Assembly (NCBI GenBank): GCA_051382335.1 | Contig: JBBCAX010000045.1 | Location: 1 to 61,829, forward strand | From: Deltaproteobacteria bacterium TL4 | GTDB lineage: Bacteria > SAR324 > NAC60-12 | Direction: 5' to 3' | DNA: 61,829 bases | Shown here: positions 1 through 61,829 of the stretch, in pieces | Layout: every line of letters starts with the position of its first letter | Numbering within the stretch: position 1 is the stretch's first letter | Made by a program: the position numbers and the translations under genes | The notes under the pieces: generated by a model | What the model saw: the letters and a program-made list of their open reading frames with translations, nothing else | What the model was told of the DNA's origin: nothing | The model's database searches: none

Positions 1-161
1 CTTTTTTCATGGTGGTATCTCCGATTGTGAGTTAGAAAAATACCAAAGATACCACAGTTTTCGTAAATTTATGACTCAATTCTCAAAAAACGAGGGATGA
101 GGCTCGACTATCTGAAAACGGAGGTTAGCACCATATGTTTATTATATGCAACTGAATTCAT

Positions 162-1976
162 TTAGGTTAAATCCCGAACACCTATGATTTGGCTATTATA
201 ATATTTGGTGAGATCTTCCAACCGGGAAGCGAGGTTGACATTATCGCCAATGACGGTTGAGTCCATACGGTCGTCAGATCCAACCGTTCCAATAACGACA
301 GGACCTGTATGAATGCCTATACCGATTTTGACGGGAAGATATCCCACACTTTGGCGATGTCCGTTGTATATTTTTAGCTCTTCATGCATCTCTATCGCCG
401 CATTGACCGCATAACCCGCAGTATCCTCTTGATGCTCAGGCAGATCAAATAAGGCCATAATCGCATCTCCAATAAATTTATCAATAAACCCTTTATTGTT
501 GTGGATAGGACGATTCATTCTTTTGAAATAGGAGTTTAAAAAGTTGAGGACTTCTTGCGGTTTTAATCCTTCTGAAAATGAAGTGAAGGACCGAATATCA
601 CAAAAAAGAATGCTCATTGTGTCATTTTCCGCTTTTCCCAACTCAATTTCGCTAATTCCTTGAGTCGCAATACGATTGAGAAAACCCATGGGGACAAACT
701 TCTTAAAAGTTTCAGAAATTTTTATAATTTTTTCTGATTCCAATAATTGTAAACTCAAGGCATTCTCTCGATCTTGCTTTAGTAAATTGATTCGGTCGGC
801 CAAACCAAAAGAAAAAAAAATTAAAATGGTAGGCGTAATCAAACCTACTAATTTTTCTATAAAAAAGTTCAGTTCCAACAGGTCGAAAGCCACCAGCAAG
901 TCCAGGATGACAGCCATGGCCAAGATCCCGACGATATAAAACATAAAGCGGGCGGGTCGATAGCCTTTCCTCCATGCGATTACAGAAATGGGCAAGGTAA
1001 TGATGAGAACAAAGTAGGAGGCCAAACCTAAAATGCTTCCTGTTCGGTAATCTCCGAAAATGGAAATCCCCATTTGCACCAAGCACAAGCCTTGAGTCAA
1101 CCTGAGGACTTTATGAAGCTTTGGTGTGAATTGAGAGGACAAGAGGAAGGCTTGGATGAATTGTAACACCCAAAAGACAACAGCACCAATAAACACGATC
1201 GGGCTGACATTAGCCCAAAATGGAGAGTTCGGCCAAAAAAGCTCAAAGGCGTCACCAGACAAACTGGCCCTTAGCAAAAAGGCCATCAAGATGGTGATGA
1301 CAAGGTAGAGGTAGCTGCGTTCTCTGATCGTAAAAAAAATAAAAAGCATGTAAACCGCCAGGACGATAAACGCACCATAAATGAAATATCGAAAGGAAGT
1401 ATCCCCGTAGATATATTGGATGAATGTATCGTTCATCCATAAGATCAGATGAATTCTCATGATACTCTGTGTGTGGAAGCGGATCCATACTTCCTGGGTC
1501 GCACCACGCTCGATTTTTATGGGCAAAACGTACTTGTTGTAGGGAAACGGCCGATCATGAAAGGGAAGATGATCTCCAGTATGCAACGTAATAACGGTAC
1601 CGTTTTTTGCAGGGATGAAGAACTCTATGGAATCCATCGGGGTAAAGGGCAGTTCTAAAAAGCTTTGTAGGGATTCAAACGTTTGATTTTCCAGGCTGAA
1701 GCGAATCCAATAAGCCGACGAAGTGTAAGCAAAATTCAAGATCTCTTTCTCACTTTTTTGCCACGACGACTGCTGACGTTGATCTTTCACATCATCAAAC
1801 GTCAGCTTGTTGGTTGGATCTTCTAAAAACTCAAGGTATTCCCCCACAGGATACATTCCTTTGGGTTTTTCTAGCAATAAAGGGGACGCACAGATCGTAG
1901 TCCCGTATTGCAGGAAGAAAAAGCACAAAAGAAGGTATCGGGGTTTCGCACTATTGAAAACCAATACACGCATCAT
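162..1976 (-). CDS. 7TM-DISM (DISMED2 + 7TM) class III adenylate/guanylate cyclase, apparently C-terminally truncated
   Basis: Periplasmic LNFAYTSSAYWIRF motif, about seven TM segments, cyclase motifs LFCDIRSFT, DKFIGDAIMALF, IGIGIHTG, VIGDNVNLASRLE; ends a few residues later. Confidence 0.85.
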   Translation of the reverse strand: MMRVLVFNSAKPRYLLLCFFFLQYGTTICASPLLLEKPKGMYPVGEYLEFLEDPTNKLTFDDVKDQRQQSSWQKSEKEILNFAYTSSAYWIRFSLENQTFESLQSFLELPFTPMDSIEFFIPAKNGTVITLHTGDHLPFHDRPFPYNKYVLPIKIERGATQEVWIRFHTQSIMRIHLILWMNDTFIQYIYGDTSFRYFIYGAFIVLAVYMLFIFFTIRERSYLYLVITILMAFLLRASLSGDAFELFWPNSPFWANVSPIVFIGAVVFWVLQFIQAFLLSSQFTPKLHKVLRLTQGLCLVQMGISIFGDYRTGSILGLASYFVLIITLPISVIAWRKGYRPARFMFYIVGILAMAVILDLLVAFDLLELNFFIEKLVGLITPTILIFFSFGLADRINLLKQDRENALSLQLLESEKIIKISETFKKFVPMGFLNRIATQGISEIELGKAENDTMSILFCDIRSFTSFSEGLKPQEVLNFLNSYFKRMNRPIHNNKGFIDKFIGDAIMALFDLPEHQEDTAGYAVNAAIEMHEELKIYNGHRQSVGYLPVKIGIGIHTGPVVIGTVGSDDRMDSTVIGDNVNLASRLEDLTKYYNSQIIGVRDLT

Positions 1977-3451
1977 TTATTGTCCGAAATTTACCCTGAA
2001 AGCAACGCCAACTGAACTTGTAGAAGTCCACTGCTGTAACGCCAAGCCTTGACCATACCCCCCTAGGCATCGGCAAGTTCAGGACTTAAAGCTGCGGCGG
2101 CAGCCGCATTCGCTTGCGCTTGTTTCGCATCAGCACTGAGCGTGTCGTCTTCTCTGGCTGAGAGTGTGTGATAGAAGAAGGTTATTTTTGAATCCTTGTT
2201 GATGGGAATCGAGTAGTTTGTCATGAGCGTGGATTCCAACCCTCTGATTAACGTGGCTGTGCCTTCTTCTCCAAATTTTGGAGTGTCATGTTGAGTGTAG
2301 TCGATCGCAAATTCTCCGGCATTTCCAAAATTATAACTGAAGCCCACAGAAATAAAAATTGAGTTCATGACACGGGATTCGTTTTCGGTAACCTGGAGAG
2401 GTTTAATCCCGGCAATCATGGCTTCAGCTTGTGCTGCTGGTATTCCAGACCCGATTAAGCCTGCCAATAATTCGTTTCGCGCACTGTTAATATCTCCTGA
2501 GGGCATGATGATTTCTGCTTTGTCCCCTTGAAAAGACTGGTATCCAAGGTAAGGTTTGAATTTATCAAAATCCAATAATACCGAAAAATTCAAAACGGTG
2601 TGTTTGTATTCAAACTGGAATACTGAAGGAATCGGGACATCGCCCTTGGTGTCTTCACGTCCCCCTGAGGCAACGGTTTGATGGGCCATCGCGAAGGACG
2701 CTAGGCCAACTTTTGTTTTGAACCAGAGCACTTGATCACTGGCTTCATCGACGTTCAAGGTGGCAATGAGTTCTGACCCTGTACCTGCCCCTTTAAATAA
2801 TCCCAGACCGACTTGTGTGTCTTTGCTGAAATTCACATCCACTGAAATTCCCGGCAAGCCATCTATCGCAGACACCGCTCTGGGACCCTGGAAATTGTCT
2901 TCAAAATCCCCCTCAAACACATAGGTGTTTCCAAGGATGGTACTGGATTCCAGAGAATGCGTTCCAACGGTAATCCCCACAGGCAGAATTGGAGAATATC
3001 TCACCCACAAGGCGCCTGCTTTAATCAGGTTTTTGGGTTTTCCACCGGGATCTCCAGAACCAAAAGCGGGGGCATTATCTCGATCATCAGGATCATTGGC
3101 GTCAAGCTTCACCCCTGCGGCACCAATAAACTGATACCAGTCTTCCCCATAACTTCTTTGTTTGCCTCCAAGCATTATGAAATTGAGGGCACTACGGGCC
3201 CGTACTGTTTGGGATGCCCTATTATTTGCCCCATGAAAGGTCCCTGATGCATCAAGTGGTGTCGCGAAATTTGTTTGATTTTTATACAGGGTTTGGATGT
3301 TTCCCTTGATTATTAAAGAACTGTCCTCCTTGAGATCTTTTGTTGATTCTACCACTTTTTCGGTAGCCTGCCTTGCGTCCTCACTGTCAGCATACAGGGA
3401 ATTCATTCCGCCCGAAACTATAAAAACCAATAAAAATGATAACACTCTCAT
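1977..3451 (-). CDS. Outer-membrane beta-barrel/porin-like protein with a 1-nt frameshift near the 3' end
   Basis: Signal peptide from ATG 3451 with GGAGG RBS; amphipathic strands; ORF stops at 2063 but a shifted frame continues GGYGQ...VGVAFRVNFGQ* to TAA 1977-1979, abutting the cyclase ATG. Confidence 0.65.
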
Positions 3452-3546
3452 GCGTTCCTCCCAGAAAAAATTATTATTGCTTATAAAAAAACACCGCCTA
3501 CAGGTTTCAGACAACATCCGTGGTATTTTGTCAACAAGAACTTGAA

Positions 3547-3740
3547 TATAGACGTTCATTTAAATAAATTCATTTGAGTCTAACCCAGACTGTGGAGTGC
3601 CAAAGTTTGCTTTGGCCAGAAAGGCGAAAGCCTTTCTTTGGATTTGGCCAAAGCAAGCTTTGGCACTCCTGAAACAGCGTTGTTTAAACGGATCTCGCAA
3701 CAGGATGAGTTTTCTGAATTTATTTAAATGAACATCTATA
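3547..3740. mobile_element. MITE-like element family A (~194 bp, ~26-bp TIRs, internal GAGTGCCAAAG...CTTTGGCACTC palindrome)
   Basis: TIRs tatagacgttcatttaaataaattca / tgaatttatttaaatgaacatctata; near-identical inverted copy at 52677-52870. Confidence 0.8.
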
Positions 3741-3811
3741 GGTTGAAAATATTATGAAAGTTATTGGCTTATGATTTCTGAAATGAGGCGTGAGGAGAAA
3801 AAAAGAAGTGC

Positions 3812-4360
3812 TTACAATTCCAGACACCTTTTGAGTCCTGCACTCGGAGGAACGTCGTCCAGTTTACTGCACTTTAACTCTGGATTGTTTTGTTGAGCGT
3901 TACCTCGGAAGCACTTATGGCCATTTTGAAAAAGGCAGACCGTCACCGGGGGTTCCGCGATGACTTCCAATTCAAAAGGATCCTTGATACTCAGAGGTGC
4001 GCCAAAGGTCGATTTTCCATCTTTTTCAATGAATTTACTGAGAGCTCTGTTGTTATCGCGGAGGTCTACTCTTCGCCCTAGAAGGCCAGAAACAGTCAGG
4101 TTGATTTTGTAAGTATTACTTGGCGTCGAAGCGTCACTCTTTTCTTCGGGTTGCGAGTCATCAACCGCTTTTTTAATGGCGCCCGCAACAATGACGGCCC
4201 CCACTACGACGGCTGTGATGACAGGATTCGCTCCGCCTTCGTTTTCTGTTTCACAAGCACCTTCTTCATCACAATCAGTTTCAACGGACTCTCCACAAGA
4301 CACCATAGCAAAACAGGCAACCAGGATCAGTACCAGAAGTTTATTGAATTTTATCAGCAT
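3812..4360 (-). CDS. Hypothetical lipoprotein
   Basis: ATG 4360, hydrophobic signal peptide with lipobox MVS-C. Confidence 0.6.
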   Translation of the reverse strand: MLIKFNKLLVLILVACFAMVSCGESVETDCDEEGACETENEGGANPVITAVVVGAVIVAGAIKKAVDDSQPEEKSDASTPSNTYKINLTVSGLLGRRVDLRDNNRALSKFIEKDGKSTFGAPLSIKDPFELEVIAEPPVTVCLFQNGHKCFRGNAQQNNPELKCSKLDDVPPSAGLKRCLEL

Positions 4361-4414
4361 CGTCCACCCCAAATATTGATTAGCAGTTAACAATTATCTC
4401 AATTTTCACTTTCT

Positions 4415-5431
4415 TTACTGAGATTCCATCCATTTTAAAACTTTTTGAGCCGTTTGATCATTGTTCTGTGCCGCTTGGCGATAAAGGGCGAGAGCCTCCT
4501 CCTCACTTTTTGTGACACCAAAACCTTTGCGATACATACTACCTAAATTAAATTGAGCTCGGGCATAGCCTTGATTTGACGCTTTGCGGTACCAATAGAC
4601 GGCCCGTTGATCATTTTTTTCTACACCCAGTCCATGCCGATACATAAATCCCAAAATGGATTGTGAAGGGGCATACCCTTGATCAGCGGATTTTTGATAC
4701 CAGGCCAGGGCTTCTTTTTCGTCAGCAGCGAGACCATAACCTTTGCGATAAATTTTCCCCAAATTGAATTGTCCCTGAGGAGACAGTTGCAGTTCCTGCT
4801 TTAAAACTGGAAGTCCATATTGTCGAATAAACGCACGAAGGTCGCTGCCGGCCTGAGTCGTTTTGCCTGTATGCGCTTCAATCAACTGAGCTAAATGCTC
4901 CAACGTTTTCTTTTTGACCTCCACCGTTTCCTGGGGCATCCCAGGAATTACGGGGAGTTTGGAAAAACCTTTGACCAGGGACTCAACTCTTTGATTTAAT
5001 TGCCGGGTGTCACAGGCTTCACAATATTCATTTTTTACAGTTTTTTTCTCTAAATCAATCAAGGTTAAACTCAATTGCGTGTCTTGGCCTTCCCGGATCA
5101 TCTGCAAGGTAAACAGATTTTCAACCTGAAGAATTTCCTGAATTTTTCGAATACAGATCTCCTCGGTACATTCCTCAAACTCGAGTTGTTCAAAAACCGC
5201 CTCTTGCGCTTTTTGAAATTGTGACTGAGATACCAAATTATATTGAGTTGAAAGTAATTCAAGCAGTCGGTTGAAGACAATCTGCTTTTGAGCATCAGAA
5301 ATGCTGCCTATGGAAGTCACGGGGGACACCGCCGCCTGAGGCAATTCCGCTTGAGCATAGACATTAGGGATCCATACCAACAAGTAGAAACCCCAAAAAC
5401 CCTTTATTATCAAACTCAGTTTTCTTTTCAT
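4415..5431 (-). CDS. Secreted Sel1-repeat protein
   Basis: Signal peptide; three Sel1 repeats, e.g. AVYWYRKASNQGYARAQFNLGSMY. Confidence 0.85.
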   Translation of the reverse strand: MKRKLSLIIKGFWGFYLLVWIPNVYAQAELPQAAVSPVTSIGSISDAQKQIVFNRLLELLSTQYNLVSQSQFQKAQEAVFEQLEFEECTEEICIRKIQEILQVENLFTLQMIREGQDTQLSLTLIDLEKKTVKNEYCEACDTRQLNQRVESLVKGFSKLPVIPGMPQETVEVKKKTLEHLAQLIEAHTGKTTQAGSDLRAFIRQYGLPVLKQELQLSPQGQFNLGKIYRKGYGLAADEKEALAWYQKSADQGYAPSQSILGFMYRHGLGVEKNDQRAVYWYRKASNQGYARAQFNLGSMYRKGFGVTKSEEEALALYRQAAQNNDQTAQKVLKWMESQ

Positions 5432-5642
5432 AAGGTCCTTTGTGCTAAAGGTTGAACGCTTTCTTGTTCTCTACAATACTTGAACCGTTTTGGCAAGCAC
5501 AGATCTTTTCAACTTTTGCCAAGTCGCCTTTTATCAAAGTAGGAATTCTGATAAAAAACAAAATTTGATTTTTGACAGAGCCTTTTAGAGTTGCTATGAA
5601 CTAACCAAGTCCATTGGTAATTGTATTGATTGGGGAGGAAAA

Positions 5643-8258
5643 ATGGTTAGCAAACAGGACATTCAAAATTTCTTAGCCCGTGTGCCACTCACCACAAAAA
5701 TGGTTCTGATGACGGTTGTAGCCGGTGTGTTGATATGGATGGTCGCGGACCGTTACGGAACACTATCCATAAAAAACGCGTTTGAAGTTCAACTCCATTC
5801 TGAACTGGAAAATAGGACCAAAGAAGCACTCTTCTATTTTCGTCACTATATCGCAGCTCATGTGCAAGCCACGAGAATGTTTGTTTTACAAAAAAACATG
5901 ATCGATTATGTTGAAGCTCAAGCCTGGTTACCGTCAGAATCCATCACGATCCAATATCATGATTATCCACCCACATGGTTTGCGAGTTATCCCATTTTGC
6001 GAGCTTTTGTGTTACCTCGTTATGCGTTACTTCTGGATACGCAGGGAAACGTCAGAGAAGTTTTTCAGAGCGATCCGGCAACACCCCCCGCATTTTTACT
6101 TCAACCCAGTGAACACTTGCTTCAATGGAGTCTTAGAGAGCACCATGCGATTGATCCTGAAGGCACACCTTATATCGTTACCTCGGAAAAGGTTTATGGT
6201 AATAAAAAGGCCCCGCTTGCGAGGTTGATGCTTGCCAGTTCCATTGATGAAGATTTTCTTATTACCTCGCTACCCGCGGATGCTGCTGAGTTTATCGTTG
6301 GAATTGTTAGCAATGAAACTTCATCAAAAGTAATTGCCAGTAACGATGAGAGCCTGATCCCCAAAGGCACAACTATTAGTGACTTGAGTCATCGCTATCT
6401 GGTTATTGAACACCCCATGGAATCCTCAGAAATAAATTTTAAATATGCGGTGATGGTTCCCAAAGATAAAATCGAACCGCTAATCCAATCTGTCTTAACA
6501 GATGCTAAAGTGAAACGTGCCCTGATGGCTGTTGCGTTTGTTGTTTCCTTTGCGATGATCATGGTCTGGATCACCAAACGCATTGAACGTTTGAACCAAA
6601 GGGTTGCCGATTTTTCACACAAAGTTCTGGGAGGAGTCGTTTGGGAAGTCAGCCGCGGAGATCAATTGGCCATTCTTGAACAACGTTTTTATCGTTTGTT
6701 GGAGGAAGTCATGATTTCCTATGCTACGATTAAAAAAGAAAAAGAAATCAGTGAAGCGGCAAATAAGGCAAAAAGTGAATTTTTAGCCAATATGTCGCAT
6801 GAAATCCGAACCCCCATGAACGCGATTTTGGGGTTTTCCGAAATTCTGGAACAACAGGTTGGTGATGAAAAGCAAAAGAGTTTCCTCAAGTCCATTCAAT
6901 CAAGTGGCAGTTCGCTGTTGACCTTGATAAACGATATTTTAGACCTTTCCAAAGTGGAAGCGGGAAAATTTGAACTCGAATATGCTCTTTTTCATCCTCA
7001 TCTCCTGTTCCAGGAAATGAAAATGATTTTTTCTCATGCCATTGCCAAGAAAAAGTTAGACTTCCGGATTGAAATTGATTCAGAATTGCCTGAGGCGCTT
7101 TGGTTGGATGAAACGCGACTGCGACAGATTCTTTTGAACCTGGTGGGTAATGCCGTCAAGTTTACAAATAGCGGGAGTGTGACCTTATCGGTTCAAGTTT
7201 ACTTTTCAAAAAAAAACGCGAGTCAAATTATGCTGATGATTTCTGTAAAAGATACTGGAATCGGAATTTACGAAGATCAAATCGAATTGATTTTTGAGGC
7301 GTTCCAACAACAAAGGGGTCAAAGTCACGCGGAATATGGAGGCACAGGCTTAGGACTCACGATTACAAAACGTCTGGTCGACGCGATGGGCGGAACCCTT
7401 TCGGTAAAATCCAAACAAGGGGAAGGGAGTATCTTCAGTGTGGTTCTGAATGATGTTGTTGTTGCCTCTGTTTCCGAAATAGAGAAAACACAACTCAATG
7501 ATGTTGAGCTGGAACTGATTCATTTTGACCATGCTTCTATTTTGATCGTTGATGATGTTGAGGTGAATCGCAATCTGGTCAAATTGTATTTAGAAGCCTT
7601 TCCCTTCACCTTTTATGAAGCCAGTGACGGTCAGGAAGCTATTAAGCTCGCCCAACACTATTTACCCGACTTGATTTTAATGGATATGAAAATGCCTGTT
7701 TTGGGTGGGTGGGAAGCAACCCGAAAAATCAAAAACCATCCGAAAACACAGACCATTCCGGTGATTGCTTTAACGGCCTCCGCAATGAAGGGAACCGCTG
7801 ATGAATACCTGACTTTTGGTGACGCCTATCTAAAAAAACCAATCAGTCAAACACAGCTCATCAAAGAATTGGCCAGGTTTCTCAAACACTCATGGAAGAG
7901 GAAGGCTCTCGGGGACAACGAAGCTATTTCAATAGAACCGCAGAAAACCGAACTGTCTGAAATACCAGAAATCCATTCAACCACCGTGCTATCCGAATTA
8001 TTAAGCGTCCTGGAACATGAATGGAGTGTCCGAAAAACACTTCGTGATGTCATTGTCATTTCCGATTTACAGCGGTTTGGAAAACAGGCTCAGGAATGGG
8101 GAGAACGTTTTCATTACCCGATTTTAAAAAAATGGGGAGAAGACTTGCACTCTCAATCCAGCCTCTTTGATATTGAAAAAATACAAAAAACTTTGGAGGG
8201 ATTTCCTTTTTTCATCAATAAGATTCGTGAATGTCTGCTCAAAACGGTTGAGAATTAG
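5643..8258 (+). CDS. Hybrid sensor histidine kinase/response regulator
   Basis: Two TMs, H-box [15 protein letters not shown]-box [11 protein letters not shown]-boxes DTGIG and GGTGLGL, receiver domain ILMDMKMP. Confidence 0.95.
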
Positions 8259-8381
8259 GCACTTTTTAAGAATTATTCGACAAGCTGATTATTTTCTGAT
8301 AGAACCCCCAGTATTAGGATCGTGAATCCTCCTCTTTGAGATCGTTTGACCATGAAGAAATATTAATTTTTTAAGGAATCA

Positions 8382-9227
8382 ATGAAAGCCGTAAAGAGTC
8401 TGTTTTTGTTGTTAGTCTTAGTATTTCCATTACAAGTTTTAGGGATGAGTTGTCAGGATTTGGATACTCAAGAAAAAATCAACGCGTTTGTGAAGCAAAG
8501 TAAAGAAACGAATCCTTTAATGCGGGCAAATTTAAGCGTGCATTTAGAGTTGAGTCCGTGTGAAATAAAAGAGTGCTCGGAACCTGAAGCCAAAGCAAGA
8601 AAGGCGAAAGTGGAGCAGATTCATTTAATCAGAAAAGGTTCTGATCGTCGAATTTTCTTTGTTAAAGGTCGGAATGCGCCTCAATGCGCCATTACTCGAG
8701 ACAATCGAAGTTTTCTTTGTGTTGCCTGTGAGTCCAGTTTGAACGGCGAGTGTCGGAGTTTTTCAGAAGCGGAAAATCTGACACAGATTCGAGGCACAAA
8801 CATTGATTCCGCTGATTTTAAGGAGTTAAATGATGACAGCCATACGTCCAAATGTGAAGAAATGAGCAATCCTCCTGAAATTTTAAAAATCACAACCACC
8901 AAAATCAAAGGGGACTCCCCCTATGATACCATCATTACCTATTATGATAGAGAGAAGGAAGTTCCTGTAATACTTAATTACTATGCAACTAAAGTTCTTA
9001 GAAAAGTTTATCGTTTTTTTCCAAAGTATTATGTCCAACGTGATGGACAATGGTTTTCCACCGTAATGCGTGTACGAACAACCCTTGACGATGAACAGAA
9101 ATATGTTTTTGAAACGCTGGTCCATGTGCTGAAAACCCAAACAGACCATTTGGAACTGTATCTAAATCCGATGGAAGATCCGGTTTTAAAAAATATAGAT
9201 TTCGATATGCTGTTTAATACCAACTAA
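8382..9227 (+). CDS. Secreted protein, possible LolA-like outer-membrane lipoprotein-sorting family
   Basis: Signal peptide, Cys pairs; IRGTNIDSADF and SPYDTIITYYD resemble the family. Confidence 0.45.
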   Translation: MKAVKSLFLLLVLVFPLQVLGMSCQDLDTQEKINAFVKQSKETNPLMRANLSVHLELSPCEIKECSEPEAKARKAKVEQIHLIRKGSDRRIFFVKGRNAPQCAITRDNRSFLCVACESSLNGECRSFSEAENLTQIRGTNIDSADFKELNDDSHTSKCEEMSNPPEILKITTTKIKGDSPYDTIITYYDREKEVPVILNYYATKVLRKVYRFFPKYYVQRDGQWFSTVMRVRTTLDDEQKYVFETLVHVLKTQTDHLELYLNPMEDPVLKNIDFDMLFNTN

Positions 9228-9483
9228 AGAGCGTCAAGGTGAAAACTAAAAAATTCACCCGCCTCTCTTTGAAAAAAATATAAAAATTCAATGCGATGCA
9301 GTCTCAACCCTAGATACCGCGTTTTTGAGGGGCAAGCCCATCCTACGCTTGTCCCGCATTAAGTGAGTAGCCTTGCAAAAGATTACGGGGACTTTGATTT
9401 TTGATCTTCTGTTTCATTTTTTTTACCAGGCACTCAATGATTTAAGACATATGTAGATGTCACCGTAACAGTTGAAGGGAAAT

Positions 9484-10218
9484 ATGAAAATGTTGAAGAT
9501 TTTTTTATTGGGGATCCTCTGTTTGGTGTTGAGTGTGAATGTCCTTTATGCTGAATCCACGACTGCTGAGCCTGCCGCGGAGCCTGTAACTGCGGAGTCT
9601 TCCTCTGAACCTGCGGTTGTTGAACCCGTTGTCGCTGAACCCGTTACTGAACCCTCTTCTATTACGCCTGCGGCGGCTGAACCCGTTGTTGCTGAACCTG
9701 TTACTGCGGAACCCGTTGCCGCTGAACCTGCGGTTATTGAACCTATCGCTGTTGAGTCTGTGGTTGCTGAGCCTGCTGCCGCTGAGCCTGCTAATAAATC
9801 TTCTGAAACGCCTCCAGTTTCAACGCGAGAACCCTTGAAAACAATCATGGGATTCAATGTGAATTTCATAATAGAGGTCTTTGTAGGGTTGCTTTATGAA
9901 GAAAATTACAAAGAAATGCTACAGAACATTTCAGCTATTCAAAGTCATAGTATGATGCTGAAAAAAGCAACGTTGGGAGAAAATATTGCCGAACGGAAAA
10001 TTTTTTATTCTTACGTCATCCGTTTGGAATTGTATATAGAGGAATTGTTTAATACTATTTTAAAAATTCAGCGTGTTAAGCAGATTCATGAGCAGGAAAC
10101 GGCAACCCTGAGAGTGGTTGCCGCAGAGTATTTAGGACTCGTTATCAGAACCTGTGTTGAATGTCACTCCCAATTCAAAACTTCAATTCCCTATTCCCAT
10201 CTTGTCCCTCAAAAATAG
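9484..10218 (+). CDS. Exported c-type cytochrome-like protein with Ala/Glu/Pro-rich repeat linker
   Basis: Signal peptide, many AEP(V/A) repeats, helical C-domain ending in CVECH (CxxCH). Confidence 0.65.
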   Translation: MKMLKIFLLGILCLVLSVNVLYAESTTAEPAAEPVTAESSSEPAVVEPVVAEPVTEPSSITPAAAEPVVAEPVTAEPVAAEPAVIEPIAVESVVAEPAAAEPANKSSETPPVSTREPLKTIMGFNVNFIIEVFVGLLYEENYKEMLQNISAIQSHSMMLKKATLGENIAERKIFYSYVIRLELYIEELFNTILKIQRVKQIHEQETATLRVVAAEYLGLVIRTCVECHSQFKTSIPYSHLVPQK

Positions 10219-10478
10219 ACACTGCCTGAAAAGTGAAGCAGGGCGTCATCGAGGTCGTCCAAATCAGTTTAATTTTTTCCCCACTTTTTGGAACTCTCAC
10301 CAATGTAGAGAGACTCTATGCGGTGATAGGTCCAATAGTTTTCAGGGTAAGCCTATTTTCGGTGTCAGTAATTTTTCTATCAATCTGTTTGACAAGGACA
10401 ATGGTTCGAGTTAGTTCTTGAAGAATAAAAACTAACTCGAAAAGAGAGGTGACTGGGAAGTGGCAGGTCATCAATAAA

Positions 10479-11129
10479 TCATGCCAGAGGATCCCGATTT
10501 CGGGTTAACCACTCATAAGTTTTTTGAAGGACATTTCCTCCTCCAATCATCAAGGGACCCATTCCGGAGAGCATCAGACCCAGTGGATTGTCTTCTCCAA
10601 AACTGGACCTGATTGATTCCCCCATATGTTGTGTGGAGGTCCCCGTTTTGATCATCCAGTCGCCCACGGTATTAAAATTAAGCATAATTCCTTTTCCTCC
10701 CGCGACTAACGCCAAATCCGCATCACTGAGTTCCACTTGAGTCTCAGGATTTTGTGGCAGCACCATATGAATTTCTGTTTTGGTATTTTCATAAATCACA
10801 ATATGGGGAGGGGGCTTAATTCCCAGGACTTCTTCAACGGCAGCGATTGGATTACTGAGGAGTCGACCTTTGAATTCAGCATCCGTATAGGCTTTGGACA
10901 TGACTTTCCCAACGACAGGGTCGTCTGAAAAATTAGTTAGTTCTGCCTGGCTCTGTTCTAACAAAACAAAATTCATTTCATCAGAAGAATCTTCGTGGAC
11001 AATGATTTTGATGCTATCAGCGATCTTATAGCCCAGGTCTTTCAAAATCGACTTTGGATTATTGATGAATTCACTTTTGAATGAATGGTCTTCCCACACA
11101 CGCTGAATAATGGTTTCATAATTTTGCAT
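10479..11129 (-). CDS. NHLP (nitrile-hydratase-leader) RiPP precursor with tandem leader domains
   Basis: Two NHLP units (WEDHSFKSEFINNPK; YTDAEFKGRLLSNP), ELSDADLALVAGG double-Gly motif, ~70-aa core. Confidence 0.85.
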   Translation of the reverse strand: MQNYETIIQRVWEDHSFKSEFINNPKSILKDLGYKIADSIKIIVHEDSSDEMNFVLLEQSQAELTNFSDDPVVGKVMSKAYTDAEFKGRLLSNPIAAVEEVLGIKPPPHIVIYENTKTEIHMVLPQNPETQVELSDADLALVAGGKGIMLNFNTVGDWMIKTGTSTQHMGESIRSSFGEDNPLGLMLSGMGPLMIGGGNVLQKTYEWLTRNRDPLA

Positions 11130-11654
11130 TGTTTTCCTATTTTTTATGTGCTCACTTTATTCATGTTTCCAGAATACTCTCCCTCGGGGAGAAGGGGAGA
11201 CAAAATCAATCTGAAATCCAATGGAGTAGAGTAAACAAGAGTTAATCATTTCTTAAAAAGAGATCCCCAAAAAAATTAAGGCTCAACCTAAAAAAATCAT
11301 GTTTTACAATAAGTTATGCTCAAATCACTTATCATGTTGCGAATAGACGCTCGTTATTATAAATCGGATAAATTTTAAAAAAGCAAGAGTCCTTGTAGAA
11401 ACGTTATTTTTCTTGTTCACTTCCCCTCGAAACAAAGGGAAAACATACTTTTGGGCCCGTACCATTTTTTGCGGTTTGACGACAATTATCGCTGAAAGCA
11501 TTTTCATCTAAAAAACGGTGGTACTTTCCCCCTATATGTATTAAGAAAGGAGACAGCATGTCGGAACCATCAAAACAAAGAGTAATATGCTATGTGACGG
11601 GAGCAGGGGCTTGCCCTCAGTGACCAAAGATAGTTTGGGAAAAAGGAGTTTAAT

Positions 11655-14600
11655 TTGTATTTACATAAAAAAATTGAAAAAAAACGGTTGGGGAGTCTGT
11701 TTGAGCCCTTAACTTTATTAAAAGAGGCCGACTTGGTTATTGAAGGAAGTAATGAACAGCTTCTGGAAAACGCCAAGATCCAAGTCGAAATGAATACTCA
11801 ACCTGGTGTTTATGAAATTCCAATATCTTTCGGCAAACCTTTTAAATTAAAATTCCCTGAGGGGTGCACGATCAGTGGGCATATCAACATTGAGCCTTCC
11901 CTTGATGCGAATCATGGCGAACCTTTAATCCGGGATTTGAAATTTGTACTGGATCCCCCTGTTATTTTTGAGGACGTCCTTGTTGCCTTGAAGGAAGTGA
12001 ATAAAGTTTTTAATGATGAAAAAATAACCGCTTTGTTGGCAAGATTTTCCACCTCGCTCGCTGATAAGTGGCCTTTAACACAAAAATTACAAGCCTTCGA
12101 TTTTCATTCTTTTTCTCAACAGGTCTTGACCGAGAAAATGGATGATTTGGCGAAAGTCATGCTGGAAAAAATTGAGGCTCGCGCAGAGCAGATCGAGGGA
12201 AACTCGCAGTTGGTTTTTCGTTTTACTGGAAAAATTAAATACTTTGATAAGCTTACCTTTCCTTTTTTTCGGTTTAGATTGCCTACTTTTATTTTGCCTA
12301 CGCTGCATGCGTCTCTGGAAAATTTCATTTCTAAAAATCCCCTGGCCTCCGCCTCTTTTCTCGAAGATCAGTTATCGTTTAAACTATTAAGCAAACGAAT
12401 GTTGAAACCGATTGCAGGATTTAAGGGCAGCCTTGAGGGGTACGCTTCTTTGCCTTCCATGCAGTTAGGCGCTGAGTTGATTTTCAAAAGTTTGCTCTCC
12501 GTTCAAGGAAATCATGACCAGAAAATGAAAATATCAGGGCATTTTTCTGGAAGTCGGGAGGGGGATTATTTTAACGTACAATTGAAGGCGATGGCACAGG
12601 ATCTAAACCAAAAAACGCTTAAAATCGAAGTAACCGGTTTGGTTGACCCTGATTCATTGATTGACGAAGATTGGGAAGATGGCATTGCTGATTTATCGTT
12701 GAAAAAACCTCAGGACGCACAGGGAAAGGTGCTGAGTGGGTTGAACATAAACATTGCGGAAAGTTCGGTGATTGATAAATTACAAACTACGATTTGTTTG
12801 ACACACCCGCTTGTCAAAGGAAAAATCGAACTGCCCCTGTTGATTGAGAATCTTGATGTCTCAGGAAAAGGACAAGTAGCCTTGGAAACCGGGAAGAACA
12901 TCGCTTCCCAGGGCGGAGATCTGCGTTTCACTTTCATGACTCATTTAGTGGAGGGTGTTGTCCAGGAAGATTCCTTCAATCAATGGTTTTCAAAAATACG
13001 AGGGGGACACATAAAAGGCAGGGCCTTGTGGCAGAATGAAAATGAAATTCAGTTGATGCTTGAAGGGAGTCTGCCTTTAAACCTTTCGGGAAAAAGTAAG
13101 ATCAATGCCATACCGGAACTTTCGATCAAAGAAGGTGCGGTTCTCTCAGAAATTGCTGGCAAACTAAAAATAAAAGCGTCTGCACGCCTGAGTCGAAGCG
13201 CTGAAGGGTTGGCACAGCTCGAATTGAAGGATTGCTCTTTTTCTCTGCAATTAAAAAAGGCTCAATTCCAATTGGAGGAACGAAGAATTACCTTTCCAAC
13301 CAATACGTTAGTCCATTTGGAAATCATGAAGGGCGCTATCGATACCTCAGGAATCGGTCAATTGCAGTTGAAAATAAATTGGGATTTAAAGGATCAACTG
13401 CCTTTATTACATACGCCTGAAAAGGACCTCCCTCTTATTTTGGAGGAATTGAAACAAAGCGAGTTGATCCTTCATCTCAATTCGATGGGGAGTCTTTCTA
13501 TTGAAGGGAAGACCGAGGGGATCTTTAACGCAAAGCTTTTTAACGCGTTACTCAATCCTCATGCGGATCTTCAGAAACTCAACCGGGTTTTAAATTCAAC
13601 CAAAGCAGTGGACCATTTCTTAACCTTGCTTGACGAGTTTTCTCCCAAATGGGCCAAAAAGTTAAAAAAACTGCATAAAGAATACAAAAAATATAAACGA
13701 ATTTTGAAAGAAGAAGGCGTCGAGGAACCCAAAGATATGCTTTCCAACCAGGATATGGCCAGGGTCGCCTCAAAGCTGTTGAATGAAACGAAGGAGTTAG
13801 AGGAGAGACTCAGACCTATCATTAAACAAGTAACCGATGGAGAGGGTTTGAATCGTTATGAATTGAAACATATCATCAATGAGCTTCATCCCAATCATCC
13901 TTACGGTTTTGAGTTAGACCGGATTCTCCGTTGGGTGGATCATCTTTTCAGTCCTGGGGAACCCCTTCCCCCTCCTGAAATCACCAAAGACCCTCCTTTG
14001 GTAAAAAACGCCTTGTACCGGGCCTATTTAAAAGAAATTCCTTCTGCGGGAGAAATCTACGAGGTCCTCCAAGGTAAGAAAAAAGCGCCGGACGGTTTTT
14101 TTTCAGAAATGGCCCGCATTGCGCCTTATCTGACGTTGGAGCAAATGGATTACATTCTCAGGAACATTAACCACGCAGAATGGAAAACGCGTGATATCAA
14201 CCGTCTCCAATATATTTGGGAAATCAAAAAGCGGATTCGAATGGTTGCTGAAGGCACAGGAGACATCCGGTATGTTTTTTTACCCGTGGTTATTGGTTTT
14301 TTTATAGGAGAAATCACAGAAATAAAAACAGCGTTAGTGGCTAAGGCTTCATCTGATGAAGTCCCTGTTGGTTTTTGGGACAGAGAGTGGAATTTGCACA
14401 CAGATGGCCATTTTTTAGGGCCTGAAGATGTCGCGATTTTACTGAGGGCGGGTCTTGCTTGGCCTTGGCAAAGTCTGATGGTTCAAATCAATCAGCGGTT
14501 GCTGCTGAATTATAGTCTTTCCCGTTCAGCGGATTTCCTTTATGAAGTTTTAACAGAAATGTCGGAGAAAAGTTCGAAAGTTTTAACAGGTATTTTAATT

Positions 14601-16229
14601 GCGCTTTTAAAACAGGAACAAGATCATCTTAAAGAGCCTTTGGAATTAGTCGATATTTTCTCACAACAATTAGGCATCGAATGTCCCCGCCTGGAGGATT
14701 ATATGGCCGGAGGAAAGCGCGCGGATGAAAGTTACTATAGCGCCAATCTTCATGTCGCTGATTATATCATCGAAAATTCTTCTCGCTATCTCGCCCGTAA
14801 GGATCATCTCCAAGTCCAGAGATTTCTTCCAGATCGTCCTTTTAAAGAAACGCAAAAAACGATGAATTTTGTCCAAAAAGCACAAGCGGCCATCAAAAAA
14901 GCGGATGAACTAGGACAACAATGCACTTTTTTAAACAGCAAAACAGGTCCCTATAAAAATGCGATTCAAGCTTACGAAGAGGCGTTTCAGGCTTGTGCTG
15001 AACTTCTTCAGAAGGACAAAACGGTTATTACGGTTCCATGGTTTAAATCCTTTTGGCAACGAAATTACGAAGCGCTTGTTGTTCTTTCGGTTGTCCGTAA
15101 TTATCAGGAAAATTTAGAAAATGTACGGAATTGGCTGCATGTCCGAAGTGGACAAACACAGTTCCGGGATGAACAGCACCTTTTGGAGACCATTATTGAG
15201 GTGCTTTATTACTTTGAAACTGAAAGAACTCTCTTGAAAAAGGATCCTCTGGTTCGGTTGTTGATTGACCCGCCTGCTGGAAAATACGATTTTACGATTG
15301 TGAGTTGTATGGGGTTGATTACGGAAGGCACTAAAGGAACAGAACTTGACAGCACCTTGCAGCGTTTGAAAAACGTAAGAGGCCTCAAAGTGATCAAAGC
15401 CGATACAGGAACCTTCAAAACGCTGGAACATAACTCCCGAAAAGTTGAAGCGATTCTGAGTAAAGTCAAAACACCCTGGGGATTTTTAGGCTACAGTCAA
15501 GGTTGTGCCAACAGTCTAAAAACAGAAAGTCTGCTCAAAGGCGGAACACCCGAGCAACAGAAAATGCTGGCAGGATTCCGCTGCAGAAATCTGATGTTTG
15601 GTGCCCATAACGGTTCGGCGCATGGCAGTTGCGGGGATTTGAAATTCCGACATGCCCTGATCAAAGGCGAACGTTTTATTAAACATTACCAGGGACGCGC
15701 TTCCTCCTGGGCGATTGATACCTACTTTCGTATGTTGAATCTGGTTTTGGATTCACAGTTTTTTATTCAGTTGATTGGAGGGACAGAATCAGTTTCTCAT
15801 GAAGTTTGCGTCGCCTTGGCCAGAGATGGTCAGTTCTGCGGACATATTCCAACCTCTACCATTCGTGGAGTGGTTTTTCCTGAGATTCTACCTGAAGCAA
15901 CAGAGATGATCAGTAATATGCTGACTTATCAAACCGATGGCGCTTTACACGATACCCAGGTTACTTTGGTTTCTACCCGAGGCTATTCCAATCGTGTTGA
16001 AAATGATTACACGCGCGTACTGGAAAACTGTGACATGGGTTCCTATCCTCAATCCTCACACCACTGGTCTCCTCTAGTTGAAGAAGTGGAATTCGTCACC
16101 ACAGCCCGTGATCGGGAATTAGCCATTTATGACTTTCCTCAAGATCGTCATCTTTTTCCCTGGATTGAAGTCAATGCCCGCTTTGGTGTGATTGAGCCTC
16201 TGGAGGAAGGAAAGAGGATTATTTTTTGA
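11655..16229 (+). CDS. Large hypothetical protein with C-terminal alpha/beta-hydrolase-like domain
   Basis: 1524-aa ORF, AAGGAG RBS before TTG; GYSQG nucleophile elbow, later HDTQV and HHWSP. Confidence 0.7.
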   Translation: MYLHKKIEKKRLGSLFEPLTLLKEADLVIEGSNEQLLENAKIQVEMNTQPGVYEIPISFGKPFKLKFPEGCTISGHINIEPSLDANHGEPLIRDLKFVLDPPVIFEDVLVALKEVNKVFNDEKITALLARFSTSLADKWPLTQKLQAFDFHSFSQQVLTEKMDDLAKVMLEKIEARAEQIEGNSQLVFRFTGKIKYFDKLTFPFFRFRLPTFILPTLHASLENFISKNPLASASFLEDQLSFKLLSKRMLKPIAGFKGSLEGYASLPSMQLGAELIFKSLLSVQGNHDQKMKISGHFSGSREGDYFNVQLKAMAQDLNQKTLKIEVTGLVDPDSLIDEDWEDGIADLSLKKPQDAQGKVLSGLNINIAESSVIDKLQTTICLTHPLVKGKIELPLLIENLDVSGKGQVALETGKNIASQGGDLRFTFMTHLVEGVVQEDSFNQWFSKIRGGHIKGRALWQNENEIQLMLEGSLPLNLSGKSKINAIPELSIKEGAVLSEIAGKLKIKASARLSRSAEGLAQLELKDCSFSLQLKKAQFQLEERRITFPTNTLVHLEIMKGAIDTSGIGQLQLKINWDLKDQLPLLHTPEKDLPLILEELKQSELILHLNSMGSLSIEGKTEGIFNAKLFNALLNPHADLQKLNRVLNSTKAVDHFLTLLDEFSPKWAKKLKKLHKEYKKYKRILKEEGVEEPKDMLSNQDMARVASKLLNETKELEERLRPIIKQVTDGEGLNRYELKHIINELHPNHPYGFELDRILRWVDHLFSPGEPLPPPEITKDPPLVKNALYRAYLKEIPSAGEIYEVLQGKKKAPDGFFSEMARIAPYLTLEQMDYILRNINHAEWKTRDINRLQYIWEIKKRIRMVAEGTGDIRYVFLPVVIGFFIGEITEIKTALVAKASSDEVPVGFWDREWNLHTDGHFLGPEDVAILLRAGLAWPWQSLMVQINQRLLLNYSLSRSADFLYEVLTEMSEKSSKVLTGILIALLKQEQDHLKEPLELVDIFSQQLGIECPRLEDYMAGGKRADESYYSANLHVADYIIENSSRYLARKDHLQVQRFLPDRPFKETQKTMNFVQKAQAAIKKADELGQQCTFLNSKTGPYKNAIQAYEEAFQACAELLQKDKTVITVPWFKSFWQRNYEALVVLSVVRNYQENLENVRNWLHVRSGQTQFRDEQHLLETIIEVLYYFETERTLLKKDPLVRLLIDPPAGKYDFTIVSCMGLITEGTKGTELDSTLQRLKNVRGLKVIKADTGTFKTLEHNSRKVEAILSKVKTPWGFLGYSQGCANSLKTESLLKGGTPEQQKMLAGFRCRNLMFGAHNGSAHGSCGDLKFRHALIKGERFIKHYQGRASSWAIDTYFRMLNLVLDSQFFIQLIGGTESVSHEVCVALARDGQFCGHIPTSTIRGVVFPEILPEATEMISNMLTYQTDGALHDTQVTLVSTRGYSNRVENDYTRVLENCDMGSYPQSSHHWSPLVEEVEFVTTARDRELAIYDFPQDRHLFPWIEVNARFGVIEPLEEGKRIIF

Positions 16230-16241
16230 ATTTTGAAGGCC
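15774..16241 (+). repeat. Direct repeat copy 1 (3' end of the large gene)
   Basis: Matches 22694-23160 with scattered, mostly synonymous substitutions. Confidence 0.95.
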
Positions 16242-16353
16242 ATTTAGCTCTGCCGTTTTCACAAAACCAAATAATGGCGTCTCGAAAGGTTTCCAAATCT
16301 TTTTTAAACCAACTATCGATCATCTAAATCTCTTTGTGGGAAATAATGTGGTG

Positions 16354-16670
16354 TTACTTTGAACGAAGCATTTCCAGGAGCTCCCCCCATCGGAATGTCG
16401 CGGAAAGGTGTTGAAGGGAAATAGCTCTGTTACCACAACAAGAGGCCAGCGCATTTTTGATCGATTCAATCATATCGCTGTGATATTCACCTATATCGGT
16501 ATATAGTTTCCCAAAATGCTCTTTCCGTCGGAATTTTGCCTGATGAGGTTTTTTTCGCCAGATCGCAAGTGTCGCTTCTGCCACAATAGAATTGGTCACC
16601 ACATTTGAACCACCACTACCTTCCTCCCGTTGCCGTTTATAGGAATAGCCCAAATCATGGATTCCAATTT
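16354..16670 (-). pseudogene. Fragment of AIPR-like protein C-terminal region
   Basis: LGYSYKRQREEG...AEATLAIWRKKPHQAKFRRKEHFGKLY recalled as AIPR-family C-terminus; no start. Confidence 0.5.
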
Positions 16671-16905
16671 CAAACCCTTTTCTTTCCGTGTATTCCGTGT
16701 GTTCTGGAGTTATATTTTTTTTATTATTATGGGAACCACGGAACACACATAATACATAGAAAAACTATTTTCAAACCCTTTTCTTTCCGTGTATTCCGTG
16801 TGTTCTGGAGTTATATTTTTTTTTATTATTATGGGAACCACGGAACACACATAATACATAGAAAAACTATTTTCAAACCCTTTTCTTTCCGTGTGTTCCG
16901 TGGTT
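16668..16905. repeat. ~101-bp tandem repeat (2.3 copies) containing CCACGGAACACAC/GTGTTCCGTGG-type inverted motifs
   Basis: caaaccc recurs at 16671, 16772, 16874. Confidence 0.9.
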
Positions 16906-16917
16906 ATAAATTTTTTA

Positions 16918-17190
16918 TCACCAATCCGCCTTCAAGTATTTTTTGAGCTGCCTTCATTGATAACCTCATAGGGAATCATTTTCTTTTTCTGCAGGGGCGC
17001 TATGTTTTTTCCCACGCCGTCGTCGAGGATGGGATTGTAGCCTTCTGCCAGCAGTTCATCAATCTTCACCTTGAAGACTTCGATCTCTTTAAGCTGTTTG
17101 AATAGTATTGCTTTCTCATTCTGGGCGTCAGCGCTCTCGTTATTCGCAAGGTCATTCACAGTTTGGGCATCCTTGGCAGGTTTAAGGTCA
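16918..17190 (-). pseudogene. C-terminal fragment of BREX PglX-like methyltransferase
   Basis: GYNPILDDGVGKNIAPLQKKK; with a 1-nt shift it ends QLKKYLKADW* (TGA 16918-16920). Confidence 0.6.
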
Positions 17191-17800
17191 ACGGTCTCTT
17201 CCTCATCTTCCTCACGCACTCCCTCCTGCTCAATCCGCTTCAGGTAATCCTCGGCCATCTCCTTGGGGATCACGAACACGTCCTCGGAAAATTCAATATC
17301 TTCGAGGTTGAGGTGGCTGTTAAAATAGAACGGCTCATACTTCCCGTTTCCGGTCTTGGTCACGTAAGCCAAGAACCCACTGGCGACCCCTTTCAAAATC
17401 GTCTGTTTCAGGGCGTTGACGTCCAACAGTCGTGGAAATAGCGGGGACGCAAAAAAAGCGTTTTTCAGGCTCAGGGTACTCCACTCCGGGGAGGCTGGCG
17501 GCCAGTAACGGAGCAAGAACTGGGGACTGATTCCCGGCTCAAGATAGGCGTCCTGCTGGAGCCGGTTGATCAAATGCAGGGTCAGGTTCGAGGCAATGCT
17601 CGAATGTACCAGTCCCAGGTCAAGCCACTGCAAATTGTTGTTCTTGTCCAGCAGTCCCAGATGCTTGTAGGTACGCCAGACACATTCCTTGACGTCTCGC
17701 TGGGCTTTCTTCAGGTTTTCGCTCAACTGCTTTCTCTGGGAGTCATCCAACCGATGGCTTTCCTCCCGGTCGATCTGCTCCCACGCCAACAATTTGTCTG
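17190..17800 (-). pseudogene. Internal/C-terminal fragment of DUF499-family ATPase
   Basis: LLAWEQI...AQRDVKECVWRTYK...DLGLVHSS...FFASPLFPRLL; context of DUF1156 and helicase remnants. Confidence 0.65.
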
Positions 17801-17991
17801 ACCGGATGAAGCCAATCTTGAGCGGCCACCTTTCTTGCGGCAATATCCGTCATAGGGCCTGCGGTGATTTCTTGCAGTACGGCTTCCGGAATCACAACTT
17901 CCTGAAACAATCGCGGCAACAGCCACTCCAGATCACTCTTGCACAAACAGATGAGGGGAGACGCGTTGATCACGACCTGGTCAATCCGCAT
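17800..17991 (-). pseudogene. N-terminal fragment of DUF3368 PIN-like toxin
   Basis: MRIDQVVINASPLICL...LFQEVVIPEAVLQEI; fused to the DUF499 remnant. Confidence 0.7.
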
Positions 17992-18238
17992 GACGCAACT
18001 CCTCATAAATATCGTCTGGCGTATACTGAAAGGGCGAGACATGAAAACGGGCCAGGACGTTGATAAAATCCAGCCGACTCAATCCGGCAATTTCCGCCGC
18101 TTTCTCCTGGGAAATCATTTCCATCTCGTACCATTTGACAGCCGCGGCCAGTCTCATTTCCCCGGCAAATTCCGAGGGGCTTTTATGGATCGCGGAAAAG
18201 ACACTTTCCGGCATATCCAGTTGCAATACCACCGACAC
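17981..18238 (-). CDS. UPF0175-family antitoxin
   Basis: MRLAAAVKWYE...ISQEKAAEIAGLSRLDF; AGGAGG RBS before GTG 18238. Confidence 0.85.
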   Translation of the reverse strand: MSVVLQLDMPESVFSAIHKSPSEFAGEMRLAAAVKWYEMEMISQEKAAEIAGLSRLDFINVLARFHVSPFQYTPDDIYEELRHAD

Positions 18239-18310
18239 AACTCCTCCTTTTTCAGCTTGAAAGACTTTTTGCGCTTCCAGAAATGTTGAACTCACTATAA
18301 TGATACAGGG

Positions 18311-18792
18311 CTAAAAGCCCAAGCCTTTTTTTCTTGCCAAAACGCCGTCCACCCAACGCTTCTCTTCCGTCTGGGGCGGATATAACGCTGACATCGACTG
18401 CACCAACTGCCAGAAGCGTTGATCCTGCCCTATGCCCTCCTCAACCAGGAATCGCCTCAAGGCTTCACTCCGTCCCGTTCCAAACAACAACATGCTCTGG
18501 TGCAACCGATCCAGCACAGTCTTGCCAACTTGATCAAAATTTCCTTGCCATGTGGTTCCTTCCTCGTCCGGTTCCTCGGTCAGTTCAAACAGGGTCAACT
18601 GGGCTTTGGCCTTGCGACGTGTCTCTGGTGCGGCTTCACCCTTTTTCAAGAAGAAGGCGGCCCGTTCTCCCACTGGCAACAGTCGTGGGTGGAGATATGA
18701 CCATGTCGAATGGATTTTTCCCGTCGGGCGTGTTCAGAAATTCGTTTGATAGGGAGATCTACTTCGATCAGGCGTTTGGGGTAGGTCGTCAT
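18311..18792 (-). pseudogene. DUF1156 DNA methyltransferase with large internal deletion
   Basis: ATG 18792 reads MTTYPKRLIEVDLPIKRISEHARREKSIRHGHIST, joined out of frame to the C-terminus TVLDRLHQSMLLF...EKRWVDGVLARKKGLGF. Confidence 0.85.
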
Positions 18793-19379
18793 GAATTTTT
18801 CCATTCCTTGAATTTATGATTCAAATCCTTTACAAATTTTCCGAAAGAGTCGTTGAATTGTTCTATACGCTTCAGATCCATAGCATCAATCAGTTCTTTC
18901 GCATACTCCAATCCTCCCAAGGGAGGAACGACACCCGCCTGCCGCATCGCTTCGAGCAGCAACTGTTTATAACGACCTCGTTCGCATTTATAATCGGGTG
19001 CCTCGCATCCTTTTCCAAGCACAGTTTTGAAGGCTGTTGAATCAAGTAATACCCAGCGTTCCACATGCGGATCAGGGATAGCATAGAGTGTTCGTTCCTT
19101 GAACAGCTCATTGATTTTATCAATCTCGTTGCGCCGTTCCACAAAACCTTTGCAATTGGCATCCGTGGCAATAATCAGCAAGTCAGGTAATTCTGTTTTT
19201 TCTCTGTGTAGATCACGCAGGTAGGTTTTGCATTCTTTGATGACGGTACCATGCCCTCCACGTACACTGAGAGGGTTGAGTTTAAAAGGAATGTCATATT
19301 CATGAGCAATGCGTTCCACCAAAGCCTTGATAACCTCTTCGTGTCCATAATCTTCTGCAAACAACACAATCCTACGCAT
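18789..19379 (-). CDS. DUF4276/RloB-like TOPRIM-type partner of the AAA ATPase
   Basis: LFAED, ATDANC and PDPHVERWVLLD motifs; start overlaps the ATPase stop region. Confidence 0.7.
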   Translation of the reverse strand: MRRIVLFAEDYGHEEVIKALVERIAHEYDIPFKLNPLSVRGGHGTVIKECKTYLRDLHREKTELPDLLIIATDANCKGFVERRNEIDKINELFKERTLYAIPDPHVERWVLLDSTAFKTVLGKGCEAPDYKCERGRYKQLLLEAMRQAGVVPPLGGLEYAKELIDAMDLKRIEQFNDSFGKFVKDLNHKFKEWKNS

Positions 19380-20682
19380 CAAAATCTCCTCGCAGGATTC
19401 TTTCAGAAACCAAGCTGCCTTCTTCTGAATCAAGTGCCTGTTCAATGTCCGTATTGCGTGCCAATGCGCCCCATGCCGCAAAGGGTTCAATCAGGGTACA
19501 ACCTTGTTCTTTACGACAAACGAACAAGTGTTCATCTTCCGTAAACATATCGAGTAGAACCGGAGAATGGGTGGTAACGATTATCTGTGTATTACCCGTG
19601 GCAGCACGATTTTTCAACACATCGGCAATCATGCGGATGCGGCGTGGGTGAATGCCATTTTCCGGTTCTTCAAAACCCAACAGGGCAGGAGGCTCTTTAG
19701 CTCCTCCCAAAGCCAGCAATCCCAAAATACGCAAGGTACCCTCCGAGAGGACACGGGCAGGAATCGGAGTTTTTCCTTCCAGCAGTTTCAGTTCCACCTC
19801 TCCCAAGTCACTCACACTCACCTCAATGCCAGTAACGCTGGGCACGATCAAATGGAGAGCCTTTTCAATGGCTTTAAACTGGGGTTCATCCAAAGCGTGA
19901 AGCGTATTCAAAAAGGCAGCCAAGTCTTCTCCCATTAGGCCAATATGACGGACTTCCTTGACGGCGTTTGGTGAGCGCATCCGTTCCCGTGGCTCGAAGT
20001 AGAAAAAGAACCAACTGGCTAATTCCTGGCGCATAGCCACCAAATGGGGATAGTGAGGAGGATAAAGCGGTTTGGATAGTATGCTGTGATCCAGATAACT
20101 TTCATGATAGGTAGGATGAGCTTGCCCTTCCATCCGTAGATGTAAGCGATTTTTCATTTTTTGCAAAAAAGGCCTTCTTCTTTCATTAAGATTACCCTGT
20201 GGATTTAGTGCCGCCAGGTATTCATCGGCAACACGCAGAATGCCAGATTTTGGGAGGATTTCTATTTCAATTCGATAACGCAGTGATCGTTCACGAACAG
20301 AGGAGGTACTCTTCTTGGAGGGTGGTGCCACATCAGATTCTCTCGGTTGTTTCATTTCTTGAATTTGTCGATTCACTGTTTCCAACACCGATTCAGAGAG
20401 TTCAACATCCACCTCAATGGTAAATGAGACTACGTCTTTTCCAAGTAAGCCTTTAATGCCCTCTGTTCCGAAACAAAAGGATTCTAATGGTTTTCCACGA
20501 TAGGGGGAATCAAAGGCTTCTTTTAGGGTACGACTGGTGGCCATTCTGGATAACAGTTGTAAAGCATCTAAAAAATTACTTTTTCCAGCAGCGTTTGGTC
20601 CGAAAAGCACAGATAACGGACTTAGCTCAACCTCCAAATTGACTAACGATTTATAACCTTTGATTTTTATACGTTTCAGCAT
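19372..20682 (-). CDS. ABC/AAA_21-type ATPase (AbiEii/OLD-like defence ATPase)
   Basis: Walker A GPNAAGKS, signature LSEGT, Walker B FEEPENGIHP, TTHSP. Confidence 0.9.
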   Translation of the reverse strand: MLKRIKIKGYKSLVNLEVELSPLSVLFGPNAAGKSNFLDALQLLSRMATSRTLKEAFDSPYRGKPLESFCFGTEGIKGLLGKDVVSFTIEVDVELSESVLETVNRQIQEMKQPRESDVAPPSKKSTSSVRERSLRYRIEIEILPKSGILRVADEYLAALNPQGNLNERRRPFLQKMKNRLHLRMEGQAHPTYHESYLDHSILSKPLYPPHYPHLVAMRQELASWFFFYFEPRERMRSPNAVKEVRHIGLMGEDLAAFLNTLHALDEPQFKAIEKALHLIVPSVTGIEVSVSDLGEVELKLLEGKTPIPARVLSEGTLRILGLLALGGAKEPPALLGFEEPENGIHPRRIRMIADVLKNRAATGNTQIIVTTHSPVLLDMFTEDEHLFVCRKEQGCTLIEPFAAWGALARNTDIEQALDSEEGSLVSERILRGDFDA

Positions 20683-20698
20683 CTACGCACTCCAGTGA

Positions 20699-21760
20699 TT
20701 ATGCTTTCTCTGCATGTAGCAATTTATCTTGTTTAATCGTGTAGTGTTCCACCTTCACGATGGGTTTCCATTCCAGTTCCGCCGGATTCTGGATCAGATG
20801 CAGTTCCGGGGTAGTTGCACAGTTGTAAACCACATAGAGCCAGTAATCGTTTTGTAGCCTTTTAGCAGTTTTGTACTCATTGGTGATTAGCGCAATTTCT
20901 CCGACAAAAGCTCGGCTTTTCACTTCAATAAACCGGACTTCCATCGCCATTTGGGGGTCGCTGGGGTGAGGTCGCCGGGAGAGGAGATCAAAGCCACGAT
21001 TTTCGGACTCCACGCTTATGACTTCCCAGCCTCTGGCCCGCTCATAGTCCATTGCCTTTTCCACGGCAATTTTTTCAACCTCCTCATCTCGAACCATGCC
21101 CGCAATTTCCGGGGACTGTCGTTCGGGATGGGGCAACACCCACGCTTGTCCATAATGGCGGATGTTGGCAATGGAACAATGCTTCTCCTGTTTGAGTTCT
21201 TTTCGCCGCCGATCCAGTCGCAGGTTGAGTTCATCCAGCTTCTTCTCCAGCATCGCTATCCGACCGTCCAGCCCTGTTTCCTTCGAGTCACTCTGCTTCT
21301 GTTCCCAAAGTTCGGCAAACTGTTTCTGGACTCAGTCGATCACCGTTTCCAGACTGATGTTGAGGTGGTCTTCAATCGTTTTGGTTTCCTTGCGACGTTG
21401 CTGGTCAACTTCCGCCAACAGAGATTGCAAAGAGGACTCGTATAACACCTGCTCCAGTCGCTCTCTTTCAGGCAGTTGCGCCACTGGTGGTGTTCCTTGA
21501 GGAGCCGCTATCAAATCAAGAAAAACGGTCGCAGGAATAAGCCTAACGTTGTCCATGTATCTGGCATTGGAAATCACCCCCAGACACTGAAACAAACGCA
21601 CCCTATAGGCATCCACCACAAATTCCGGCTACCGGTAGGCACCGAATGGAATCCGCTGTTTCGTTGCCCACCCCTCTCAGCTCAAGCAGTTCCTCCCGTG
21701 AGGAAACACGTCCTTGCAGAGACAGATAAAATCGCATCAGGTTTTTCAGGTAAGCCGATT
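20699..21760 (-). pseudogene. 3' remnant of SNF2-type helicase with DUF3883 C-terminal nuclease, frameshifted
   Basis: Split ORFs 21332-21619 and 20699-21253; GFDLLS...RFIEVKSR...YWLYVV. Confidence 0.75.
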
Positions 21761-21804
21761 TCAGGCTTGGTTCAAATTAGGGTAACAAATTGAGACGTTG
21801 CCAA

Positions 21805-22165
21805 TATAGATGTCCAGAAAAGTTTTGTCTCGGGGGGTGGGCGTCCCACCCTCCGGTGAGGGCAAGATGCCCTCGCTCCCAAGACAAAACTTTCCTTGAG
21901 CACTATATCTTTGTCAATATATTTTTTAGGAAGTAGAAGCAGCGTCCCGCTACTTTAAGTGGGCGGGACGCCCACACTACTAAATCCCGCGAAAATAAAG
22001 GGCTAGAGCAAATGGGGAAGTTATTTAATTCTCATTCCTAGAGCCACAAATTTAAAGAATCTATAGACGTGTATTTTAATAAATTCACAGTAGAAGGAGC
22101 GTCCCGTTCCTTGAAAGAGGCCAGACGCCTCTTCTACTGTGTCACTAATTGTATGAACGTCTATA
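21805..22165. mobile_element. Cluster of MITE/REP-like elements (family B 21805-21907, partial family C 21932-22038, related element 22061-22165)
   Basis: TATAG...CTATA termini and GC-rich internal palindromes shared with copies elsewhere. Confidence 0.75.
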
Positions 22166-22192
22166 TTTGAAGAAAGGATAGACATAGCAACG

Positions 22193-22690
22193 ATGACCGG
22201 GAGTATACAATCAAATTTTCATCAATCAAGTAGAAATCCCCGTAAAGCACATCAATTAGGGAGCGATGAACGAGTACACTTGGCGATAGACGCTTTGTCG
22301 AAGAAAGTTTCTATCAGTGAGCAAGCCGATCAATATCAAGTCAGTCGTAAAAGTGTCCACAATATCGTTGAAGACATTATTTCTCAAGTTCAACAGGTGA
22401 CTCAGAGTCATGATCTTTCTCCGATTCAAGTTGGAAGTCACGATGAACTATTCCAATCAGGGAAACCTGTTTTGGCAGGAGTGGATTTAGACTCGACCTA
22501 TTGTTATCTTCTCACAACGGAAGATCATCGGAACGGGGAAACTTGAGCAATCCAACTGATGGACTTGGAGGTTCAGTGGTTGTCTCCGGATAACACAGTT
22601 GCTGACGGGTGCCTTGGTTTGAGAGCTGGACAAGCGATCTCAATGAGGTAGAAAAGAAGATGCTTAACGCCAAACGAAAAAACGGCATGG
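22193..22690 (+). pseudogene. Degraded DDE-type transposase
   Basis: HDELFQSGKPVLAGVDLDSTYCYLL...HRNGET* then ...TVADGCLGLRAG; internal stop and deletions. Confidence 0.65.
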
Positions 22691-22693
22691 TTC

Positions 22694-23160
22694 ATTGGAG
22701 GGACAGAATCAGTTTCTCATGAAGTTTGCGTCGCCTTGGCCAGAGATGGTCAGTTCTGCGGACATATTCCAACCTCTACCATTCGTGGAGTAGTTTTTCC
22801 TGAGATTCTACCTGAAGCAACAGAGATGATCAGTAATATGCTGACTTATCAAACCGATGGCGCTTTGCATGATACCCAGGTAACTTTGGTTTCTACTCGA
22901 GGCTATTCCAATCGTGTTGAGAATGATTATACCCGAGTCCTGGAAAACTGCGATATGGGTTCCTATCCTCAATCCTCACACCACTGGTCTCCTCTGGTTG
23001 AAGAAGTGGAATTCATCACCACAACCCGTGATCGGGAATTAGCCATTTATGACTTTCCTCAAGATCGTCATCTTTTTCCCTGGATTGAAGTCAATGCCCG
23101 CTTTGGTGTGATTGAGCCTCTGGAGGAATGAAAGAGGATTATTTTTGAATTTTGAAGGCC
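22694..23160 (+). repeat. Direct repeat copy 2 (startless 3' end of the large gene)
   Basis: ORF 22736-23131 is near-identical to the C-terminus of the 1524-aa protein. Confidence 0.95.
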
Positions 23161-23161
23161 T

Positions 23162-23364
23162 GAGGAAACACCCGAAAGTGATATTGCTTTATTAGTGAAT
23201 TTTACAACAAAGCCTGGTTTGTTCAAATACATTGAATTAGAAAATTATTTGTCTGATTTGTTAGGTATTAAAGTAGATTTAGTTATGAAAAGCTCATTAA
23301 ACCCCCAAACGGGGCAACAAATTTTAAGCGAGGTAGTTTATCTATGAAAACAGAACGACTTTAG
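23162..23364 (+). pseudogene. MNT nucleotidyltransferase antitoxin 3' fragment plus the first codons of a downstream (HEPN?) gene
   Basis: EETPESDIALLVNF...GLFKYIELENYLSDLLGIKVDLV...ILSEVVYL*, ATGA overlap into MKTERL*. Confidence 0.75.
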
Positions 23365-23664
23365 CTGTGTAAGATTCAATTTTGTAGGCAATTTTCTAGT
23401 GGGAGGAAAGAAGGCATGGGGGATTGAGCGGAACGACCTCCCAGGGAATATCTTTTCTTGCGAATCAATAATTCCCCGGAAAGTACTACCCTACCCGGCT
23501 TCTATATAACACTATTTCTGAACCTATTGAAAGTATATAATATTTTCTATTACCGTCGTGTTTATTTACTCAGTTGATTCTCGTAAAATCAGAGCTCTGC
23601 TTGGGAGGCTTCTTTAGCCTCAGTCCCTTCCCTGAGTCGGGAAGTCATCACACTGTGGGGTCCC

Positions 23665-23811
23665 CTAGGTGGCTGTCCGAGAATGGATGTAGGGTGTGCT
23701 TAAGCGAAGCGAGCGCACCAGAAAGCTTGCTGTCCCTTTATTTTTGGTGCGCTCGCTTCGCTTAAGCGGCACCCTCCTTATGCTCACCTTCTATTCTCGG
23801 ACAGTCCCCTA
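23665..23811. mobile_element. MITE/REP-like family D
   Basis: TIR ctgtccgagaat/attctcggacag with inner gcttaagcgaagcgagcgcacc palindrome; copies at 29484-29592 and 60735-60775. Confidence 0.75.
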
Positions 23812-23825
23812 GAGGAAAAGACGCG

Positions 23826-24731
23826 TCAAACAATAAAAAATTGTTCGTCCCTAAGTAATTCGGGGACATCGCCGGTCAGTTCCCTGTTTGAAAATGATCT
23901 TAAGATCTCCAAGCCTTTCTGACGGACTTCCTTACTTAACGGAACATAAGGTAAGCGAAAAACAGGTTTGATAGCACCTGTCATCGCCAGCGCTGTATTA
24001 AGCGGGATGGGGTTTGGCTCACAAAATAGCCACTGTATTAAAGGTTGAAGTCGTGTATTGAGCGCCTCATCCTTTTGATTCATCAAACGCCTCATTAATC
24101 CTGGAACTATATTGGCGGTTACTGAGATGACTCCATGAGACTTTGCCTGATGCCGTCCCTCATGACACTGATCATCGTTGCCGGACCAGCAGACAATGCC
24201 ACGTTTTTCATATTCGGCAATACGGTCATTGCCAGCGCATTCTTTGAGCCCTATCAAGTTTTTATTTTTCGCCAGTTCTTCCACGATTCCGGGAGTAAGA
24301 TCCTGTCCGGTTCTGCCGGGAACATTGTAAATAATACCGGGCCCAACCTCCAGCAGACGTTTAAAGTGCATTTTGAGTCCATCAATGGAGGTTCTCCCAT
24401 AATAAGGGTTGATCTGAAGCGCCGCATCCATGCCTATAGCGAAACCATACTCCGTTGCTCTAAGGGCTTCGCGGGTATTATTGCTTCCCGTGTTTCCAAT
24501 AATAATCAACTGATCCCCATATTTTTTTGCGGAATGCGCAATCAACATGAGATGCTCTTCCCAGCTCAGTAAATGTCCCTCTCCGGTTGTTCCACCAACA
24601 ACGATTCCCTCCACACCATTTTTGATCAGATGTTCCACCAAGGTATCATAAGTATCCACGTCAATTTCACCATTCGGCAAATAAGGCGTTTTGATTGCCG
24701 TAATCAAGCTTGCAGCTTTTATATGTTCCAT
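23826..24731 (-). CDS. dapA: 4-hydroxy-tetrahydrodipicolinate synthase
   Basis: GGTTGEG, INPYY, YNVPGRTG, catalytic GLKEC, EPNPIP. Confidence 0.95.
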   Translation of the reverse strand: MEHIKAASLITAIKTPYLPNGEIDVDTYDTLVEHLIKNGVEGIVVGGTTGEGHLLSWEEHLMLIAHSAKKYGDQLIIIGNTGSNNTREALRATEYGFAIGMDAALQINPYYGRTSIDGLKMHFKRLLEVGPGIIYNVPGRTGQDLTPGIVEELAKNKNLIGLKECAGNDRIAEYEKRGIVCWSGNDDQCHEGRHQAKSHGVISVTANIVPGLMRRLMNQKDEALNTRLQPLIQWLFCEPNPIPLNTALAMTGAIKPVFRLPYVPLSKEVRQKGLEILRSFSNRELTGDVPELLRDEQFFIV

Positions 24732-24872
24732 GAGTTTCTCAGTATAAAATATGTTTTTTTTATTTGGAATGGACAACATGAAATAAACTTTATGTTGCCT
24801 GTTTTCAAATATTATTCAAGGTGAAACTGTGAGGAATTCATTCAGCGAAAGGTCTGCGAAAGCAGGAACTCT

Positions 24873-26336
24873 TCAAGGCGGTGGTATTTCATTCTGTTGG
24901 ATTAAACTGGTTGCGAAACGATAAATCGACGGCAATTGATAACCAGGCAGAATCCAATAATCGGGCTCATAGCCTGCGGGAGAAATATAGTTGTTGTTGT
25001 GATCTAAATGAACCGAATGATTAACCGAAAAAAGGATTTTTGATTGGGGCAGTTGAAACAAGGGAATGGGCCTGTTTTTAGGAAACGCTCCGGTATTTTC
25101 ACCGATGAGGTAGGCGTTTTCTTGCTGTTTGGCTAAGGCGGCCAGGAACTGACAGCCATCACCACAATTTCGATCAGTGATCACAATGAGTATTTTATTC
25201 CATTCAGGGGCCTTGGAGTTTCCTGAAAAAATGAACTTGGTCTCTACCCATTTGGCAGGCAAATTCAAGCTTTGCATCCGGGTCATCATCGCAATGAGTT
25301 GCTGTCGTTTTTTAAACAGGGATTCCAATTCTTCCGTGTTTGAGGAGGGAATATTCACCGTCATTGATTGCAACCGATTCAACAATCCTCTTAACGTCAC
25401 CAAGGAGTACTTTTCCCGGACAATCACATTTTTCCAAACATTACGGGTTAGTGGTTTTAGCCATTCTTCAATAAAGGCAAAACTCCCGGTTAAATTGCCA
25501 CGGACATCCAGAATGATCAAATTTTTGTGAAGGAGGAGCTCTGAGACTTTATAAAATTGACGGGTGCCTTTCTCCTTGGAACGCCCTTCACGATACCAAC
25601 GGATGTAGGGAAGAGGGCCATCGATCCATTCAAAAACGGGATCGTCTTGGGGGATTGTTTCTTGGGGGACGACCGCTTTTAACCCAAAATCCAATTCCGA
25701 GGGCTTATTGAGATCATTGGCAAAAACACAATGGAGGAGTCGAGGTTTATCTTTGGCGAGAATTCCCAAGAGAAACTGAGGTTCCCCCTCTCGTTGTGGC
25801 AGAACAGGAAACATCTTGAAATGATTGGGAAAGCATCCCATCAACCAATCATTGGAAATTGAAGGAAACTGTGTATTGGGAAGAACCCGGAAGCGTTTAT
25901 TTTGCTGCACCAATTCAACGGAGGAATAAAAGGGAATGTTTCGATTTTCTACCTGGAAGCTATAATCCCGGGTATATAATTTCATTTGCGCTTTGAAGGC
26001 GGGATCTCCCGTAAAACTCAGAAAGTCAATCAACTTTTGTTGAAAATGCTGCGTCAATACAGGGTTTGGGGAACTCAGCAAAGCTTGTTTCAGTTCTTCA
26101 AAAAGTTGTTCCCACGGGGTTCCCTCCGCTTTCAGTCGATCCCATTGCCCAAAGCTTTCCCGGATAATATGTTCAAAAAATAACAAATCCTGAGAAATCT
26201 GTTCATTGTTGATGAAGGGCGGAACTTTGGCTTGAAAATCAATTTTCAGTTCCTTGTCCGTGAGGGGAGCCCCTGGAACAGTGGGGATCCCTCCCAGAAG
26301 AATTAAGGCCATGAGATAAAAACGAACGATCATCAT
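24873..26336 (-). CDS. Secreted S41-peptidase-like protein, degenerate active site
   Basis: LIILDVRGN, LIGENTGA, GYEPD; the catalytic Ser region reads CGDGCQ. Confidence 0.55.
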   Translation of the reverse strand: MMIVRFYLMALILLGGIPTVPGAPLTDKELKIDFQAKVPPFINNEQISQDLLFFEHIIRESFGQWDRLKAEGTPWEQLFEELKQALLSSPNPVLTQHFQQKLIDFLSFTGDPAFKAQMKLYTRDYSFQVENRNIPFYSSVELVQQNKRFRVLPNTQFPSISNDWLMGCFPNHFKMFPVLPQREGEPQFLLGILAKDKPRLLHCVFANDLNKPSELDFGLKAVVPQETIPQDDPVFEWIDGPLPYIRWYREGRSKEKGTRQFYKVSELLLHKNLIILDVRGNLTGSFAFIEEWLKPLTRNVWKNVIVREKYSLVTLRGLLNRLQSMTVNIPSSNTEELESLFKKRQQLIAMMTRMQSLNLPAKWVETKFIFSGNSKAPEWNKILIVITDRNCGDGCQFLAALAKQQENAYLIGENTGAFPKNRPIPLFQLPQSKILFSVNHSVHLDHNNNYISPAGYEPDYWILPGYQLPSIYRFATSLIQQNEIPPP

Positions 26337-26388
26337 TTTGAATAATTGCAGATGAAGGCGAAAAACTGGAGAAATCAAGCAAAACTCC

Positions 26389-28101
26389 TTACGCCGCAAT
26401 GGGTTTGAATAATTCTTCCGCTCGCTTCGCCGCAATCAGGAGTTGTTCTTTATTCATGTTGTTGACAATAATTCGTCCTGTTGTCTGTAATAGCCGTGTG
26501 GACGCCTCCACTCCGGTCTCTACGAGTTTTTGCGCGAAGTTACTCATTTTGAGTTGCGCCATGGGTTGTGTGATACGGGTTTCAACAGCCGTTTTTGTCA
26601 GCTCAACAGCAAGTTCAATGATCTTGTCTGTATGTTTTCCCTTTACCGGTTCCGCTTTGATCTCGCCAATCACTTGAAACAATTTTACAGATTGATCTTT
26701 CGAATAAGGAAGTGATAACGCAAAATTCGGACCCGTTGTTTGCAGAGAGGTTTCGGCCCACTCCACAATGGATCGCAATTGTTCCAACGATAACTCCCGA
26801 AGGGAAATAAGTTTCAGGATGGTTCTTTTCAAAATTCCCAGAGAGGTCAATACGGCTTCGTTAACCAAGCGTTGCAGCAAGCCGCCAACTCGAATCATTT
26901 CCAGTCCACTGTTCAGATAATGCATCACAAAAGTATTGGTAATGTTGATGAGTGTATCCACCAGTTCCTCCGTTTTAACCGCGACCGTGCCGACGGGAAC
27001 AGGCAAGTTCTTGCTCCTCTCTTTTTCCAGCGCGATTTCCTTATCGGTATGAGTAACCGTAAAATCCGCCATGACCAATTTTCCGTGCTCTTTTTGTGAT
27101 TTGTTGAGTTCCACTTCTATGGGACGGATGAGTACTTCAAACGCGTCCGCGGCAATAAGCAATTCGTTTGTTCCCATCGAATCGACCAGGGCCGGAACCG
27201 TGTTTCTGAGTAAGCTGACACTCATGCTGACCCCCATATCCACCAATTTACGTCCAAAGGCTCCCACCCCCAGCATCTTGATCGGTTCACGAATGTAAAA
27301 ATCCAATAAAAGTTCCGTGATCTCCATCGTGATCCCCACTACAGGTTTCGTATGGACTTTGGGTTTAGGGTTTTCCCGAACCATTTTTCTGATTTCAAAA
27401 ACTTCAAAAGCCAGCTCTTTGGGTAAAGGAAAGGCCGACATATAGTTTGCGTCAATTTTAATGGGTAAGGCGTCATTAAAATTCATGTCTGCCAGAAATA
27501 GAATGCTTTCGGCCCATTCCACCACAAACATCAGTTGTTTGTGCGAAAGGTCCTTAAATATTTTTTTCCCTGTTTTTCGCGTAACGCCCAAACTGGTAGA
27601 AATCAAGGTTCCAACGAGTTTTCGAACCAATTTGTTGGCATGGATCAGGTCCATCGTTAAATCGATAATTTCACCCACACTGGATTCGGTAACATCCAGA
27701 ATTTTATCCAGAAGTTCATCCGTGTTGATTTTTTCTCTTGGATTTTTTCGGATATGATCCAAGGCTTTTAGAATTTGTTCCGCGATATCTGTAGGCATCG
27801 GTGTGATGTAATAAACCGTTGGTAAAACCACTTGTTCGTGTGAGGTAGTTTCAACCATCATTTTTTTCTGGGATACGTCTGCGCTTTCGCCTTCCTCAAG
27901 GGGATGGGGAATCCCGGGTTTTGTTCTGACTTTTTTGACTTTTCTGAAAAATATTTTGCCAAGCAGTAGACGCACCACAATCACCGACGCCAAGCCGATT
28001 GCGCCCTCCATGAATCCCCATTTTCCCGTATAGAAACCTGCTCCGTAGGTCGCTCCCGCGATTACAAGAATGTATATTAGCGTCTTCAATTTTAAGCTCA
28101 T
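26389..28101 (-). CDS. Membrane-anchored hypothetical protein with four internal helical repeats
   Basis: Two N-terminal TMs; repeats end VVEWAE, AADAFE, IVEWAE, AAKRAE. Confidence 0.7.
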   Translation of the reverse strand: MSLKLKTLIYILVIAGATYGAGFYTGKWGFMEGAIGLASVIVVRLLLGKIFFRKVKKVRTKPGIPHPLEEGESADVSQKKMMVETTSHEQVVLPTVYYITPMPTDIAEQILKALDHIRKNPREKINTDELLDKILDVTESSVGEIIDLTMDLIHANKLVRKLVGTLISTSLGVTRKTGKKIFKDLSHKQLMFVVEWAESILFLADMNFNDALPIKIDANYMSAFPLPKELAFEVFEIRKMVRENPKPKVHTKPVVGITMEITELLLDFYIREPIKMLGVGAFGRKLVDMGVSMSVSLLRNTVPALVDSMGTNELLIAADAFEVLIRPIEVELNKSQKEHGKLVMADFTVTHTDKEIALEKERSKNLPVPVGTVAVKTEELVDTLINITNTFVMHYLNSGLEMIRVGGLLQRLVNEAVLTSLGILKRTILKLISLRELSLEQLRSIVEWAETSLQTTGPNFALSLPYSKDQSVKLFQVIGEIKAEPVKGKHTDKIIELAVELTKTAVETRITQPMAQLKMSNFAQKLVETGVEASTRLLQTTGRIIVNNMNKEQLLIAAKRAEELFKPIAA

Positions 28102-28133
28102 CGTGCCTCCTGATTATTGTGTGATGATACCCT

Positions 28134-28907
28134 TTACAGGTTTGTTTTTAAATTAACAACATCTCTTCTTTCGAAGCTAAAAACTCCAAGCGGCGGAATT
28201 TTTTTATCCACTAAAAAAGGTGTTTTTTTTATTTTAACAATGGGGGTCGGGGGATCCGTGACCTGATCTTTGGCCGTATAATCAGAACCACTATCCGTAC
28301 CGGCATCATAAGCATAAAGTTCAACTTCCGTTTTTTCGAGCCACTGGTCATTGAAACACAGGCTCAGACCACTCACCCCCACAAACCAGTCTGGTGAGGG
28401 AACCACATTGGCAATCAAGGTGACTAACGGAAACTCCTGGTTGAGTTTGATGCGGATACTTACCTTTCCCGGCGAATGCTCCATCCCTTCACCCGATAAA
28501 TAAGCATAGGCCTGCCCTCGAAGTACGGCTGTGTTTACTTCATGAATCATAAAACCTTTATTTCCAGTTTCAGCAAATTCGGAAATCCCAAAGGTTGAGA
28601 GTTGTCCCTCTTCCCAAAATTTGATGCTATGATTGTGGCTGGCACCAATCAGGCCTGAAAAAGAGGCCTCCTTAGGAAAGTTCCTGGGATGCGTTGCCGG
28701 ACTCCACGTACTTTCAAAGGTTACCACATAATCCATGATTGTCCCATTATTGGGAATACAGAGATCCTCGACAACCTGGACGCTGTCTTCTTCACCGTAG
28801 CAACCATGCAACATCAACACTCCAGGCAAAACAAGCATCACTAACCACGTGAGGCCTCTCAAACAGCGCGTCCCATATACCGATTCCGAATTCTGTGACA
28901 TAACCAT
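28134..28907 (-). CDS. Spondin_N domain lipoprotein
   Basis: FSGLIGASH, VPSPDWFVG, AYDAGTDSG; lipobox LHG-C; upstream ORF extension is MITE sequence. Confidence 0.9.
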   Translation of the reverse strand: MVMSQNSESVYGTRCLRGLTWLVMLVLPGVLMLHGCYGEEDSVQVVEDLCIPNNGTIMDYVVTFESTWSPATHPRNFPKEASFSGLIGASHNHSIKFWEEGQLSTFGISEFAETGNKGFMIHEVNTAVLRGQAYAYLSGEGMEHSPGKVSIRIKLNQEFPLVTLIANVVPSPDWFVGVSGLSLCFNDQWLEKTEVELYAYDAGTDSGSDYTAKDQVTDPPTPIVKIKKTPFLVDKKIPPLGVFSFERRDVVNLKTNL

Positions 28908-28960
28908 CCCTGTGTGTTTTTTGCTTGCGGGTCTTGTTTGTGTTATTGATATATCACTGA

Positions 28961-29592
28961 TATAGATGTCCAGATAAGTTTTTGCTGGGAACGCAGGCGT
29001 CCCGCCTGCATTTTCGGGCAAGATGCCCGCGTTCCCAGGAAAAAACTTTTCTGGAAAGTCTACCTGCAATCTTTGGGGACCATTAATCCTCCCCTGAGTC
29101 ATCATATAACGATTCCTCTCCCACAAATACAGTAAAAATTTTAATATTTTGATTTATCGAGACGGTTATTCATCAAAGCACCTGAAAAATGATGGCGTTC
29201 TTGTATTCATCTAACTATAGACTTTCAGCTAAGTCTTTCCTGGGAATGCGGGCATCTTGCCCGCAAAAGCAGGCGGGACGCTTGCGCTCCCAGTCCAAAA
29301 TACTTTTCTGAAACACTATAGGAATGAGAATTAAATAACATCCCCATTGGATAAGTTGCTCGAAAGATCTGGTAGAAGCAGCGTCCCGCTGCTTTAAGTG
29401 GGCGGGACGCCCACTCTACTAAATCCCGCTAAAATAAAGGGCGAGAGCAAATGGGGAAGTTATTTAATTCTCATTCCATAGGAGTCTGTCCGAGAATGGG
29501 GGGTAGGGTGCGCTTAAGCGAAGCGAGCGCACCAAAAAGCTCCCAAAACCCATTATTTTCGGTGCGCTTCGCAAGCTCAGCAGCACCCTACA
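28961..29592. mobile_element. MITE cluster: family B (28961-29062, 29215-29320), family C (29320-29478), family D (29484-29592)
   Basis: Abutting palindromic elements; family C TIR aggaatgagaattaaataac / gttatttaattctcattcc. Confidence 0.8.
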
Positions 29593-29620
29593 CTTCATTT
29601 TGATATTTTCGTTAACAAAT

Positions 29621-31888
29621 ATGACATTTCAAAAAATATGGGAAAAAATTAGTGTTCACGTGTCTTCTCTGGATAGCCAAGCCTCCTTCATGGAATGGGG
29701 CGACCTCCTGCGGGAGATTGAAACTGCGGGGAATTTGTCGGATGTGCCCGTGTGGTTTCCCTGCGTACAACAATATTTTGACCAGAATGTTGTCGAAATT
29801 TTCACCGAACAGCAACCCGCCTCAAACATTCTGCCAAAGTTGAAGGAATTCTGCAAGCAACTCGACTTCGTGAAGGTCAATTCTGAGGAATCAGTCATTT
29901 GCGATTTTGCGCAACAATTTTCTGCTACAGATGCCGCACCCACTCCTGAATCCGAAATGAGTCCAAATATCGAGGAAAAGCCCACCGTTGATTTGCTTGT
30001 TAAACCTTCGGCTTTTGTCGGCGCCGATGAACCCTGTGTGATTCAGCAACTGCCTCCGGAAGCTTTGACCGATACCCTGTTCAGCGATTTCATCAATGAA
30101 GCTGAGGAATCCCTGGAAGACGCGGATCTCATTTTAAAGAATCTTCAGCAAACGGATGATTCGAGTCATGTACTGGTGAATAAGCTGTTTCGAACCATGC
30201 ACACCATCAAAGGTACCGCGGGTTTTTTGGGCTTAACGGATATTTCTGTACTAGCTCATCATACCGAGGATCTTCTGGGACAGATCAGGGATAACCTGCA
30301 GGTGTTTTCTGCTGAAAACATTCAAACCATCATTCAGGCCTCGGACACCCTTCGCGCGTTTCTGGACCAGTTGAAAATGCTTCTCCGGAATGAACCCCCC
30401 ATTCCCGTTAATCTGAACAGGGTCTTCAGCCGCCTGCAAGAGGCTCTCGTTTCAGAGACCAAACCCGCTATCCGTTCCAAACCCGCAATCCCCAAAACTC
30501 AGGGGGTCAGTAACTCGCGGCCTCGAATCGGTGATCTGCTGGTAGAATCAGGCGCGGTTACCCCTGAGCAGGTGCATGACGCCCTGGAAGAACAGCAGCG
30601 TCCTTTGGGGCAGATTCTGGTGGATCAGGGAGTCGTTTCAACGCAGGTTGTGGAGCAGACCTTGCGGCAGACAGGGCGTTCAACAACGAATCAAACCGCA
30701 ATGCTGGATATGGTCAAAGTCCCCGCGTTCAGCATGGATGAATTGTCCGAACTGATTGGTGAAATGGTGGTTGAACTCTCTCTGCTCTCACGGCAAACGG
30801 ACACCTACGAACGGATGCCTGAAATCGCTGAACGGTTGAACCAGATGAGCCATATCACAGAACAAATGCGTGACCGTGTGCTGGGAATGCGGATGTTTCC
30901 CGTGAGCCATGTGTTTTCCAAATTATCCCGCCAGGTCCGGGATCTCAGTCTGAAATGTGAAAAACCCGTGAATCTGATATGTGAAGGTGAAGACACGCTG
31001 GTGGACAAAACCGTGATTGATGGCATCTACTCTCCGCTCATGCATCTGGTTCGCAACTCAATCGATCACGGGATTGAATCCCCCCGGAACAGGGAAGCGG
31101 CAGGTAAATCGCCCCAGGGTACCCTGTTTTTGAGTGCCCGACATCTCGGAGACTCCGTGATGATCGAAATCAGGGATGATGGCAACGGTTTGAATCGGAA
31201 AAAAATTCTCAAAAAGGCTATCGAAAAAGGCTTGGTTAAGGAAGGCGTAACGTTGACCGAATCCCAAATAGATCAGTTGATTTTTCAGCCGGGGTTTTCT
31301 ACCGCTGAGGTCGTCACGGACGTATCAGGCCGAGGCGTGGGTATGGATGTAGTCCGGCAGGACGTCCTTAAACTCCGGGGAAAAGTTTCTATCCATAGCG
31401 TTTCAGGGCAGGGAACCTCCTTTCAGATCCGATTGCCCTTGAGCACGTCCATCATCGAAGGGCTAATCACTCAGGTCGGAGACTATCAGTTTGTATTTCC
31501 CCTGCTGGAAATTCTGCTCACCATCACACCGGACGTCAAAGCTTTTCAGGAAATTCAGGGACAATCCGCACAATGCTTCCTGCTTGATCATGAAATCATT
31601 CCCGTGTTACGCTTGTATGAATTTTACGAGATCCCCTCAGAGCTTCAAGATCCGGCCAAAGCTGTCATGGTGGTGATCCTGCAGGGAAACCGTAAAATTG
31701 GCGTGATGGTGGATGAAGTGCTGCATCGTCAGCAGATTGTGATCAAGTCTTTAGATGAACGATTTCAACATCTGCCAGCCATTACGGGTGGAACCATACT
31801 GGGGGATGGTCGGGTCGGCTTGATTGTCTCCCCGGAACAATTATTTGAACACTTTGGCAAGGAGGCTCTGCATGAGTCAAGAAAATGA
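29621..31888 (+). CDS. cheA: Chemotaxis histidine kinase CheA
   Basis: Hpt FRTMHTIKG, HLVRNSIDHGIE, GRGVGMDVV, C-terminal CheW domain. Confidence 0.95.
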   Translation: MTFQKIWEKISVHVSSLDSQASFMEWGDLLREIETAGNLSDVPVWFPCVQQYFDQNVVEIFTEQQPASNILPKLKEFCKQLDFVKVNSEESVICDFAQQFSATDAAPTPESEMSPNIEEKPTVDLLVKPSAFVGADEPCVIQQLPPEALTDTLFSDFINEAEESLEDADLILKNLQQTDDSSHVLVNKLFRTMHTIKGTAGFLGLTDISVLAHHTEDLLGQIRDNLQVFSAENIQTIIQASDTLRAFLDQLKMLLRNEPPIPVNLNRVFSRLQEALVSETKPAIRSKPAIPKTQGVSNSRPRIGDLLVESGAVTPEQVHDALEEQQRPLGQILVDQGVVSTQVVEQTLRQTGRSTTNQTAMLDMVKVPAFSMDELSELIGEMVVELSLLSRQTDTYERMPEIAERLNQMSHITEQMRDRVLGMRMFPVSHVFSKLSRQVRDLSLKCEKPVNLICEGEDTLVDKTVIDGIYSPLMHLVRNSIDHGIESPRNREAAGKSPQGTLFLSARHLGDSVMIEIRDDGNGLNRKKILKKAIEKGLVKEGVTLTESQIDQLIFQPGFSTAEVVTDVSGRGVGMDVVRQDVLKLRGKVSIHSVSGQGTSFQIRLPLSTSIIEGLITQVGDYQFVFPLLEILLTITPDVKAFQEIQGQSAQCFLLDHEIIPVLRLYEFYEIPSELQDPAKAVMVVILQGNRKIGVMVDEVLHRQQIVIKSLDERFQHLPAITGGTILGDGRVGLIVSPEQLFEHFGKEALHESRK

Positions 31889-32351
31889 ACTGTTTCAAAA
31901 TTCAGGAGGCAAACTTCTGACCTTTCAACTGGGAACTCAGGAATATGGGATTCAAATCCTGCAAGCCCGTGAGGTAGTGGGGGTGATGCGCATTGATCCG
32001 ATACCCCAGGCTCCAGATTTCATGAAAGGGGTCATTAACTTGAGGGGAAAGATCATTCCTGTGATCGACTTGCGTACCAAATTCAGAATGCCCCGGATCG
32101 AACCTGGCAGAGAAAACTGCATTGTGGTCGTTGATATGCAGGGAAAACTGACTGGCGTCATTGTGGATCTGCTGGTGGGCGTGCTCACCGTCGAACCTGA
32201 AGATTTTGAAAGTACGCCCGAACTGGGGGCCAACATCCATACCGAATTTCTTTCTGGGATGGTCAAACTGGAATCACGCGTGGTCATTGTGCTGAATATG
32301 GAAAAAATTCTGTCCAATGATGAACTTTCGGCTCTCCACGTCAAAGCTTAA
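31872..32351 (+). CDS. cheW: CheW coupling protein
   Basis: KGVINLRGKIIPVIDLR. Confidence 0.95.
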   Translation: MSQENELFQNSGGKLLTFQLGTQEYGIQILQAREVVGVMRIDPIPQAPDFMKGVINLRGKIIPVIDLRTKFRMPRIEPGRENCIVVVDMQGKLTGVIVDLLVGVLTVEPEDFESTPELGANIHTEFLSGMVKLESRVVIVLNMEKILSNDELSALHVKA

Positions 32352-32375
32352 TCTTTTACGCTTCAAAGGAAAACT

Positions 32376-34457
32376 ATGAAAACTATGACTGTCGGCAAAA
32401 AAATCATATTCGGTTTTTTGGCCATCATCCTTCTGGTCTCCATTTTAGGGATTTACACGGTGACCGCCATTCAATCACTCCGCGATTTAACCAACGAAAA
32501 CATCGTGGGTGCCAATCAACTGGAGCGTGTCGGACAAATTTTGAATTCATATTCCAGGCAGGCGGCGGGCATCCGCGGCTATTTGCTGACACAAAATGAT
32601 AAATTCAAAAAAGAGTATCAGGACAATGCGGATAACGCGAAACGTGTTTTCGCGGAAACACTCGCTATTCAGAGCAAAGAAGGGAATGGGGCGGATAGCA
32701 AACTCTCAATGATTCACCCCTTAATGGAACAATTCGCCTCCATGCCAGCACAGGCTTTTGCGATGAAGATATCTCCAGAAAACGACAAAGCCACGCATTT
32801 TATGGCGACTCAAATGGAACCGCTTCTGTTCAAAATTCTGGAAGACGCTACCCTGTTCGCGGAGCAGACCCGCAACGAAACCCTCGCTGTGGCCGTGGAG
32901 CAAACTCGAGACACGTATGTGCGGCAGGCAGCGGGAATCCGGGGTTATTTATTAAACAAAAGCGACGTGTTTTATAAAGAATACAAAACCTTCGCAACGC
33001 AAGCGCTGGAGCTAAGAACGAAGATTCTCTCGATCCTTAACAAGAAAGGTTCAGGTTCCGAAAATAAGGTATTAACTGAACTGCTGCAGTTGATGGAGCA
33101 ATTTGATCCGTTACCAGAAAAAGCGTTTGAGCTACGGCGCAGTCCCAAAAATGATTCATCGGTTCACTATATGTCTACTCAAATGGCCCCGCTCATGTTC
33201 AAAATCCAGGAAGGTTTGACGGCCTTCGCTGATGAAACCCGACAACAGATGGAAAAGCAAAATGAGGAACTATTCGCTACTTACTCAAAAATGTATGGGT
33301 TGAATATTGTGATTTTGCTGTTGGTGTTGGGTAGCGGCCTGGGGATTGGAATCTGGGTTGCCAGAGATGTGTCCCGTCTGTTGAAACGTGTGGTGAACGA
33401 TCTCGGAACATCCGCGGAAAATCTGGCAGCGGCGTCGGAAGAAATCTCGTCGAGTTCTCAGACGCTTTCCTCCGGAGCCAGTGAACAGGCGGCCAGCCTG
33501 GAAGAAACCTCAAGTTCGATGGAAGAAATTTCCATCCAGACCAAGGAAAATGTAGCCAGCGCGGTCTCAACCGCTGACCTGATGAAACAGGTGGTGGCAA
33601 TGGTGAAAGATACGGAAGATCACGCTCACAGCGCCGCTGACTTATCGCAGTCCGCCAAAAACGCCGCGGAAAACGGAGTCCAATCGATGGGCGCGATCGC
33701 AGGTGCCATGCGTGAAATCCGTGAAGGCAGTGAAAAAATCACAGACATTATTGAAGTGATCAATGAAATCACGCATCAGACCAAAATGTTGGCGACCAAC
33801 GCGGCTATTGAAGCGGCCCGGGCTGGAGATCAGGGAAAAGGTTTTGCGGTAGTGGCCGATGAAGTGTCGAAACTGGCGGAAAACTCGAAAAAGGCCGCCA
33901 AGGAAATCGCGGGGCTGATCCGTGAAAGTGTTCGCAAAGCGGAATCCGGTAATGACCTCGCAGTAAAAGGGGAATCCGCACTGCAGGAAATCCTGAAGCA
34001 GGCCCGTCAAGTCTCGGATTTGATCCAGACCATTTCCTCAGCGGCCACGGAACAAAGCCATCAGATGGTGCGGGGGATGCAGTCTGTGGAAAATATACGG
34101 ATGTCTTCTGAAGAACAGGCCAACGGGGTGGAACAGATCAACCGGGCCTTGATGGACATGGACAATGTGACCCAGGCCAATGCCGCCAACGCCGAGGAAA
34201 CCGCCAGTGCTTCTGAGGAACTGGCCTCCCAGGCGATGGGACTTCGTGATCTGGTGGAGGAGCTTTCCAGACATGTAGGAATCACGGGTCGGGACAACAC
34301 TTCCGAGTCACCAGTCAAGAAGCTACCCAAAGCACAACGCCAGCGAGGCTCAACGCCAACTTCGATGCCCACAACCACCAGCAATCAGAGCGACAATGCA
34401 CGAAGAATCAGCTCTCAGCATTCCATCGCCATGCGAGATGATTTCAAGGAATTCTGA
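32376..34457 (+). CDS. Methyl-accepting chemotaxis protein with duplicated periplasmic domain
   Basis: Two TMs; hairpin [26 protein letters not shown]. Confidence 0.95.
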
Positions 34458-34471
34458 GTTACGAAAGGCTT

Positions 34472-35287
34472 ATGACACGCTTTGACGACAGACTGAGTGC
34501 TTCGGAATTTGAATTGTACCAACGGTTGATTTATGACACCTGTGGCATTCATCTGAATGACACCAAACAACAATTGTTGGAATCACGGCTCCTTAAACGT
34601 CGACAAATGCATGGGATGTCCTTTCGTCAATATCGGGAATTTCTGTTTGCTGACAAGTCCGGGGTGGAAATGGCCGAAATGATTGATGCGGTGACTACCA
34701 ACAAAACTGATTTTTTCAGGGAGAACACCCATTTTGAGTTTTTACAAAAAGAAGTTTTTCCGAGTTTGAGCCGCCAATCCCAGGTACGGTTTTGGAGTTC
34801 TGCCTGTTCCAGTGGTGAGGAACCCTACACGCTGGCCATGACCTTGCTGGAAGCGTCCATTCCGTTTTTGACGTCCGATATCAAAATTCTGGCTACAGAC
34901 ATTTCCAACAAGGTTCTGGATATGGCTGAAGCCGGGATTTATACCGCGGATAAAATCAGTATGGTGCCACAATTCCTCCGCCGTAAATATTTTTTGCGGG
35001 GGACCGGCCCCTGGGAGAACAACTATCTGGTCAAGGACGAATTGCGTTCATTCATCCGTTTTCGCCGTATGAATCTGATGGAACCCTTTCCGCTGAAAGT
35101 GCTGTTTGATGTGATTTTTTGCCGGAATGTCATGATTTATTTTGACAGGCCAACCCAGGAACGGCTGATCCAAAAGCTGACCCGGCAGTTGCGTCCAGGC
35201 GGTTATTTGCTGATTGGGCATTCAGAAACCCTGACCAGCATTTCCTGTTCTCTGAACTATATCCAACCCTCTATTTACCAAAAATAA
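34472..35287 (+). CDS. cheR: CheR methyltransferase
   Basis: TTNKTDFFRE, SACSSGEEPY, IFCRNVMIYF. Confidence 0.95.
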   Translation: MTRFDDRLSASEFELYQRLIYDTCGIHLNDTKQQLLESRLLKRRQMHGMSFRQYREFLFADKSGVEMAEMIDAVTTNKTDFFRENTHFEFLQKEVFPSLSRQSQVRFWSSACSSGEEPYTLAMTLLEASIPFLTSDIKILATDISNKVLDMAEAGIYTADKISMVPQFLRRKYFLRGTGPWENNYLVKDELRSFIRFRRMNLMEPFPLKVLFDVIFCRNVMIYFDRPTQERLIQKLTRQLRPGGYLLIGHSETLTSISCSLNYIQPSIYQK

Positions 35288-35289
35288 AC

Positions 35290-36468
35290 ATGCCTGATGT
35301 TCCGGGGGCTCAGCCCTCACTTTATCTTTATCCCGGAGAAATACTGGTCAGTCAAAATCCTGTGGTGATCAACACCCTGCTGGGGTCTTGCGTGGCGGTT
35401 TGCTTATGGGATGAGCAGCGAAAGATCGGAGGCATGAATCACGTTGTTTATCCCAGATCGCTGGAGCCTTCAAAACTCACCACCCAATATGCCAATGTCG
35501 CTACCTTTGTTTTGTATGATGAACTGCTCAGAGCCGGTGCCCATAAAAAGGGGCTGACCGCCAGAATTTTTGGAGGAGCGAACCAGAGGCTTCCCGACGA
35601 TTCTCTGAAGGATGGAATTTCCGCAGGACCACAGAATGTTGAGATAACCCTCAAGGTTTTGCGTAAACTCAACATTCCCCTGATCGGCCAGGATACGGGC
35701 GGACAACGTGGGCGCAAAATTTTGTTTGATTTGCAAACTGGAAAAATATTGCTGGAATATCTACAGGGACATGAGATTTTTCTGCAGCAATTTAATTTGT
35801 TGAAGGGCGTCATCACAGCACAGACTGAAAACGAACCCAACTCTGCCTTGAATTCCGCAAACCTCCAACCCTCCTCTCCCTATCATCTGATCGCCATTGG
35901 CGCGTCTACTGGCGGTCCGGAAGCCATTCTGGAAGTGCTGAAACGTTTGCCGGATACGCTTCCGGGAATTGTCATCAGCCTGCACATGCCTGTCGGCTTC
36001 ACCAAAGACTATGCGGCACGGCTGAATCAAATGAGTGGTATGCAAGTCAGGGAAGCGGTCCATGGGACATGGATCGCCCCCGGAACAGCCTGGCTGGCTC
36101 CTGGAAACCGGCATCTAAGGGTTGTTCATTCCGAGGGCAAATACAAAATTGAACTGAGTGATGATCCCCCTGTCAGTCATCACCGTCCTTCGGTGGATGT
36201 GATGTTCCAGTCCATTGCCCAAGCGGCCCGTCAGCATGCCATCGGTATCATTTTGACAGGCATGGGTAATGATGGCACCAAGGGATTGCTCGCCATGAAG
36301 AAGGCCGGAGCCAAAACTATAGGTCAGAATGAAGCAACCTGTGTGGTCTATGGGATGCCCCGCGAAGCTGGTGCCTGCGGTGCTGTGGATCGTATGCTGC
36401 CTTTGGATCAGATTCCCTCCGCGCTTTTGTCCGCCCTGAATTTCGCTCCAGCCACGGACTCATCGTGA
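35290..36468 (+). CDS. CheD-CheB(methylesterase) fusion
   Basis: N-terminal TLLGSCVAVCLWD...GGMNH, DTGG (CheD); C-terminal IGASTGG, HRPSVDV, LTGMGNDG (CheB); no receiver domain. Confidence 0.9.
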   Translation: MPDVPGAQPSLYLYPGEILVSQNPVVINTLLGSCVAVCLWDEQRKIGGMNHVVYPRSLEPSKLTTQYANVATFVLYDELLRAGAHKKGLTARIFGGANQRLPDDSLKDGISAGPQNVEITLKVLRKLNIPLIGQDTGGQRGRKILFDLQTGKILLEYLQGHEIFLQQFNLLKGVITAQTENEPNSALNSANLQPSSPYHLIAIGASTGGPEAILEVLKRLPDTLPGIVISLHMPVGFTKDYAARLNQMSGMQVREAVHGTWIAPGTAWLAPGNRHLRVVHSEGKYKIELSDDPPVSHHRPSVDVMFQSIAQAARQHAIGIILTGMGNDGTKGLLAMKKAGAKTIGQNEATCVVYGMPREAGACGAVDRMLPLDQIPSALLSALNFAPATDSS

Positions 36469-36632
36469 TGGTGAATTGTCACATAAAGCCTATAAATGGA
36501 AATCTTCAATTTTTCCTGGACAGTTATAGGGCGCACGAGTAAAGCTGGCAGCTATCGTTCGAGTGTGATAAAAATATAGAAAAATCATACTTGGAAAGGC
36601 TTTGGGAGCAACGTAAACGAGGCAAACATACA

Positions 36633-37448
36633 ATGGTTCAAATTAAAAACAATTTTCACACACATACCCGCCTTTGTCGACATGCTGTAGGTGATGCGGT
36701 TGACTATGCTCGATATGCTTGGGAAAACGGAATTCATACCTTAGGGATCTCAGATCATACCCCCTTCCCTGATAATCGTTGGCTTGATATACGAATGTCG
36801 TTTGATCAACTGGATCTTTATGAACGTTCTATTGCTGACGCCAGAAATGAATTTCCTGAGATGAGCCTGTTGAAAGGGTTGGAGTGTGAATATGTGCCTG
36901 AATTTCATAGTTATTATCAGGATGAATTATTAGGAAAACGGAAATTTGATTATTTGATCGGCGCAGAGCATCACACCCCCTTCCAGGGACGGTGGCTCAA
37001 TTCCTTTTTTGAATTGGAGGATGCCCGTCATTTGAACGCCTATGCGAAGTATATGATTGCAATGATGGAAACGCGTCTTTTCGCTTTTATCGCCCATCCC
37101 GATATTTTTGGCATGAGCCACCTGCTTTGGGACGAGGATGCCATTGCGTGCAGCAGAGATATTTTACAAGCGGCAGAAGAAACGCAGACGCCGCTTGAGT
37201 TAAATGCCAATGGCTTTAGACAAATTCCCGTTGAATCCTCAACAGGTTTCAGAGCTCCTTATCCCTGGAAACCTTTCTGGGAATTGAGCTCAGAGTATTC
37301 CATCCAGGTGCTCTGCAACTCTGATGCGCACACCCCCAAACAGATGCTTGCCAATCTGTCAGAAGTTTATCAGTTGGTGCATGAATTCAAACTCAATGTG
37401 ATCAATGATGCCTTTGCGGTCAACAAAAGAGTCGGGAACTCAAATTGA
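36633..37448 (+). CDS. PHP-family histidinol-phosphatase-like protein
   Basis: NFHTHT, GISDH, AHPD, NSDAH. Confidence 0.9.
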   Translation: MVQIKNNFHTHTRLCRHAVGDAVDYARYAWENGIHTLGISDHTPFPDNRWLDIRMSFDQLDLYERSIADARNEFPEMSLLKGLECEYVPEFHSYYQDELLGKRKFDYLIGAEHHTPFQGRWLNSFFELEDARHLNAYAKYMIAMMETRLFAFIAHPDIFGMSHLLWDEDAIACSRDILQAAEETQTPLELNANGFRQIPVESSTGFRAPYPWKPFWELSSEYSIQVLCNSDAHTPKQMLANLSEVYQLVHEFKLNVINDAFAVNKRVGNSN

Positions 37449-37489
37449 AATCCGGTGATGTTTGGGAAAAAGAATTGAAACCCTTTGGT

Positions 37490-37600
37490 TGCCGTCATCT
37501 TCCGAATCGTTGATTCCGTGAGGGTGACGGTTTGAGGAGCGTTCCAATTTAGAGGAGTGAAGGTCAGGGTTTGCGGAAAGACTGTGACTTCCGACATCTT
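37490..37600 (-). pseudogene. Fragment of a surface-protein Ig/Calx-beta-like repeat
   Basis: SEVTVFPQTLTFTPLNWNAPQTVTLT motif without an intact gene. Confidence 0.5.
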
Positions 37601-38213
37601 GAAAACAAAGTGGCATAAGGGGTTAGGGGCGATCTGTTTATTTATATCCAAAAAAGTATCTTTTTAAGACAGATTATGAACTCAGCACATTTGTTCGGAA
37701 TTAAAGAGAGAGTTTAGTTTCAAAATGATCAATTTGGAATGAGCAACACGTTGGGTGACTATGTTTGTTTAATAATAAGCGAACCCCCTGTAATTTGGCC
37801 TTGCCTTTAAGTTTTTAATGCTGATAAAAGCTTATTATCACTTATCCATTATTCAAACATGACTTTGGGGGAAACATGTTTCGTATAACAGTTTCCTAAC
37901 TAAATACTCTGTTAGCTTTTATCTGGACATCCATTGCTTTGAATAATTAATTGCAACCTGTAATACTTTGTATAGAAAATTATCTTCTAACATAGAATAA
38001 TATCTAAGCACAGTAAATAATTTTGAATGTTCATGATTTTTGAATAATTATAATTTATCAATTATATTAGTAACTTAAATTTAAATTAAACATCATAGGA
38101 TAATACGGCATACTCTCCGCAGTAGGAAAACTATTAAATCATCAACAGGTTTTGTACCAATAACACATAAAGTGGTTATTGGCAGCAGCTACCAATAGTT
38201 CTCAAGGAGAGAT

Positions 38214-38906
38214 ATGACACTTGTTTCAACAGATAAAATTTATTTTTACAGCAATTTAATAATATTAGTAATCCTGCTCATGGGCGGATGCGCGGATCTC
38301 TCAGATCTGAATAAAGGCCAAAGCAAGGACGACAATTCTGTTAATGTTCAAAAGAACGATGCCTCCTCTGATGTTGAGGTGACAGAACAAAGCAAGGACA
38401 CTAATAGTTCAAGCACTGCAAATGAAGAGTCAAACGATGCTTCCTCTGATGTTGAGGTGACAGAACAAAGCAAGGACACTAATAGTTCAAGCACTGCAAA
38501 TGAAGAGTCAAACGATGCTTCCTCTGATGTTGGTGTGAATTTCGACCTCCCTGAAGAAATTTTGGGTCAATGGTCAACTCGATATTATTACCAGAGCATA
38601 GGGGATTATATTTTCGGAAAATGGCTCATTATTGATATTCAGTCCAACAAAACCGTACACACTTATAGCTATGCTCGCAGCAAAAAATGGCATTCTATTT
38701 TGCTGGAATATTTGCTTGATGAGGAATCCTGTGTTGGACAAGATGCTGTTATCAATGAGCAGTATGAGTTTGAAATCATTAATTGGAGATTCAAACTCAC
38801 ACCTTCAAATGGAAAACTACTGGTCCGATTGAATGATTTGGAAAACCAACAGGAATCTACAGAGGAATTTCAACGGGATGGAGTTCCTGCGGCTTGCGAA
38901 CAGTAA
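38214..38906 (+). CDS. Hypothetical lipoprotein with 26-aa tandem repeat
   Basis: AAGGAG RBS, lipobox MGG-C, 78-bp repeat at 38355-38532. Confidence 0.7.
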   Translation: MTLVSTDKIYFYSNLIILVILLMGGCADLSDLNKGQSKDDNSVNVQKNDASSDVEVTEQSKDTNSSSTANEESNDASSDVEVTEQSKDTNSSSTANEESNDASSDVGVNFDLPEEILGQWSTRYYYQSIGDYIFGKWLIIDIQSNKTVHTYSYARSKKWHSILLEYLLDEESCVGQDAVINEQYEFEIINWRFKLTPSNGKLLVRLNDLENQQESTEEFQRDGVPAACEQ

Positions 38907-39075
38907 TTTATGGCATCCTCTCTATATTTCCTGGTAGTAGCAAGGGCGTCTCGCCCTTGTTGGAGAGCGGGACGCTCTCCCTACCATTTGGGACGAAAAT
39001 TTTTGGAAGTTTACCAGTAAATTTGAAGAGGATACAATTTATGCTTCATTGTAAGCATTGGTTTGATCAGATACA

Positions 39076-39186
39076 AGGAGTGCCAAAGCTTGCTTTGGCG
39101 AGTTTGCTACTAAACAGGAGTGTCAAAGCTTGCTTTGGCGAGTTTGCTACTAAACAGGAGTGCCAAAGCTTGCTTTGGCGAGTTTG
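39076..39186. repeat. 40-bp tandem repeat (2.8 copies) of the family-A inner hairpin, upstream of cas6
   Basis: aggagtgccaaagcttgctttggcgagtttgctactaaac at 39076, 39116, 39156. Confidence 0.9.
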
Positions 39187-39280
39187 TTTTTATGGAGAGC
39201 TTTGATATATAAGCTTTGAGAAACTTGCTTTTCATTCTTATATCTCAGAACTATCTCTTTTCCACAATTTCAATAAAAAA

Positions 39281-40228
39281 ATGGAGCCAGTTATGGAATA
39301 CGCCCATTTTGACATCCATTGTGAATTTCCCCAACCAACTCGTCTGCCCCGTTTTAAGGGGTCCATGATCCGTGGAGCGATGGGACATGCGTTAAAAGAG
39401 ACTGTTTGTGCGGTTCGGGAAAAAATCTGTGATCGGTGTTTGTTACGGCAAACCTGTTTGTATGCACGGGTTTTTGAAGTCAAACCGGTCAATGGCCCCC
39501 CCATTGGTGTGGTGAATCTGCCCCATCCTTATGTTCTGGATTTCGAGGGCGACCACGCCACAAAAACCGAATTTGCTGAAGGCGAGGCTTTCCAGTTCCG
39601 GTTGTTGTTATTCGGAAGCCTGATTGATATGTTGCCCTATTTTGTCTACACCTTTGACAAAATGGGACAGTCCGGTTTGGGCAAAAATGCGAGAGGAAAT
39701 CGGCAACCTTATCGGCTGAAGGAAGTCCGTCACGACAATCAGGTACTCTATCATAGTGAAGAACCCACCTTGCCCCCGACGATTCCCAGAAAAAACCTGG
39801 AGTGGCACCAGCCCACTCCAGCTCAAGACCTTCTTCGGGTACAAGTCCATTTACTGACTCCTTTGCGTGTTAAAGATCAGAACCGGTTTGTGGAGCATCT
39901 GGAATTCATCATCCTGATCCGCACCATCTTGCGCCGACTCAAAGCGTTGTGGTCAGAATTTGACAAAGCGTGTCCGGAAATTCCTGAAAAACAACTGCTG
40001 CAACTGGCTGAAACCATTACCGTTGAATCCTCCACGCTCAGGTGGGAGGACCAAACCCGCTATTCTTCCCGACAGCAAACCATGCAGAAAATGGGAGGTT
40101 TGCAAGGAACCATCATCTTTACCGGGGAATTAACCCCCTTCCTCCCCTTACTCGCTATGGCTCAAGTGACCCATATCGGCAAAGAAACCAGCTTCGGACT
40201 GGGTAAAATACATTATGACGTGATGTGA
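39281..40228 (+). CDS. cas6: CRISPR pre-crRNA processing endoribonuclease Cas6
   Basis: GSMIRGAMG, Cys cluster, PHPY, C-terminal HIGKETSFGLG. Confidence 0.93.
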   Translation: MEPVMEYAHFDIHCEFPQPTRLPRFKGSMIRGAMGHALKETVCAVREKICDRCLLRQTCLYARVFEVKPVNGPPIGVVNLPHPYVLDFEGDHATKTEFAEGEAFQFRLLLFGSLIDMLPYFVYTFDKMGQSGLGKNARGNRQPYRLKEVRHDNQVLYHSEEPTLPPTIPRKNLEWHQPTPAQDLLRVQVHLLTPLRVKDQNRFVEHLEFIILIRTILRRLKALWSEFDKACPEIPEKQLLQLAETITVESSTLRWEDQTRYSSRQQTMQKMGGLQGTIIFTGELTPFLPLLAMAQVTHIGKETSFGLGKIHYDVM

Positions 40229-40242
40229 ATAATAGGAGTCTT

Positions 40243-42825
40243 ATGTCAAATCAACAACCAAGCTTAGAAGAACTAATACTGGCCTCAATATTTCACGATA
40301 TTGGCAAATTTGGGCAACGGGCAGGTGCTTTACGTTCAGAGGAATTATTGGAAACATTTTCCCCCAGCAAAGATGGAAAGCATTCTCATCTACATGTTCT
40401 GAATACCTACTTTTTTATCGACCAACTGCTTCCACTTCCTAAAAATCTGGACAGGGCAACCATTGCAAGCACTGCGGCAAATCATCACAAAGACGCTCAA
40501 GACTCACAATCACTGGCTGATTCTTGTTTGATAACCGCAGATCATCTTGCCTCAGGAGCCGACAGATATAAACCCACTGAGGCAGAACAAAATGAAGACC
40601 AATATTCTTACATCAGAGAACGGCTCATCAGCATTTTTGAAGAAATCGAATTAAACCAGCATACCTTTGAGAAAGGAAAAGCACAGCGGTATCCTCTCAC
40701 ACCCATTGGAAACGCAGATCCTAAGCCATTTAAAGTTTTATCACAGGAGGAATCCCGACAAGAATATTCCAAACTTTGGAACCAATTCATTCAGGCAATA
40801 AAACAGAATAGTGCGTTAAACACTGCAAGTGGGCAAAATTCAAATCGGAGAGTATTTGAACATTATCTTGGTGCGTTCAGAACAACTTTAGAACAATATC
40901 TCTGGTGTATTCCCTCTTCCAGTTATCAAAGTCTTCCTGACATTTCACTCTATGATCACGGAAACCTGACGGCCTCGATCACTCAAGCGTTGTACTTGTT
41001 TCATCAACAAGAAGGAGGGATCCCTGATAACTCCAAAAATGACGAAGAACAGCAAAAATTTATTTTATTTGGTGGAGATTTGTCAGGGATTCAGAATTAT
41101 ATCTTTGACATCAATAAATCCCATTCAGCAGGTGTCGCAAAACTGTTCCGTGCCCGTTCGTTTTATCTCCAAATGCTGACAAAGGCTTGTATCCTGGAAT
41201 TGCAGGAACAATTGGAATTGTATTCAGTTGCCCAAGTGATGGATGCAGGGGGTAAATTTATGCTGTTGCTCCCCAACACTAAAAAAACACGTGAAATTCT
41301 GTTAAATTTTGAAAAAGAACTCCAGCACTTTTTGTTTCAGCAATTCAAAGGAACATTAGCCATGAATACGTGTTCTATCCCTGTATCTTACAATGATTTA
41401 TTACTCGAAAATTTTTCTAACACACTGAATCGATTTTTTGATACGTTGGAAGCACAAAAACTCCAAAAATTTGAGCATTGTTTAGCAGAGTCTCAATTTA
41501 GCCCACTGTTTCAGATTAATTATAGTCGGGATTACGATGGTAATTGTTGTATTTGTCAAAAAAACAGTGCGTCTGAGAAAAAAAGTGAGGAATTTCATCG
41601 TCAACATCCTGGTGCCGAAGAACGAAAGATTTGTGAAGTCTGTTTTTATCAGATCATTAGCTTGGGTAGTGAGTTGGCTAAAAGTGAGGAGTATCCTTAT
41701 TTCAAACTCTATAAGTCCCCGAAGTCTGAGGACAGTGGTTCCTTTGCACATGATCTGATTTTTGGTTGGAGAGTCAAATTCTTAAAAGTCGTAAACTTTT
41801 CTGATTGGAAGGAAAGTGGGGTTATTTGCAATCGGGTGAATCATGAAAATTATGCTTTTCATCCGATTGCAGGGCACTTGCCATTGATTAGTGAATCAGA
41901 TCTGGAACATTGGCACTGGACAGGTTTTGAAAAAATGCTGTCGGCTCAGGGAGAAAAAGTGGAAATAGGAGAACCTAAAACATTTGAGATGATCGCGCAA
42001 AAATCTGTGTTGATTGATCAGGAAGGAAATCCTAAATCCAAATCGTTTCTCGGTGTCTTGAAAGCGGATGTTGACAATTTGGGCTTCATCTTCTCTATAG
42101 GTTTTCCTAACCAAAAACTTTCAATTTCCCGCTTTGCCACCCTCTCCCGTATGCTCAATTACTTTTTTTCGGTTCGCCTTATGGAGTATATCCGAGCGAA
42201 ATTTCCAGATATTTACGTGATTTTTGCTGGGGGTGATGATTTATTTCTGTTGGGACCTTGGGTGGCTTTGATCGAGTTTTCTCAGGACATTCAAACGTTT
42301 TTTCAGAAATTCACAGCCAATAATCCCGATATCACCTTTTCAGCGGGAATTAATGTGGTGAAACCTTCTCTGCCCATCAAAGACATGGCAAGGCAAACTG
42401 AAGAACTGTTGGAAAAGTCCAAACATTTTGAAGGGAAAGATGCGGTGACCCTGTTTGCGGATACTTCCAAACATCTTGACGGGAAAGATGCGGTGACTCT
42501 GTTTGCTGGTACCATGAAATGGAATGAATTTAGCCAAAAAATTGATGATGGAAAGTTCCTCAGTAAACTGATCCAGGAAGAATCCGTATCGACAGGTGTG
42601 ATCTACAGGATGCTTCAATACCACCATGACGCCATCGAATTCAAGAAAGGAAAGATCAAAAAAGGAATATATTTATCACATTTAAGCTACGACCTGGCCC
42701 GCAACATTAAAGGACCAGATAAATTTAAAAACGCAGAAGATTATCAACGTTTCATGCAATTTAAAGATCACCTGGCAAGTGCAAGAATCCCCTTGCACTA
42801 TGCCCTCTATCGTAATCGCAAATAA
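40243..42825 (+). CDS. cas10: Type III-A Cas10/Csm1 with HD nuclease and intact cyclase Palm
   Basis: FHDIGK, DISLYDH, GDLSGIQNYIF, KADVDNLG, FAGGDDLF. Confidence 0.97.
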   Translation: MSNQQPSLEELILASIFHDIGKFGQRAGALRSEELLETFSPSKDGKHSHLHVLNTYFFIDQLLPLPKNLDRATIASTAANHHKDAQDSQSLADSCLITADHLASGADRYKPTEAEQNEDQYSYIRERLISIFEEIELNQHTFEKGKAQRYPLTPIGNADPKPFKVLSQEESRQEYSKLWNQFIQAIKQNSALNTASGQNSNRRVFEHYLGAFRTTLEQYLWCIPSSSYQSLPDISLYDHGNLTASITQALYLFHQQEGGIPDNSKNDEEQQKFILFGGDLSGIQNYIFDINKSHSAGVAKLFRARSFYLQMLTKACILELQEQLELYSVAQVMDAGGKFMLLLPNTKKTREILLNFEKELQHFLFQQFKGTLAMNTCSIPVSYNDLLLENFSNTLNRFFDTLEAQKLQKFEHCLAESQFSPLFQINYSRDYDGNCCICQKNSASEKKSEEFHRQHPGAEERKICEVCFYQIISLGSELAKSEEYPYFKLYKSPKSEDSGSFAHDLIFGWRVKFLKVVNFSDWKESGVICNRVNHENYAFHPIAGHLPLISESDLEHWHWTGFEKMLSAQGEKVEIGEPKTFEMIAQKSVLIDQEGNPKSKSFLGVLKADVDNLGFIFSIGFPNQKLSISRFATLSRMLNYFFSVRLMEYIRAKFPDIYVIFAGGDDLFLLGPWVALIEFSQDIQTFFQKFTANNPDITFSAGINVVKPSLPIKDMARQTEELLEKSKHFEGKDAVTLFADTSKHLDGKDAVTLFAGTMKWNEFSQKIDDGKFLSKLIQEESVSTGVIYRMLQYHHDAIEFKKGKIKKGIYLSHLSYDLARNIKGPDKFKNAEDYQRFMQFKDHLASARIPLHYALYRNRK

Positions 42826-42836
42826 GGAGGGACCTT

Positions 42837-43289
42837 ATGGCACAACAATATCAAAGTCAGAGACCTATTCCATCGTCTCATAACCAACCACAAAGAGTCG
42901 TGAATTCTAACAACCCCATTCAATATTATACAGATGATAAAAAAGAAATTCTTAATGCCAGTTTATTGACTGATGAGGCACAAAATAATGCAAAACTTTT
43001 TGTTGAGAACAAATTAAAATCCGCGCAACTTCGACGATTTTTTAATACGTTTCGTGCTTTGGAACGCAAAGTGAGTAAAAAAGATTATGCCAATTTTGAG
43101 CAGGTTAAACCTCTCATAAAAATGCAAAAAGCTTATGCGGCTTATGCCAAACAAAAAATTCCGGAATCGTTTAGAATTTTTATTAATAGAAACGTTGATT
43201 CCATTGAAACAAAAGAGGATTTTAAAGCGTTTATGCTCTATTTTGAGTCAGTTGTAGGATATTGCTATGGTGAGGGCATGAAGGATTAA
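42837..43289 (+). CDS. csm2: Csm2 small subunit
   Basis: SAQLRRFF, FMLYFESVVGY; position after cas10. Confidence 0.93.
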   Translation: MAQQYQSQRPIPSSHNQPQRVVNSNNPIQYYTDDKKEILNASLLTDEAQNNAKLFVENKLKSAQLRRFFNTFRALERKVSKKDYANFEQVKPLIKMQKAYAAYAKQKIPESFRIFINRNVDSIETKEDFKAFMLYFESVVGYCYGEGMKD

Positions 43290-43348
43290 ACCCTAATTTA
43301 CCAAGCTGGTCTTATTCAAAATTATATCCAACAAATATAGGAGTATTT

Positions 43349-44050
43349 ATGAAACTTGAAAAAATTTATGAAATCACTGGAATTGTTCAACTACGCAGTG
43401 GACTTCACATAGGCGGCAACAAGGATACCATCGAGATTGGCGGGATGGATCAGCCTATCATCAAATTTCCTGTTGCGAAAGGTTCCCTGTTTTCAGGACA
43501 ACCCTACATCCCTGGTTCGTCGCTCAAAGGTAAAATGCGTTCCATGCTGGAAATTTCAAACTTAGCCAAAGAAAATGGTCCTCAGATTAAAGCTGATGGC
43601 AAACCCTGTGGTTGTGGCAAATGTGTCGTTTGTACTATTTTTGGCACTGCCAACGATACCAAGCCGGATGCTTTGGGGCCAACGCGCATTATCGTGAGGG
43701 ACGCGACCTTAACAGAAGCCTGGCGCAATCGTTTCTCAGACGGTGAACTGCCTATGGAAGAAAAATATGAAAACACCATCCACCGGATTAAAGGCATCGC
43801 TGAACATCCACGCCCCCTGGAAAGGGTTCCGGCTGGAGTGGAATTTGACCTCAGTATTTCGCTAAAAGAATTTGAACATGATCACGAGAAAAAATTGCTC
43901 AACTGGCTTTGGAAGGGATTACGTTTGATTGAACTGGATGGCCTGGGAGGTTCTATCTCCAGGGGTTCGGGTCAAGTGATTTTTGAAAACATCAAAGTGA
44001 ATAACCAGGAAATAAATTGGCGCGATCAAAATCTCTTTGAGGAGAAATAG
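43349..44050 (+). CDS. csm3: Csm3 (Cas7) backbone RNase
   Basis: GLHIGG, IGGMDQP catalytic Asp, YIPGSSLKGKMRS, LGGSISRGSG. Confidence 0.96.
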   Translation: MKLEKIYEITGIVQLRSGLHIGGNKDTIEIGGMDQPIIKFPVAKGSLFSGQPYIPGSSLKGKMRSMLEISNLAKENGPQIKADGKPCGCGKCVVCTIFGTANDTKPDALGPTRIIVRDATLTEAWRNRFSDGELPMEEKYENTIHRIKGIAEHPRPLERVPAGVEFDLSISLKEFEHDHEKKLLNWLWKGLRLIELDGLGGSISRGSGQVIFENIKVNNQEINWRDQNLFEEK

Positions 44051-44052
44051 TC

Positions 44053-45189
44053 ATGAAACTCAATCGTTATCACCTAACCCCTCGCTCTGCGTTGGGAACG
44101 CATCTTAAAAGCGATACACTGACAGGCCAATTGCTGTGTTTATATCGTGAATTAAAGGGAGAATCTGCCTTGAACAGTTGGCTGGCTAATTTCAAAAAAG
44201 GCCAGCCCCCATTCATTTTGAGTGATGCCTTTCCCTACAACACACTACCGGTACCTGTGTTGCCGCCTATCTCCAGAGAACAGTTTAAGCGAATTGCGAA
44301 GGATCATTTTGATGGAAAGATGTTTAACGCACTGAGTGAGCAAAAAAAGATGTTTAACGCACTGAGTGAGCAAAAAAAATTCAAAAAACAATTTCAGTGG
44401 ATCCCTCTTTCTGTTTGGAAGCTTCTGAAGGACGGATTTTCTGTAGAAAAGTTGTTGACTGATTTTATCAAGAGGAAACAGGATGAACAGCCCATTGAAT
44501 CCTTCCACTCTCTTGAACCTGACTTTGACGCCTTGCTAGTAGCGTCAAAGTCAGCAAATGAACAGCCCATTGAATCCTTCCACTCTCTTGAACTCCACAA
44601 CATTATTCATCGGGGAACAGGTCGTACTTTGGAAGCCGGAGGCCTTTTTGTCACGGAAAATACATGGTATCTCCCCAAGACTAACGGGCAACCCGTGTTT
44701 GATTTGTACGCATTGGTTGACCCACAAGAGGAGCAAACACTGGATACTTTATTATTAGACACCTTGGGGTCGAACGGGTTTGGTGCAGATCGAACCGTGG
44801 GGAAAGGACAACTAAAAATTGAAAAATCCAAGGAGGATTGCAGTTTTTTAATCAAGCATCCTCAAACTAGTTCAGAGGATAAGGGAGAATGTCAGGGAAC
44901 GTCACAACTTTTTTGGCTCAATCTCTCTACCTATTGTTCCCAAAACCCAGCTGATCTCAAGGGTTTTTATAAAACCAGAACAAAATTTGGCAAAGTCTGG
45001 AATGGCTTCGGAGAAATGAATCCCTTCAAACATCCTCTGCTGGTGTTTGAATCTGGATCTGTATTTCAAAACCAACCTGCTGATCTCAGTAACACCGTGA
45101 TTCAGGGGATTCATCCAGACAACAAGGCTGTCATACAGTGTACCAGCCCAATCATGATTCCCTTTATTCTCCAACAGGAGGCGCTATGA
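44053..45189 (+). CDS. csm4: Csm4 (Cas5) with two in-frame duplications
   Basis: SDTLTG, LSDAFP, GFGADRTVGKG, FESGSVF. Confidence 0.9.
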   Translation: MKLNRYHLTPRSALGTHLKSDTLTGQLLCLYRELKGESALNSWLANFKKGQPPFILSDAFPYNTLPVPVLPPISREQFKRIAKDHFDGKMFNALSEQKKMFNALSEQKKFKKQFQWIPLSVWKLLKDGFSVEKLLTDFIKRKQDEQPIESFHSLEPDFDALLVASKSANEQPIESFHSLELHNIIHRGTGRTLEAGGLFVTENTWYLPKTNGQPVFDLYALVDPQEEQTLDTLLLDTLGSNGFGADRTVGKGQLKIEKSKEDCSFLIKHPQTSSEDKGECQGTSQLFWLNLSTYCSQNPADLKGFYKTRTKFGKVWNGFGEMNPFKHPLLVFESGSVFQNQPADLSNTVIQGIHPDNKAVIQCTSPIMIPFILQQEAL

Positions 45190-46661
45190 GCCAGCATGAC
45201 AAAAGTTACTTTCCCCTTAAATTGACTGTCCTGACCCCTGTTTCCGTAGGAAGCGGTGATACCCTTAACGCTTTGAACTATGTAGTGGTCAAAGAAAACT
45301 CAGAGTATTATCTTCACTACCTTGATCTGGAACGTCTTTTAACCCTGCATTCAGAAGCTCCTGAATTGGCTCGGCAATTGGGGAATTCCAACTATCTTGC
45401 CATTCGTAAAACTATCTGGAACATGGCAGGACAGGACATCCAACGCTATAGTCTGGGAAAACGCCTGATTCCAGATCCTGACTTTGCCAACAAAATTATA
45501 GGTGAACTCAACGATGCCAAATCAGAAAATCAACTTTTGATTGATGAGGCACTAAAAAATCCTCTCACAGGACGTTTACTGGTTCCGGGAAGCAGCATTA
45601 AAGGAGCCATTCGCACTGCGGTGATCGATTTCTTTGATGTCAAAGATGAACTCAAACTCAAAAATAATTACCAAACAGGATTGGACAATTTACTAGGAAA
45701 AATAGGAGAAAATGTTTTCAAAGCGCTTAAAATTGGTGATTTTGAAACTCGGTTGAATGACGGTTATGTCGTGACCTGCCAGGAAAACAGTCAAAATGCT
45801 GACCGAAAACAAAGCACCCCTAAAAACGCCAGAGAGATACTGCCTAATCGTTTGATGAACCAAACCGATTATAGCTTATGGTCTTCAGGTTCATTGGGGT
45901 TTCAAAAATCAGCACATCAGGCATTGGTCATTAAAAAAGAATCGTTCGATTGGAATCGTCTCTGTGAGGTCGTTAACAAGTTTTACCAGAAACGATTTAG
46001 GGACGAGTTCCAAAAGTTCTACACACACCCCCATCTTCAGAAAACAAGGAACTCTCTGGAAAATTTGATGGCGATTGTCCCTCAAAAAGGGGAGATGCTT
46101 CTGCGAATAGGACATTATTCCCATGTGGAGTGTATGACCGTTACGGAAAATTCCCCACAGACACCATCCAGAAGCGGTAATAAAATGCCTTATGGAACCA
46201 CCCGGACTCTTGCTAACGGTCTTTATCCCTTCGGTTGGGTGCTCCTTGCTAAAAGTAGTGAAGCTGACTTGGAAACTTATCAAGGGGAATTGTCTCAGGA
46301 ATGGAAATCGGCACTCCTAGAGCGAGAACAGCAAATTAATATTCAGAAAGCAAAACAGGAAGAGCAAGAGAGAGAGAAACAACGTGCTGTAGAACAACAA
46401 GCCTTGGAAGAACAAAAACGCATTGAGTCAGAACAACGCAGAAACTCCTTATCTGAAATTGACCGAATGGTAGAAGATATTTTACATCTCCCCGATGCCA
46501 TGCCTCTATACCAAAAACTTGAATCTTTTCAGGGAAAAGACCAACAGAAACTGGCTGAAGCTTTCAAACAACGATTTCATCAAGAGGGTAAATGGGAAGG
46601 CAAACAGTCCGATAAACAGCAGAAAAAAATTGAACGTATTAAACAAATACTCAACCAATAA
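45186..46661 (+). CDS. csm5: Csm5 with C-terminal coiled-coil extension
   Basis: LTPVSVGSG, PGSSIKGAIRTA, LRIGHYS, PFGWV. Confidence 0.92.
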   Translation: MSQHDKSYFPLKLTVLTPVSVGSGDTLNALNYVVVKENSEYYLHYLDLERLLTLHSEAPELARQLGNSNYLAIRKTIWNMAGQDIQRYSLGKRLIPDPDFANKIIGELNDAKSENQLLIDEALKNPLTGRLLVPGSSIKGAIRTAVIDFFDVKDELKLKNNYQTGLDNLLGKIGENVFKALKIGDFETRLNDGYVVTCQENSQNADRKQSTPKNAREILPNRLMNQTDYSLWSSGSLGFQKSAHQALVIKKESFDWNRLCEVVNKFYQKRFRDEFQKFYTHPHLQKTRNSLENLMAIVPQKGEMLLRIGHYSHVECMTVTENSPQTPSRSGNKMPYGTTRTLANGLYPFGWVLLAKSSEADLETYQGELSQEWKSALLEREQQINIQKAKQEEQEREKQRAVEQQALEEQKRIESEQRRNSLSEIDRMVEDILHLPDAMPLYQKLESFQGKDQQKLAEAFKQRFHQEGKWEGKQSDKQQKKIERIKQILNQ

Positions 46662-46670
46662 GGAAATCTC

Positions 46671-47783
46671 ATGGCTACGATTCTCGTTAGTTTAATCAGT
46701 GATCAGACCATTCCCAATTTGCTCTTGATCAAAGAATTCTCCCCAAAGATAGATCGTTATCTGATGGTTTCAACACCAAAAATGGAGGGGAGAAAAGTTT
46801 CCCAAGGGATCATCAAAGCTGCTGGTATTTCACAAGAACTATTTGAAACGGTGAATGTCGAAGAAGATTCGCTCGCTGATATTGACTCAAAACTTCGGGA
46901 TTTGAATTTCGATGAAGCAGATCATTTTATTGTCAATTTAACAGGTGGAACCAAAATTATGTCCCTCGGGATTTACAACTTCTTTCTCAAGCGTTCTAGT
47001 GAAATCTATTACATTCCAGGAGGGAAAAATGTTTACCGAAAATTATTTCCTGAAGTAAAACACAAATTGTTTGATATCCAATACCGCGTTGGAGTCGAGG
47101 AATACCTCACCTGCTATGGGGTTGAAATCAAAAATTCCGGTGAAAATTCGATGACGCAATCTGCTGAATACACTCAGGGCTTTTATGAATTTTACAGTCA
47201 TTTTAAGGATGCCGAATTTGAAATACTGGGAAAACTCAGGGACGTCCGTGAGCGAAACAAATTGCCACTGGCAGAGATTGCTGGACTCGATTCTTTTCTT
47301 CAGAAAATCAAATTTCAACCACAACAACCCATTCTTTTGACAAAAAACGAAATACGTTATCTGACTGGAGACTGGTTTGAGGAATATATTTTTGCGAAGT
47401 TACATAACTTGATAAAACCGCAAGACCATGAAATTTGTAAAGGCCTTACCATCCATCGTCAGCAAACGGATAATGAATTTGATGTCATGTTTACTCGTGA
47501 CAACACTTTATATGTCATTGAGTGTAAAACCAGCATTTATGATGGTCATTCCAAAAAAAATGTACTGACGGATGCATTATATAAGTTGGCAGCGCTTAAA
47601 CAGGATTTTGGGTTGTTTGCCCAAAGTTTCCTCTTCACACTGAGTCAGGAAGGAACCAAGAAAAATCAAGTCCGGGAATTGGATAAAAACCGTGCTAAAG
47701 TCCTGAATGTAACTGTCATCGACAAAACGGCGATCCAGTTGCCTTCAGAAGAATTATTAAAACTCATGAGAATAACTTTATGA
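46671..47783 (+). CDS. Card1/Can2-type (DUF1887) CARF + PD-(D/E)XK nuclease effector
   Basis: CARF motifs LVSLISDQTIPN and VNLTGGTKIM; nuclease GDWFEEY, NEFDV, VIECKT. Confidence 0.88.
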   Translation: MATILVSLISDQTIPNLLLIKEFSPKIDRYLMVSTPKMEGRKVSQGIIKAAGISQELFETVNVEEDSLADIDSKLRDLNFDEADHFIVNLTGGTKIMSLGIYNFFLKRSSEIYYIPGGKNVYRKLFPEVKHKLFDIQYRVGVEEYLTCYGVEIKNSGENSMTQSAEYTQGFYEFYSHFKDAEFEILGKLRDVRERNKLPLAEIAGLDSFLQKIKFQPQQPILLTKNEIRYLTGDWFEEYIFAKLHNLIKPQDHEICKGLTIHRQQTDNEFDVMFTRDNTLYVIECKTSIYDGHSKKNVLTDALYKLAALKQDFGLFAQSFLFTLSQEGTKKNQVRELDKNRAKVLNVTVIDKTAIQLPSEELLKLMRITL

Positions 47784-48100
47784 AACTCCTCCTCCTTTCG
47801 ATTGGACGTGATATTGCCCAGAGCGCGGAAAGTCTGTTGGGCCGAAAAGCCGATGCTGTGGTGCGGGCCGGAGAACTGACTCCGGAAATGTATCCTGAAC
47901 TGCGTCGGCAAATTTATCAGTATTTTAAACAGTGGCAGGGAGAACCCCTTCATCTCGTCCTGTCTGGTCCTGTGGATTTGGCGTTCACTTTAGGACAGAT
48001 TATCGGCATCAATCATTTTGATGTTCAGGTGTTCCATTACGATTCGGCGGGCAGAACTTATCAACCCGTTCCGCCACCCACACGTCACGAAATATTGTAA
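47780..48100 (+). CDS. Small stand-alone half-SAVED-like protein
   Basis: LHLVLSGPVDLAFTLGQ...VQVFHYD...YQP resembles the SAVED C-terminal half; ATGA overlap with the Card1-type gene. Confidence 0.6.
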   Translation: MKLLLLSIGRDIAQSAESLLGRKADAVVRAGELTPEMYPELRRQIYQYFKQWQGEPLHLVLSGPVDLAFTLGQIIGINHFDVQVFHYDSAGRTYQPVPPPTRHEIL

Positions 48101-48156
48101 TTTAACGTGTTTATACTTTTGACGGGTTAAAATTTCACTTTCCGGATTAGGGCAAT

Positions 48157-48253
48157 GTAACCGTTTGGCCTGTGAGCGTGAAATCAGTTGTTCCTTGCCA
48201 TATTTTAGCAGTCTCACGGGCACGATGGTTTTGGAGACGCCAAAATCATTTTC
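48157..48253 (-). pseudogene. STAS-like (DUF4325) gene fragment, 5' part
   Basis: ENDFGVSKTIVPVRLLKYGKEQLISRSQAKRL. Confidence 0.75.
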
Positions 48254-48368
48254 TTATCCCTATCTTAAATTCTAAGATCCACTCTTATTTTCTATAAAAT
48301 AGCAATTCCATTGTTTACGTTATTTAGCTAACAAACTGAAATTCAATATCATTTTAAATATTAGCGCA

Positions 48369-48385
48369 TTGGTGCGACTTTTGCC
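48369..48385 (+). promoter_or_regulatory. Putative sigma-54 promoter
   Basis: TTGGTGCGACTTTTGC with GG(-24)/GC(-12) spacing; IHF-like AT-rich site upstream. Confidence 0.45.
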
Positions 48386-48488
48386 TTAAGGTTTAGTGTA
48401 TCATTCCAAATGTTCAATCAAGGCTGCTCACTCAAAGTGGGATAGCAGGATGAATTTGTCTCAACACATTTCAAAAATAAGGATCATC

Positions 48489-49553
48489 ATGAAAACGAAA
48501 TTAAAACCCTATCTTCTGTCCCTCTGCGCAATCCCACTGATTCTCAGTTGCTCCAATTTGCCTCAGGAAGACATGCAAACTGAGGATGTGCCCTCTGAAT
48601 CCCAGGCGCAGCAAACGCCATCACCGTCCACGGTGTCGGAGGCTTTTCCTTCTGTGCTCACAACCAGCCGTGAATTAGCCGCTGTCAATGGATGTCCCAA
48701 CGGCGGTGTGGAAATCGAGTTGGGGATTGATGCCAATCTTAACGGAACACTGGATACCAGCGAGATCAATAAAACCGAAATCCTGTGTCACGGAACTGAG
48801 GGAACAGACGGTGTGAAGGGAGCAAATGGTATGAACAGTCTCATTCACACGACGTTTGAAAATGCGGGAGATCAATGTTCTAACGGCGGTTATCGTGTTG
48901 ATATCGGCTTGGATCAGAACAGCGACAGCATTCTGGACTCCAACGAAATTAGCGCTACAACCTATCTCTGCCAGGGTGAAAAAGGCGACAAGGGGGATCA
49001 AGGCGATGCAGGAAATCAGGGTGAAAAAGGTGACAAGGGGGATCAAGGCGATGCAGGAAATCAGGGGGATAAAGGCGACAAGGGGGATCAAGGCGATGCA
49101 GGAAATCAGGGGGATAAAGGCGACAAGGGGGATCAAGGCGAGGCAGGAAATCAGGGGGATAAAGGCGATAAGGGGGATCAAGGCGAGGCGGGAAAGAACG
49201 GAACGGATAATACCATTGTCTCGTATAAAAGTTGTGTAGAGACATTGGACCAGACAGGGACTTTTTCCTTAGTAATGTATCAATATAGTCAAACTGTCTT
49301 AGCCAGCGGTGATGTATTTGTTGCCGCCACGATTATCAGCACAAGTGGCAGCGCCTCCGTATCGTCCCTGTATCCATCCTATCTCGTCGGAGCGCAAAAA
49401 GGAGCGCAAATAGTGAATCATGACGCTTATGGATCTGCTAACTTCGGATTCTGGTATTTCGAAATGCCGCTGTCTACCACATCCTTGAAAATCACCTACA
49501 AGGATTCGGGACTTCCAGGCGGTGAGAAGACATGGACGAAAACCTGTGATTAA
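48489..49553 (+). CDS. Collagen-like lipoprotein with two Cys-containing Ca-binding-type repeats
   Basis: Lipobox ILS-C; two C..GG....G.D.N...LD..EI....LC units; five 45-bp Gly-X-Y repeats at 48972-49196. Confidence 0.85.
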
Positions 49554-49758
49554 ATCAGGTAGGTCGGTAGGTCGGGTTAGAAACCGCGTGAGCAATGTTG
49601 CAACCCAACAAAAAATTTATTGACAATTTTAGCTTAAACTGAAAGGGAAAAGATATTCAAAGCTTACACAATTTGTGTTGTCATCAATTGAAAGTTTAAG
49701 GAGGGACGACACTTAGCTGTCGCCCTTCCATGGTTTGAAATCAGTGGGGGTCTTGTGT

Positions 49759-49861
49759 TATAGTTGTCCAGATAAATTCCTGCTGGGAGCGCAATCGTCC
49801 CGCCTGCTTTTGCGGGCAAGATGCCCGCGCTCCCAGGACAAAACTTTCCTTGAGCACTATA
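49759..49861. mobile_element. MITE family B
   Basis: tatagttgtccag...gagcactata with ctgggagcgc/gcgctcccag palindrome. Confidence 0.75.
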
Positions 49862-49948
49862 CTTGTCCCAGCGATAAGGGTTCAATCGATAAAGAAACAA
49901 GTTTCAGCTTATGAAATTCTTAAGCCATGAGAATTAGGAAATAAACGA

Positions 49949-52129
49949 ATGAAAACAACTCAGAAAAATAAAAACATTTTGGTGACAACCTTGGGGGGAA
50001 CCTGGTCTATTATTCCTGAGTTGATTGGATTCACCAATCCGGAACTGTTGGATCTCTATTATTTTCATCCTCAAAAACAACAACTTAATAGCCAGCGTTC
50101 TAAGTATCATATTCAGCCCATTCATGAAGTGTGGGTTGTGACCTCTTGTGGGAAAAGCACTAAAAGCGCGTTATCCAAGCTTCAGGAATGGTACTCGCAA
50201 GGATTTGAAGCTCTCAAACTTAGAATATGGCAAGCACAAGGTACGGATCAACTTTCCAATTTAGACGAGTGCTTATTGTTGTCTGAGTTGATTCTAACAG
50301 CAGTTCTTCATGCTTCAGAACAATCTAAAGGAGGTCAGCTTCTACTTTCCCTTGCGGGGGGGCGCAAAACCATGAGTGCGGATATGCAGCTTGCGGGAAT
50401 GACTTTTGGTTGTAATGCGCTGCTGCATGTTATTGACAATGGAAGTTCTGAAACTTATAAAGAGAGCAACCCTTCTCTTTTTTTAAAACCTATTCCACAA
50501 GAGCATGGGGGCCTTTTTACTCCCTTAGTCACTGGAGCTTCTGAAAGAAACCAGGTATTGGATATAAAGGACGAATCGATTCTGGATGTAACTGGAAAAA
50601 ATTATCCCTTAGACATGCCAGAAGGAGAGGCTTCACCTTTAGAAATCAAGCTGACGCCAAAGTTGAAACTTGATTTAGATCAACGTCTGCAACAAGCAAA
50701 AAATCTGATGGTTAATTATTCCAGCAATTTGGTAGGCGCTGATAAGAAAACAAATTTTATGGCGTTATATAACCTTCATCCTCATCTCATTAAAAAATTG
50801 CAAGACTGGAAATTTGGACAAAACCCTCAGTTTGAAAAAAAGGAACTGGAGTGGATTAAGCGGCTCCCCAAGACGGAACTCCATTGTCATTTAGGAGGAA
50901 TTGCTGACGCCTCTGAAATCATCGAAATCGCGAAAGTGAATAGTTCGCTGGTGCTGCCACATAAAGAAAGGTTAAAAGACTGGCTGGAATCATGGAAAAA
51001 AATCATTAAAACTGAGAATCCTAAAACGATTCAAGAACACCTGTTAAAAAATAATTCCAAACCAAATCGTCCTTTTCAGACGATAAGAAATGCTGTTCAA
51101 GGGATTCCAGAACCCATTTGTGTTACAGCTTTTATTTTGCTCTTTGAATCCTGTCCTCTTTTGTTAGATCAAGTTATTTACTTTGAACACATAGATGATT
51201 TTCATTTTTGTAAAATTGGGATTGAGTCTTACGAAAGCCTGGGTGATTTACAAGGATCAGCACTTCTGCAAACAGAATCAGCAATACGAAAGGCTTGGAA
51301 AATATTACTTGAAAAAGCGATTGATCACAATGTTCGATACCTTGAAGTACGTTGTTCGCCAGTGAACTACACTCGCGGAGGTTTAGACGCGATGCGCGTT
51401 ATCGAAATAGGGCAACAAATCTGTGCTGAATATCACCATCAGATTGAAGTGGGTTTAATTTTGATTGCAAGTCGGCATGGAAAAATGAGCACGGTTTACC
51501 AGCACATTGAGTTAGCGCAAGAAATCTTAAATACAAAGACCTCTTCCTCCCTTCCCTTGGTTGGCTTTGACCTTGCTGGAAATGAAAACCATAAAAAGGC
51601 ATCAGAAATGCGGAAAGCTTTTCTGCCTTTAATGAAAGAATGTCTTTACCTGACCATTCATGCTGGTGAGACTGAAGACGTTGAGAGCATTTGGGAAGCA
51701 ATCTATCATCTCAACGCCTCAAGAATTGGACACGGGCTAACCCTAAATGAAAATCCTTTGCTGTTAAAACATTTTATTGATAGAAGAATCACTTTGGAAA
51801 TGTGCCCCTCCAGTAATTTCCAAATTATAGGGTTTCAGGATAATTATTATCCTGAACGAAAAGATTTTAACGAATATCCATTAAAAACCTATTTAAAAGA
51901 AGGACTGAAGGTTACGGTTAATACTGATAACCCAGGTATTTCAAAAACTAATTTTACAAAAGAACTGCATAGAGCGGCCAGATTATCACCAGGAGGTTTG
52001 AACGCTTGGGAATTATTACAGTTAATTCGGAACAGTTTTAGAGGGACTTTCCTCTCACATGAACAATCCAGAAAACTTCTTTTGGATGCAGAAAAAGAAA
52101 TCGTACAAATCCTTAGGAATGAGAATTAA
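49949..52129 (+). CDS. cad1: CARF-adenosine deaminase effector (Cad1/CAAD type)
   Basis: CARF LVTTLG...SLAGGRKTMSA; deaminase ELHCHLGG, HAGE, RIGHG, EMCPSSN, NTDNP. Confidence 0.92.
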   Translation: MKTTQKNKNILVTTLGGTWSIIPELIGFTNPELLDLYYFHPQKQQLNSQRSKYHIQPIHEVWVVTSCGKSTKSALSKLQEWYSQGFEALKLRIWQAQGTDQLSNLDECLLLSELILTAVLHASEQSKGGQLLLSLAGGRKTMSADMQLAGMTFGCNALLHVIDNGSSETYKESNPSLFLKPIPQEHGGLFTPLVTGASERNQVLDIKDESILDVTGKNYPLDMPEGEASPLEIKLTPKLKLDLDQRLQQAKNLMVNYSSNLVGADKKTNFMALYNLHPHLIKKLQDWKFGQNPQFEKKELEWIKRLPKTELHCHLGGIADASEIIEIAKVNSSLVLPHKERLKDWLESWKKIIKTENPKTIQEHLLKNNSKPNRPFQTIRNAVQGIPEPICVTAFILLFESCPLLLDQVIYFEHIDDFHFCKIGIESYESLGDLQGSALLQTESAIRKAWKILLEKAIDHNVRYLEVRCSPVNYTRGGLDAMRVIEIGQQICAEYHHQIEVGLILIASRHGKMSTVYQHIELAQEILNTKTSSSLPLVGFDLAGNENHKKASEMRKAFLPLMKECLYLTIHAGETEDVESIWEAIYHLNASRIGHGLTLNENPLLLKHFIDRRITLEMCPSSNFQIIGFQDNYYPERKDFNEYPLKTYLKEGLKVTVNTDNPGISKTNFTKELHRAARLSPGGLNAWELLQLIRNSFRGTFLSHEQSRKLLLDAEKEIVQILRNEN

Positions 52130-52274
52130 ATAACTTCCCCATTTGCCCTAGCCCTTTATTTTAGCGGGATTTAGTAGAGTGGGCGTCCCGCCCACTTAAA
52201 GCAGCGGGACGCTGCTTCTACCAGATCTTTCGAGCAACTTAGCAAAAGGGGATGTTATTTAATTCTCATTCCTT
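52114..52274. mobile_element. MITE family C overlapping the cad1 stop codon
   Basis: Inverted copy of 29320-29478; its TIR encodes the last codons RNEN*. Confidence 0.8.
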
Positions 52275-52322
52275 AATTCACGGAATTCTGACAGTGTGCT
52301 TCCATTGACCCTTTTATGGTGG

Positions 52323-52516
52323 TTATGACCCCTTTTGTGCTTTTTCGATCATCCGTTGGAGGGTGTCGCTGGTTTCAATGGGGAGGAGCTGAATCTCAGG
52401 GTGTTCCTTGACAAAGACTCTGAAAATTTCATCAGCAAAGGCTTGACCGATCTGGTCGATTCCGCTGAAGTCCAGGTGGATTTCCTTAAAGCGGTCAAAC
52501 CTGGCCAGTAACCGTT
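52323..52516 (-). pseudogene. STAS-like (DUF4325) gene fragment, 3' part
   Basis: RLLARFDRFKEIHLDFSGIDQIGQAFADEIFRVF...*. Confidence 0.8.
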
Positions 52517-52676
52517 CTTCCCTATTATAAAGAATCAAGTACATATCTAATATTCTATCGACCTATCTCTATTTCTACAACAGTGATGAGTCCCCTCCTT
52601 TATATTTAACCATAACATACTGAAATAAAGTGTAATTTTATTTTTAACAGCTTGGTACAACTTTTGTAACATTGAC

Positions 52677-53123
52677 TATAGACGTTCATTTAAATAAATT
52701 CAGAAAACGCATCCTGTTGCGAGATCCGTTTAAACAACGCTGTTTCAGGAGTGCCAAAGCTTGCTTTGGCCAGAAAGGCGAAAGCCTTTCTTTGGCTTCG
52801 GCCAAAGCAAGCTTTGGCACTCCACAGTCTGGGTTAGACTCAAAGGAATTTATTTAAATGAACATCTATAGTGTTTCAGAAAAGTATTTTGGGCTGGGAG
52901 CGCAGGCGTCCCGCCTGCTTTTGCGGGCAGGATGCCCGCGCTCCCAGGAAAGACTTATCTGAAAGTCTATATAAGTGAATTTCTATAAATGGTTAAGCAA
53001 ACAGGGCATTCTGTTTATGTAGAGATGTCCAGAATTATATTGTCCTGGGAGCGAGGGCATCTTGCCCTCCGATGAGGGCGGGCCGCCCTCGCTCCCAGGA
53101 CAATACTTTTCTTGAGCACTATA
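52677..53123. mobile_element. MITE cluster: family A (52677-52870), family B (52866-52971, ~53020-53123)
   Basis: Inverted copies of 3547-3740 and 29215-29320; A and B share a TATA junction. Confidence 0.8.
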
Positions 53124-53155
53124 AAGAAACGCTTCACTTTGTTAAGGCGGTCCAC

Positions 53156-53359
53156 ATGAAACGATCAGATCGAAAGCAATTTGAACCAGAAACCCATGAC
53201 GAAAATGAGTTATCAATTCAAGATCGTCTGGATCGAGAAAAATTGGATAAGATGGAATTGGCTTACCTCATGAACCACGAGTTTTTTGAATACGAACTTG
53301 CAAGAATAGAAGCTGAACTCGTGCAGAACTCTAAAAAAACAGGATCGTATTCCCGCTAA
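53156..53359 (+). CDS. Small acidic hypothetical protein (67 aa)
   Basis: ATG 53156 after AAGGCGG; the upstream ORF extension is MITE sequence. Confidence 0.45.
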   Translation: MKRSDRKQFEPETHDENELSIQDRLDREKLDKMELAYLMNHEFFEYELARIEAELVQNSKKTGSYSR

Positions 53360-53499
53360 GGAATGAGAATAAAACAACTTCCCCTTTTAACGCAGAGACG
53401 CAGAGGACGCAGAGAAAATTATTTGATTTTATTCCTCTGCGTTTATCCGCGAAAATCGGCGGCAAAATTAACATCAAACACTTAACCCATAAAGTAACT

Positions 53500-54651
53500 A
53501 TGATTGTTTATGTAAAACACCAGGGAGCAACCATTAACCGGCATGGACAAACACTGGTGGTTCAGAAGGATGATTTCAAACAGACCCTCTTTGTTCATCG
53601 GCTGGAACTTCTGGTAATCGTAGGACATGTAGAATTGACCTTACCTGCCATCAATCTTCTATGTCGTGAAAATATTGACACCGTTTTTATAACGCTCAAT
53701 GGTCGTTATAAAGGACGTCTGGAAACCGAAGAAAGCAAAAATGTTTTTTTAGCCAAACGTCAATTTGACTCTCTACATGACCATGATTTTTGTTTGCGCT
53801 TCGCAAAATCTGTAGTGCTTGGAAAATTAAGTAATATGGCAACGCTGATTGGACGAATTAAACGGCGAAATAAAGTTATCAGTGCTTCATTTTTTGAAAA
53901 ACCTATTCGGGAAATCTATGATTTAATTCCCAAAGCTCAAACTGCCGAAAGTATAGAATCCCTACGGGGATATGAAGGTTTGGGAACCGCATTGTTTTTT
54001 CAAGCCTATCAAAAAGGGTTTCTTGACGACCTTAATTTTCACAAACGGATTCGTAGGCCGCCTACGGATCCTGTCAACTCCTTGTTGTCGTTCTTGTACA
54101 CGCTTCTGTTTAACAGGATGTATGCCGCTGTTCGAATTGTCGGTTTGAATCCTGCGGTGGGTTACCTCCATTCCCTTGATTATGGAAGACATTCACTGGT
54201 TTTGGACTTGATTGAAGAGTTTCGCTCTATTGTTGTTGAAACTTGTGTGTTGAGTATTTTTAATCTCAAAATCCTTAATAAAGACAGTTTTTACTTTGAA
54301 GATCTGCCTGTAGCTGAACCTGAATTAACCCTACGACCCAGTGTCGCAAAAGACAGTATAGGACATATTTTTGAAAATACGGACGATGGTTATTTTGATG
54401 TCGCTGAACAAAAGGTTGAAGAAAATTCACAATTGGAACATGAACCTAATGAAAAACGCCCCTGTCGTCTAAGACCAGATGCGCTCAAACGGGTTCTGGA
54501 GTCTTTTGAGGAAAAACTTGAAACAGAATTTCAACACCCCTTAACCAACACTCGTGTCAATTATACTGAAGCTATGGTCACCCAAGCTCAACTTTTTAGA
54601 GAATTCATTGAGGGAACCCGAGCTGCTTATCAACCACTACAACTAAAGTAG
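53500..54651 (+). CDS. cas1: Cas1 integrase
   Basis: LRGYEG, RRPPTDPVNSLLSFLY, GYLH, SLVLDLIEEFR. Confidence 0.96.
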   Translation: MIVYVKHQGATINRHGQTLVVQKDDFKQTLFVHRLELLVIVGHVELTLPAINLLCRENIDTVFITLNGRYKGRLETEESKNVFLAKRQFDSLHDHDFCLRFAKSVVLGKLSNMATLIGRIKRRNKVISASFFEKPIREIYDLIPKAQTAESIESLRGYEGLGTALFFQAYQKGFLDDLNFHKRIRRPPTDPVNSLLSFLYTLLFNRMYAAVRIVGLNPAVGYLHSLDYGRHSLVLDLIEEFRSIVVETCVLSIFNLKILNKDSFYFEDLPVAEPELTLRPSVAKDSIGHIFENTDDGYFDVAEQKVEENSQLEHEPNEKRPCRLRPDALKRVLESFEEKLETEFQHPLTNTRVNYTEAMVTQAQLFREFIEGTRAAYQPLQLK

Positions 54652-54754
54652 TATAGATCTCCAGAAAAGTTCTGTCCTGGGAACGCGGGCATCTTGCCCG
54701 CAAAAGCAGGCGGGACGCCTGCGCTCCCAGCAGAAATTTATCTGGACAACTATA
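54652..54754. mobile_element. MITE family B immediately after the cas1 stop
   Basis: tatagatctccag...ctggacaactata. Confidence 0.75.
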
Positions 54755-54778
54755 TAACCACTCAGGGAAGGGAGTTAC

Positions 54779-57544
54779 ATGAAAATAATTTTCGGAATGC
54801 ATCTTGATGGTCCAGTGTATCCAGATTTACTTCAACATACCGAAGCCGTAATTGGCGTAGAACAATGCGGCCCCAAGGGACTGCTCAAGACATTGGAAGT
54901 CAAGTTAGGCTTGGGGAGTAAAGGGGTCAGTGAAGCAGAACGCATCGAACAATATCGTCACCGATTACAGCATTGGGCACAACAGAATGAATGTTTCTAT
55001 CGATCATCTTTAGCAGTCGATAGTACAACAGTCGCGTTGACCTTACTTTCGTGGCGGGATGACCTGATTCTTTATGGATGGAAAACAGACTCTCACGAAA
55101 ATACGCCGGCTCGTTTAAAAACATTGGCTATGGTTGAGGAACTGAAAGATCCCCATGTCCCTGAATTATCGCCAGGCTTTTCAGATCGTATGCGGACGGT
55201 TCTTGTCCATCTTCCGCAGGAGCTGATTGATCTTCAGACGGTTCATGTGACTGGCCTTCGAAACGATTATCCTGCTCCCTGGCTTGAGCTTTTCAGCAAA
55301 CTTGAAGAAAGCAAGGTTCAGCTTACAGAAGATCGGCCCTTGAAAATAAAGGCCTCAGGCGATTTGGGGCAACTCCAGAAACTATTATTGGCTCATAACA
55401 AAAGGTCAGAAAAACGAATTTTGCAGGGAGATGGTTCTTTGGTAATTCTCAGAAGTGCGTCTGAAACACAAGCCTCCGATGTCTTATCCAATTGGCTTTT
55501 TGAGTATGCTAAGCCTTCATCATTACTTATTGTGCCTGAAGAAGAAATGGCACTGGACCAGGTTCTGATGGAGCAAGGACTTCCCTCTTTAGGAATAAAC
55601 AGAAATTCTAAAAACCGTCCTGTTCTACAACTTATTCCCTTAGCATTTGCTTTACGTTGGGAGCCTCTTAATCCCTTTCGTCTTTTGGAGTTTCTCAGCC
55701 TTCCTGAAAATCCGCTTTCTCAAAATCTGAGCCGACGTTTGGCGGAAGTCGTTGCGGCACAACCTGGAATTGGCGGAGAGTTGTGGAACGACACGATTGA
55801 TTCCTGGCTTCAATCAATCCGGATTCGGAGCAAAGAAAACCAGGAAAAGGAGGGAACCGCAATTACAGCTCAAGCACTTGAAGACGAATGGATTCAAGGG
55901 GAAAACCAAACAAAGCAGGACCTAACGAAATGGCTCCAGGGTAAACGCTTTAATCCAGAAATTGGAATTCCACGGCAACAGGCTACAGAATGGGCTCAAC
56001 AGCTTAAAGCGTGGGCACACATGCGGCTTCACAGAAAAGTTAACGAGATTACACCAGGAATGTCCCTTTTGGTTTCTCAACTCTCACAGCTCATCAAGCT
56101 CATTGCTCAGGCAAAAGAAGAACATCTCAATGAACTGCTGCTCCAGCATTTAATTGACTTAGTCCAAGGTAGAGGAACGGCTTTATCAACCATCCGACGA
56201 GAGGCGGGGCATATTCCCTTCGTGAATCATCCTGAGGCCGTTATTGGTGAGGTAGACCAAATTATCTGGTATGATTTTGTAAAGGAGCAGGCTTTTCAGC
56301 CTTTTCGCAGGGTCTGGAATTCTGAAGAAAGCGCTTATTTGGCGGAAAGAGGGATTTTATTACCAAGTTTGCAAGCCCAAGCAAACCTCATCTTCAAAGG
56401 CATGCGACCTCCTTTTTTTCTCGCAAAGCAAAGGCTTATATTGGTCATTCCAGAAAAGGTTCGAGGGGATGAGGTCTCACCGCATCCACTCTATGAGCTA
56501 CTGTCAGTCTGCTTTGAAAACTTACACACCCTTGAATTTTCGCCTAAACAGTGGCTTGAGGGGCGCCAAAAAATTATAGAAGCGTTGAATACAAAGAAGC
56601 TTGAAATTCGAAAATTGCCTGAAGCCCGTCGATGGTGGAAATTATCCAAGGGATCCTTATTGGAACAAAAAAACTCAGAATCTTACTCAAGTCTGGACGC
56701 TCTGTTTTATTATCCCTTCAAATGGGTCCTTCAACATCAGGCAAGATTAGAGTCTGGAACCTTCCTCAGTGTAGATGATGGCAATTCTCTAAAAGGAAAT
56801 CTGGCTCATCGCATCATACAGGAACTGCTAAAATCGGAGGGTCCTCTGGAACAAGGGAGTCCTGCAAGATTAGAACAATGGTTGGATCACCATTTACCTT
56901 CCTTACTGAATCAGTATGGCGCGGTGCTGCAACTACCTGGGAGAGAAATGGAGCGAACACGCTTTGCTCAATTCCTCACACAAGCCGCCAGAACTTTAGT
57001 TTCATTCATTAAGGTTAATGGATGGCAAATCGGTGAACTGGAGAAAGAAGTTTCAGGAATGTTGAATAAGCAACCTCTTAAGGGACGAATTGATCTGCTC
57101 CTTTATAACCAAAAAGGGGAACAAGTCGTTGTTGATCTGAAATGGGGGGGTACCCTTTATCGAAAGGCAGAGCTTGAAAAAAACCAGGCGCTTCAATTGA
57201 CGCTCTACGCTCGTATGTTGAATCCGGAAACGTGGCCCCATCAAGCCTATTTTATTCTGAGTGACAGCACGATGCTTGCGCCAAATACACAAGCATTTAA
57301 AGAGCCACTCCTTGCCAGAATGAAAGAGGGCGAAAGTCCTGCCACGCTTTGGCTGAGGATGGAAAAAACCCTGCTGTGGCGTTGGGAACAGTTGCAAGAA
57401 GGCTGGATCGAGGTTCCGGTCGCCGGTACTTTTAAAGATCATGGTTCTTTCTATCCTTCTAATCCTGAACCTCCGGACGATATTTTGCGCATGAAAGATT
57501 CACCTGATCGGTTTAACGATTTTGATTTATTGACAGGCTATTAA
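54779..57544 (+). CDS. AddB-like protein: degenerate helicase scaffold + C-terminal PD-(D/E)XK nuclease
   Basis: No Walker A; SYSSLD...YPFKWVL, GNLAH, KGRIDLL, VVDLKWG, LQLTLY. Confidence 0.85.
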   Translation: MKIIFGMHLDGPVYPDLLQHTEAVIGVEQCGPKGLLKTLEVKLGLGSKGVSEAERIEQYRHRLQHWAQQNECFYRSSLAVDSTTVALTLLSWRDDLILYGWKTDSHENTPARLKTLAMVEELKDPHVPELSPGFSDRMRTVLVHLPQELIDLQTVHVTGLRNDYPAPWLELFSKLEESKVQLTEDRPLKIKASGDLGQLQKLLLAHNKRSEKRILQGDGSLVILRSASETQASDVLSNWLFEYAKPSSLLIVPEEEMALDQVLMEQGLPSLGINRNSKNRPVLQLIPLAFALRWEPLNPFRLLEFLSLPENPLSQNLSRRLAEVVAAQPGIGGELWNDTIDSWLQSIRIRSKENQEKEGTAITAQALEDEWIQGENQTKQDLTKWLQGKRFNPEIGIPRQQATEWAQQLKAWAHMRLHRKVNEITPGMSLLVSQLSQLIKLIAQAKEEHLNELLLQHLIDLVQGRGTALSTIRREAGHIPFVNHPEAVIGEVDQIIWYDFVKEQAFQPFRRVWNSEESAYLAERGILLPSLQAQANLIFKGMRPPFFLAKQRLILVIPEKVRGDEVSPHPLYELLSVCFENLHTLEFSPKQWLEGRQKIIEALNTKKLEIRKLPEARRWWKLSKGSLLEQKNSESYSSLDALFYYPFKWVLQHQARLESGTFLSVDDGNSLKGNLAHRIIQELLKSEGPLEQGSPARLEQWLDHHLPSLLNQYGAVLQLPGREMERTRFAQFLTQAARTLVSFIKVNGWQIGELEKEVSGMLNKQPLKGRIDLLLYNQKGEQVVVDLKWGGTLYRKAELEKNQALQLTLYARMLNPETWPHQAYFILSDSTMLAPNTQAFKEPLLARMKEGESPATLWLRMEKTLLWRWEQLQEGWIEVPVAGTFKDHGSFYPSNPEPPDDILRMKDSPDRFNDFDLLTGY

Positions 57545-57557
57545 GGGGAAAGGTCTT

Positions 57558-60500
57558 ATGAACACACCCAATATTCAAATCATCAGTGCTGGCGCTGGAA
57601 GTGGAAAAACATATAGACTGGTCCAGGAATTGACACAATTACTTGACCCCGCAAATCCGGGGCATATCCGTCCCGATAGCGTTATTGCCACAACTTTTAC
57701 CAAAAAAAACGCGGCAGAATTAATAGAGCGAATTCGTGGAAATCTGCTGGAAAAAGGTTGGACGGACATCGCCAATCAGCTAGAAACTTCTTTTATTGGA
57801 ACAGTTCATTCTGTCTGTGAGCAATTATTAAAGCAATTTGCCTTTGAAGCAGGGTTATCGCCTAAATTGGAGGTCATCCCCAAGGAAGAACAAAATCTGT
57901 TATTTCAACAGGCTTTGTCCGCACTGATCGATGAACGCCTAGAACAATTGTCGCAAATCAGCTACCGTTTCCATGACGAACTGGATTGGCCTTGTGTTGT
58001 CAGAACCATTGCTGAGGCCGCAAGAACCAATAACCTGAAGCAAGAGGATCTGCTTGCCTGTGCTCAACGTTCTTTGGAGGCTTTGATGCGTTTTTATCCT
58101 GAGTCCTCTAACGAAACACCTGAAGCTATGGACCAACAACTTTTGAGTATTATTGAACAAGCCCTTGAAGACACACAGCAAGTCGGAGATTCAACAAAAA
58201 CCACAGCGGAGTATTTAACTTTTTTGGAAATCATCGCAAATTCGCTCAAACAAAATCGTCCTGTCCGTTGGTCAGAATGGGTCAAATTAACCAAAGCGGA
58301 ACCAGCAAAACGATCCATCGCTTCAAGTAATTCAGTCAGGCAATATACCTTGAAACACCGTGAACATCCAAGACTTCACGCTGATCTCAAGTTATGGATT
58401 ACCCTTGTTTTTGACTTAGCCGCAGAAAGCCTGACCCATTATCAAGAGTTTAAACAAAAAAGGGGTTTGATTGACTTTGGGGATCAAGAAGTTTTGCTCT
58501 TAAACTTACTGGAGCATCCTGAAGTACAGAAGCAATTACAGGAGGAGATTGCTGTTTTGATTGTTGACGAATTTCAGGATACGAATCCGATTCAGTTAGC
58601 AATTTTTTTGAAACTCAGTCACTTGGTAAAACGTTCGATCTGGGTTGGAGACCCCAAACAATCCATCTATGCTTTTCGTGGCGCTGATCCCGCCTTGATG
58701 GCGTCCGTGGTTCAGGCGATTGGCATACAAAAAGACGATATTCTTGGCACCTCTTATCGCTCACGGAAAGCTTTGGTAGACTTCACCAATGCTTTATTTA
58801 TTCCAGCCTTTTTAAAACTCAAGCTCCCCATAGAGCAAATTCAATTATCCTCAGACAGAACGTTGGATGCTTCAGAATTACAACCCGCGCTTCAACATTG
58901 GAAAATTGAGGCAAAAAATAAAGCACAAATGACTGCGGCAATGGCCAACGGAATTTTTAATTTACTGAAAGAACCCTGTCACGTCTGGGACAAAAATGAG
59001 CAAAAAATTCGCCCAATACGTCCTAATGACATTGCGATACTGTGTCGAACCCATGAGGATTGTGCCGAGATGGCTCGGGCTTTAACGGCAATGAGGTTAC
59101 CTGTCGCCTTAGCACAGGAGGGGTTAATCTTAACACCTGAAGCCAAATTGGTTTTAGCGGCATTAAGAAAATTGCTTGACACCAACGACACTTTGGCAAC
59201 GGCTGAAATTTTGATTCTTACGGAACATGACCTCCAACCCGAAACTTGGCTGGAAGATCGCTTAAACTATTTGCAGACACAGCAACCCTCCTCTTCCTGG
59301 AAATCAGATCACACCGTCATTGCCGCAATTGAACGATTGCGGCCTTTGCTGAACGAGTTTTCCCCCTCCGAAGCTTTGGATCACCTCATTGAAAAGCTGG
59401 ACCTTCGTCGGATGATCGCAGGTTGGGAAAACCCGGAACAACGCTTTAGTAATCTGGAAGTGTTGCGAAGAATGGCAGGTGAGTATGAAAAGAGCTGTGA
59501 GCGAATGGGAAGTGCTTCAACCGTGAGTGGCATGTTATTGTGGCTGCGGAATTTGGAAAAGGGTGGGAATCAGGGAATGGAAACTCAGAAGGACGCGATT
59601 GACGTATTAACTTACCATACCGCCAAAGGATTGGAATGGCCTGTTGTTGTAGTCTGGGGACTTGAAAAGGATTTGAAAACCCGTCTGTGGAGTGTCGAAA
59701 TTATTGATGAACGACTGGAAAATAAACAACCGATTGACCTCGAACAGCCCTTGGCGAATCGCTGGATTCGCTATTGGCCTTGGCCCTATGGAAAACAAAA
59801 AAAAGAAACGGGATTACAGGAACAAGTGGAACAATCTCCAATTTATGACAAAGCTTTCTTTGCTGCCCAAACAGAAGAATTGCAGCTTCTTTATGTTGGC
59901 ATGACCCGAGCGAGAGATTATTTAATCCTTCCCATTCGCAAAACACCAACACAATGGTTGGACCTTGTTTTGGAAATGGGAAATCACCAACTGAATTTTC
60001 CCACCAGCCCCGGAATGTCTCAGCTAACTTTAAATGCTTCCAAACTGGAGCTCTTTACTCTTGAACCCAAAGAGGCAGATTCTGTTTTGGATCCATTGCC
60101 GATCGTTACCTGGGTTAAGGCTCGAAAAGGTCGTCAATATGCTCCACAGACGCCTGTCGCGCCCTCTTCCCTTGTGCCTGATGATGCGTCTCCTGTAAAG
60201 CTTGGAGCAACCATTGCTGTGCGCCACAGGGTCGCTATTACAGGAAATCCAGAGATGGATCAACTGGGAAATGCCTTACATGCCTTCTTGGCAGCAGATC
60301 ACCAAACATCAACTCCTGAGAAAAGACAACGGATGCTGGTAGGCTTGTTGGAACGTTTTGGTGTAAAAGGAAGTGTTCTTGTTGAGGATGTGATTCATTA
60401 TGTTGACGAATTTTATAAATTAATTGAAACCCGGTTCCACCCTATAAAAATGCTGCGGGAGTGTCCTCTTCAAATGAAATGGGAAAATCAAATTCTTAAA

Positions 60501-60722
60501 GGAACTGCGGACTTGCTTTTGGAAACGACGGATGGATGGGTTGTCATTGATCATAAATCCTATCCTGGAAAACGAAATCACTGGGCTGAAGAAGCCATAA
60601 AATATTCAGGGCAACTCAAAGCCTATGCTGAAGCTGTAAACGCGGCTACCCAAAAACAGGTTATCGCAACCTACCTCCACTTTGCCCTTGGAGGAGGTTT
60701 GGTAGAAGTACAGTTCTCTTGA
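57558..60722 (+). CDS. AddA-like UvrD/SF1A helicase with C-terminal RecB-type nuclease
   Basis: AGAGSGKT, VDEFQDT, VGDPKQSIYAFRGAD, HTAKGLEW, LYVGMTRARD; GTADLL, VIDHKS, QLKAY. Confidence 0.93.
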   Translation: MNTPNIQIISAGAGSGKTYRLVQELTQLLDPANPGHIRPDSVIATTFTKKNAAELIERIRGNLLEKGWTDIANQLETSFIGTVHSVCEQLLKQFAFEAGLSPKLEVIPKEEQNLLFQQALSALIDERLEQLSQISYRFHDELDWPCVVRTIAEAARTNNLKQEDLLACAQRSLEALMRFYPESSNETPEAMDQQLLSIIEQALEDTQQVGDSTKTTAEYLTFLEIIANSLKQNRPVRWSEWVKLTKAEPAKRSIASSNSVRQYTLKHREHPRLHADLKLWITLVFDLAAESLTHYQEFKQKRGLIDFGDQEVLLLNLLEHPEVQKQLQEEIAVLIVDEFQDTNPIQLAIFLKLSHLVKRSIWVGDPKQSIYAFRGADPALMASVVQAIGIQKDDILGTSYRSRKALVDFTNALFIPAFLKLKLPIEQIQLSSDRTLDASELQPALQHWKIEAKNKAQMTAAMANGIFNLLKEPCHVWDKNEQKIRPIRPNDIAILCRTHEDCAEMARALTAMRLPVALAQEGLILTPEAKLVLAALRKLLDTNDTLATAEILILTEHDLQPETWLEDRLNYLQTQQPSSSWKSDHTVIAAIERLRPLLNEFSPSEALDHLIEKLDLRRMIAGWENPEQRFSNLEVLRRMAGEYEKSCERMGSASTVSGMLLWLRNLEKGGNQGMETQKDAIDVLTYHTAKGLEWPVVVVWGLEKDLKTRLWSVEIIDERLENKQPIDLEQPLANRWIRYWPWPYGKQKKETGLQEQVEQSPIYDKAFFAAQTEELQLLYVGMTRARDYLILPIRKTPTQWLDLVLEMGNHQLNFPTSPGMSQLTLNASKLELFTLEPKEADSVLDPLPIVTWVKARKGRQYAPQTPVAPSSLVPDDASPVKLGATIAVRHRVAITGNPEMDQLGNALHAFLAADHQTSTPEKRQRMLVGLLERFGVKGSVLVEDVIHYVDEFYKLIETRFHPIKMLRECPLQMKWENQILKGTADLLLETTDGWVVIDHKSYPGKRNHWAEEAIKYSGQLKAYAEAVNAATQKQVIATYLHFALGGGLVEVQFS

Positions 60723-60864
60723 GACGAAACGCCTAGGTAGGGTGCCGCTTAAGCGAAGCGAGCGCACCACCAAAATGAAGATTTCACACGTTCCCAGTAT
60801 TGAGACAAGAGTTACTGTCTGGAAGTTTAGATACCCATACCAAAATACGATTAAGCGAGGAACC

Positions 60865-61149
60865 ATGGATCACAGATTGATCATTACTTATGATATAACG
60901 GATGATAAAATTAGAACCCTCATTCATAAATATTTACGAAACTATGGCATCAATTCTCAAAAATCGGTCTTTGAAATGATTGTCAATGACAACGAAATGA
61001 GAAAAATTATCGATTTTCTTATCGAGTTACTTCCCCATGATCCCAAAGACACTGTGCGTATTTATGAAATTTGTAAACCCTGTACCCGCCATATTAGTAG
61101 ATTGGGTGAAGGAATCGATCTTAATCCTTTTGCTTATGAAATTATATGA
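60865..61149 (+). CDS. cas2: Cas2
   Basis: IITYDITDD, YGINSQKSVFE, DTVRIYEIC..C; GAGG RBS before ATG 60865. Confidence 0.92.
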   Translation: MDHRLIITYDITDDKIRTLIHKYLRNYGINSQKSVFEMIVNDNEMRKIIDFLIELLPHDPKDTVRIYEICKPCTRHISRLGEGIDLNPFAYEII

Positions 61150-61433
61150 ATGGTAAACCTTATCTTGTTGTCTATGATATTGCTGACGAAAAGCGATTGA
61201 CAAAAATTGCGAAAATTATGGAAGGCTATGGCATTCGCGTTCAGAAATCAGTATTTGAAACAATATTGAACTCTCAAAGTTTAAGAAGCTTGAAGTTTAA
61301 GCTTATTGATGTCATAGACCCTATTGAAGATGGTGTCAAATTCTTCCAACTCTGCGTTCGATGTCAGCAACGTACCAGTATTGTTGGAATAGGTGAAATA
61401 CCTGACTTATTACAAAAAGTAATGGTAATTTAA
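61146..61433 (+). CDS. cas2: Cas2 (second paralogue)
   Basis: YLVVYDIADEKRL, YGIRVQKSVFE, LCVRC. Confidence 0.95.
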   Translation: MNGKPYLVVYDIADEKRLTKIAKIMEGYGIRVQKSVFETILNSQSLRSLKFKLIDVIDPIEDGVKFFQLCVRCQQRTSIVGIGEIPDLLQKVMVI

Positions 61434-61658
61434 TTTTCCGCCAACCTAAATCAAGTTTTTAGACAAAAACATAAGCTATTGATATTAAAAGTTTTTTTAT
61501 AATTATTAAGAATGGGGTTGGCGACTCAATAATAATCAATAATAACAGTAAGTTAAAAATATGGTGTTAAAATGATCACGAAATTTATAAGTTTTTGCGA
61601 GAGGTTGGCGTTTTCAGGGCCTGAAGCCCTTGCAAAATCAAGCCGCGCCAGCTCCTGC
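61434..61658 (+). promoter_or_regulatory. CRISPR leader
   Basis: AT-rich non-coding region between cas2 and the first repeat; recurring GGTTGGCG motif. Confidence 0.8.
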
Positions 61659-61829
61659 CTAAGAACTGACCTGATTTAAGAAGGGATTACGACAACAACG
61701 TCTGCGCCTCGTTCAGCATGTACTCTTCGACTAAGAACTGACCTGATTTAAGAAGGGATTACGACCCTAGACTGTTAAGCGGTTCCCGCTAGAGGTTCCT
61801 TACTAAGAACTGACCTGATTTAAGAAGGG
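61659..61829 (+). CRISPR. CRISPR array start; repeat (A)CTAAGAACTGACCTGATTTAAGAAGGGATTACGAC (35-36 bp), 36-37-bp spacers, cut by the window end
   Basis: Repeats at 61659, 61731, 61803 (partial) separated by two unique spacers. Confidence 0.97.

Follow-up and report, generated by a model that had tools for sequence, protein, structure and literature searches.

Recovery or cell death as the outcome of a type III CRISPR response is decided by ring nucleases and sponges. So far, eight families of extrinsic off-switches have been counted (PMC13148439). Crn1 to Crn4, Csx16 and Csx20 are described at the same place in type III loci as the protein analyzed here, with the same expected cA4-degrading role (PMC12409355). 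Csx15 is described as a small protein of type III loci that consists of a single CARF/SAVED-like lobe, in which five strands form the sheet and β4 and β5 form a hairpin. Its homodimer corresponds to one SAVED domain and acts as a ring nuclease or sponge via head-to-tail filaments; TM-fused and duplicated forms are also reported, and the gene of HaCsx15 adjoins a Can2/Card1 gene (bioRxiv 10.64898/2026.10.26.761840; PMC13148439). The same two sources, from 2026, propose that half-SAVED homodimers serve as ring nucleases or sponges and gave rise to SAVED. Two further proteins, AcrIII-2 (Crn5, vSAVED; PDB 9R8S) and the SAVED4 protein CalpL (7QDA, 8B0R, 9EYJ), carry two lobes per chain. In AcrIII-2, S194 is reported as the binding-site serine, H128 as the catalytic histidine and R96 as an arginine of the tail face (PMC12751052). 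R358 is given as the tail-face arginine of CalpL and the counterpart of R96. Moreover, H128 has been equated with H396 of CalpL, H8 of HaCsx15 and H13 of CliCsx15, and replacing this histidine by alanine was reported to abolish cleavage in these enzymes while binding was kept, as was multimerization in HaCsx15 and CliCsx15 (bioRxiv 10.64898/2026.10.26.761840; PMC13148439). A serine is also described in the motif-I loop of Crn1 and Csx15 (PMC13148439).

In this study, we analyzed a window of 61,829 nucleotides from Deltaproteobacteria bacterium TL4, which carries on the forward strand an ORF with an ATG start coding for 106 amino acids (47780-48100). The ATG of this ORF and the stop codon of the preceding gene, coding for 370 amino acids (46671-47783, forward strand), share the four nucleotides ATGA, so the coupling to an effector gene proposed in the original prediction can be read directly in the DNA. 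The motifs quoted there, LHLVLSGPVDLAFTLGQ, FHYD and YQP, all occur exactly in the translation. Full-length homologues of 106-108 amino acids share 63-67% identity with the protein, and a search of 1.84 billion representatives returned 56 proteins at E<=1e-3. In addition, the AF2 model reaches a pLDDT of 97.2, with every residue at 90 or above. Altogether, these data indicate that 47780-48100 is a real gene rather than a chance reading frame. A terminator-like hairpin at 48224-48250 was discarded, as such hairpins are at chance level (3 found, 3.2 expected).

The gene lies in a type III-A locus whose features are all on the forward strand. The 370-residue product is a Can2/Card1 effector with a CARF domain and a PD-D/ExK nuclease, as had been anticipated: it matches CARF_Card1 (5.1e-38) and Card1_endonuc (1.5e-16) in Pfam, and CARF4--CARF_PDDEXK (1.9e-64) in PADLOC. 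Upstream are found Cas6 (39281-40228; Pfam CRISPR_Cas6, 2.5e-16), Cas10/Csm1 (40225-42825), Csm2 (42837-43289; Pfam Csm2_III-A, 8.8e-17), Csm3 (43349-44050; Pfam RAMPs, 6.9e-17), Csm4 (44053-45189; PADLOC Csm4, 1.7e-55) and Csm5 (45138-46661; PADLOC Csm5, 1.2e-22). Cas10/Csm1 is the predicted source of cOA and matches the Pfam models Cas10-Cmr2_palm2 (2.5e-35), Csm1_B (2.1e-21) and HD (1.3e-4), with GGDD and HD motifs in its translation. Three Cas10 palm matches were detected in the genome of TL4, and no SMODS cyclase was found in it. Downstream, a second cOA-sensing effector, the CARF-adenosine deaminase Cad1 (49949-52129; PADLOC CARF5--CARF_ADA, 2.6e-211; Pfam A_deaminase, 3.6e-50), is followed by an ORF that putatively codes for Cas1 of an adaptation module (53500-54651), cas1 also coming after the half-SAVED gene in relatives. 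A CRISPR array begins at 61658 and runs off the window end at 61829, with a repeat of about 36 nt, a period of 72 nt and repeat families D7 and D10.

Regarding the termination of signaling in this locus, Can2 has been reported to be devoid of ring-nuclease activity (PMC10783487), in line with the premise that Card1/Can2 is not known to degrade its activator. Among the other locus ORFs scanned with Pfam, NCBIfam and PADLOC, none matched models of the Crn1, Crn2, Crn3, Csx16 or Csx20 type. Thus, the claim that a Crn1-3 off-switch is lacking agrees with the models, but it is weakened by the presence of Cad1. TaqCad1, one studied homologue of this effector, is reported to have intrinsic cA4 ring-nuclease activity, and since Cad1 homologues are able to degrade cA4, an off-switch may be present in the locus already (PMC12669630). 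That Cad1 of this same locus might provide ring-nuclease activity speaks against an off-switch role for the 106-residue protein (PMC12669630).

The 106-residue protein has detectable similarity to SAVED. It matches Pfam SAVED (PF18145) at 3.8e-9 (37 bits, cut-off 26.2) over profile positions 128-187 of 190, and NCBIfam SAVED (NF033611) at 1.8e-10 (40.8 bits, cut-off 33) over positions 196-257 of 261. Hence, only the last third of these two-lobed models is covered. In contrast, the 104-position PADLOC model PDLC02008 (SAVED4--SAVED) is matched end to end (1.8e-15, residues 4-98 against profile positions 5-97), and two relatives, from G060 and L006, match it at 7.8e-19 and 6.8e-17, respectively. 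Used as a single-sequence query, the protein matched both lobes of AcrIII-2 (9r8s) at 1.1e-5. A profile built from 57 family rows matched AcrIII-2 (9r8s) at 3.3e-15 and CalpL (8b0r/7qda) at 3.6e-12, in each case in two stretches corresponding to both lobes. SAVED is matched by 56 of the 57 rows with Pfam and by 55 with NCBIfam. In the predicted model, all 106 residues fall in one β1-α1-β2-α2-β3-α3-β4-β5 lobe, which resembles the solved SAVED lobes and is nearer to those than to CARF. This structural match, whose absence had been named beforehand as a refuting result, agrees with the half-SAVED identity originally proposed. The chain contains neither the second CARF-like lobe of the SAVED pseudo-dimer nor any further domain; only SAVED-type sensor models match it in Pfam, NCBIfam and PADLOC, which bears out the suggestion that there is no effector domain. 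By its sequence matches and predicted fold, the protein represents a single lobe of a sensor of the SAVED4 type.

Unlike AcrIII-2 and CalpL, this protein has a single lobe per chain. Moreover, it is cellular and CRISPR-encoded, whereas AcrIII-2 is viral, and it does not have the protease part of CalpL. By analogy, Csx15 is the best functional model for it, being likewise a small protein with one CARF/SAVED-like lobe, five strands and the β4-β5 hairpin, encoded in type III loci and, for HaCsx15, beside Can2/Card1. However, according to the NCBIfam model NF040560 (CAS_Csx15, 125 positions, cut-off 35 bits), the 106-residue protein is not a Csx15. It was not matched at E<=1, and NF040560 does not appear among the 25 families listed, out of 52, when all 57 rows of the family were scanned. 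A six-frame scan of the TL4 genome at E<=10 left 47780-48100 unmatched and gave a sole, unrelated match of 19 bits on contig C43. Overall, NF040560 revealed no Csx15 in the genome of TL4, in G060, in two archaeal genomes or in a sample of 401 genomes of the phylum to which G089 belongs. Likewise, there was no Csx15 structure among the fold matches listed from a fold library extending to 2026-04-08. PF09652 (Cas_VVA1548), which we take to be probably the model of Csx16 and not of Csx15, had no match in the TL4 genome or in 88 genomes of the phylum. The protein also differs from the published descriptions of Csx15: motif I has an arginine instead of the histidine (H8 in HaCsx15, H13 in CliCsx15), and a single conserved C-terminal arginine is apparent, where HaCsx15 is described with a three-arginine helix (R118/R122/R125) at its tail face. 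Furthermore, its similarity to SAVED4 can be detected in the sequence, unlike that of Csx15. Even so, the family may be one of the minor clusters of the Csx15 preprint (bioRxiv 10.64898/2026.10.26.761840).

The novelty of a half-SAVED off-switch linking CARF and SAVED is consequently smaller than first claimed, given that the idea was published for Csx15 in 2026, that AcrIII-2 and CalpL are characterized ring nucleases and that a PADLOC model exists. The full-length matches to PDLC02008, together with PDLC02011 (SAVED4--SAVED_TM), mean that the family, including its membrane-anchored form, has already been catalogued computationally. In PADLOC-DB, both are bare models with neither description nor tested function, presumably derived from the 2020 CARF/SAVED classification. 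Our search of the literature on half-, mini- or stand-alone SAVED, SAVED4 and TM forms retrieved no description of this family, and half-SAVED only in the Csx15 preprint.

To place the putative active site, the family profile was aligned to AcrIII-2. S62 aligns with S194, K50 with Q178 and Arg10 with the catalytic histidine H128, the residue that corresponds to H396 in CalpL. In the HMM alignment, R102 precedes R96 by one position; according to the predicted model and the family rows, it is the one conserved arginine of a short C-terminal helix. Of the 57 rows, 52 have S62, 43 have R10 and 40 have R102. At position 10, lysine occurs in 3 rows and histidine in 2. Of interest for its role, Arg10 is also common to membrane-anchored, sensor-like relatives, a fact that favors a binding over a catalytic function. 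Because an arginine occupies the position of the catalytic histidine, and the His-to-Ala enzymes still bind, the 106-residue protein may bind without cutting. Judged from these alignments, it may act either by cleavage or by pure sequestration.

We propose that the protein acts on the type III-A system as an extrinsic off-switch, and that its homodimers stack on cA4 and combine slow cleavage with sequestration; we rate the chances of this proposal slightly below even. Two lobes would associate symmetrically into a homodimer that corresponds to a single SAVED domain, an arrangement suggested by a tandem-duplicated relative (P0017) whose predicted structure amounts to a complete SAVED domain, although with only moderate confidence (pLDDT 75.4, pTM 0.59, second unit 62-74). 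Homodimers would then stack head-to-tail around cA4, for which there is a precedent in the stacks and composite site described for Csx15 dimers and AcrIII-2 (bioRxiv 10.64898/2026.10.26.761840; PMC13148439). The composite site would bring together Ser62 and Arg10 on the head face and Arg102 on the tail face, a placement that we infer from the alignment to S194, H128 and R96 of AcrIII-2. In this way, Can2 and Cad1 would be deprived of cA4, which would be cleaved slowly and to some extent sequestered.

A second, somewhat unlikely explanation is a homodimer that binds cA4 and forms stacks with it but performs no cleavage at all, as a sponge or buffer damping weak or accidental signaling, the role proposed for PfCsx15. 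The substitution of arginine for the catalytic histidine, its occurrence in membrane-anchored sensor-like relatives and the persistent binding and multimerization of the His-to-Ala variants of HaCsx15 and CliCsx15 (bioRxiv 10.64898/2026.10.26.761840; PMC13148439) all fit a pure sponge, and PfCsx15 itself is reported as non-enzymatic (PMC13148439). However, the same source argues that a sponge is poorly suited to type III systems, as much cOA is made, and reports that PfCsx15 is an orphan whereas CRISPR-linked Csx15s cleave (PMC13148439). Moreover, the CRISPR-linked clade of our family gains a motif-I serine (Ser7) and retains His79 and Arg102.

The family includes other forms: 21 of the 57 rows are stand-alone, 19 have N-terminal hydrophobic segments and 17 have other N-terminal extensions. 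Such extensions would suit a sensor subunit whose ligand-driven stacks bring in or switch on another protein, or form joint assemblies with an effector, and so amplify the response. In fusions with Lon, TIR, CHAT, Schlafen or TM parts, lobes of the SAVED/Csx15 type do serve as activating sensors, according to PDB titles and PMC13462974. This possibility appears improbable for the 106-residue protein, since the whole chain is taken up by the fold and leaves no extra part, no conserved unknown partner gene lies alongside, and the effectors upstream vary, each with its own CARF sensor. Outside bacteria, the family has an archaeal branch whose genes sit in MoxR/KH operons, and the 5-11 kb examined there contain no cas gene, indicating that the family is not tied to CRISPR everywhere. 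No match was found in the viral contigs, phage records and plasmids searched, and a fold search of BFVD yielded weak matches only, to small uncharacterized viral proteins, the best five of them at 12-15% identity.

Related loci were searched with the narrower family alignments A3 and A5; a first profile scan of genome contigs with alignment A1 had given no match. All seven close-subfamily loci have a CARF effector gene immediately upstream of the half-SAVED gene: Can2 in the window, Csx1 in G060, L009 and L010, CARF-RelE in L006 and L007, and Cad1 in L008. The start and stop codons overlap in four of the seven, with CARF-RelE (L006, L007) and Cad1 (L008) as partners besides Can2, and gaps of about 200-290 nt separate the gene from csx1 in the other three. 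The window and G060 contain complete III-A loci, L006 has the III-A genes through csm5 along with an effector and cas1, and L007 to L010 comprise only CARF effectors and cas1/cas2. Downstream of the half-SAVED gene, cas1 is found in L006, L008, L009 and L010. These loci are few, and as the proteins of L008, L009 and L010 are near-identical, about five independent lineages stand behind the seven. The four effector types fit a general cA4 regulator, and these observations support a link of the half-SAVED protein to cOA signaling and not to a single effector. An adaptor binding Can2/Card1 directly, as the ATGA coupling in the window might suggest given that coupled genes often encode partners, is very improbable: the same protein is coupled elsewhere to CARF-RelE and Cad1 and follows Csx1, which does not fit one partner, and a Can2-specific role was rejected on this basis. 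Despite decayed copies in L012 (61 aa, internally deleted, after cmr6) and L013 (a fragment), the idea that the gene is what is left, without function, of a longer gene for a SAVED4 effector such as Lon-SAVED or TM-SAVED is hardly credible and was discarded: several lineages conserve the protein over its full length at 55-67% identity, their genes having intact starts and overlapping stops, it stands alone in over a third of the family (21/57), and it is modeled with high confidence at every residue.

Taking the off-switch reading further, the family could represent a ninth, undescribed family of extrinsic off-switches: a true single-lobe SAVED4 protein in free, membrane-anchored and tandem-fusion forms, the last folding as SAVED, with an arginine-based, histidine-independent site that destroys or locks away cA4 for at least four effectors. 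We regard this broader proposal as possible but doubtful. If true, the list of off-switches would be extended by a family with sequence-level kinship to SAVED4, and the arginine at the catalytic-histidine position would test whether stacking single-lobe dimers cleave cA4 by another chemistry or buffer it. A cA4 quencher of 106 amino acids could also be a reset element for diagnostics based on Can2 or Csx1. Finally, single-lobe proteins would be tied to SAVED4 by sequence, beyond the structure-only argument made for Csx15, and the free, membrane-anchored and tandem forms would provide a sequence-traceable series for the origin of two-lobed SAVED.

The half-SAVED protein of 106 aa is encoded at 47780-48100 on the forward strand. 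Its ATG start shares an ATGA with the stop codon of the 370-aa gene upstream (46671-47783), and its translation includes LHLVLSGPVDLAFTLGQ, FHYD and YQP. Thus, ORF reading and translation bore out the open reading frame, the ATGA coupling and the motifs described in the original prediction. SAVED is a sensor domain of two CARF-like lobes, and the protein aligns only to the last third of the two-lobed Pfam and NCBIfam SAVED models, with 37 bits (curated cut-off 26.2) and 40.8 bits (curated cut-off 33), respectively. It matches the 104-position PADLOC model PDLC02008 ('SAVED4--SAVED') end to end (1.8e-15). Against PDB sequences, the single sequence matches AcrIII-2, a viral SAVED ring nuclease, in both lobes (9r8s; 1.1e-5), and the profile of a 57-row family alignment finds two stretches each in 9r8s (3.3e-15) and CalpL (8b0r/7qda; 3.6e-12), followed by Cap4, CcaCalpL and TIR-SAVED. 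In the AF2 model, which is very confident (pLDDT 97.2, pTM 0.88), the order of elements is b1-a1-b2-a2-b3-a3-b4-b5, with b4-b5 forming a hairpin, and a short helix closes the C-terminus. SAVED entries fill nearly all top rows of a Foldseek search with this model, 9r8s having the highest identity (25%), and CARF proteins (Csm6, Can2, the CARF of Cad1, Sis0811) score 7.6-6.4 against it. Because the sequence models, the PDB matches and the fold all lead to SAVED, the 'half-SAVED' label is correct.

A word-based search found four full-length relatives of 106-108 aa (63-67% identity). Searched exhaustively with a profile, 1.84 billion representatives yielded 56 proteins at E<=1e-3, of which 15 reach E<=1e-10 and two E<=1e-30. 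Three long repeat proteins with 6-10 short matching stretches (P0008, P0055 and P0060) were left out and the tandem-duplicated P0017 was set aside; the 52 remaining matches, the protein itself and its four close relatives make up the 57 rows. Pfam SAVED is matched by 56 rows and NCBIfam SAVED by 55. Sorted by a simple hydropathy rule, the rows comprise 21 stand-alone proteins, 19 that carry hydrophobic segments at the N-terminus and 17 that are extended there in other ways. G72 and Y94 are conserved in 56 rows, S62 in 52, P64 and Q73 in 51, G63 in 49, G76 in 48, R10 and P98 in 43, R102 in 40, G9 in 39 and H79 in 33. P0017 consists of an N-terminal helix and two tandem family units. In its model, which is of moderate quality (pLDDT 75.4, pTM 0.59; second unit 62-74) and matches whole SAVED domains, the two units appear to pack like both lobes of SAVED4. 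This packing is an indirect ground for predicting that the single-unit protein forms a homodimer.

The gene is surrounded by a type III-A locus on the forward strand. Upstream lie cas6 (starting at 39281), cas10 (starting at 40225, with HD and GGDD seen in the translation), csm2, csm3, csm4, csm5 and the 46671-47783 gene, a Can2/Card1 effector (Pfam CARF_Card1 5.1e-38 and Card1_endonuc 1.5e-16; PADLOC CARF4--CARF_PDDEXK 1.9e-64). Downstream follow a 385-aa collagen-repeat/DUF7151 gene (48396-49553), the CARF-adenosine deaminase Cad1 (49949-52129; PADLOC 2.6e-211), cas1, an AddB/AddA-like pair, cas2 and, last, a CRISPR array starting at 61658. The 385-aa protein combines a hydrophobic stretch at its N-terminus with two DUF7151 units (Pfam 3.9e-31) and collagen-like repeats (repeat family D1: 10 overlapping register copies, 90-nt reference), and its gene resembles an insert in the CRISPR ancillary module. 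Other repeats were also seen. A 48-nt unit is directly duplicated in cas10 (42411-42506; 88% identity), and csm4 contains a 30-nt unit twice in tandem (44316-44375) and a 36-nt unit recurring 75 nt apart (44483-44593); all are in-frame and give repeated peptide segments. Three 40-nt tandem repeats (39076-39195; family D6) lie directly upstream of cas6, and tandem repeats of ~101 nt (families D3 and D4) occupy an AT-rich stretch at 16668-16925.

Within the phylum, 2 of 88 genomes carry the half-SAVED gene, the window's own and G060, and a metagenome scan returned eight loci. In the III-A locus of G060, Csx1 precedes the gene by ~200 nt and one ORF separates it from cas1. This csx1 (CARF-HEPN; L005, 5430-6606, reverse strand) appears split, perhaps by a frameshift, into two ORFs of 117 and 298 aa that match one and the same PADLOC model. 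The order in L006 is csm5, two small ORFs, CARF-RelE, half-SAVED (TAATG) and cas1-cas2-cas2; L007 has CARF-RelE joined to half-SAVED by ATGA; L008 has Csx1, Cad1, half-SAVED (ATGA) and cas1-cas2-cas2; and in L009 and L010 the gene lies 292 nt after Csx1 and before cas1. Including the window, a CARF effector, of four kinds, is found directly upstream in 7/7 close-subfamily loci, which represent about five independent lineages, since the proteins of L008, L009 and L010 are almost identical. A distant 107-aa copy (L011) lies upstream of cas1-cas2. Decayed copies occur as a 61-aa internally deleted ORF directly after cmr6 of a III-B module (L012:1961-2146) and as a fragment in an AT-rich contig (L013:2274-2384). 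No copies were found in the viral contigs, phage records and plasmids searched.

The published ring nucleases of this fold act by head-to-tail stacking, both AcrIII-2 and CalpL, whose chains have two lobes, and Csx15, a homodimer of one-lobe chains; the stacks hold cyclic tetraadenylate (cA4) in a composite site, to which the 'head' face contributes a b1-a1 loop His and a Ser, and the 'tail' face arginines (PMC12751052; PMC13148439; bioRxiv 10.64898/2026.10.26.761840). In our HMM alignment, the 9r8s chain index equals the paper numbering plus 7, and with this offset the five mutated AcrIII-2 residues (R96, K99, H128, Q178, S194) each land on the expected amino acid. S62 corresponds to S194 and K50 to Q178, and R102 sits one position before R96. 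The CRISPR-linked clade also conserves S7, D11, K50, N78 and H79, and S7 is located in the motif-I loop, for which a serine is described in Crn1 and Csx15 (PMC13148439). By these alignments, both faces appear conserved, as a stacking ligand trap would require. However, R10 takes the position of the catalytic H128, and the known general acid/base His is absent.

Despite the missing His, we adopt from the conserved faces the reading that the protein would be an off-switch, taking cA4 away from the Can2 and Cad1 of its locus. That it binds some cyclic oligoadenylate and lowers signalling somehow is probable. Slow cleavage of cA4 is the most likely reading, although a tentative one: His-to-Ala variants of known enzymes bind but do not cut (PMC13148439; bioRxiv 10.64898/2026.10.26.761840), which counts against it. 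Pure sequestration of cA4 is the main rival and somewhat less likely; the Arg at the R10 position is kept also in membrane-anchored, sensor-like relatives, which favours a binding role for this residue. As for the off-switch itself, Can2 has been reported to be devoid of ring-nuclease activity (PMC10783487). TaqCad1 degrades cA4 (PMC12669630), and by this precedent the Cad1 of the locus may already do so, which counts against the reading. The off-switch first proposed is reasonable and supported in part.

The archaeal branch, with no CRISPR link, also counts against a CRISPR off-switch. In a Bathyarchaeota MAG (L014:669-5306) and a Desulfurococcaceae MAG (L015:2349-8259, L016:6312-7468), the half-SAVED gene overlaps an uncharacterised upstream gene of 249-288 aa, and no cas genes were found in the 5-11 kb examined. 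Downstream of it, L014 and L015 encode a bpMoxR AAA+ ATPase, then an uncharacterised protein of 428 aa and a protein with a KH domain; L015 also has a primase-polymerase/PriX gene close by. These loci may constitute a separate nucleotide-signalling or mobile module.

Csx15 is the nearest functional model. According to the preprint, the HaCsx15 gene adjoins a Can2/Card1 gene, and Csx15 is proposed as a SAVED precursor (bioRxiv 10.64898/2026.10.26.761840). Membership of Csx15 fails as judged by its sequence model, NCBIfam NF040560 (CAS_Csx15), which gives no match to the protein at E<=1, is absent among the families listed (25 of 52) for the 57 rows, and misses the ORF when all six frames of the genome are scanned at E<=10. 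By sequence, the SAVED4 lobes of AcrIII-2 and CalpL are closest, but the protein has one lobe and no His. As a member of the short SAVED4 model of PADLOC, the family is therefore catalogued, although no description was found in the papers searched; the family may be mentioned in the 2020 classification or in the supplements of the Csx15 preprint, or be a minor cluster of that preprint. The feature originally predicted is real and was correctly seen, but the 2026 Csx15 and AcrIII-2 papers reduce its newness.

The gene is single-copy in its own genome, where no SMODS cyclase was found. There are three Cas10 palm matches, two of them outside the window (contigs C237:20337-20741 and C160:7962-8375), and the genome may therefore harbour as many as three type III-like loci. 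The half-SAVED protein, encoded once, could act in trans on those outside the window.

Follow-up and report, generated by a model that had tools for sequence, protein, structure and literature searches.

Swapped gene halves around cad1 in a CRISPR locus of type III-A point to a probable local rearrangement at a chance 9-bp microhomology

The type III-A CRISPR locus of Deltaproteobacteria bacterium TL4, contained in the 61,829-bp stretch of DNA analyzed here (the window), raises the question of how a 4.35-kb segment with the effector gene cad1 and a lipoprotein gene came to lie between two copies of the 9-bp sequence GTAACCGTT, together with a broken DUF4325 gene whose halves stand in swapped order. 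An earlier note on this DNA had proposed that cad1 arrived on an integrated circle, and that such circles provide a route for exchanging type III effector cassettes. Our analysis confirms the repeat and the cargo (Cad1 and a DUF7151/collagen lipoprotein, both recognized by Pfam) and retains, as the simplest explanation of the swapped halves, a circle (or a double crossover to the same effect) opened at the 9-mer, but not the import of an effector. We favor, with moderate confidence, the reading that the block left this very locus by looping out and returned to it once, at a chance 9-bp microhomology. The features concerned are compiled in Table 1.

Table 1. Features in and around the segment bounded by the 9-bp repeat (positions in the window)
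Feature	Position	Strand	Details
SAVED-only protein, left neighbor	47780..48100	+	106 aa; last gene of csm-card1 operon; PF18145, E 3.8e-9
Truncated MITE	48112..48150		First 39 bp of 161-bp element, TATAC...GTATA ends; rest missing
Left repeat copy, GTAACCGTT	48157..48165	+	Sequence match
DUF4325 remnant, upstream piece	48158..48253	-	32 codons, parent residues ~250-282; no in-frame start
X1	48254..48400	+	AT-rich, ahead of lipoprotein gene; -24/-12 motif at 48370-48384
DUF7151 + collagen-repeat lipoprotein	48489..49553	+	Has roughly a dozen family paralogues in genome
MITE	49759..49863		High-copy host family
cad1	49949..52129	+	726 aa, CARF + adenosine deaminase, uninterrupted; Pfam
MITE	52113..52275		Covers cad1 stop and final codons; other copies in window match it at 94-96%
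DUF4325 remnant, downstream piece	52323..52516	-	63 codons + stop; Pfam DUF4325; aligned with homologues over 52326-52517
Right repeat copy, GTAACCGTT	52508..52516	+	Sequence match
X2	52517..52674	+	X1 paralogue outside repeat; 97/144 aligned columns identical; similar -24/-12 motif at 52653-52667
Three further MITEs	52675..53123		About 52675-52872, 52867-52972, 53019-53123
67-codon ORF	53156..53359	+	Without known relatives; possibly no gene
cas1, right neighbor	53500..54651	+	Pfam

The repeat by itself is cheap, as 261 pairs of 9-bp repeats 3-6 kb apart occur within 44-58 kb of the window. The 73-aa ORF of the downstream gene piece matches Pfam DUF4325 (E 4.5e-15), and when both pieces were compared with DUF4325 homologues, a check suggested in the earlier note, they abutted end to end in all 12 homologous loci, overlapping by the repeat codons only, at identities of 49-68%; these loci were drawn from genome contigs, and one of them (L050) is interrupted further downstream. 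Because the pieces abut exactly across the repeat in 12/12 loci, their swapped order is not due to chance, and the permutation claimed in the earlier note is thereby substantiated. The description of a split STAS-like gene needs qualification: the swapped halves fit exactly, but they represent only the final 93 codons of a parent HTH-HATPase-DUF4325 protein of ~345 aa, and searches of the genome with five homologues did not recover its first ~250 residues.

The two pieces are as well preserved as intact genes, with a summed profile score of 179.9 compared with 159-181 for 11 intact DUF4325 genes, although the score of the downstream piece is inflated, since that piece had served to collect the proteins for the profile. 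Among simulated copies decayed by 5%, 0/440 reached the observed score and 83/440 stayed open. This preservation suggests that a single gene was cut recently, and because it was a freshly broken gene that was cut, the rearrangement can be read to the base. The preference of both pieces for the same homologues gave an uninformative rho of 0.17 (p 0.06).

Each gene piece is directly followed on its right by an AT-rich region, X1 inside the segment and X2 outside it. The two are 67% identical, above all 5000 AT-rich control windows, and share the exact 7-mer TCCCTAT at their left edges (48257 and 52519). Both contain a -24/-12 motif, which we take to be of the sigma-54 type, marking putative promoters. 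The genome encodes a sigma-54. A profile search found no third copy of X in the genome or in 175 other loci, and among the 88 genomes of the class X1 had no credible match in the 87 others (seven matches of 22-31 bp, E 0.002-0.009, were judged chance). As far as sequence comparison can tell, this paralogy, missed in the earlier note, ties the putative circle to this locus.

The course of events could then have been as follows. A precursor would have had the order saved gene, core, X1, lipoprotein gene, cad1, continuous DUF4325 remnant, X2 and cas1. Recombination between X1 and X2 at the 7-mer of their left edges would have freed a circle, which would then have been reinserted through the 9-mer that adjoins the remaining X on its left; sister chromosomes exchanging DNA by a misaligned double crossover would yield the same product. 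On balance, the CRISPR locus would keep all its genes in their order, and only a gene remnant of ~100 bp would be displaced. The local reading is favored by the abundance of 9-bp matches to the segment, with a median of 10 per random 200 bp, and by the two host MITEs that the segment contains. Several observations weigh against it. Recombination at 67% identity is inefficient, the longest exact match between X1 and X2 is 8 nt, and downstream of the -24/-12 motif their similarity is not significant (609/5000 controls). Moreover, the left junction has lost most of a MITE, so that the outer flank is not a clean preintegration site; the missing part is not inside the segment. An Rfam scan returned miRNA models only, on MITE hairpins and below their cut-offs, and the 67-codon ORF had no match in Pfam, NCBIfam or Atlas.

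The surrounding locus encodes cas6, cas10, csm genes, cas1 and two cas2, with an array at 61657. Cad1 combines PF09623 (CARF NE0113) with PF00962 (adenosine deaminase), matches Cad1 structures (PDB 9EBT, 9UBL, 9C67 and 8Z3P) with E about 1e-56, and its metal and catalytic His/Asp motifs HCH, HAGE, GH and NTDN align with 9EBT. In a quick tree of 56 rows, its sister is the cad1 of genome G015 (SH-aLRT 95), only 50% identical to it, and the closest cas1, compared by identity among the 18 loci with both genes, is also that of G015 (70.5%). The codon composition of cad1 (GC3 0.35) falls within that of cas10, card1 and cas1 (0.32-0.38), with the lipoprotein gene and the DUF4325 pieces at 0.49-0.59. 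On account of this kinship and composition, cad1 looks resident in the locus, contrary to its earlier portrayal as a foreign arrival. It adjoins cas1 or is one gene away in G015, G020, L099, L101 and L102, and the SAVED-only protein has relatives (56-59%) near cas1 in G004 and L099. With only 50% identity between these sisters, however long cad1 has been resident, strains could still have exchanged it recently, a point against the local reading.

Such an exchange underlies the alternative that survives best, which we nevertheless regard as unlikely: a related strain's homologous CRISPR locus would have supplied a circle that brought cad1 into a locus without it, X1 and X2 being allelic and anchoring an illegitimate crossover at the nearby 9-mer. 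The same permuted anatomy would be expected, and homology-facilitated illegitimate recombination, in which linear transforming DNA crosses over in a 3-10-bp match near longer homology, is described for transformable bacteria (PMC6382021). Full-length cad1 is present in only 3/88 genomes of the class, and relatives vary in which effectors they have and in their interference modules, III-A being found here and in G004 but III-B in G015 and G020. Arrival is at odds, however, with the tracking of the adjoining cas1 by cad1 and with their matching composition. The MITEs of the segment match other copies in the window at 94-96% identity, which also speaks against it, and any donor must have been nearly conspecific for that reason.

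A tandem duplication producing two DUF4325 copies, followed by two deletions that ended by chance in the same nine bases, appears improbable. It would account for X1 and X2 as duplicates, each to the right of a gene piece, and the left MITE, cut 6 nt from the core, bears a deletion signature; all junctions end at the edges of genes or promoter-like regions, as those of selected deletions would. Two independently truncated old paralogues nevertheless fit the data badly: an old duplication that included X, now 33% diverged, should have decayed the pieces, as the simulation indicates, and the nine repeat bases are identical in just 1/55 pairs among 11 homologues. In a recent duplication, two independent ends would still have to meet.

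We assign a low probability to the proposal that the nine bases are a target-site duplication left by a transposase cut in the DUF4325 gene, with an intramolecular rearrangement driven by an insertion sequence (IS) whose ends were later lost. The genome has 25 DDE_Tnp_1 and 8 DDE_3 matches but no IS256-type transposase, a 1278-bp IS with a 9-bp duplication on contig C426 and two IS families with 10-bp duplications (7/12 and 7/15 pairs). The intact target is flanked on its inner arms by a perfect, symmetric 5-bp inverted repeat, a configuration found at 0.13% of genome positions, which hints at a targeted cut and counts against the local reading; the commonest IS end begins with the same four bases that stand left of the core, and the preceding 10-mer is weakly target-like (2.3% of random 10-mers score as high). 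Yet no IS terminal inverted repeat abuts either copy of the 9-mer, the flanks gave only 5-7 scattered 2-mismatch matches each, marking no element family, and the core scores like random DNA on the target profile of the commonest IS. The inverted repeat itself could stem from two conserved alanine codons.

Somewhat more doubtful is a bolder idea, in which one of the genome's tyrosine recombinases would act in trans on the left edge of X as a new recombination site, so that integrase-free cad1 circles would pass from strain to related strain and re-arm their homologous type III loci. The dedicated cassette envisaged in the earlier note, which a tyrosine or serine recombinase would move in trans to swap type III effectors, is very unlikely. 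The 9-bp identity block lies within the size given for attL/attR blocks, at least 7 bp (PMC10111431), the left edge of X has a similar word no more than ~6 nt from the end of either gene piece, and the genome search recommended in the earlier note returned 5 resolvase matches and 12 tyrosine-recombinase matches, two of which are integron integrases. None of these lies on the contig of the window, where no recombinase or transposase match was found with a search whose integrase families were PF00589 and PF00239 (large serine recombinases and IS110 fall outside it), in agreement with the earlier remark that the cargo has no integrase.

The inverted words TAGGG (48148-48152, 4 nt from the core) and CCCTA (52520-52524, 3 nt from it) exist, but find no support as att arms: the TAG of the former is the end of the truncated MITE, the latter lies at the start of X2, and such a common word occurs in 3.5% of random flank pairs. 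The two parent sites have 1/10 bases in common in their outer arms and 2/10 in their inner arms, and thus no shared recombinase-binding arms. No attC was detected in 44-58 kb by a simple scan of low sensitivity (1 site on three integrase contigs, 1 in 11 DUF4325 loci); the crossover inside a gene and the enclosure of several genes are unlike integron cassette boundaries, and 6/11 DUF4325 homologues end, like the remnant here, in TAAC, as integron cassettes do. With presumed XerC and XerD half-site sequences, no XerC-6 bp-XerD (dif) site was found at the segment ends and no XerC half had fewer than 4 mismatches; an XerD-like half with 2 mismatches at 48260 is expected in ~9% of 200-bp windows.

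Recurrence, which a cassette would predict, was not observed. The permuted arrangement was present in 0/73 other cad1 loci, none of which contains the gene pieces or the lipoprotein, and in 0/16 DUF4325 loci; 0/16 short DUF4325 homologues begin at the break with a foreign start, and a full-length homologue had no match in plasmids or viral contigs. This bears equally on the proposed route for swapping effectors, which we do not uphold. The genome is the only one of its genus in the collection, and in 40 relatives, all of other genera, the junction DNA was unmatched; the region's matches there were confined to cas1, cad1, MITE-like DNA and several that were short and weak. Neither the proposed precursor nor an empty site was seen among these relatives, which counts against the local reading. 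An assembly artefact is hardly credible, as both junctions of this repeat-rich draft of 445 contigs are unique sequence outside MITE repeats and assemblers usually work with words much longer than the 9-bp overlap.

If the local rearrangement was a one-off event, it represents a clean fossil of how a small rearrangement, by a circle or a double crossover, took place in a bacterial defense locus, indicating that no integrase is needed to reshuffle loci of this kind, with the gain of cad1 or other effectors not explained by the event. Should the X edge prove to be reused, or an empty site without cad1 exist, a direct, testable route for type III effector turnover would follow. Publications on DUF4325, one of which also deals with CRISPR, described no such arrangement in their titles or abstract starts, and those listed on circular-intermediate microhomology and on effector exchange described no such cassette.

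Among known systems, Cad1/CAAD type III effectors (PMC11645235) have in common with the protein studied here the CARF and adenosine deaminase domains, the III-A locus and aligned deaminase motifs, although this Cad1 has 726 aa rather than 600-635, takes its last codons from a MITE, and its cOA-activated conversion of ATP to ITP is predicted. Integrase-type islands with attL and attR, as characterized in PMC10111431, similarly have a terminal short direct repeat and a crossover that restores an internal reading frame, but here there is no integrase, no shared arms and no recurrence found, and the rebuilt gene is a 93-codon remnant. Closer is the microhomology-mediated illegitimate integration outlined in PMC6382021, which also employs a short match near longer homology without a dedicated enzyme or site; in the present case, a circle or double crossover is implied by the product, and the homology serving as anchor reaches only 67% identity. 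With integron gene cassettes, the locus would share circular intermediates (as proposed here), two integron integrases in the genome and the TAAC end, in contrast to which no attC was found at either repeat, several genes are involved and the crossover lies within a gene. Finally, circularly permuted insertions from circular DNA, joined at microhomology, occur in the genomes of yeast and cattle, where, as here, permuted order marks the circular intermediate; those insertions are eukaryotic, larger and at new sites, whereas the rearrangement around cad1 was apparently local.

The nine bases GTAACCGTT occur twice in the window, at both places where the earlier note had reported a direct repeat, and bound a segment of about 4.35 kb (see the table). 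By itself, this repeat carries little weight, because nine-base matches at such spacing are abundant: 261 pairs spaced 3-6 kb apart occur between 44 and 58 kb of the window, and the median number of nine-base matches between a random 200-bp window and the segment is 10. The gene context is decisive. Within the repeats lie two pieces of a DUF4325 gene, in swapped order. Queried separately against 12 loci recovered by a search of the genome contigs, the pieces fall end to end on the homologues in all 12, overlapping only by the codons of the repeat, which confirms the wrong linear order of the halves. The parent is an HTH-HATPase-DUF4325 protein of ~345 aa, and the pieces are its last 93 codons. 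Thus, the halves do fit across the repeat, as had been proposed, but the product is not a whole gene; closure of a circle would restore a remnant. With five homologues as queries, the remainder of the parent gene was not found in the genome, which yielded only a distant family member on contig C184. In 119 of 120 longer DUF4325 homologues, the motif just before the break is preceded by at least 31 residues; among 16 short homologues, not one has a foreign start at the break. Both cas genes and the lipoprotein gene of the segment are absent from all 16 DUF4325 loci examined. This is a real rearrangement scar that can be read precisely.

Coordinates of features in the window and in related loci
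Feature	Sequence	Coordinates	Strand	Remark
SAVED-only protein	window	47780-48100
SAVED-only protein	locus L143	4909-5229
SAVED-only protein	locus L099	4802-5116
Truncated MITE	window	48112-48150		left of repeat
Repeat, left copy	window	48157-48165
DUF4325 remnant, upstream piece	window	48158-48253	minus	32 codons
X1	window	48254-48400		inside segment
Seven-mer	window	48257 and 52519
Final codons and stop of cad1	window	52113-52129
DUF4325 remnant, downstream piece	window	end at 52323	minus	63 codons; assigned DUF4325
Repeat, right copy	window	52508-52516
X2	window	52517-52674		right of repeat
Helicase-nuclease gene and partner	window	54779-60722
CRISPR array	window	61657-61829		begins at contig end
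CARF-only match	L143 (G004:C71)	13400-14020
Inverted copy (G015:C27)	L016 vs L017	1843-8923 vs 10912-17991
Broken DUF4325 gene	locus L050	1156-1757

Elsewhere, another DUF4325 gene (L050) is broken by ~600 bp, ~13 codons beyond the break described here. By eye, two or three TTGACAA words precede the start in 8 of 11 HTH-HATPase-DUF4325 genes (L039-L049); TAAC terminates 6 of the 11, and attC-like hairpins, one passing the scan, follow some. This family may regulate itself and often reside on cassettes.

To the left of the repeat, 39 bp remain from the start of a MITE that measures 161 bp and is whole on other contigs; its missing remainder was not found in the segment. X1 and X2 are identical in 97 of 144 columns, exceeding all 5000 AT-rich controls. 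Neither the genome nor 175 fetched loci yielded a third copy when searched with an X1/X2 profile, and nothing credible matched X1 in 87 other genomes. X1 and X2 are likely paralogous promoters, since both carry a sigma-54-type motif, by a pattern that we take to be characteristic; it matches the genome, which encodes sigma-54, 104 times. The TAGGG and CCCTA words that had been read as inverted arms dissolve on this comparison: TAG belongs to the truncated MITE, and CCCTA opens both X1 and X2. In 3.5% of trials, flank pairs drawn at random had an inverted five-base word in common; the arms agree at 1 of 10 outer and 2 of 10 inner bases. Judged by sequence, the flanks are not att arms. Counting against this, there is a perfect, symmetric inverted repeat of five bases in the inner arms; such a pattern is present at 439 of 332,271 positions, and two conserved alanine codons can give rise to it.

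The reading that we moderately favor, as the most likely, is local looping-out and re-insertion, every step of which we infer. The precursor would have had the order SAVED-only gene, nine-base core, X1, lipoprotein gene, cad1, continuous remnant, X2, and cas1. Recombination at the X1/X2 match, which includes an exact seven-mer, would have freed the block, which would then have re-entered next to the X left behind, where nine bases happened to match; a misaligned double crossover would be equivalent. The net effect would be the movement of ~100 bp. This model accounts for the permuted halves, the X pair, both junction positions, and the kinship of cad1. It gives no account of the left MITE being cut six bases from the core, or of both gene pieces ending ~6 bases or less from the left edge of X; that this edge is a reusable recombination site seems improbable.

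The locus around the segment is of type III-A, with the order cas6, cas10, csm genes, Card1-type effector, SAVED-only protein, and segment, followed by cas1, a helicase-nuclease pair, two cas2 genes, and the array, whose repeat recurs 184 times on another contig (C90). The pair comprises a UvrD/PD-(D/E)XK gene and a 921-aa partner, presumably AddAB-like; in the relatives G015, G004, and G020, unlike here, cas2-cas2 directly follows cas1. The SAVED-only protein (~106 aa) is encoded close to cas1 at three type III loci (56-59% identity) and, by analogy with SAVED domains that can act as ring nucleases (10.1101/2024.09.24.614671), may be an off-switch.

As the earlier note had it, the cargo is cad1 plus a collagen-like (DUF7151) lipoprotein gene. 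Cad1 is ordinary for its family, as delineated in PMC11645235: it matches Cad1/CAAD chains of known structure at E ~1e-56, and the deaminase motifs align. One end of a MITE provides the final codons and stop of cad1. A full-length cad1 was detected in 3 of the 88 genomes of the class, each belonging to this family; a fourth genome has a match to the CARF part alone. On G004:C71, only the CARF part (residues 6-183) is matched, between cas6 and cas10. The G015 locus runs cmr genes, cad1, one more effector, cas1, cas2, cas2; cad1 is immediately 5' of cas1 in G020 and loci L101 and L102, and in L099 the single intervening gene is the SAVED-only gene. A G015 contig also carries an inverted 7.08-kb copy of its cad1-cas1-cas2 region, 99.97% identical and reaching the contig end, which is an assembly artefact or a recent duplication. 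A quick tree built from 56 cad1 rows, limited to hits with a query coverage of 85% or more among 70 loci, places the window's protein as sister to its G015 counterpart (SH-aLRT 95); G015 also has the closest cas1 (70.5%) among 18 loci with both genes. GC3 is 0.35 for cad1, 0.32-0.38 for cas10, card1, and cas1, and 0.49-0.59 for the lipoprotein gene and DUF4325 pieces. The segment contains two host MITEs, and none of 73 other cad1 loci, some short and some one place fetched twice, has a DUF4325 piece or the lipoprotein. From this kinship and composition, cad1 looks resident in the locus, and its portrayal as newly arrived cargo is not borne out. A circle from a near-conspecific strain, the event being otherwise the same, would make cad1 a true arrival; we consider this rather unlikely.

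The timing bears on whether one gene or two were involved. The pieces lack stops and score 179.9 against the family profile, compared with 159-181 for 11 intact genes; the profile is biased toward the downstream piece, and the upstream piece alone is still in the intact range. None of 440 copies simulated with 5% random decay attains this score, and at 16.5%, the per-copy figure from X1/X2 divergence, just 83 of 440 stay open. It follows that the break in the gene is recent and the split of X1 and X2 old. Together with the identity of the core's nine bases in 1 of 55 DUF4325 homologue pairs, this timing argues for a single gene cut once, rather than two old paralogues. A duplication followed by two deletions is accordingly given a small probability.

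As claimed, the segment lacks an integrase: tyrosine recombinase, resolvase, DDE_Tnp_1, and DDE_3 matches are absent from the contig, while the whole genome has 12, 5, 25, and 8, respectively. A transposase cut is improbable; one IS in the genome generates 9-bp duplications, but no IS end adjoins either repeat. The genome also harbors an IS family that is very active, with 74 ends, 10-bp duplications, and a preference for palindromic targets; another IS family has 90 ends, and several MITE families are present in high copy number. Two integron integrases score above the NCBIfam cut-off (C413 and C186; L025 and L027), with almost no attC nearby by simple scan; no dif site was found at the segment and no attC by a scan that is insensitive. 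A dedicated cassette is very improbable, and misassembly is hardly to be entertained.

The proposed route for swapping effectors finds no support, nothing in this analysis showing that such a cassette exists, and a literature search, mostly of titles and listings, returned no description of one. By the tests applied, the segment is neither an integron cassette nor a pdif module nor a composite transposon. With integrase-type islands, as presented in PMC10111431, it has in common a short identity block; it differs in having neither an integrase nor shared arms and is therefore not filed among them. The nearest described process to the local model is homology-facilitated illegitimate recombination (PMC6382021).
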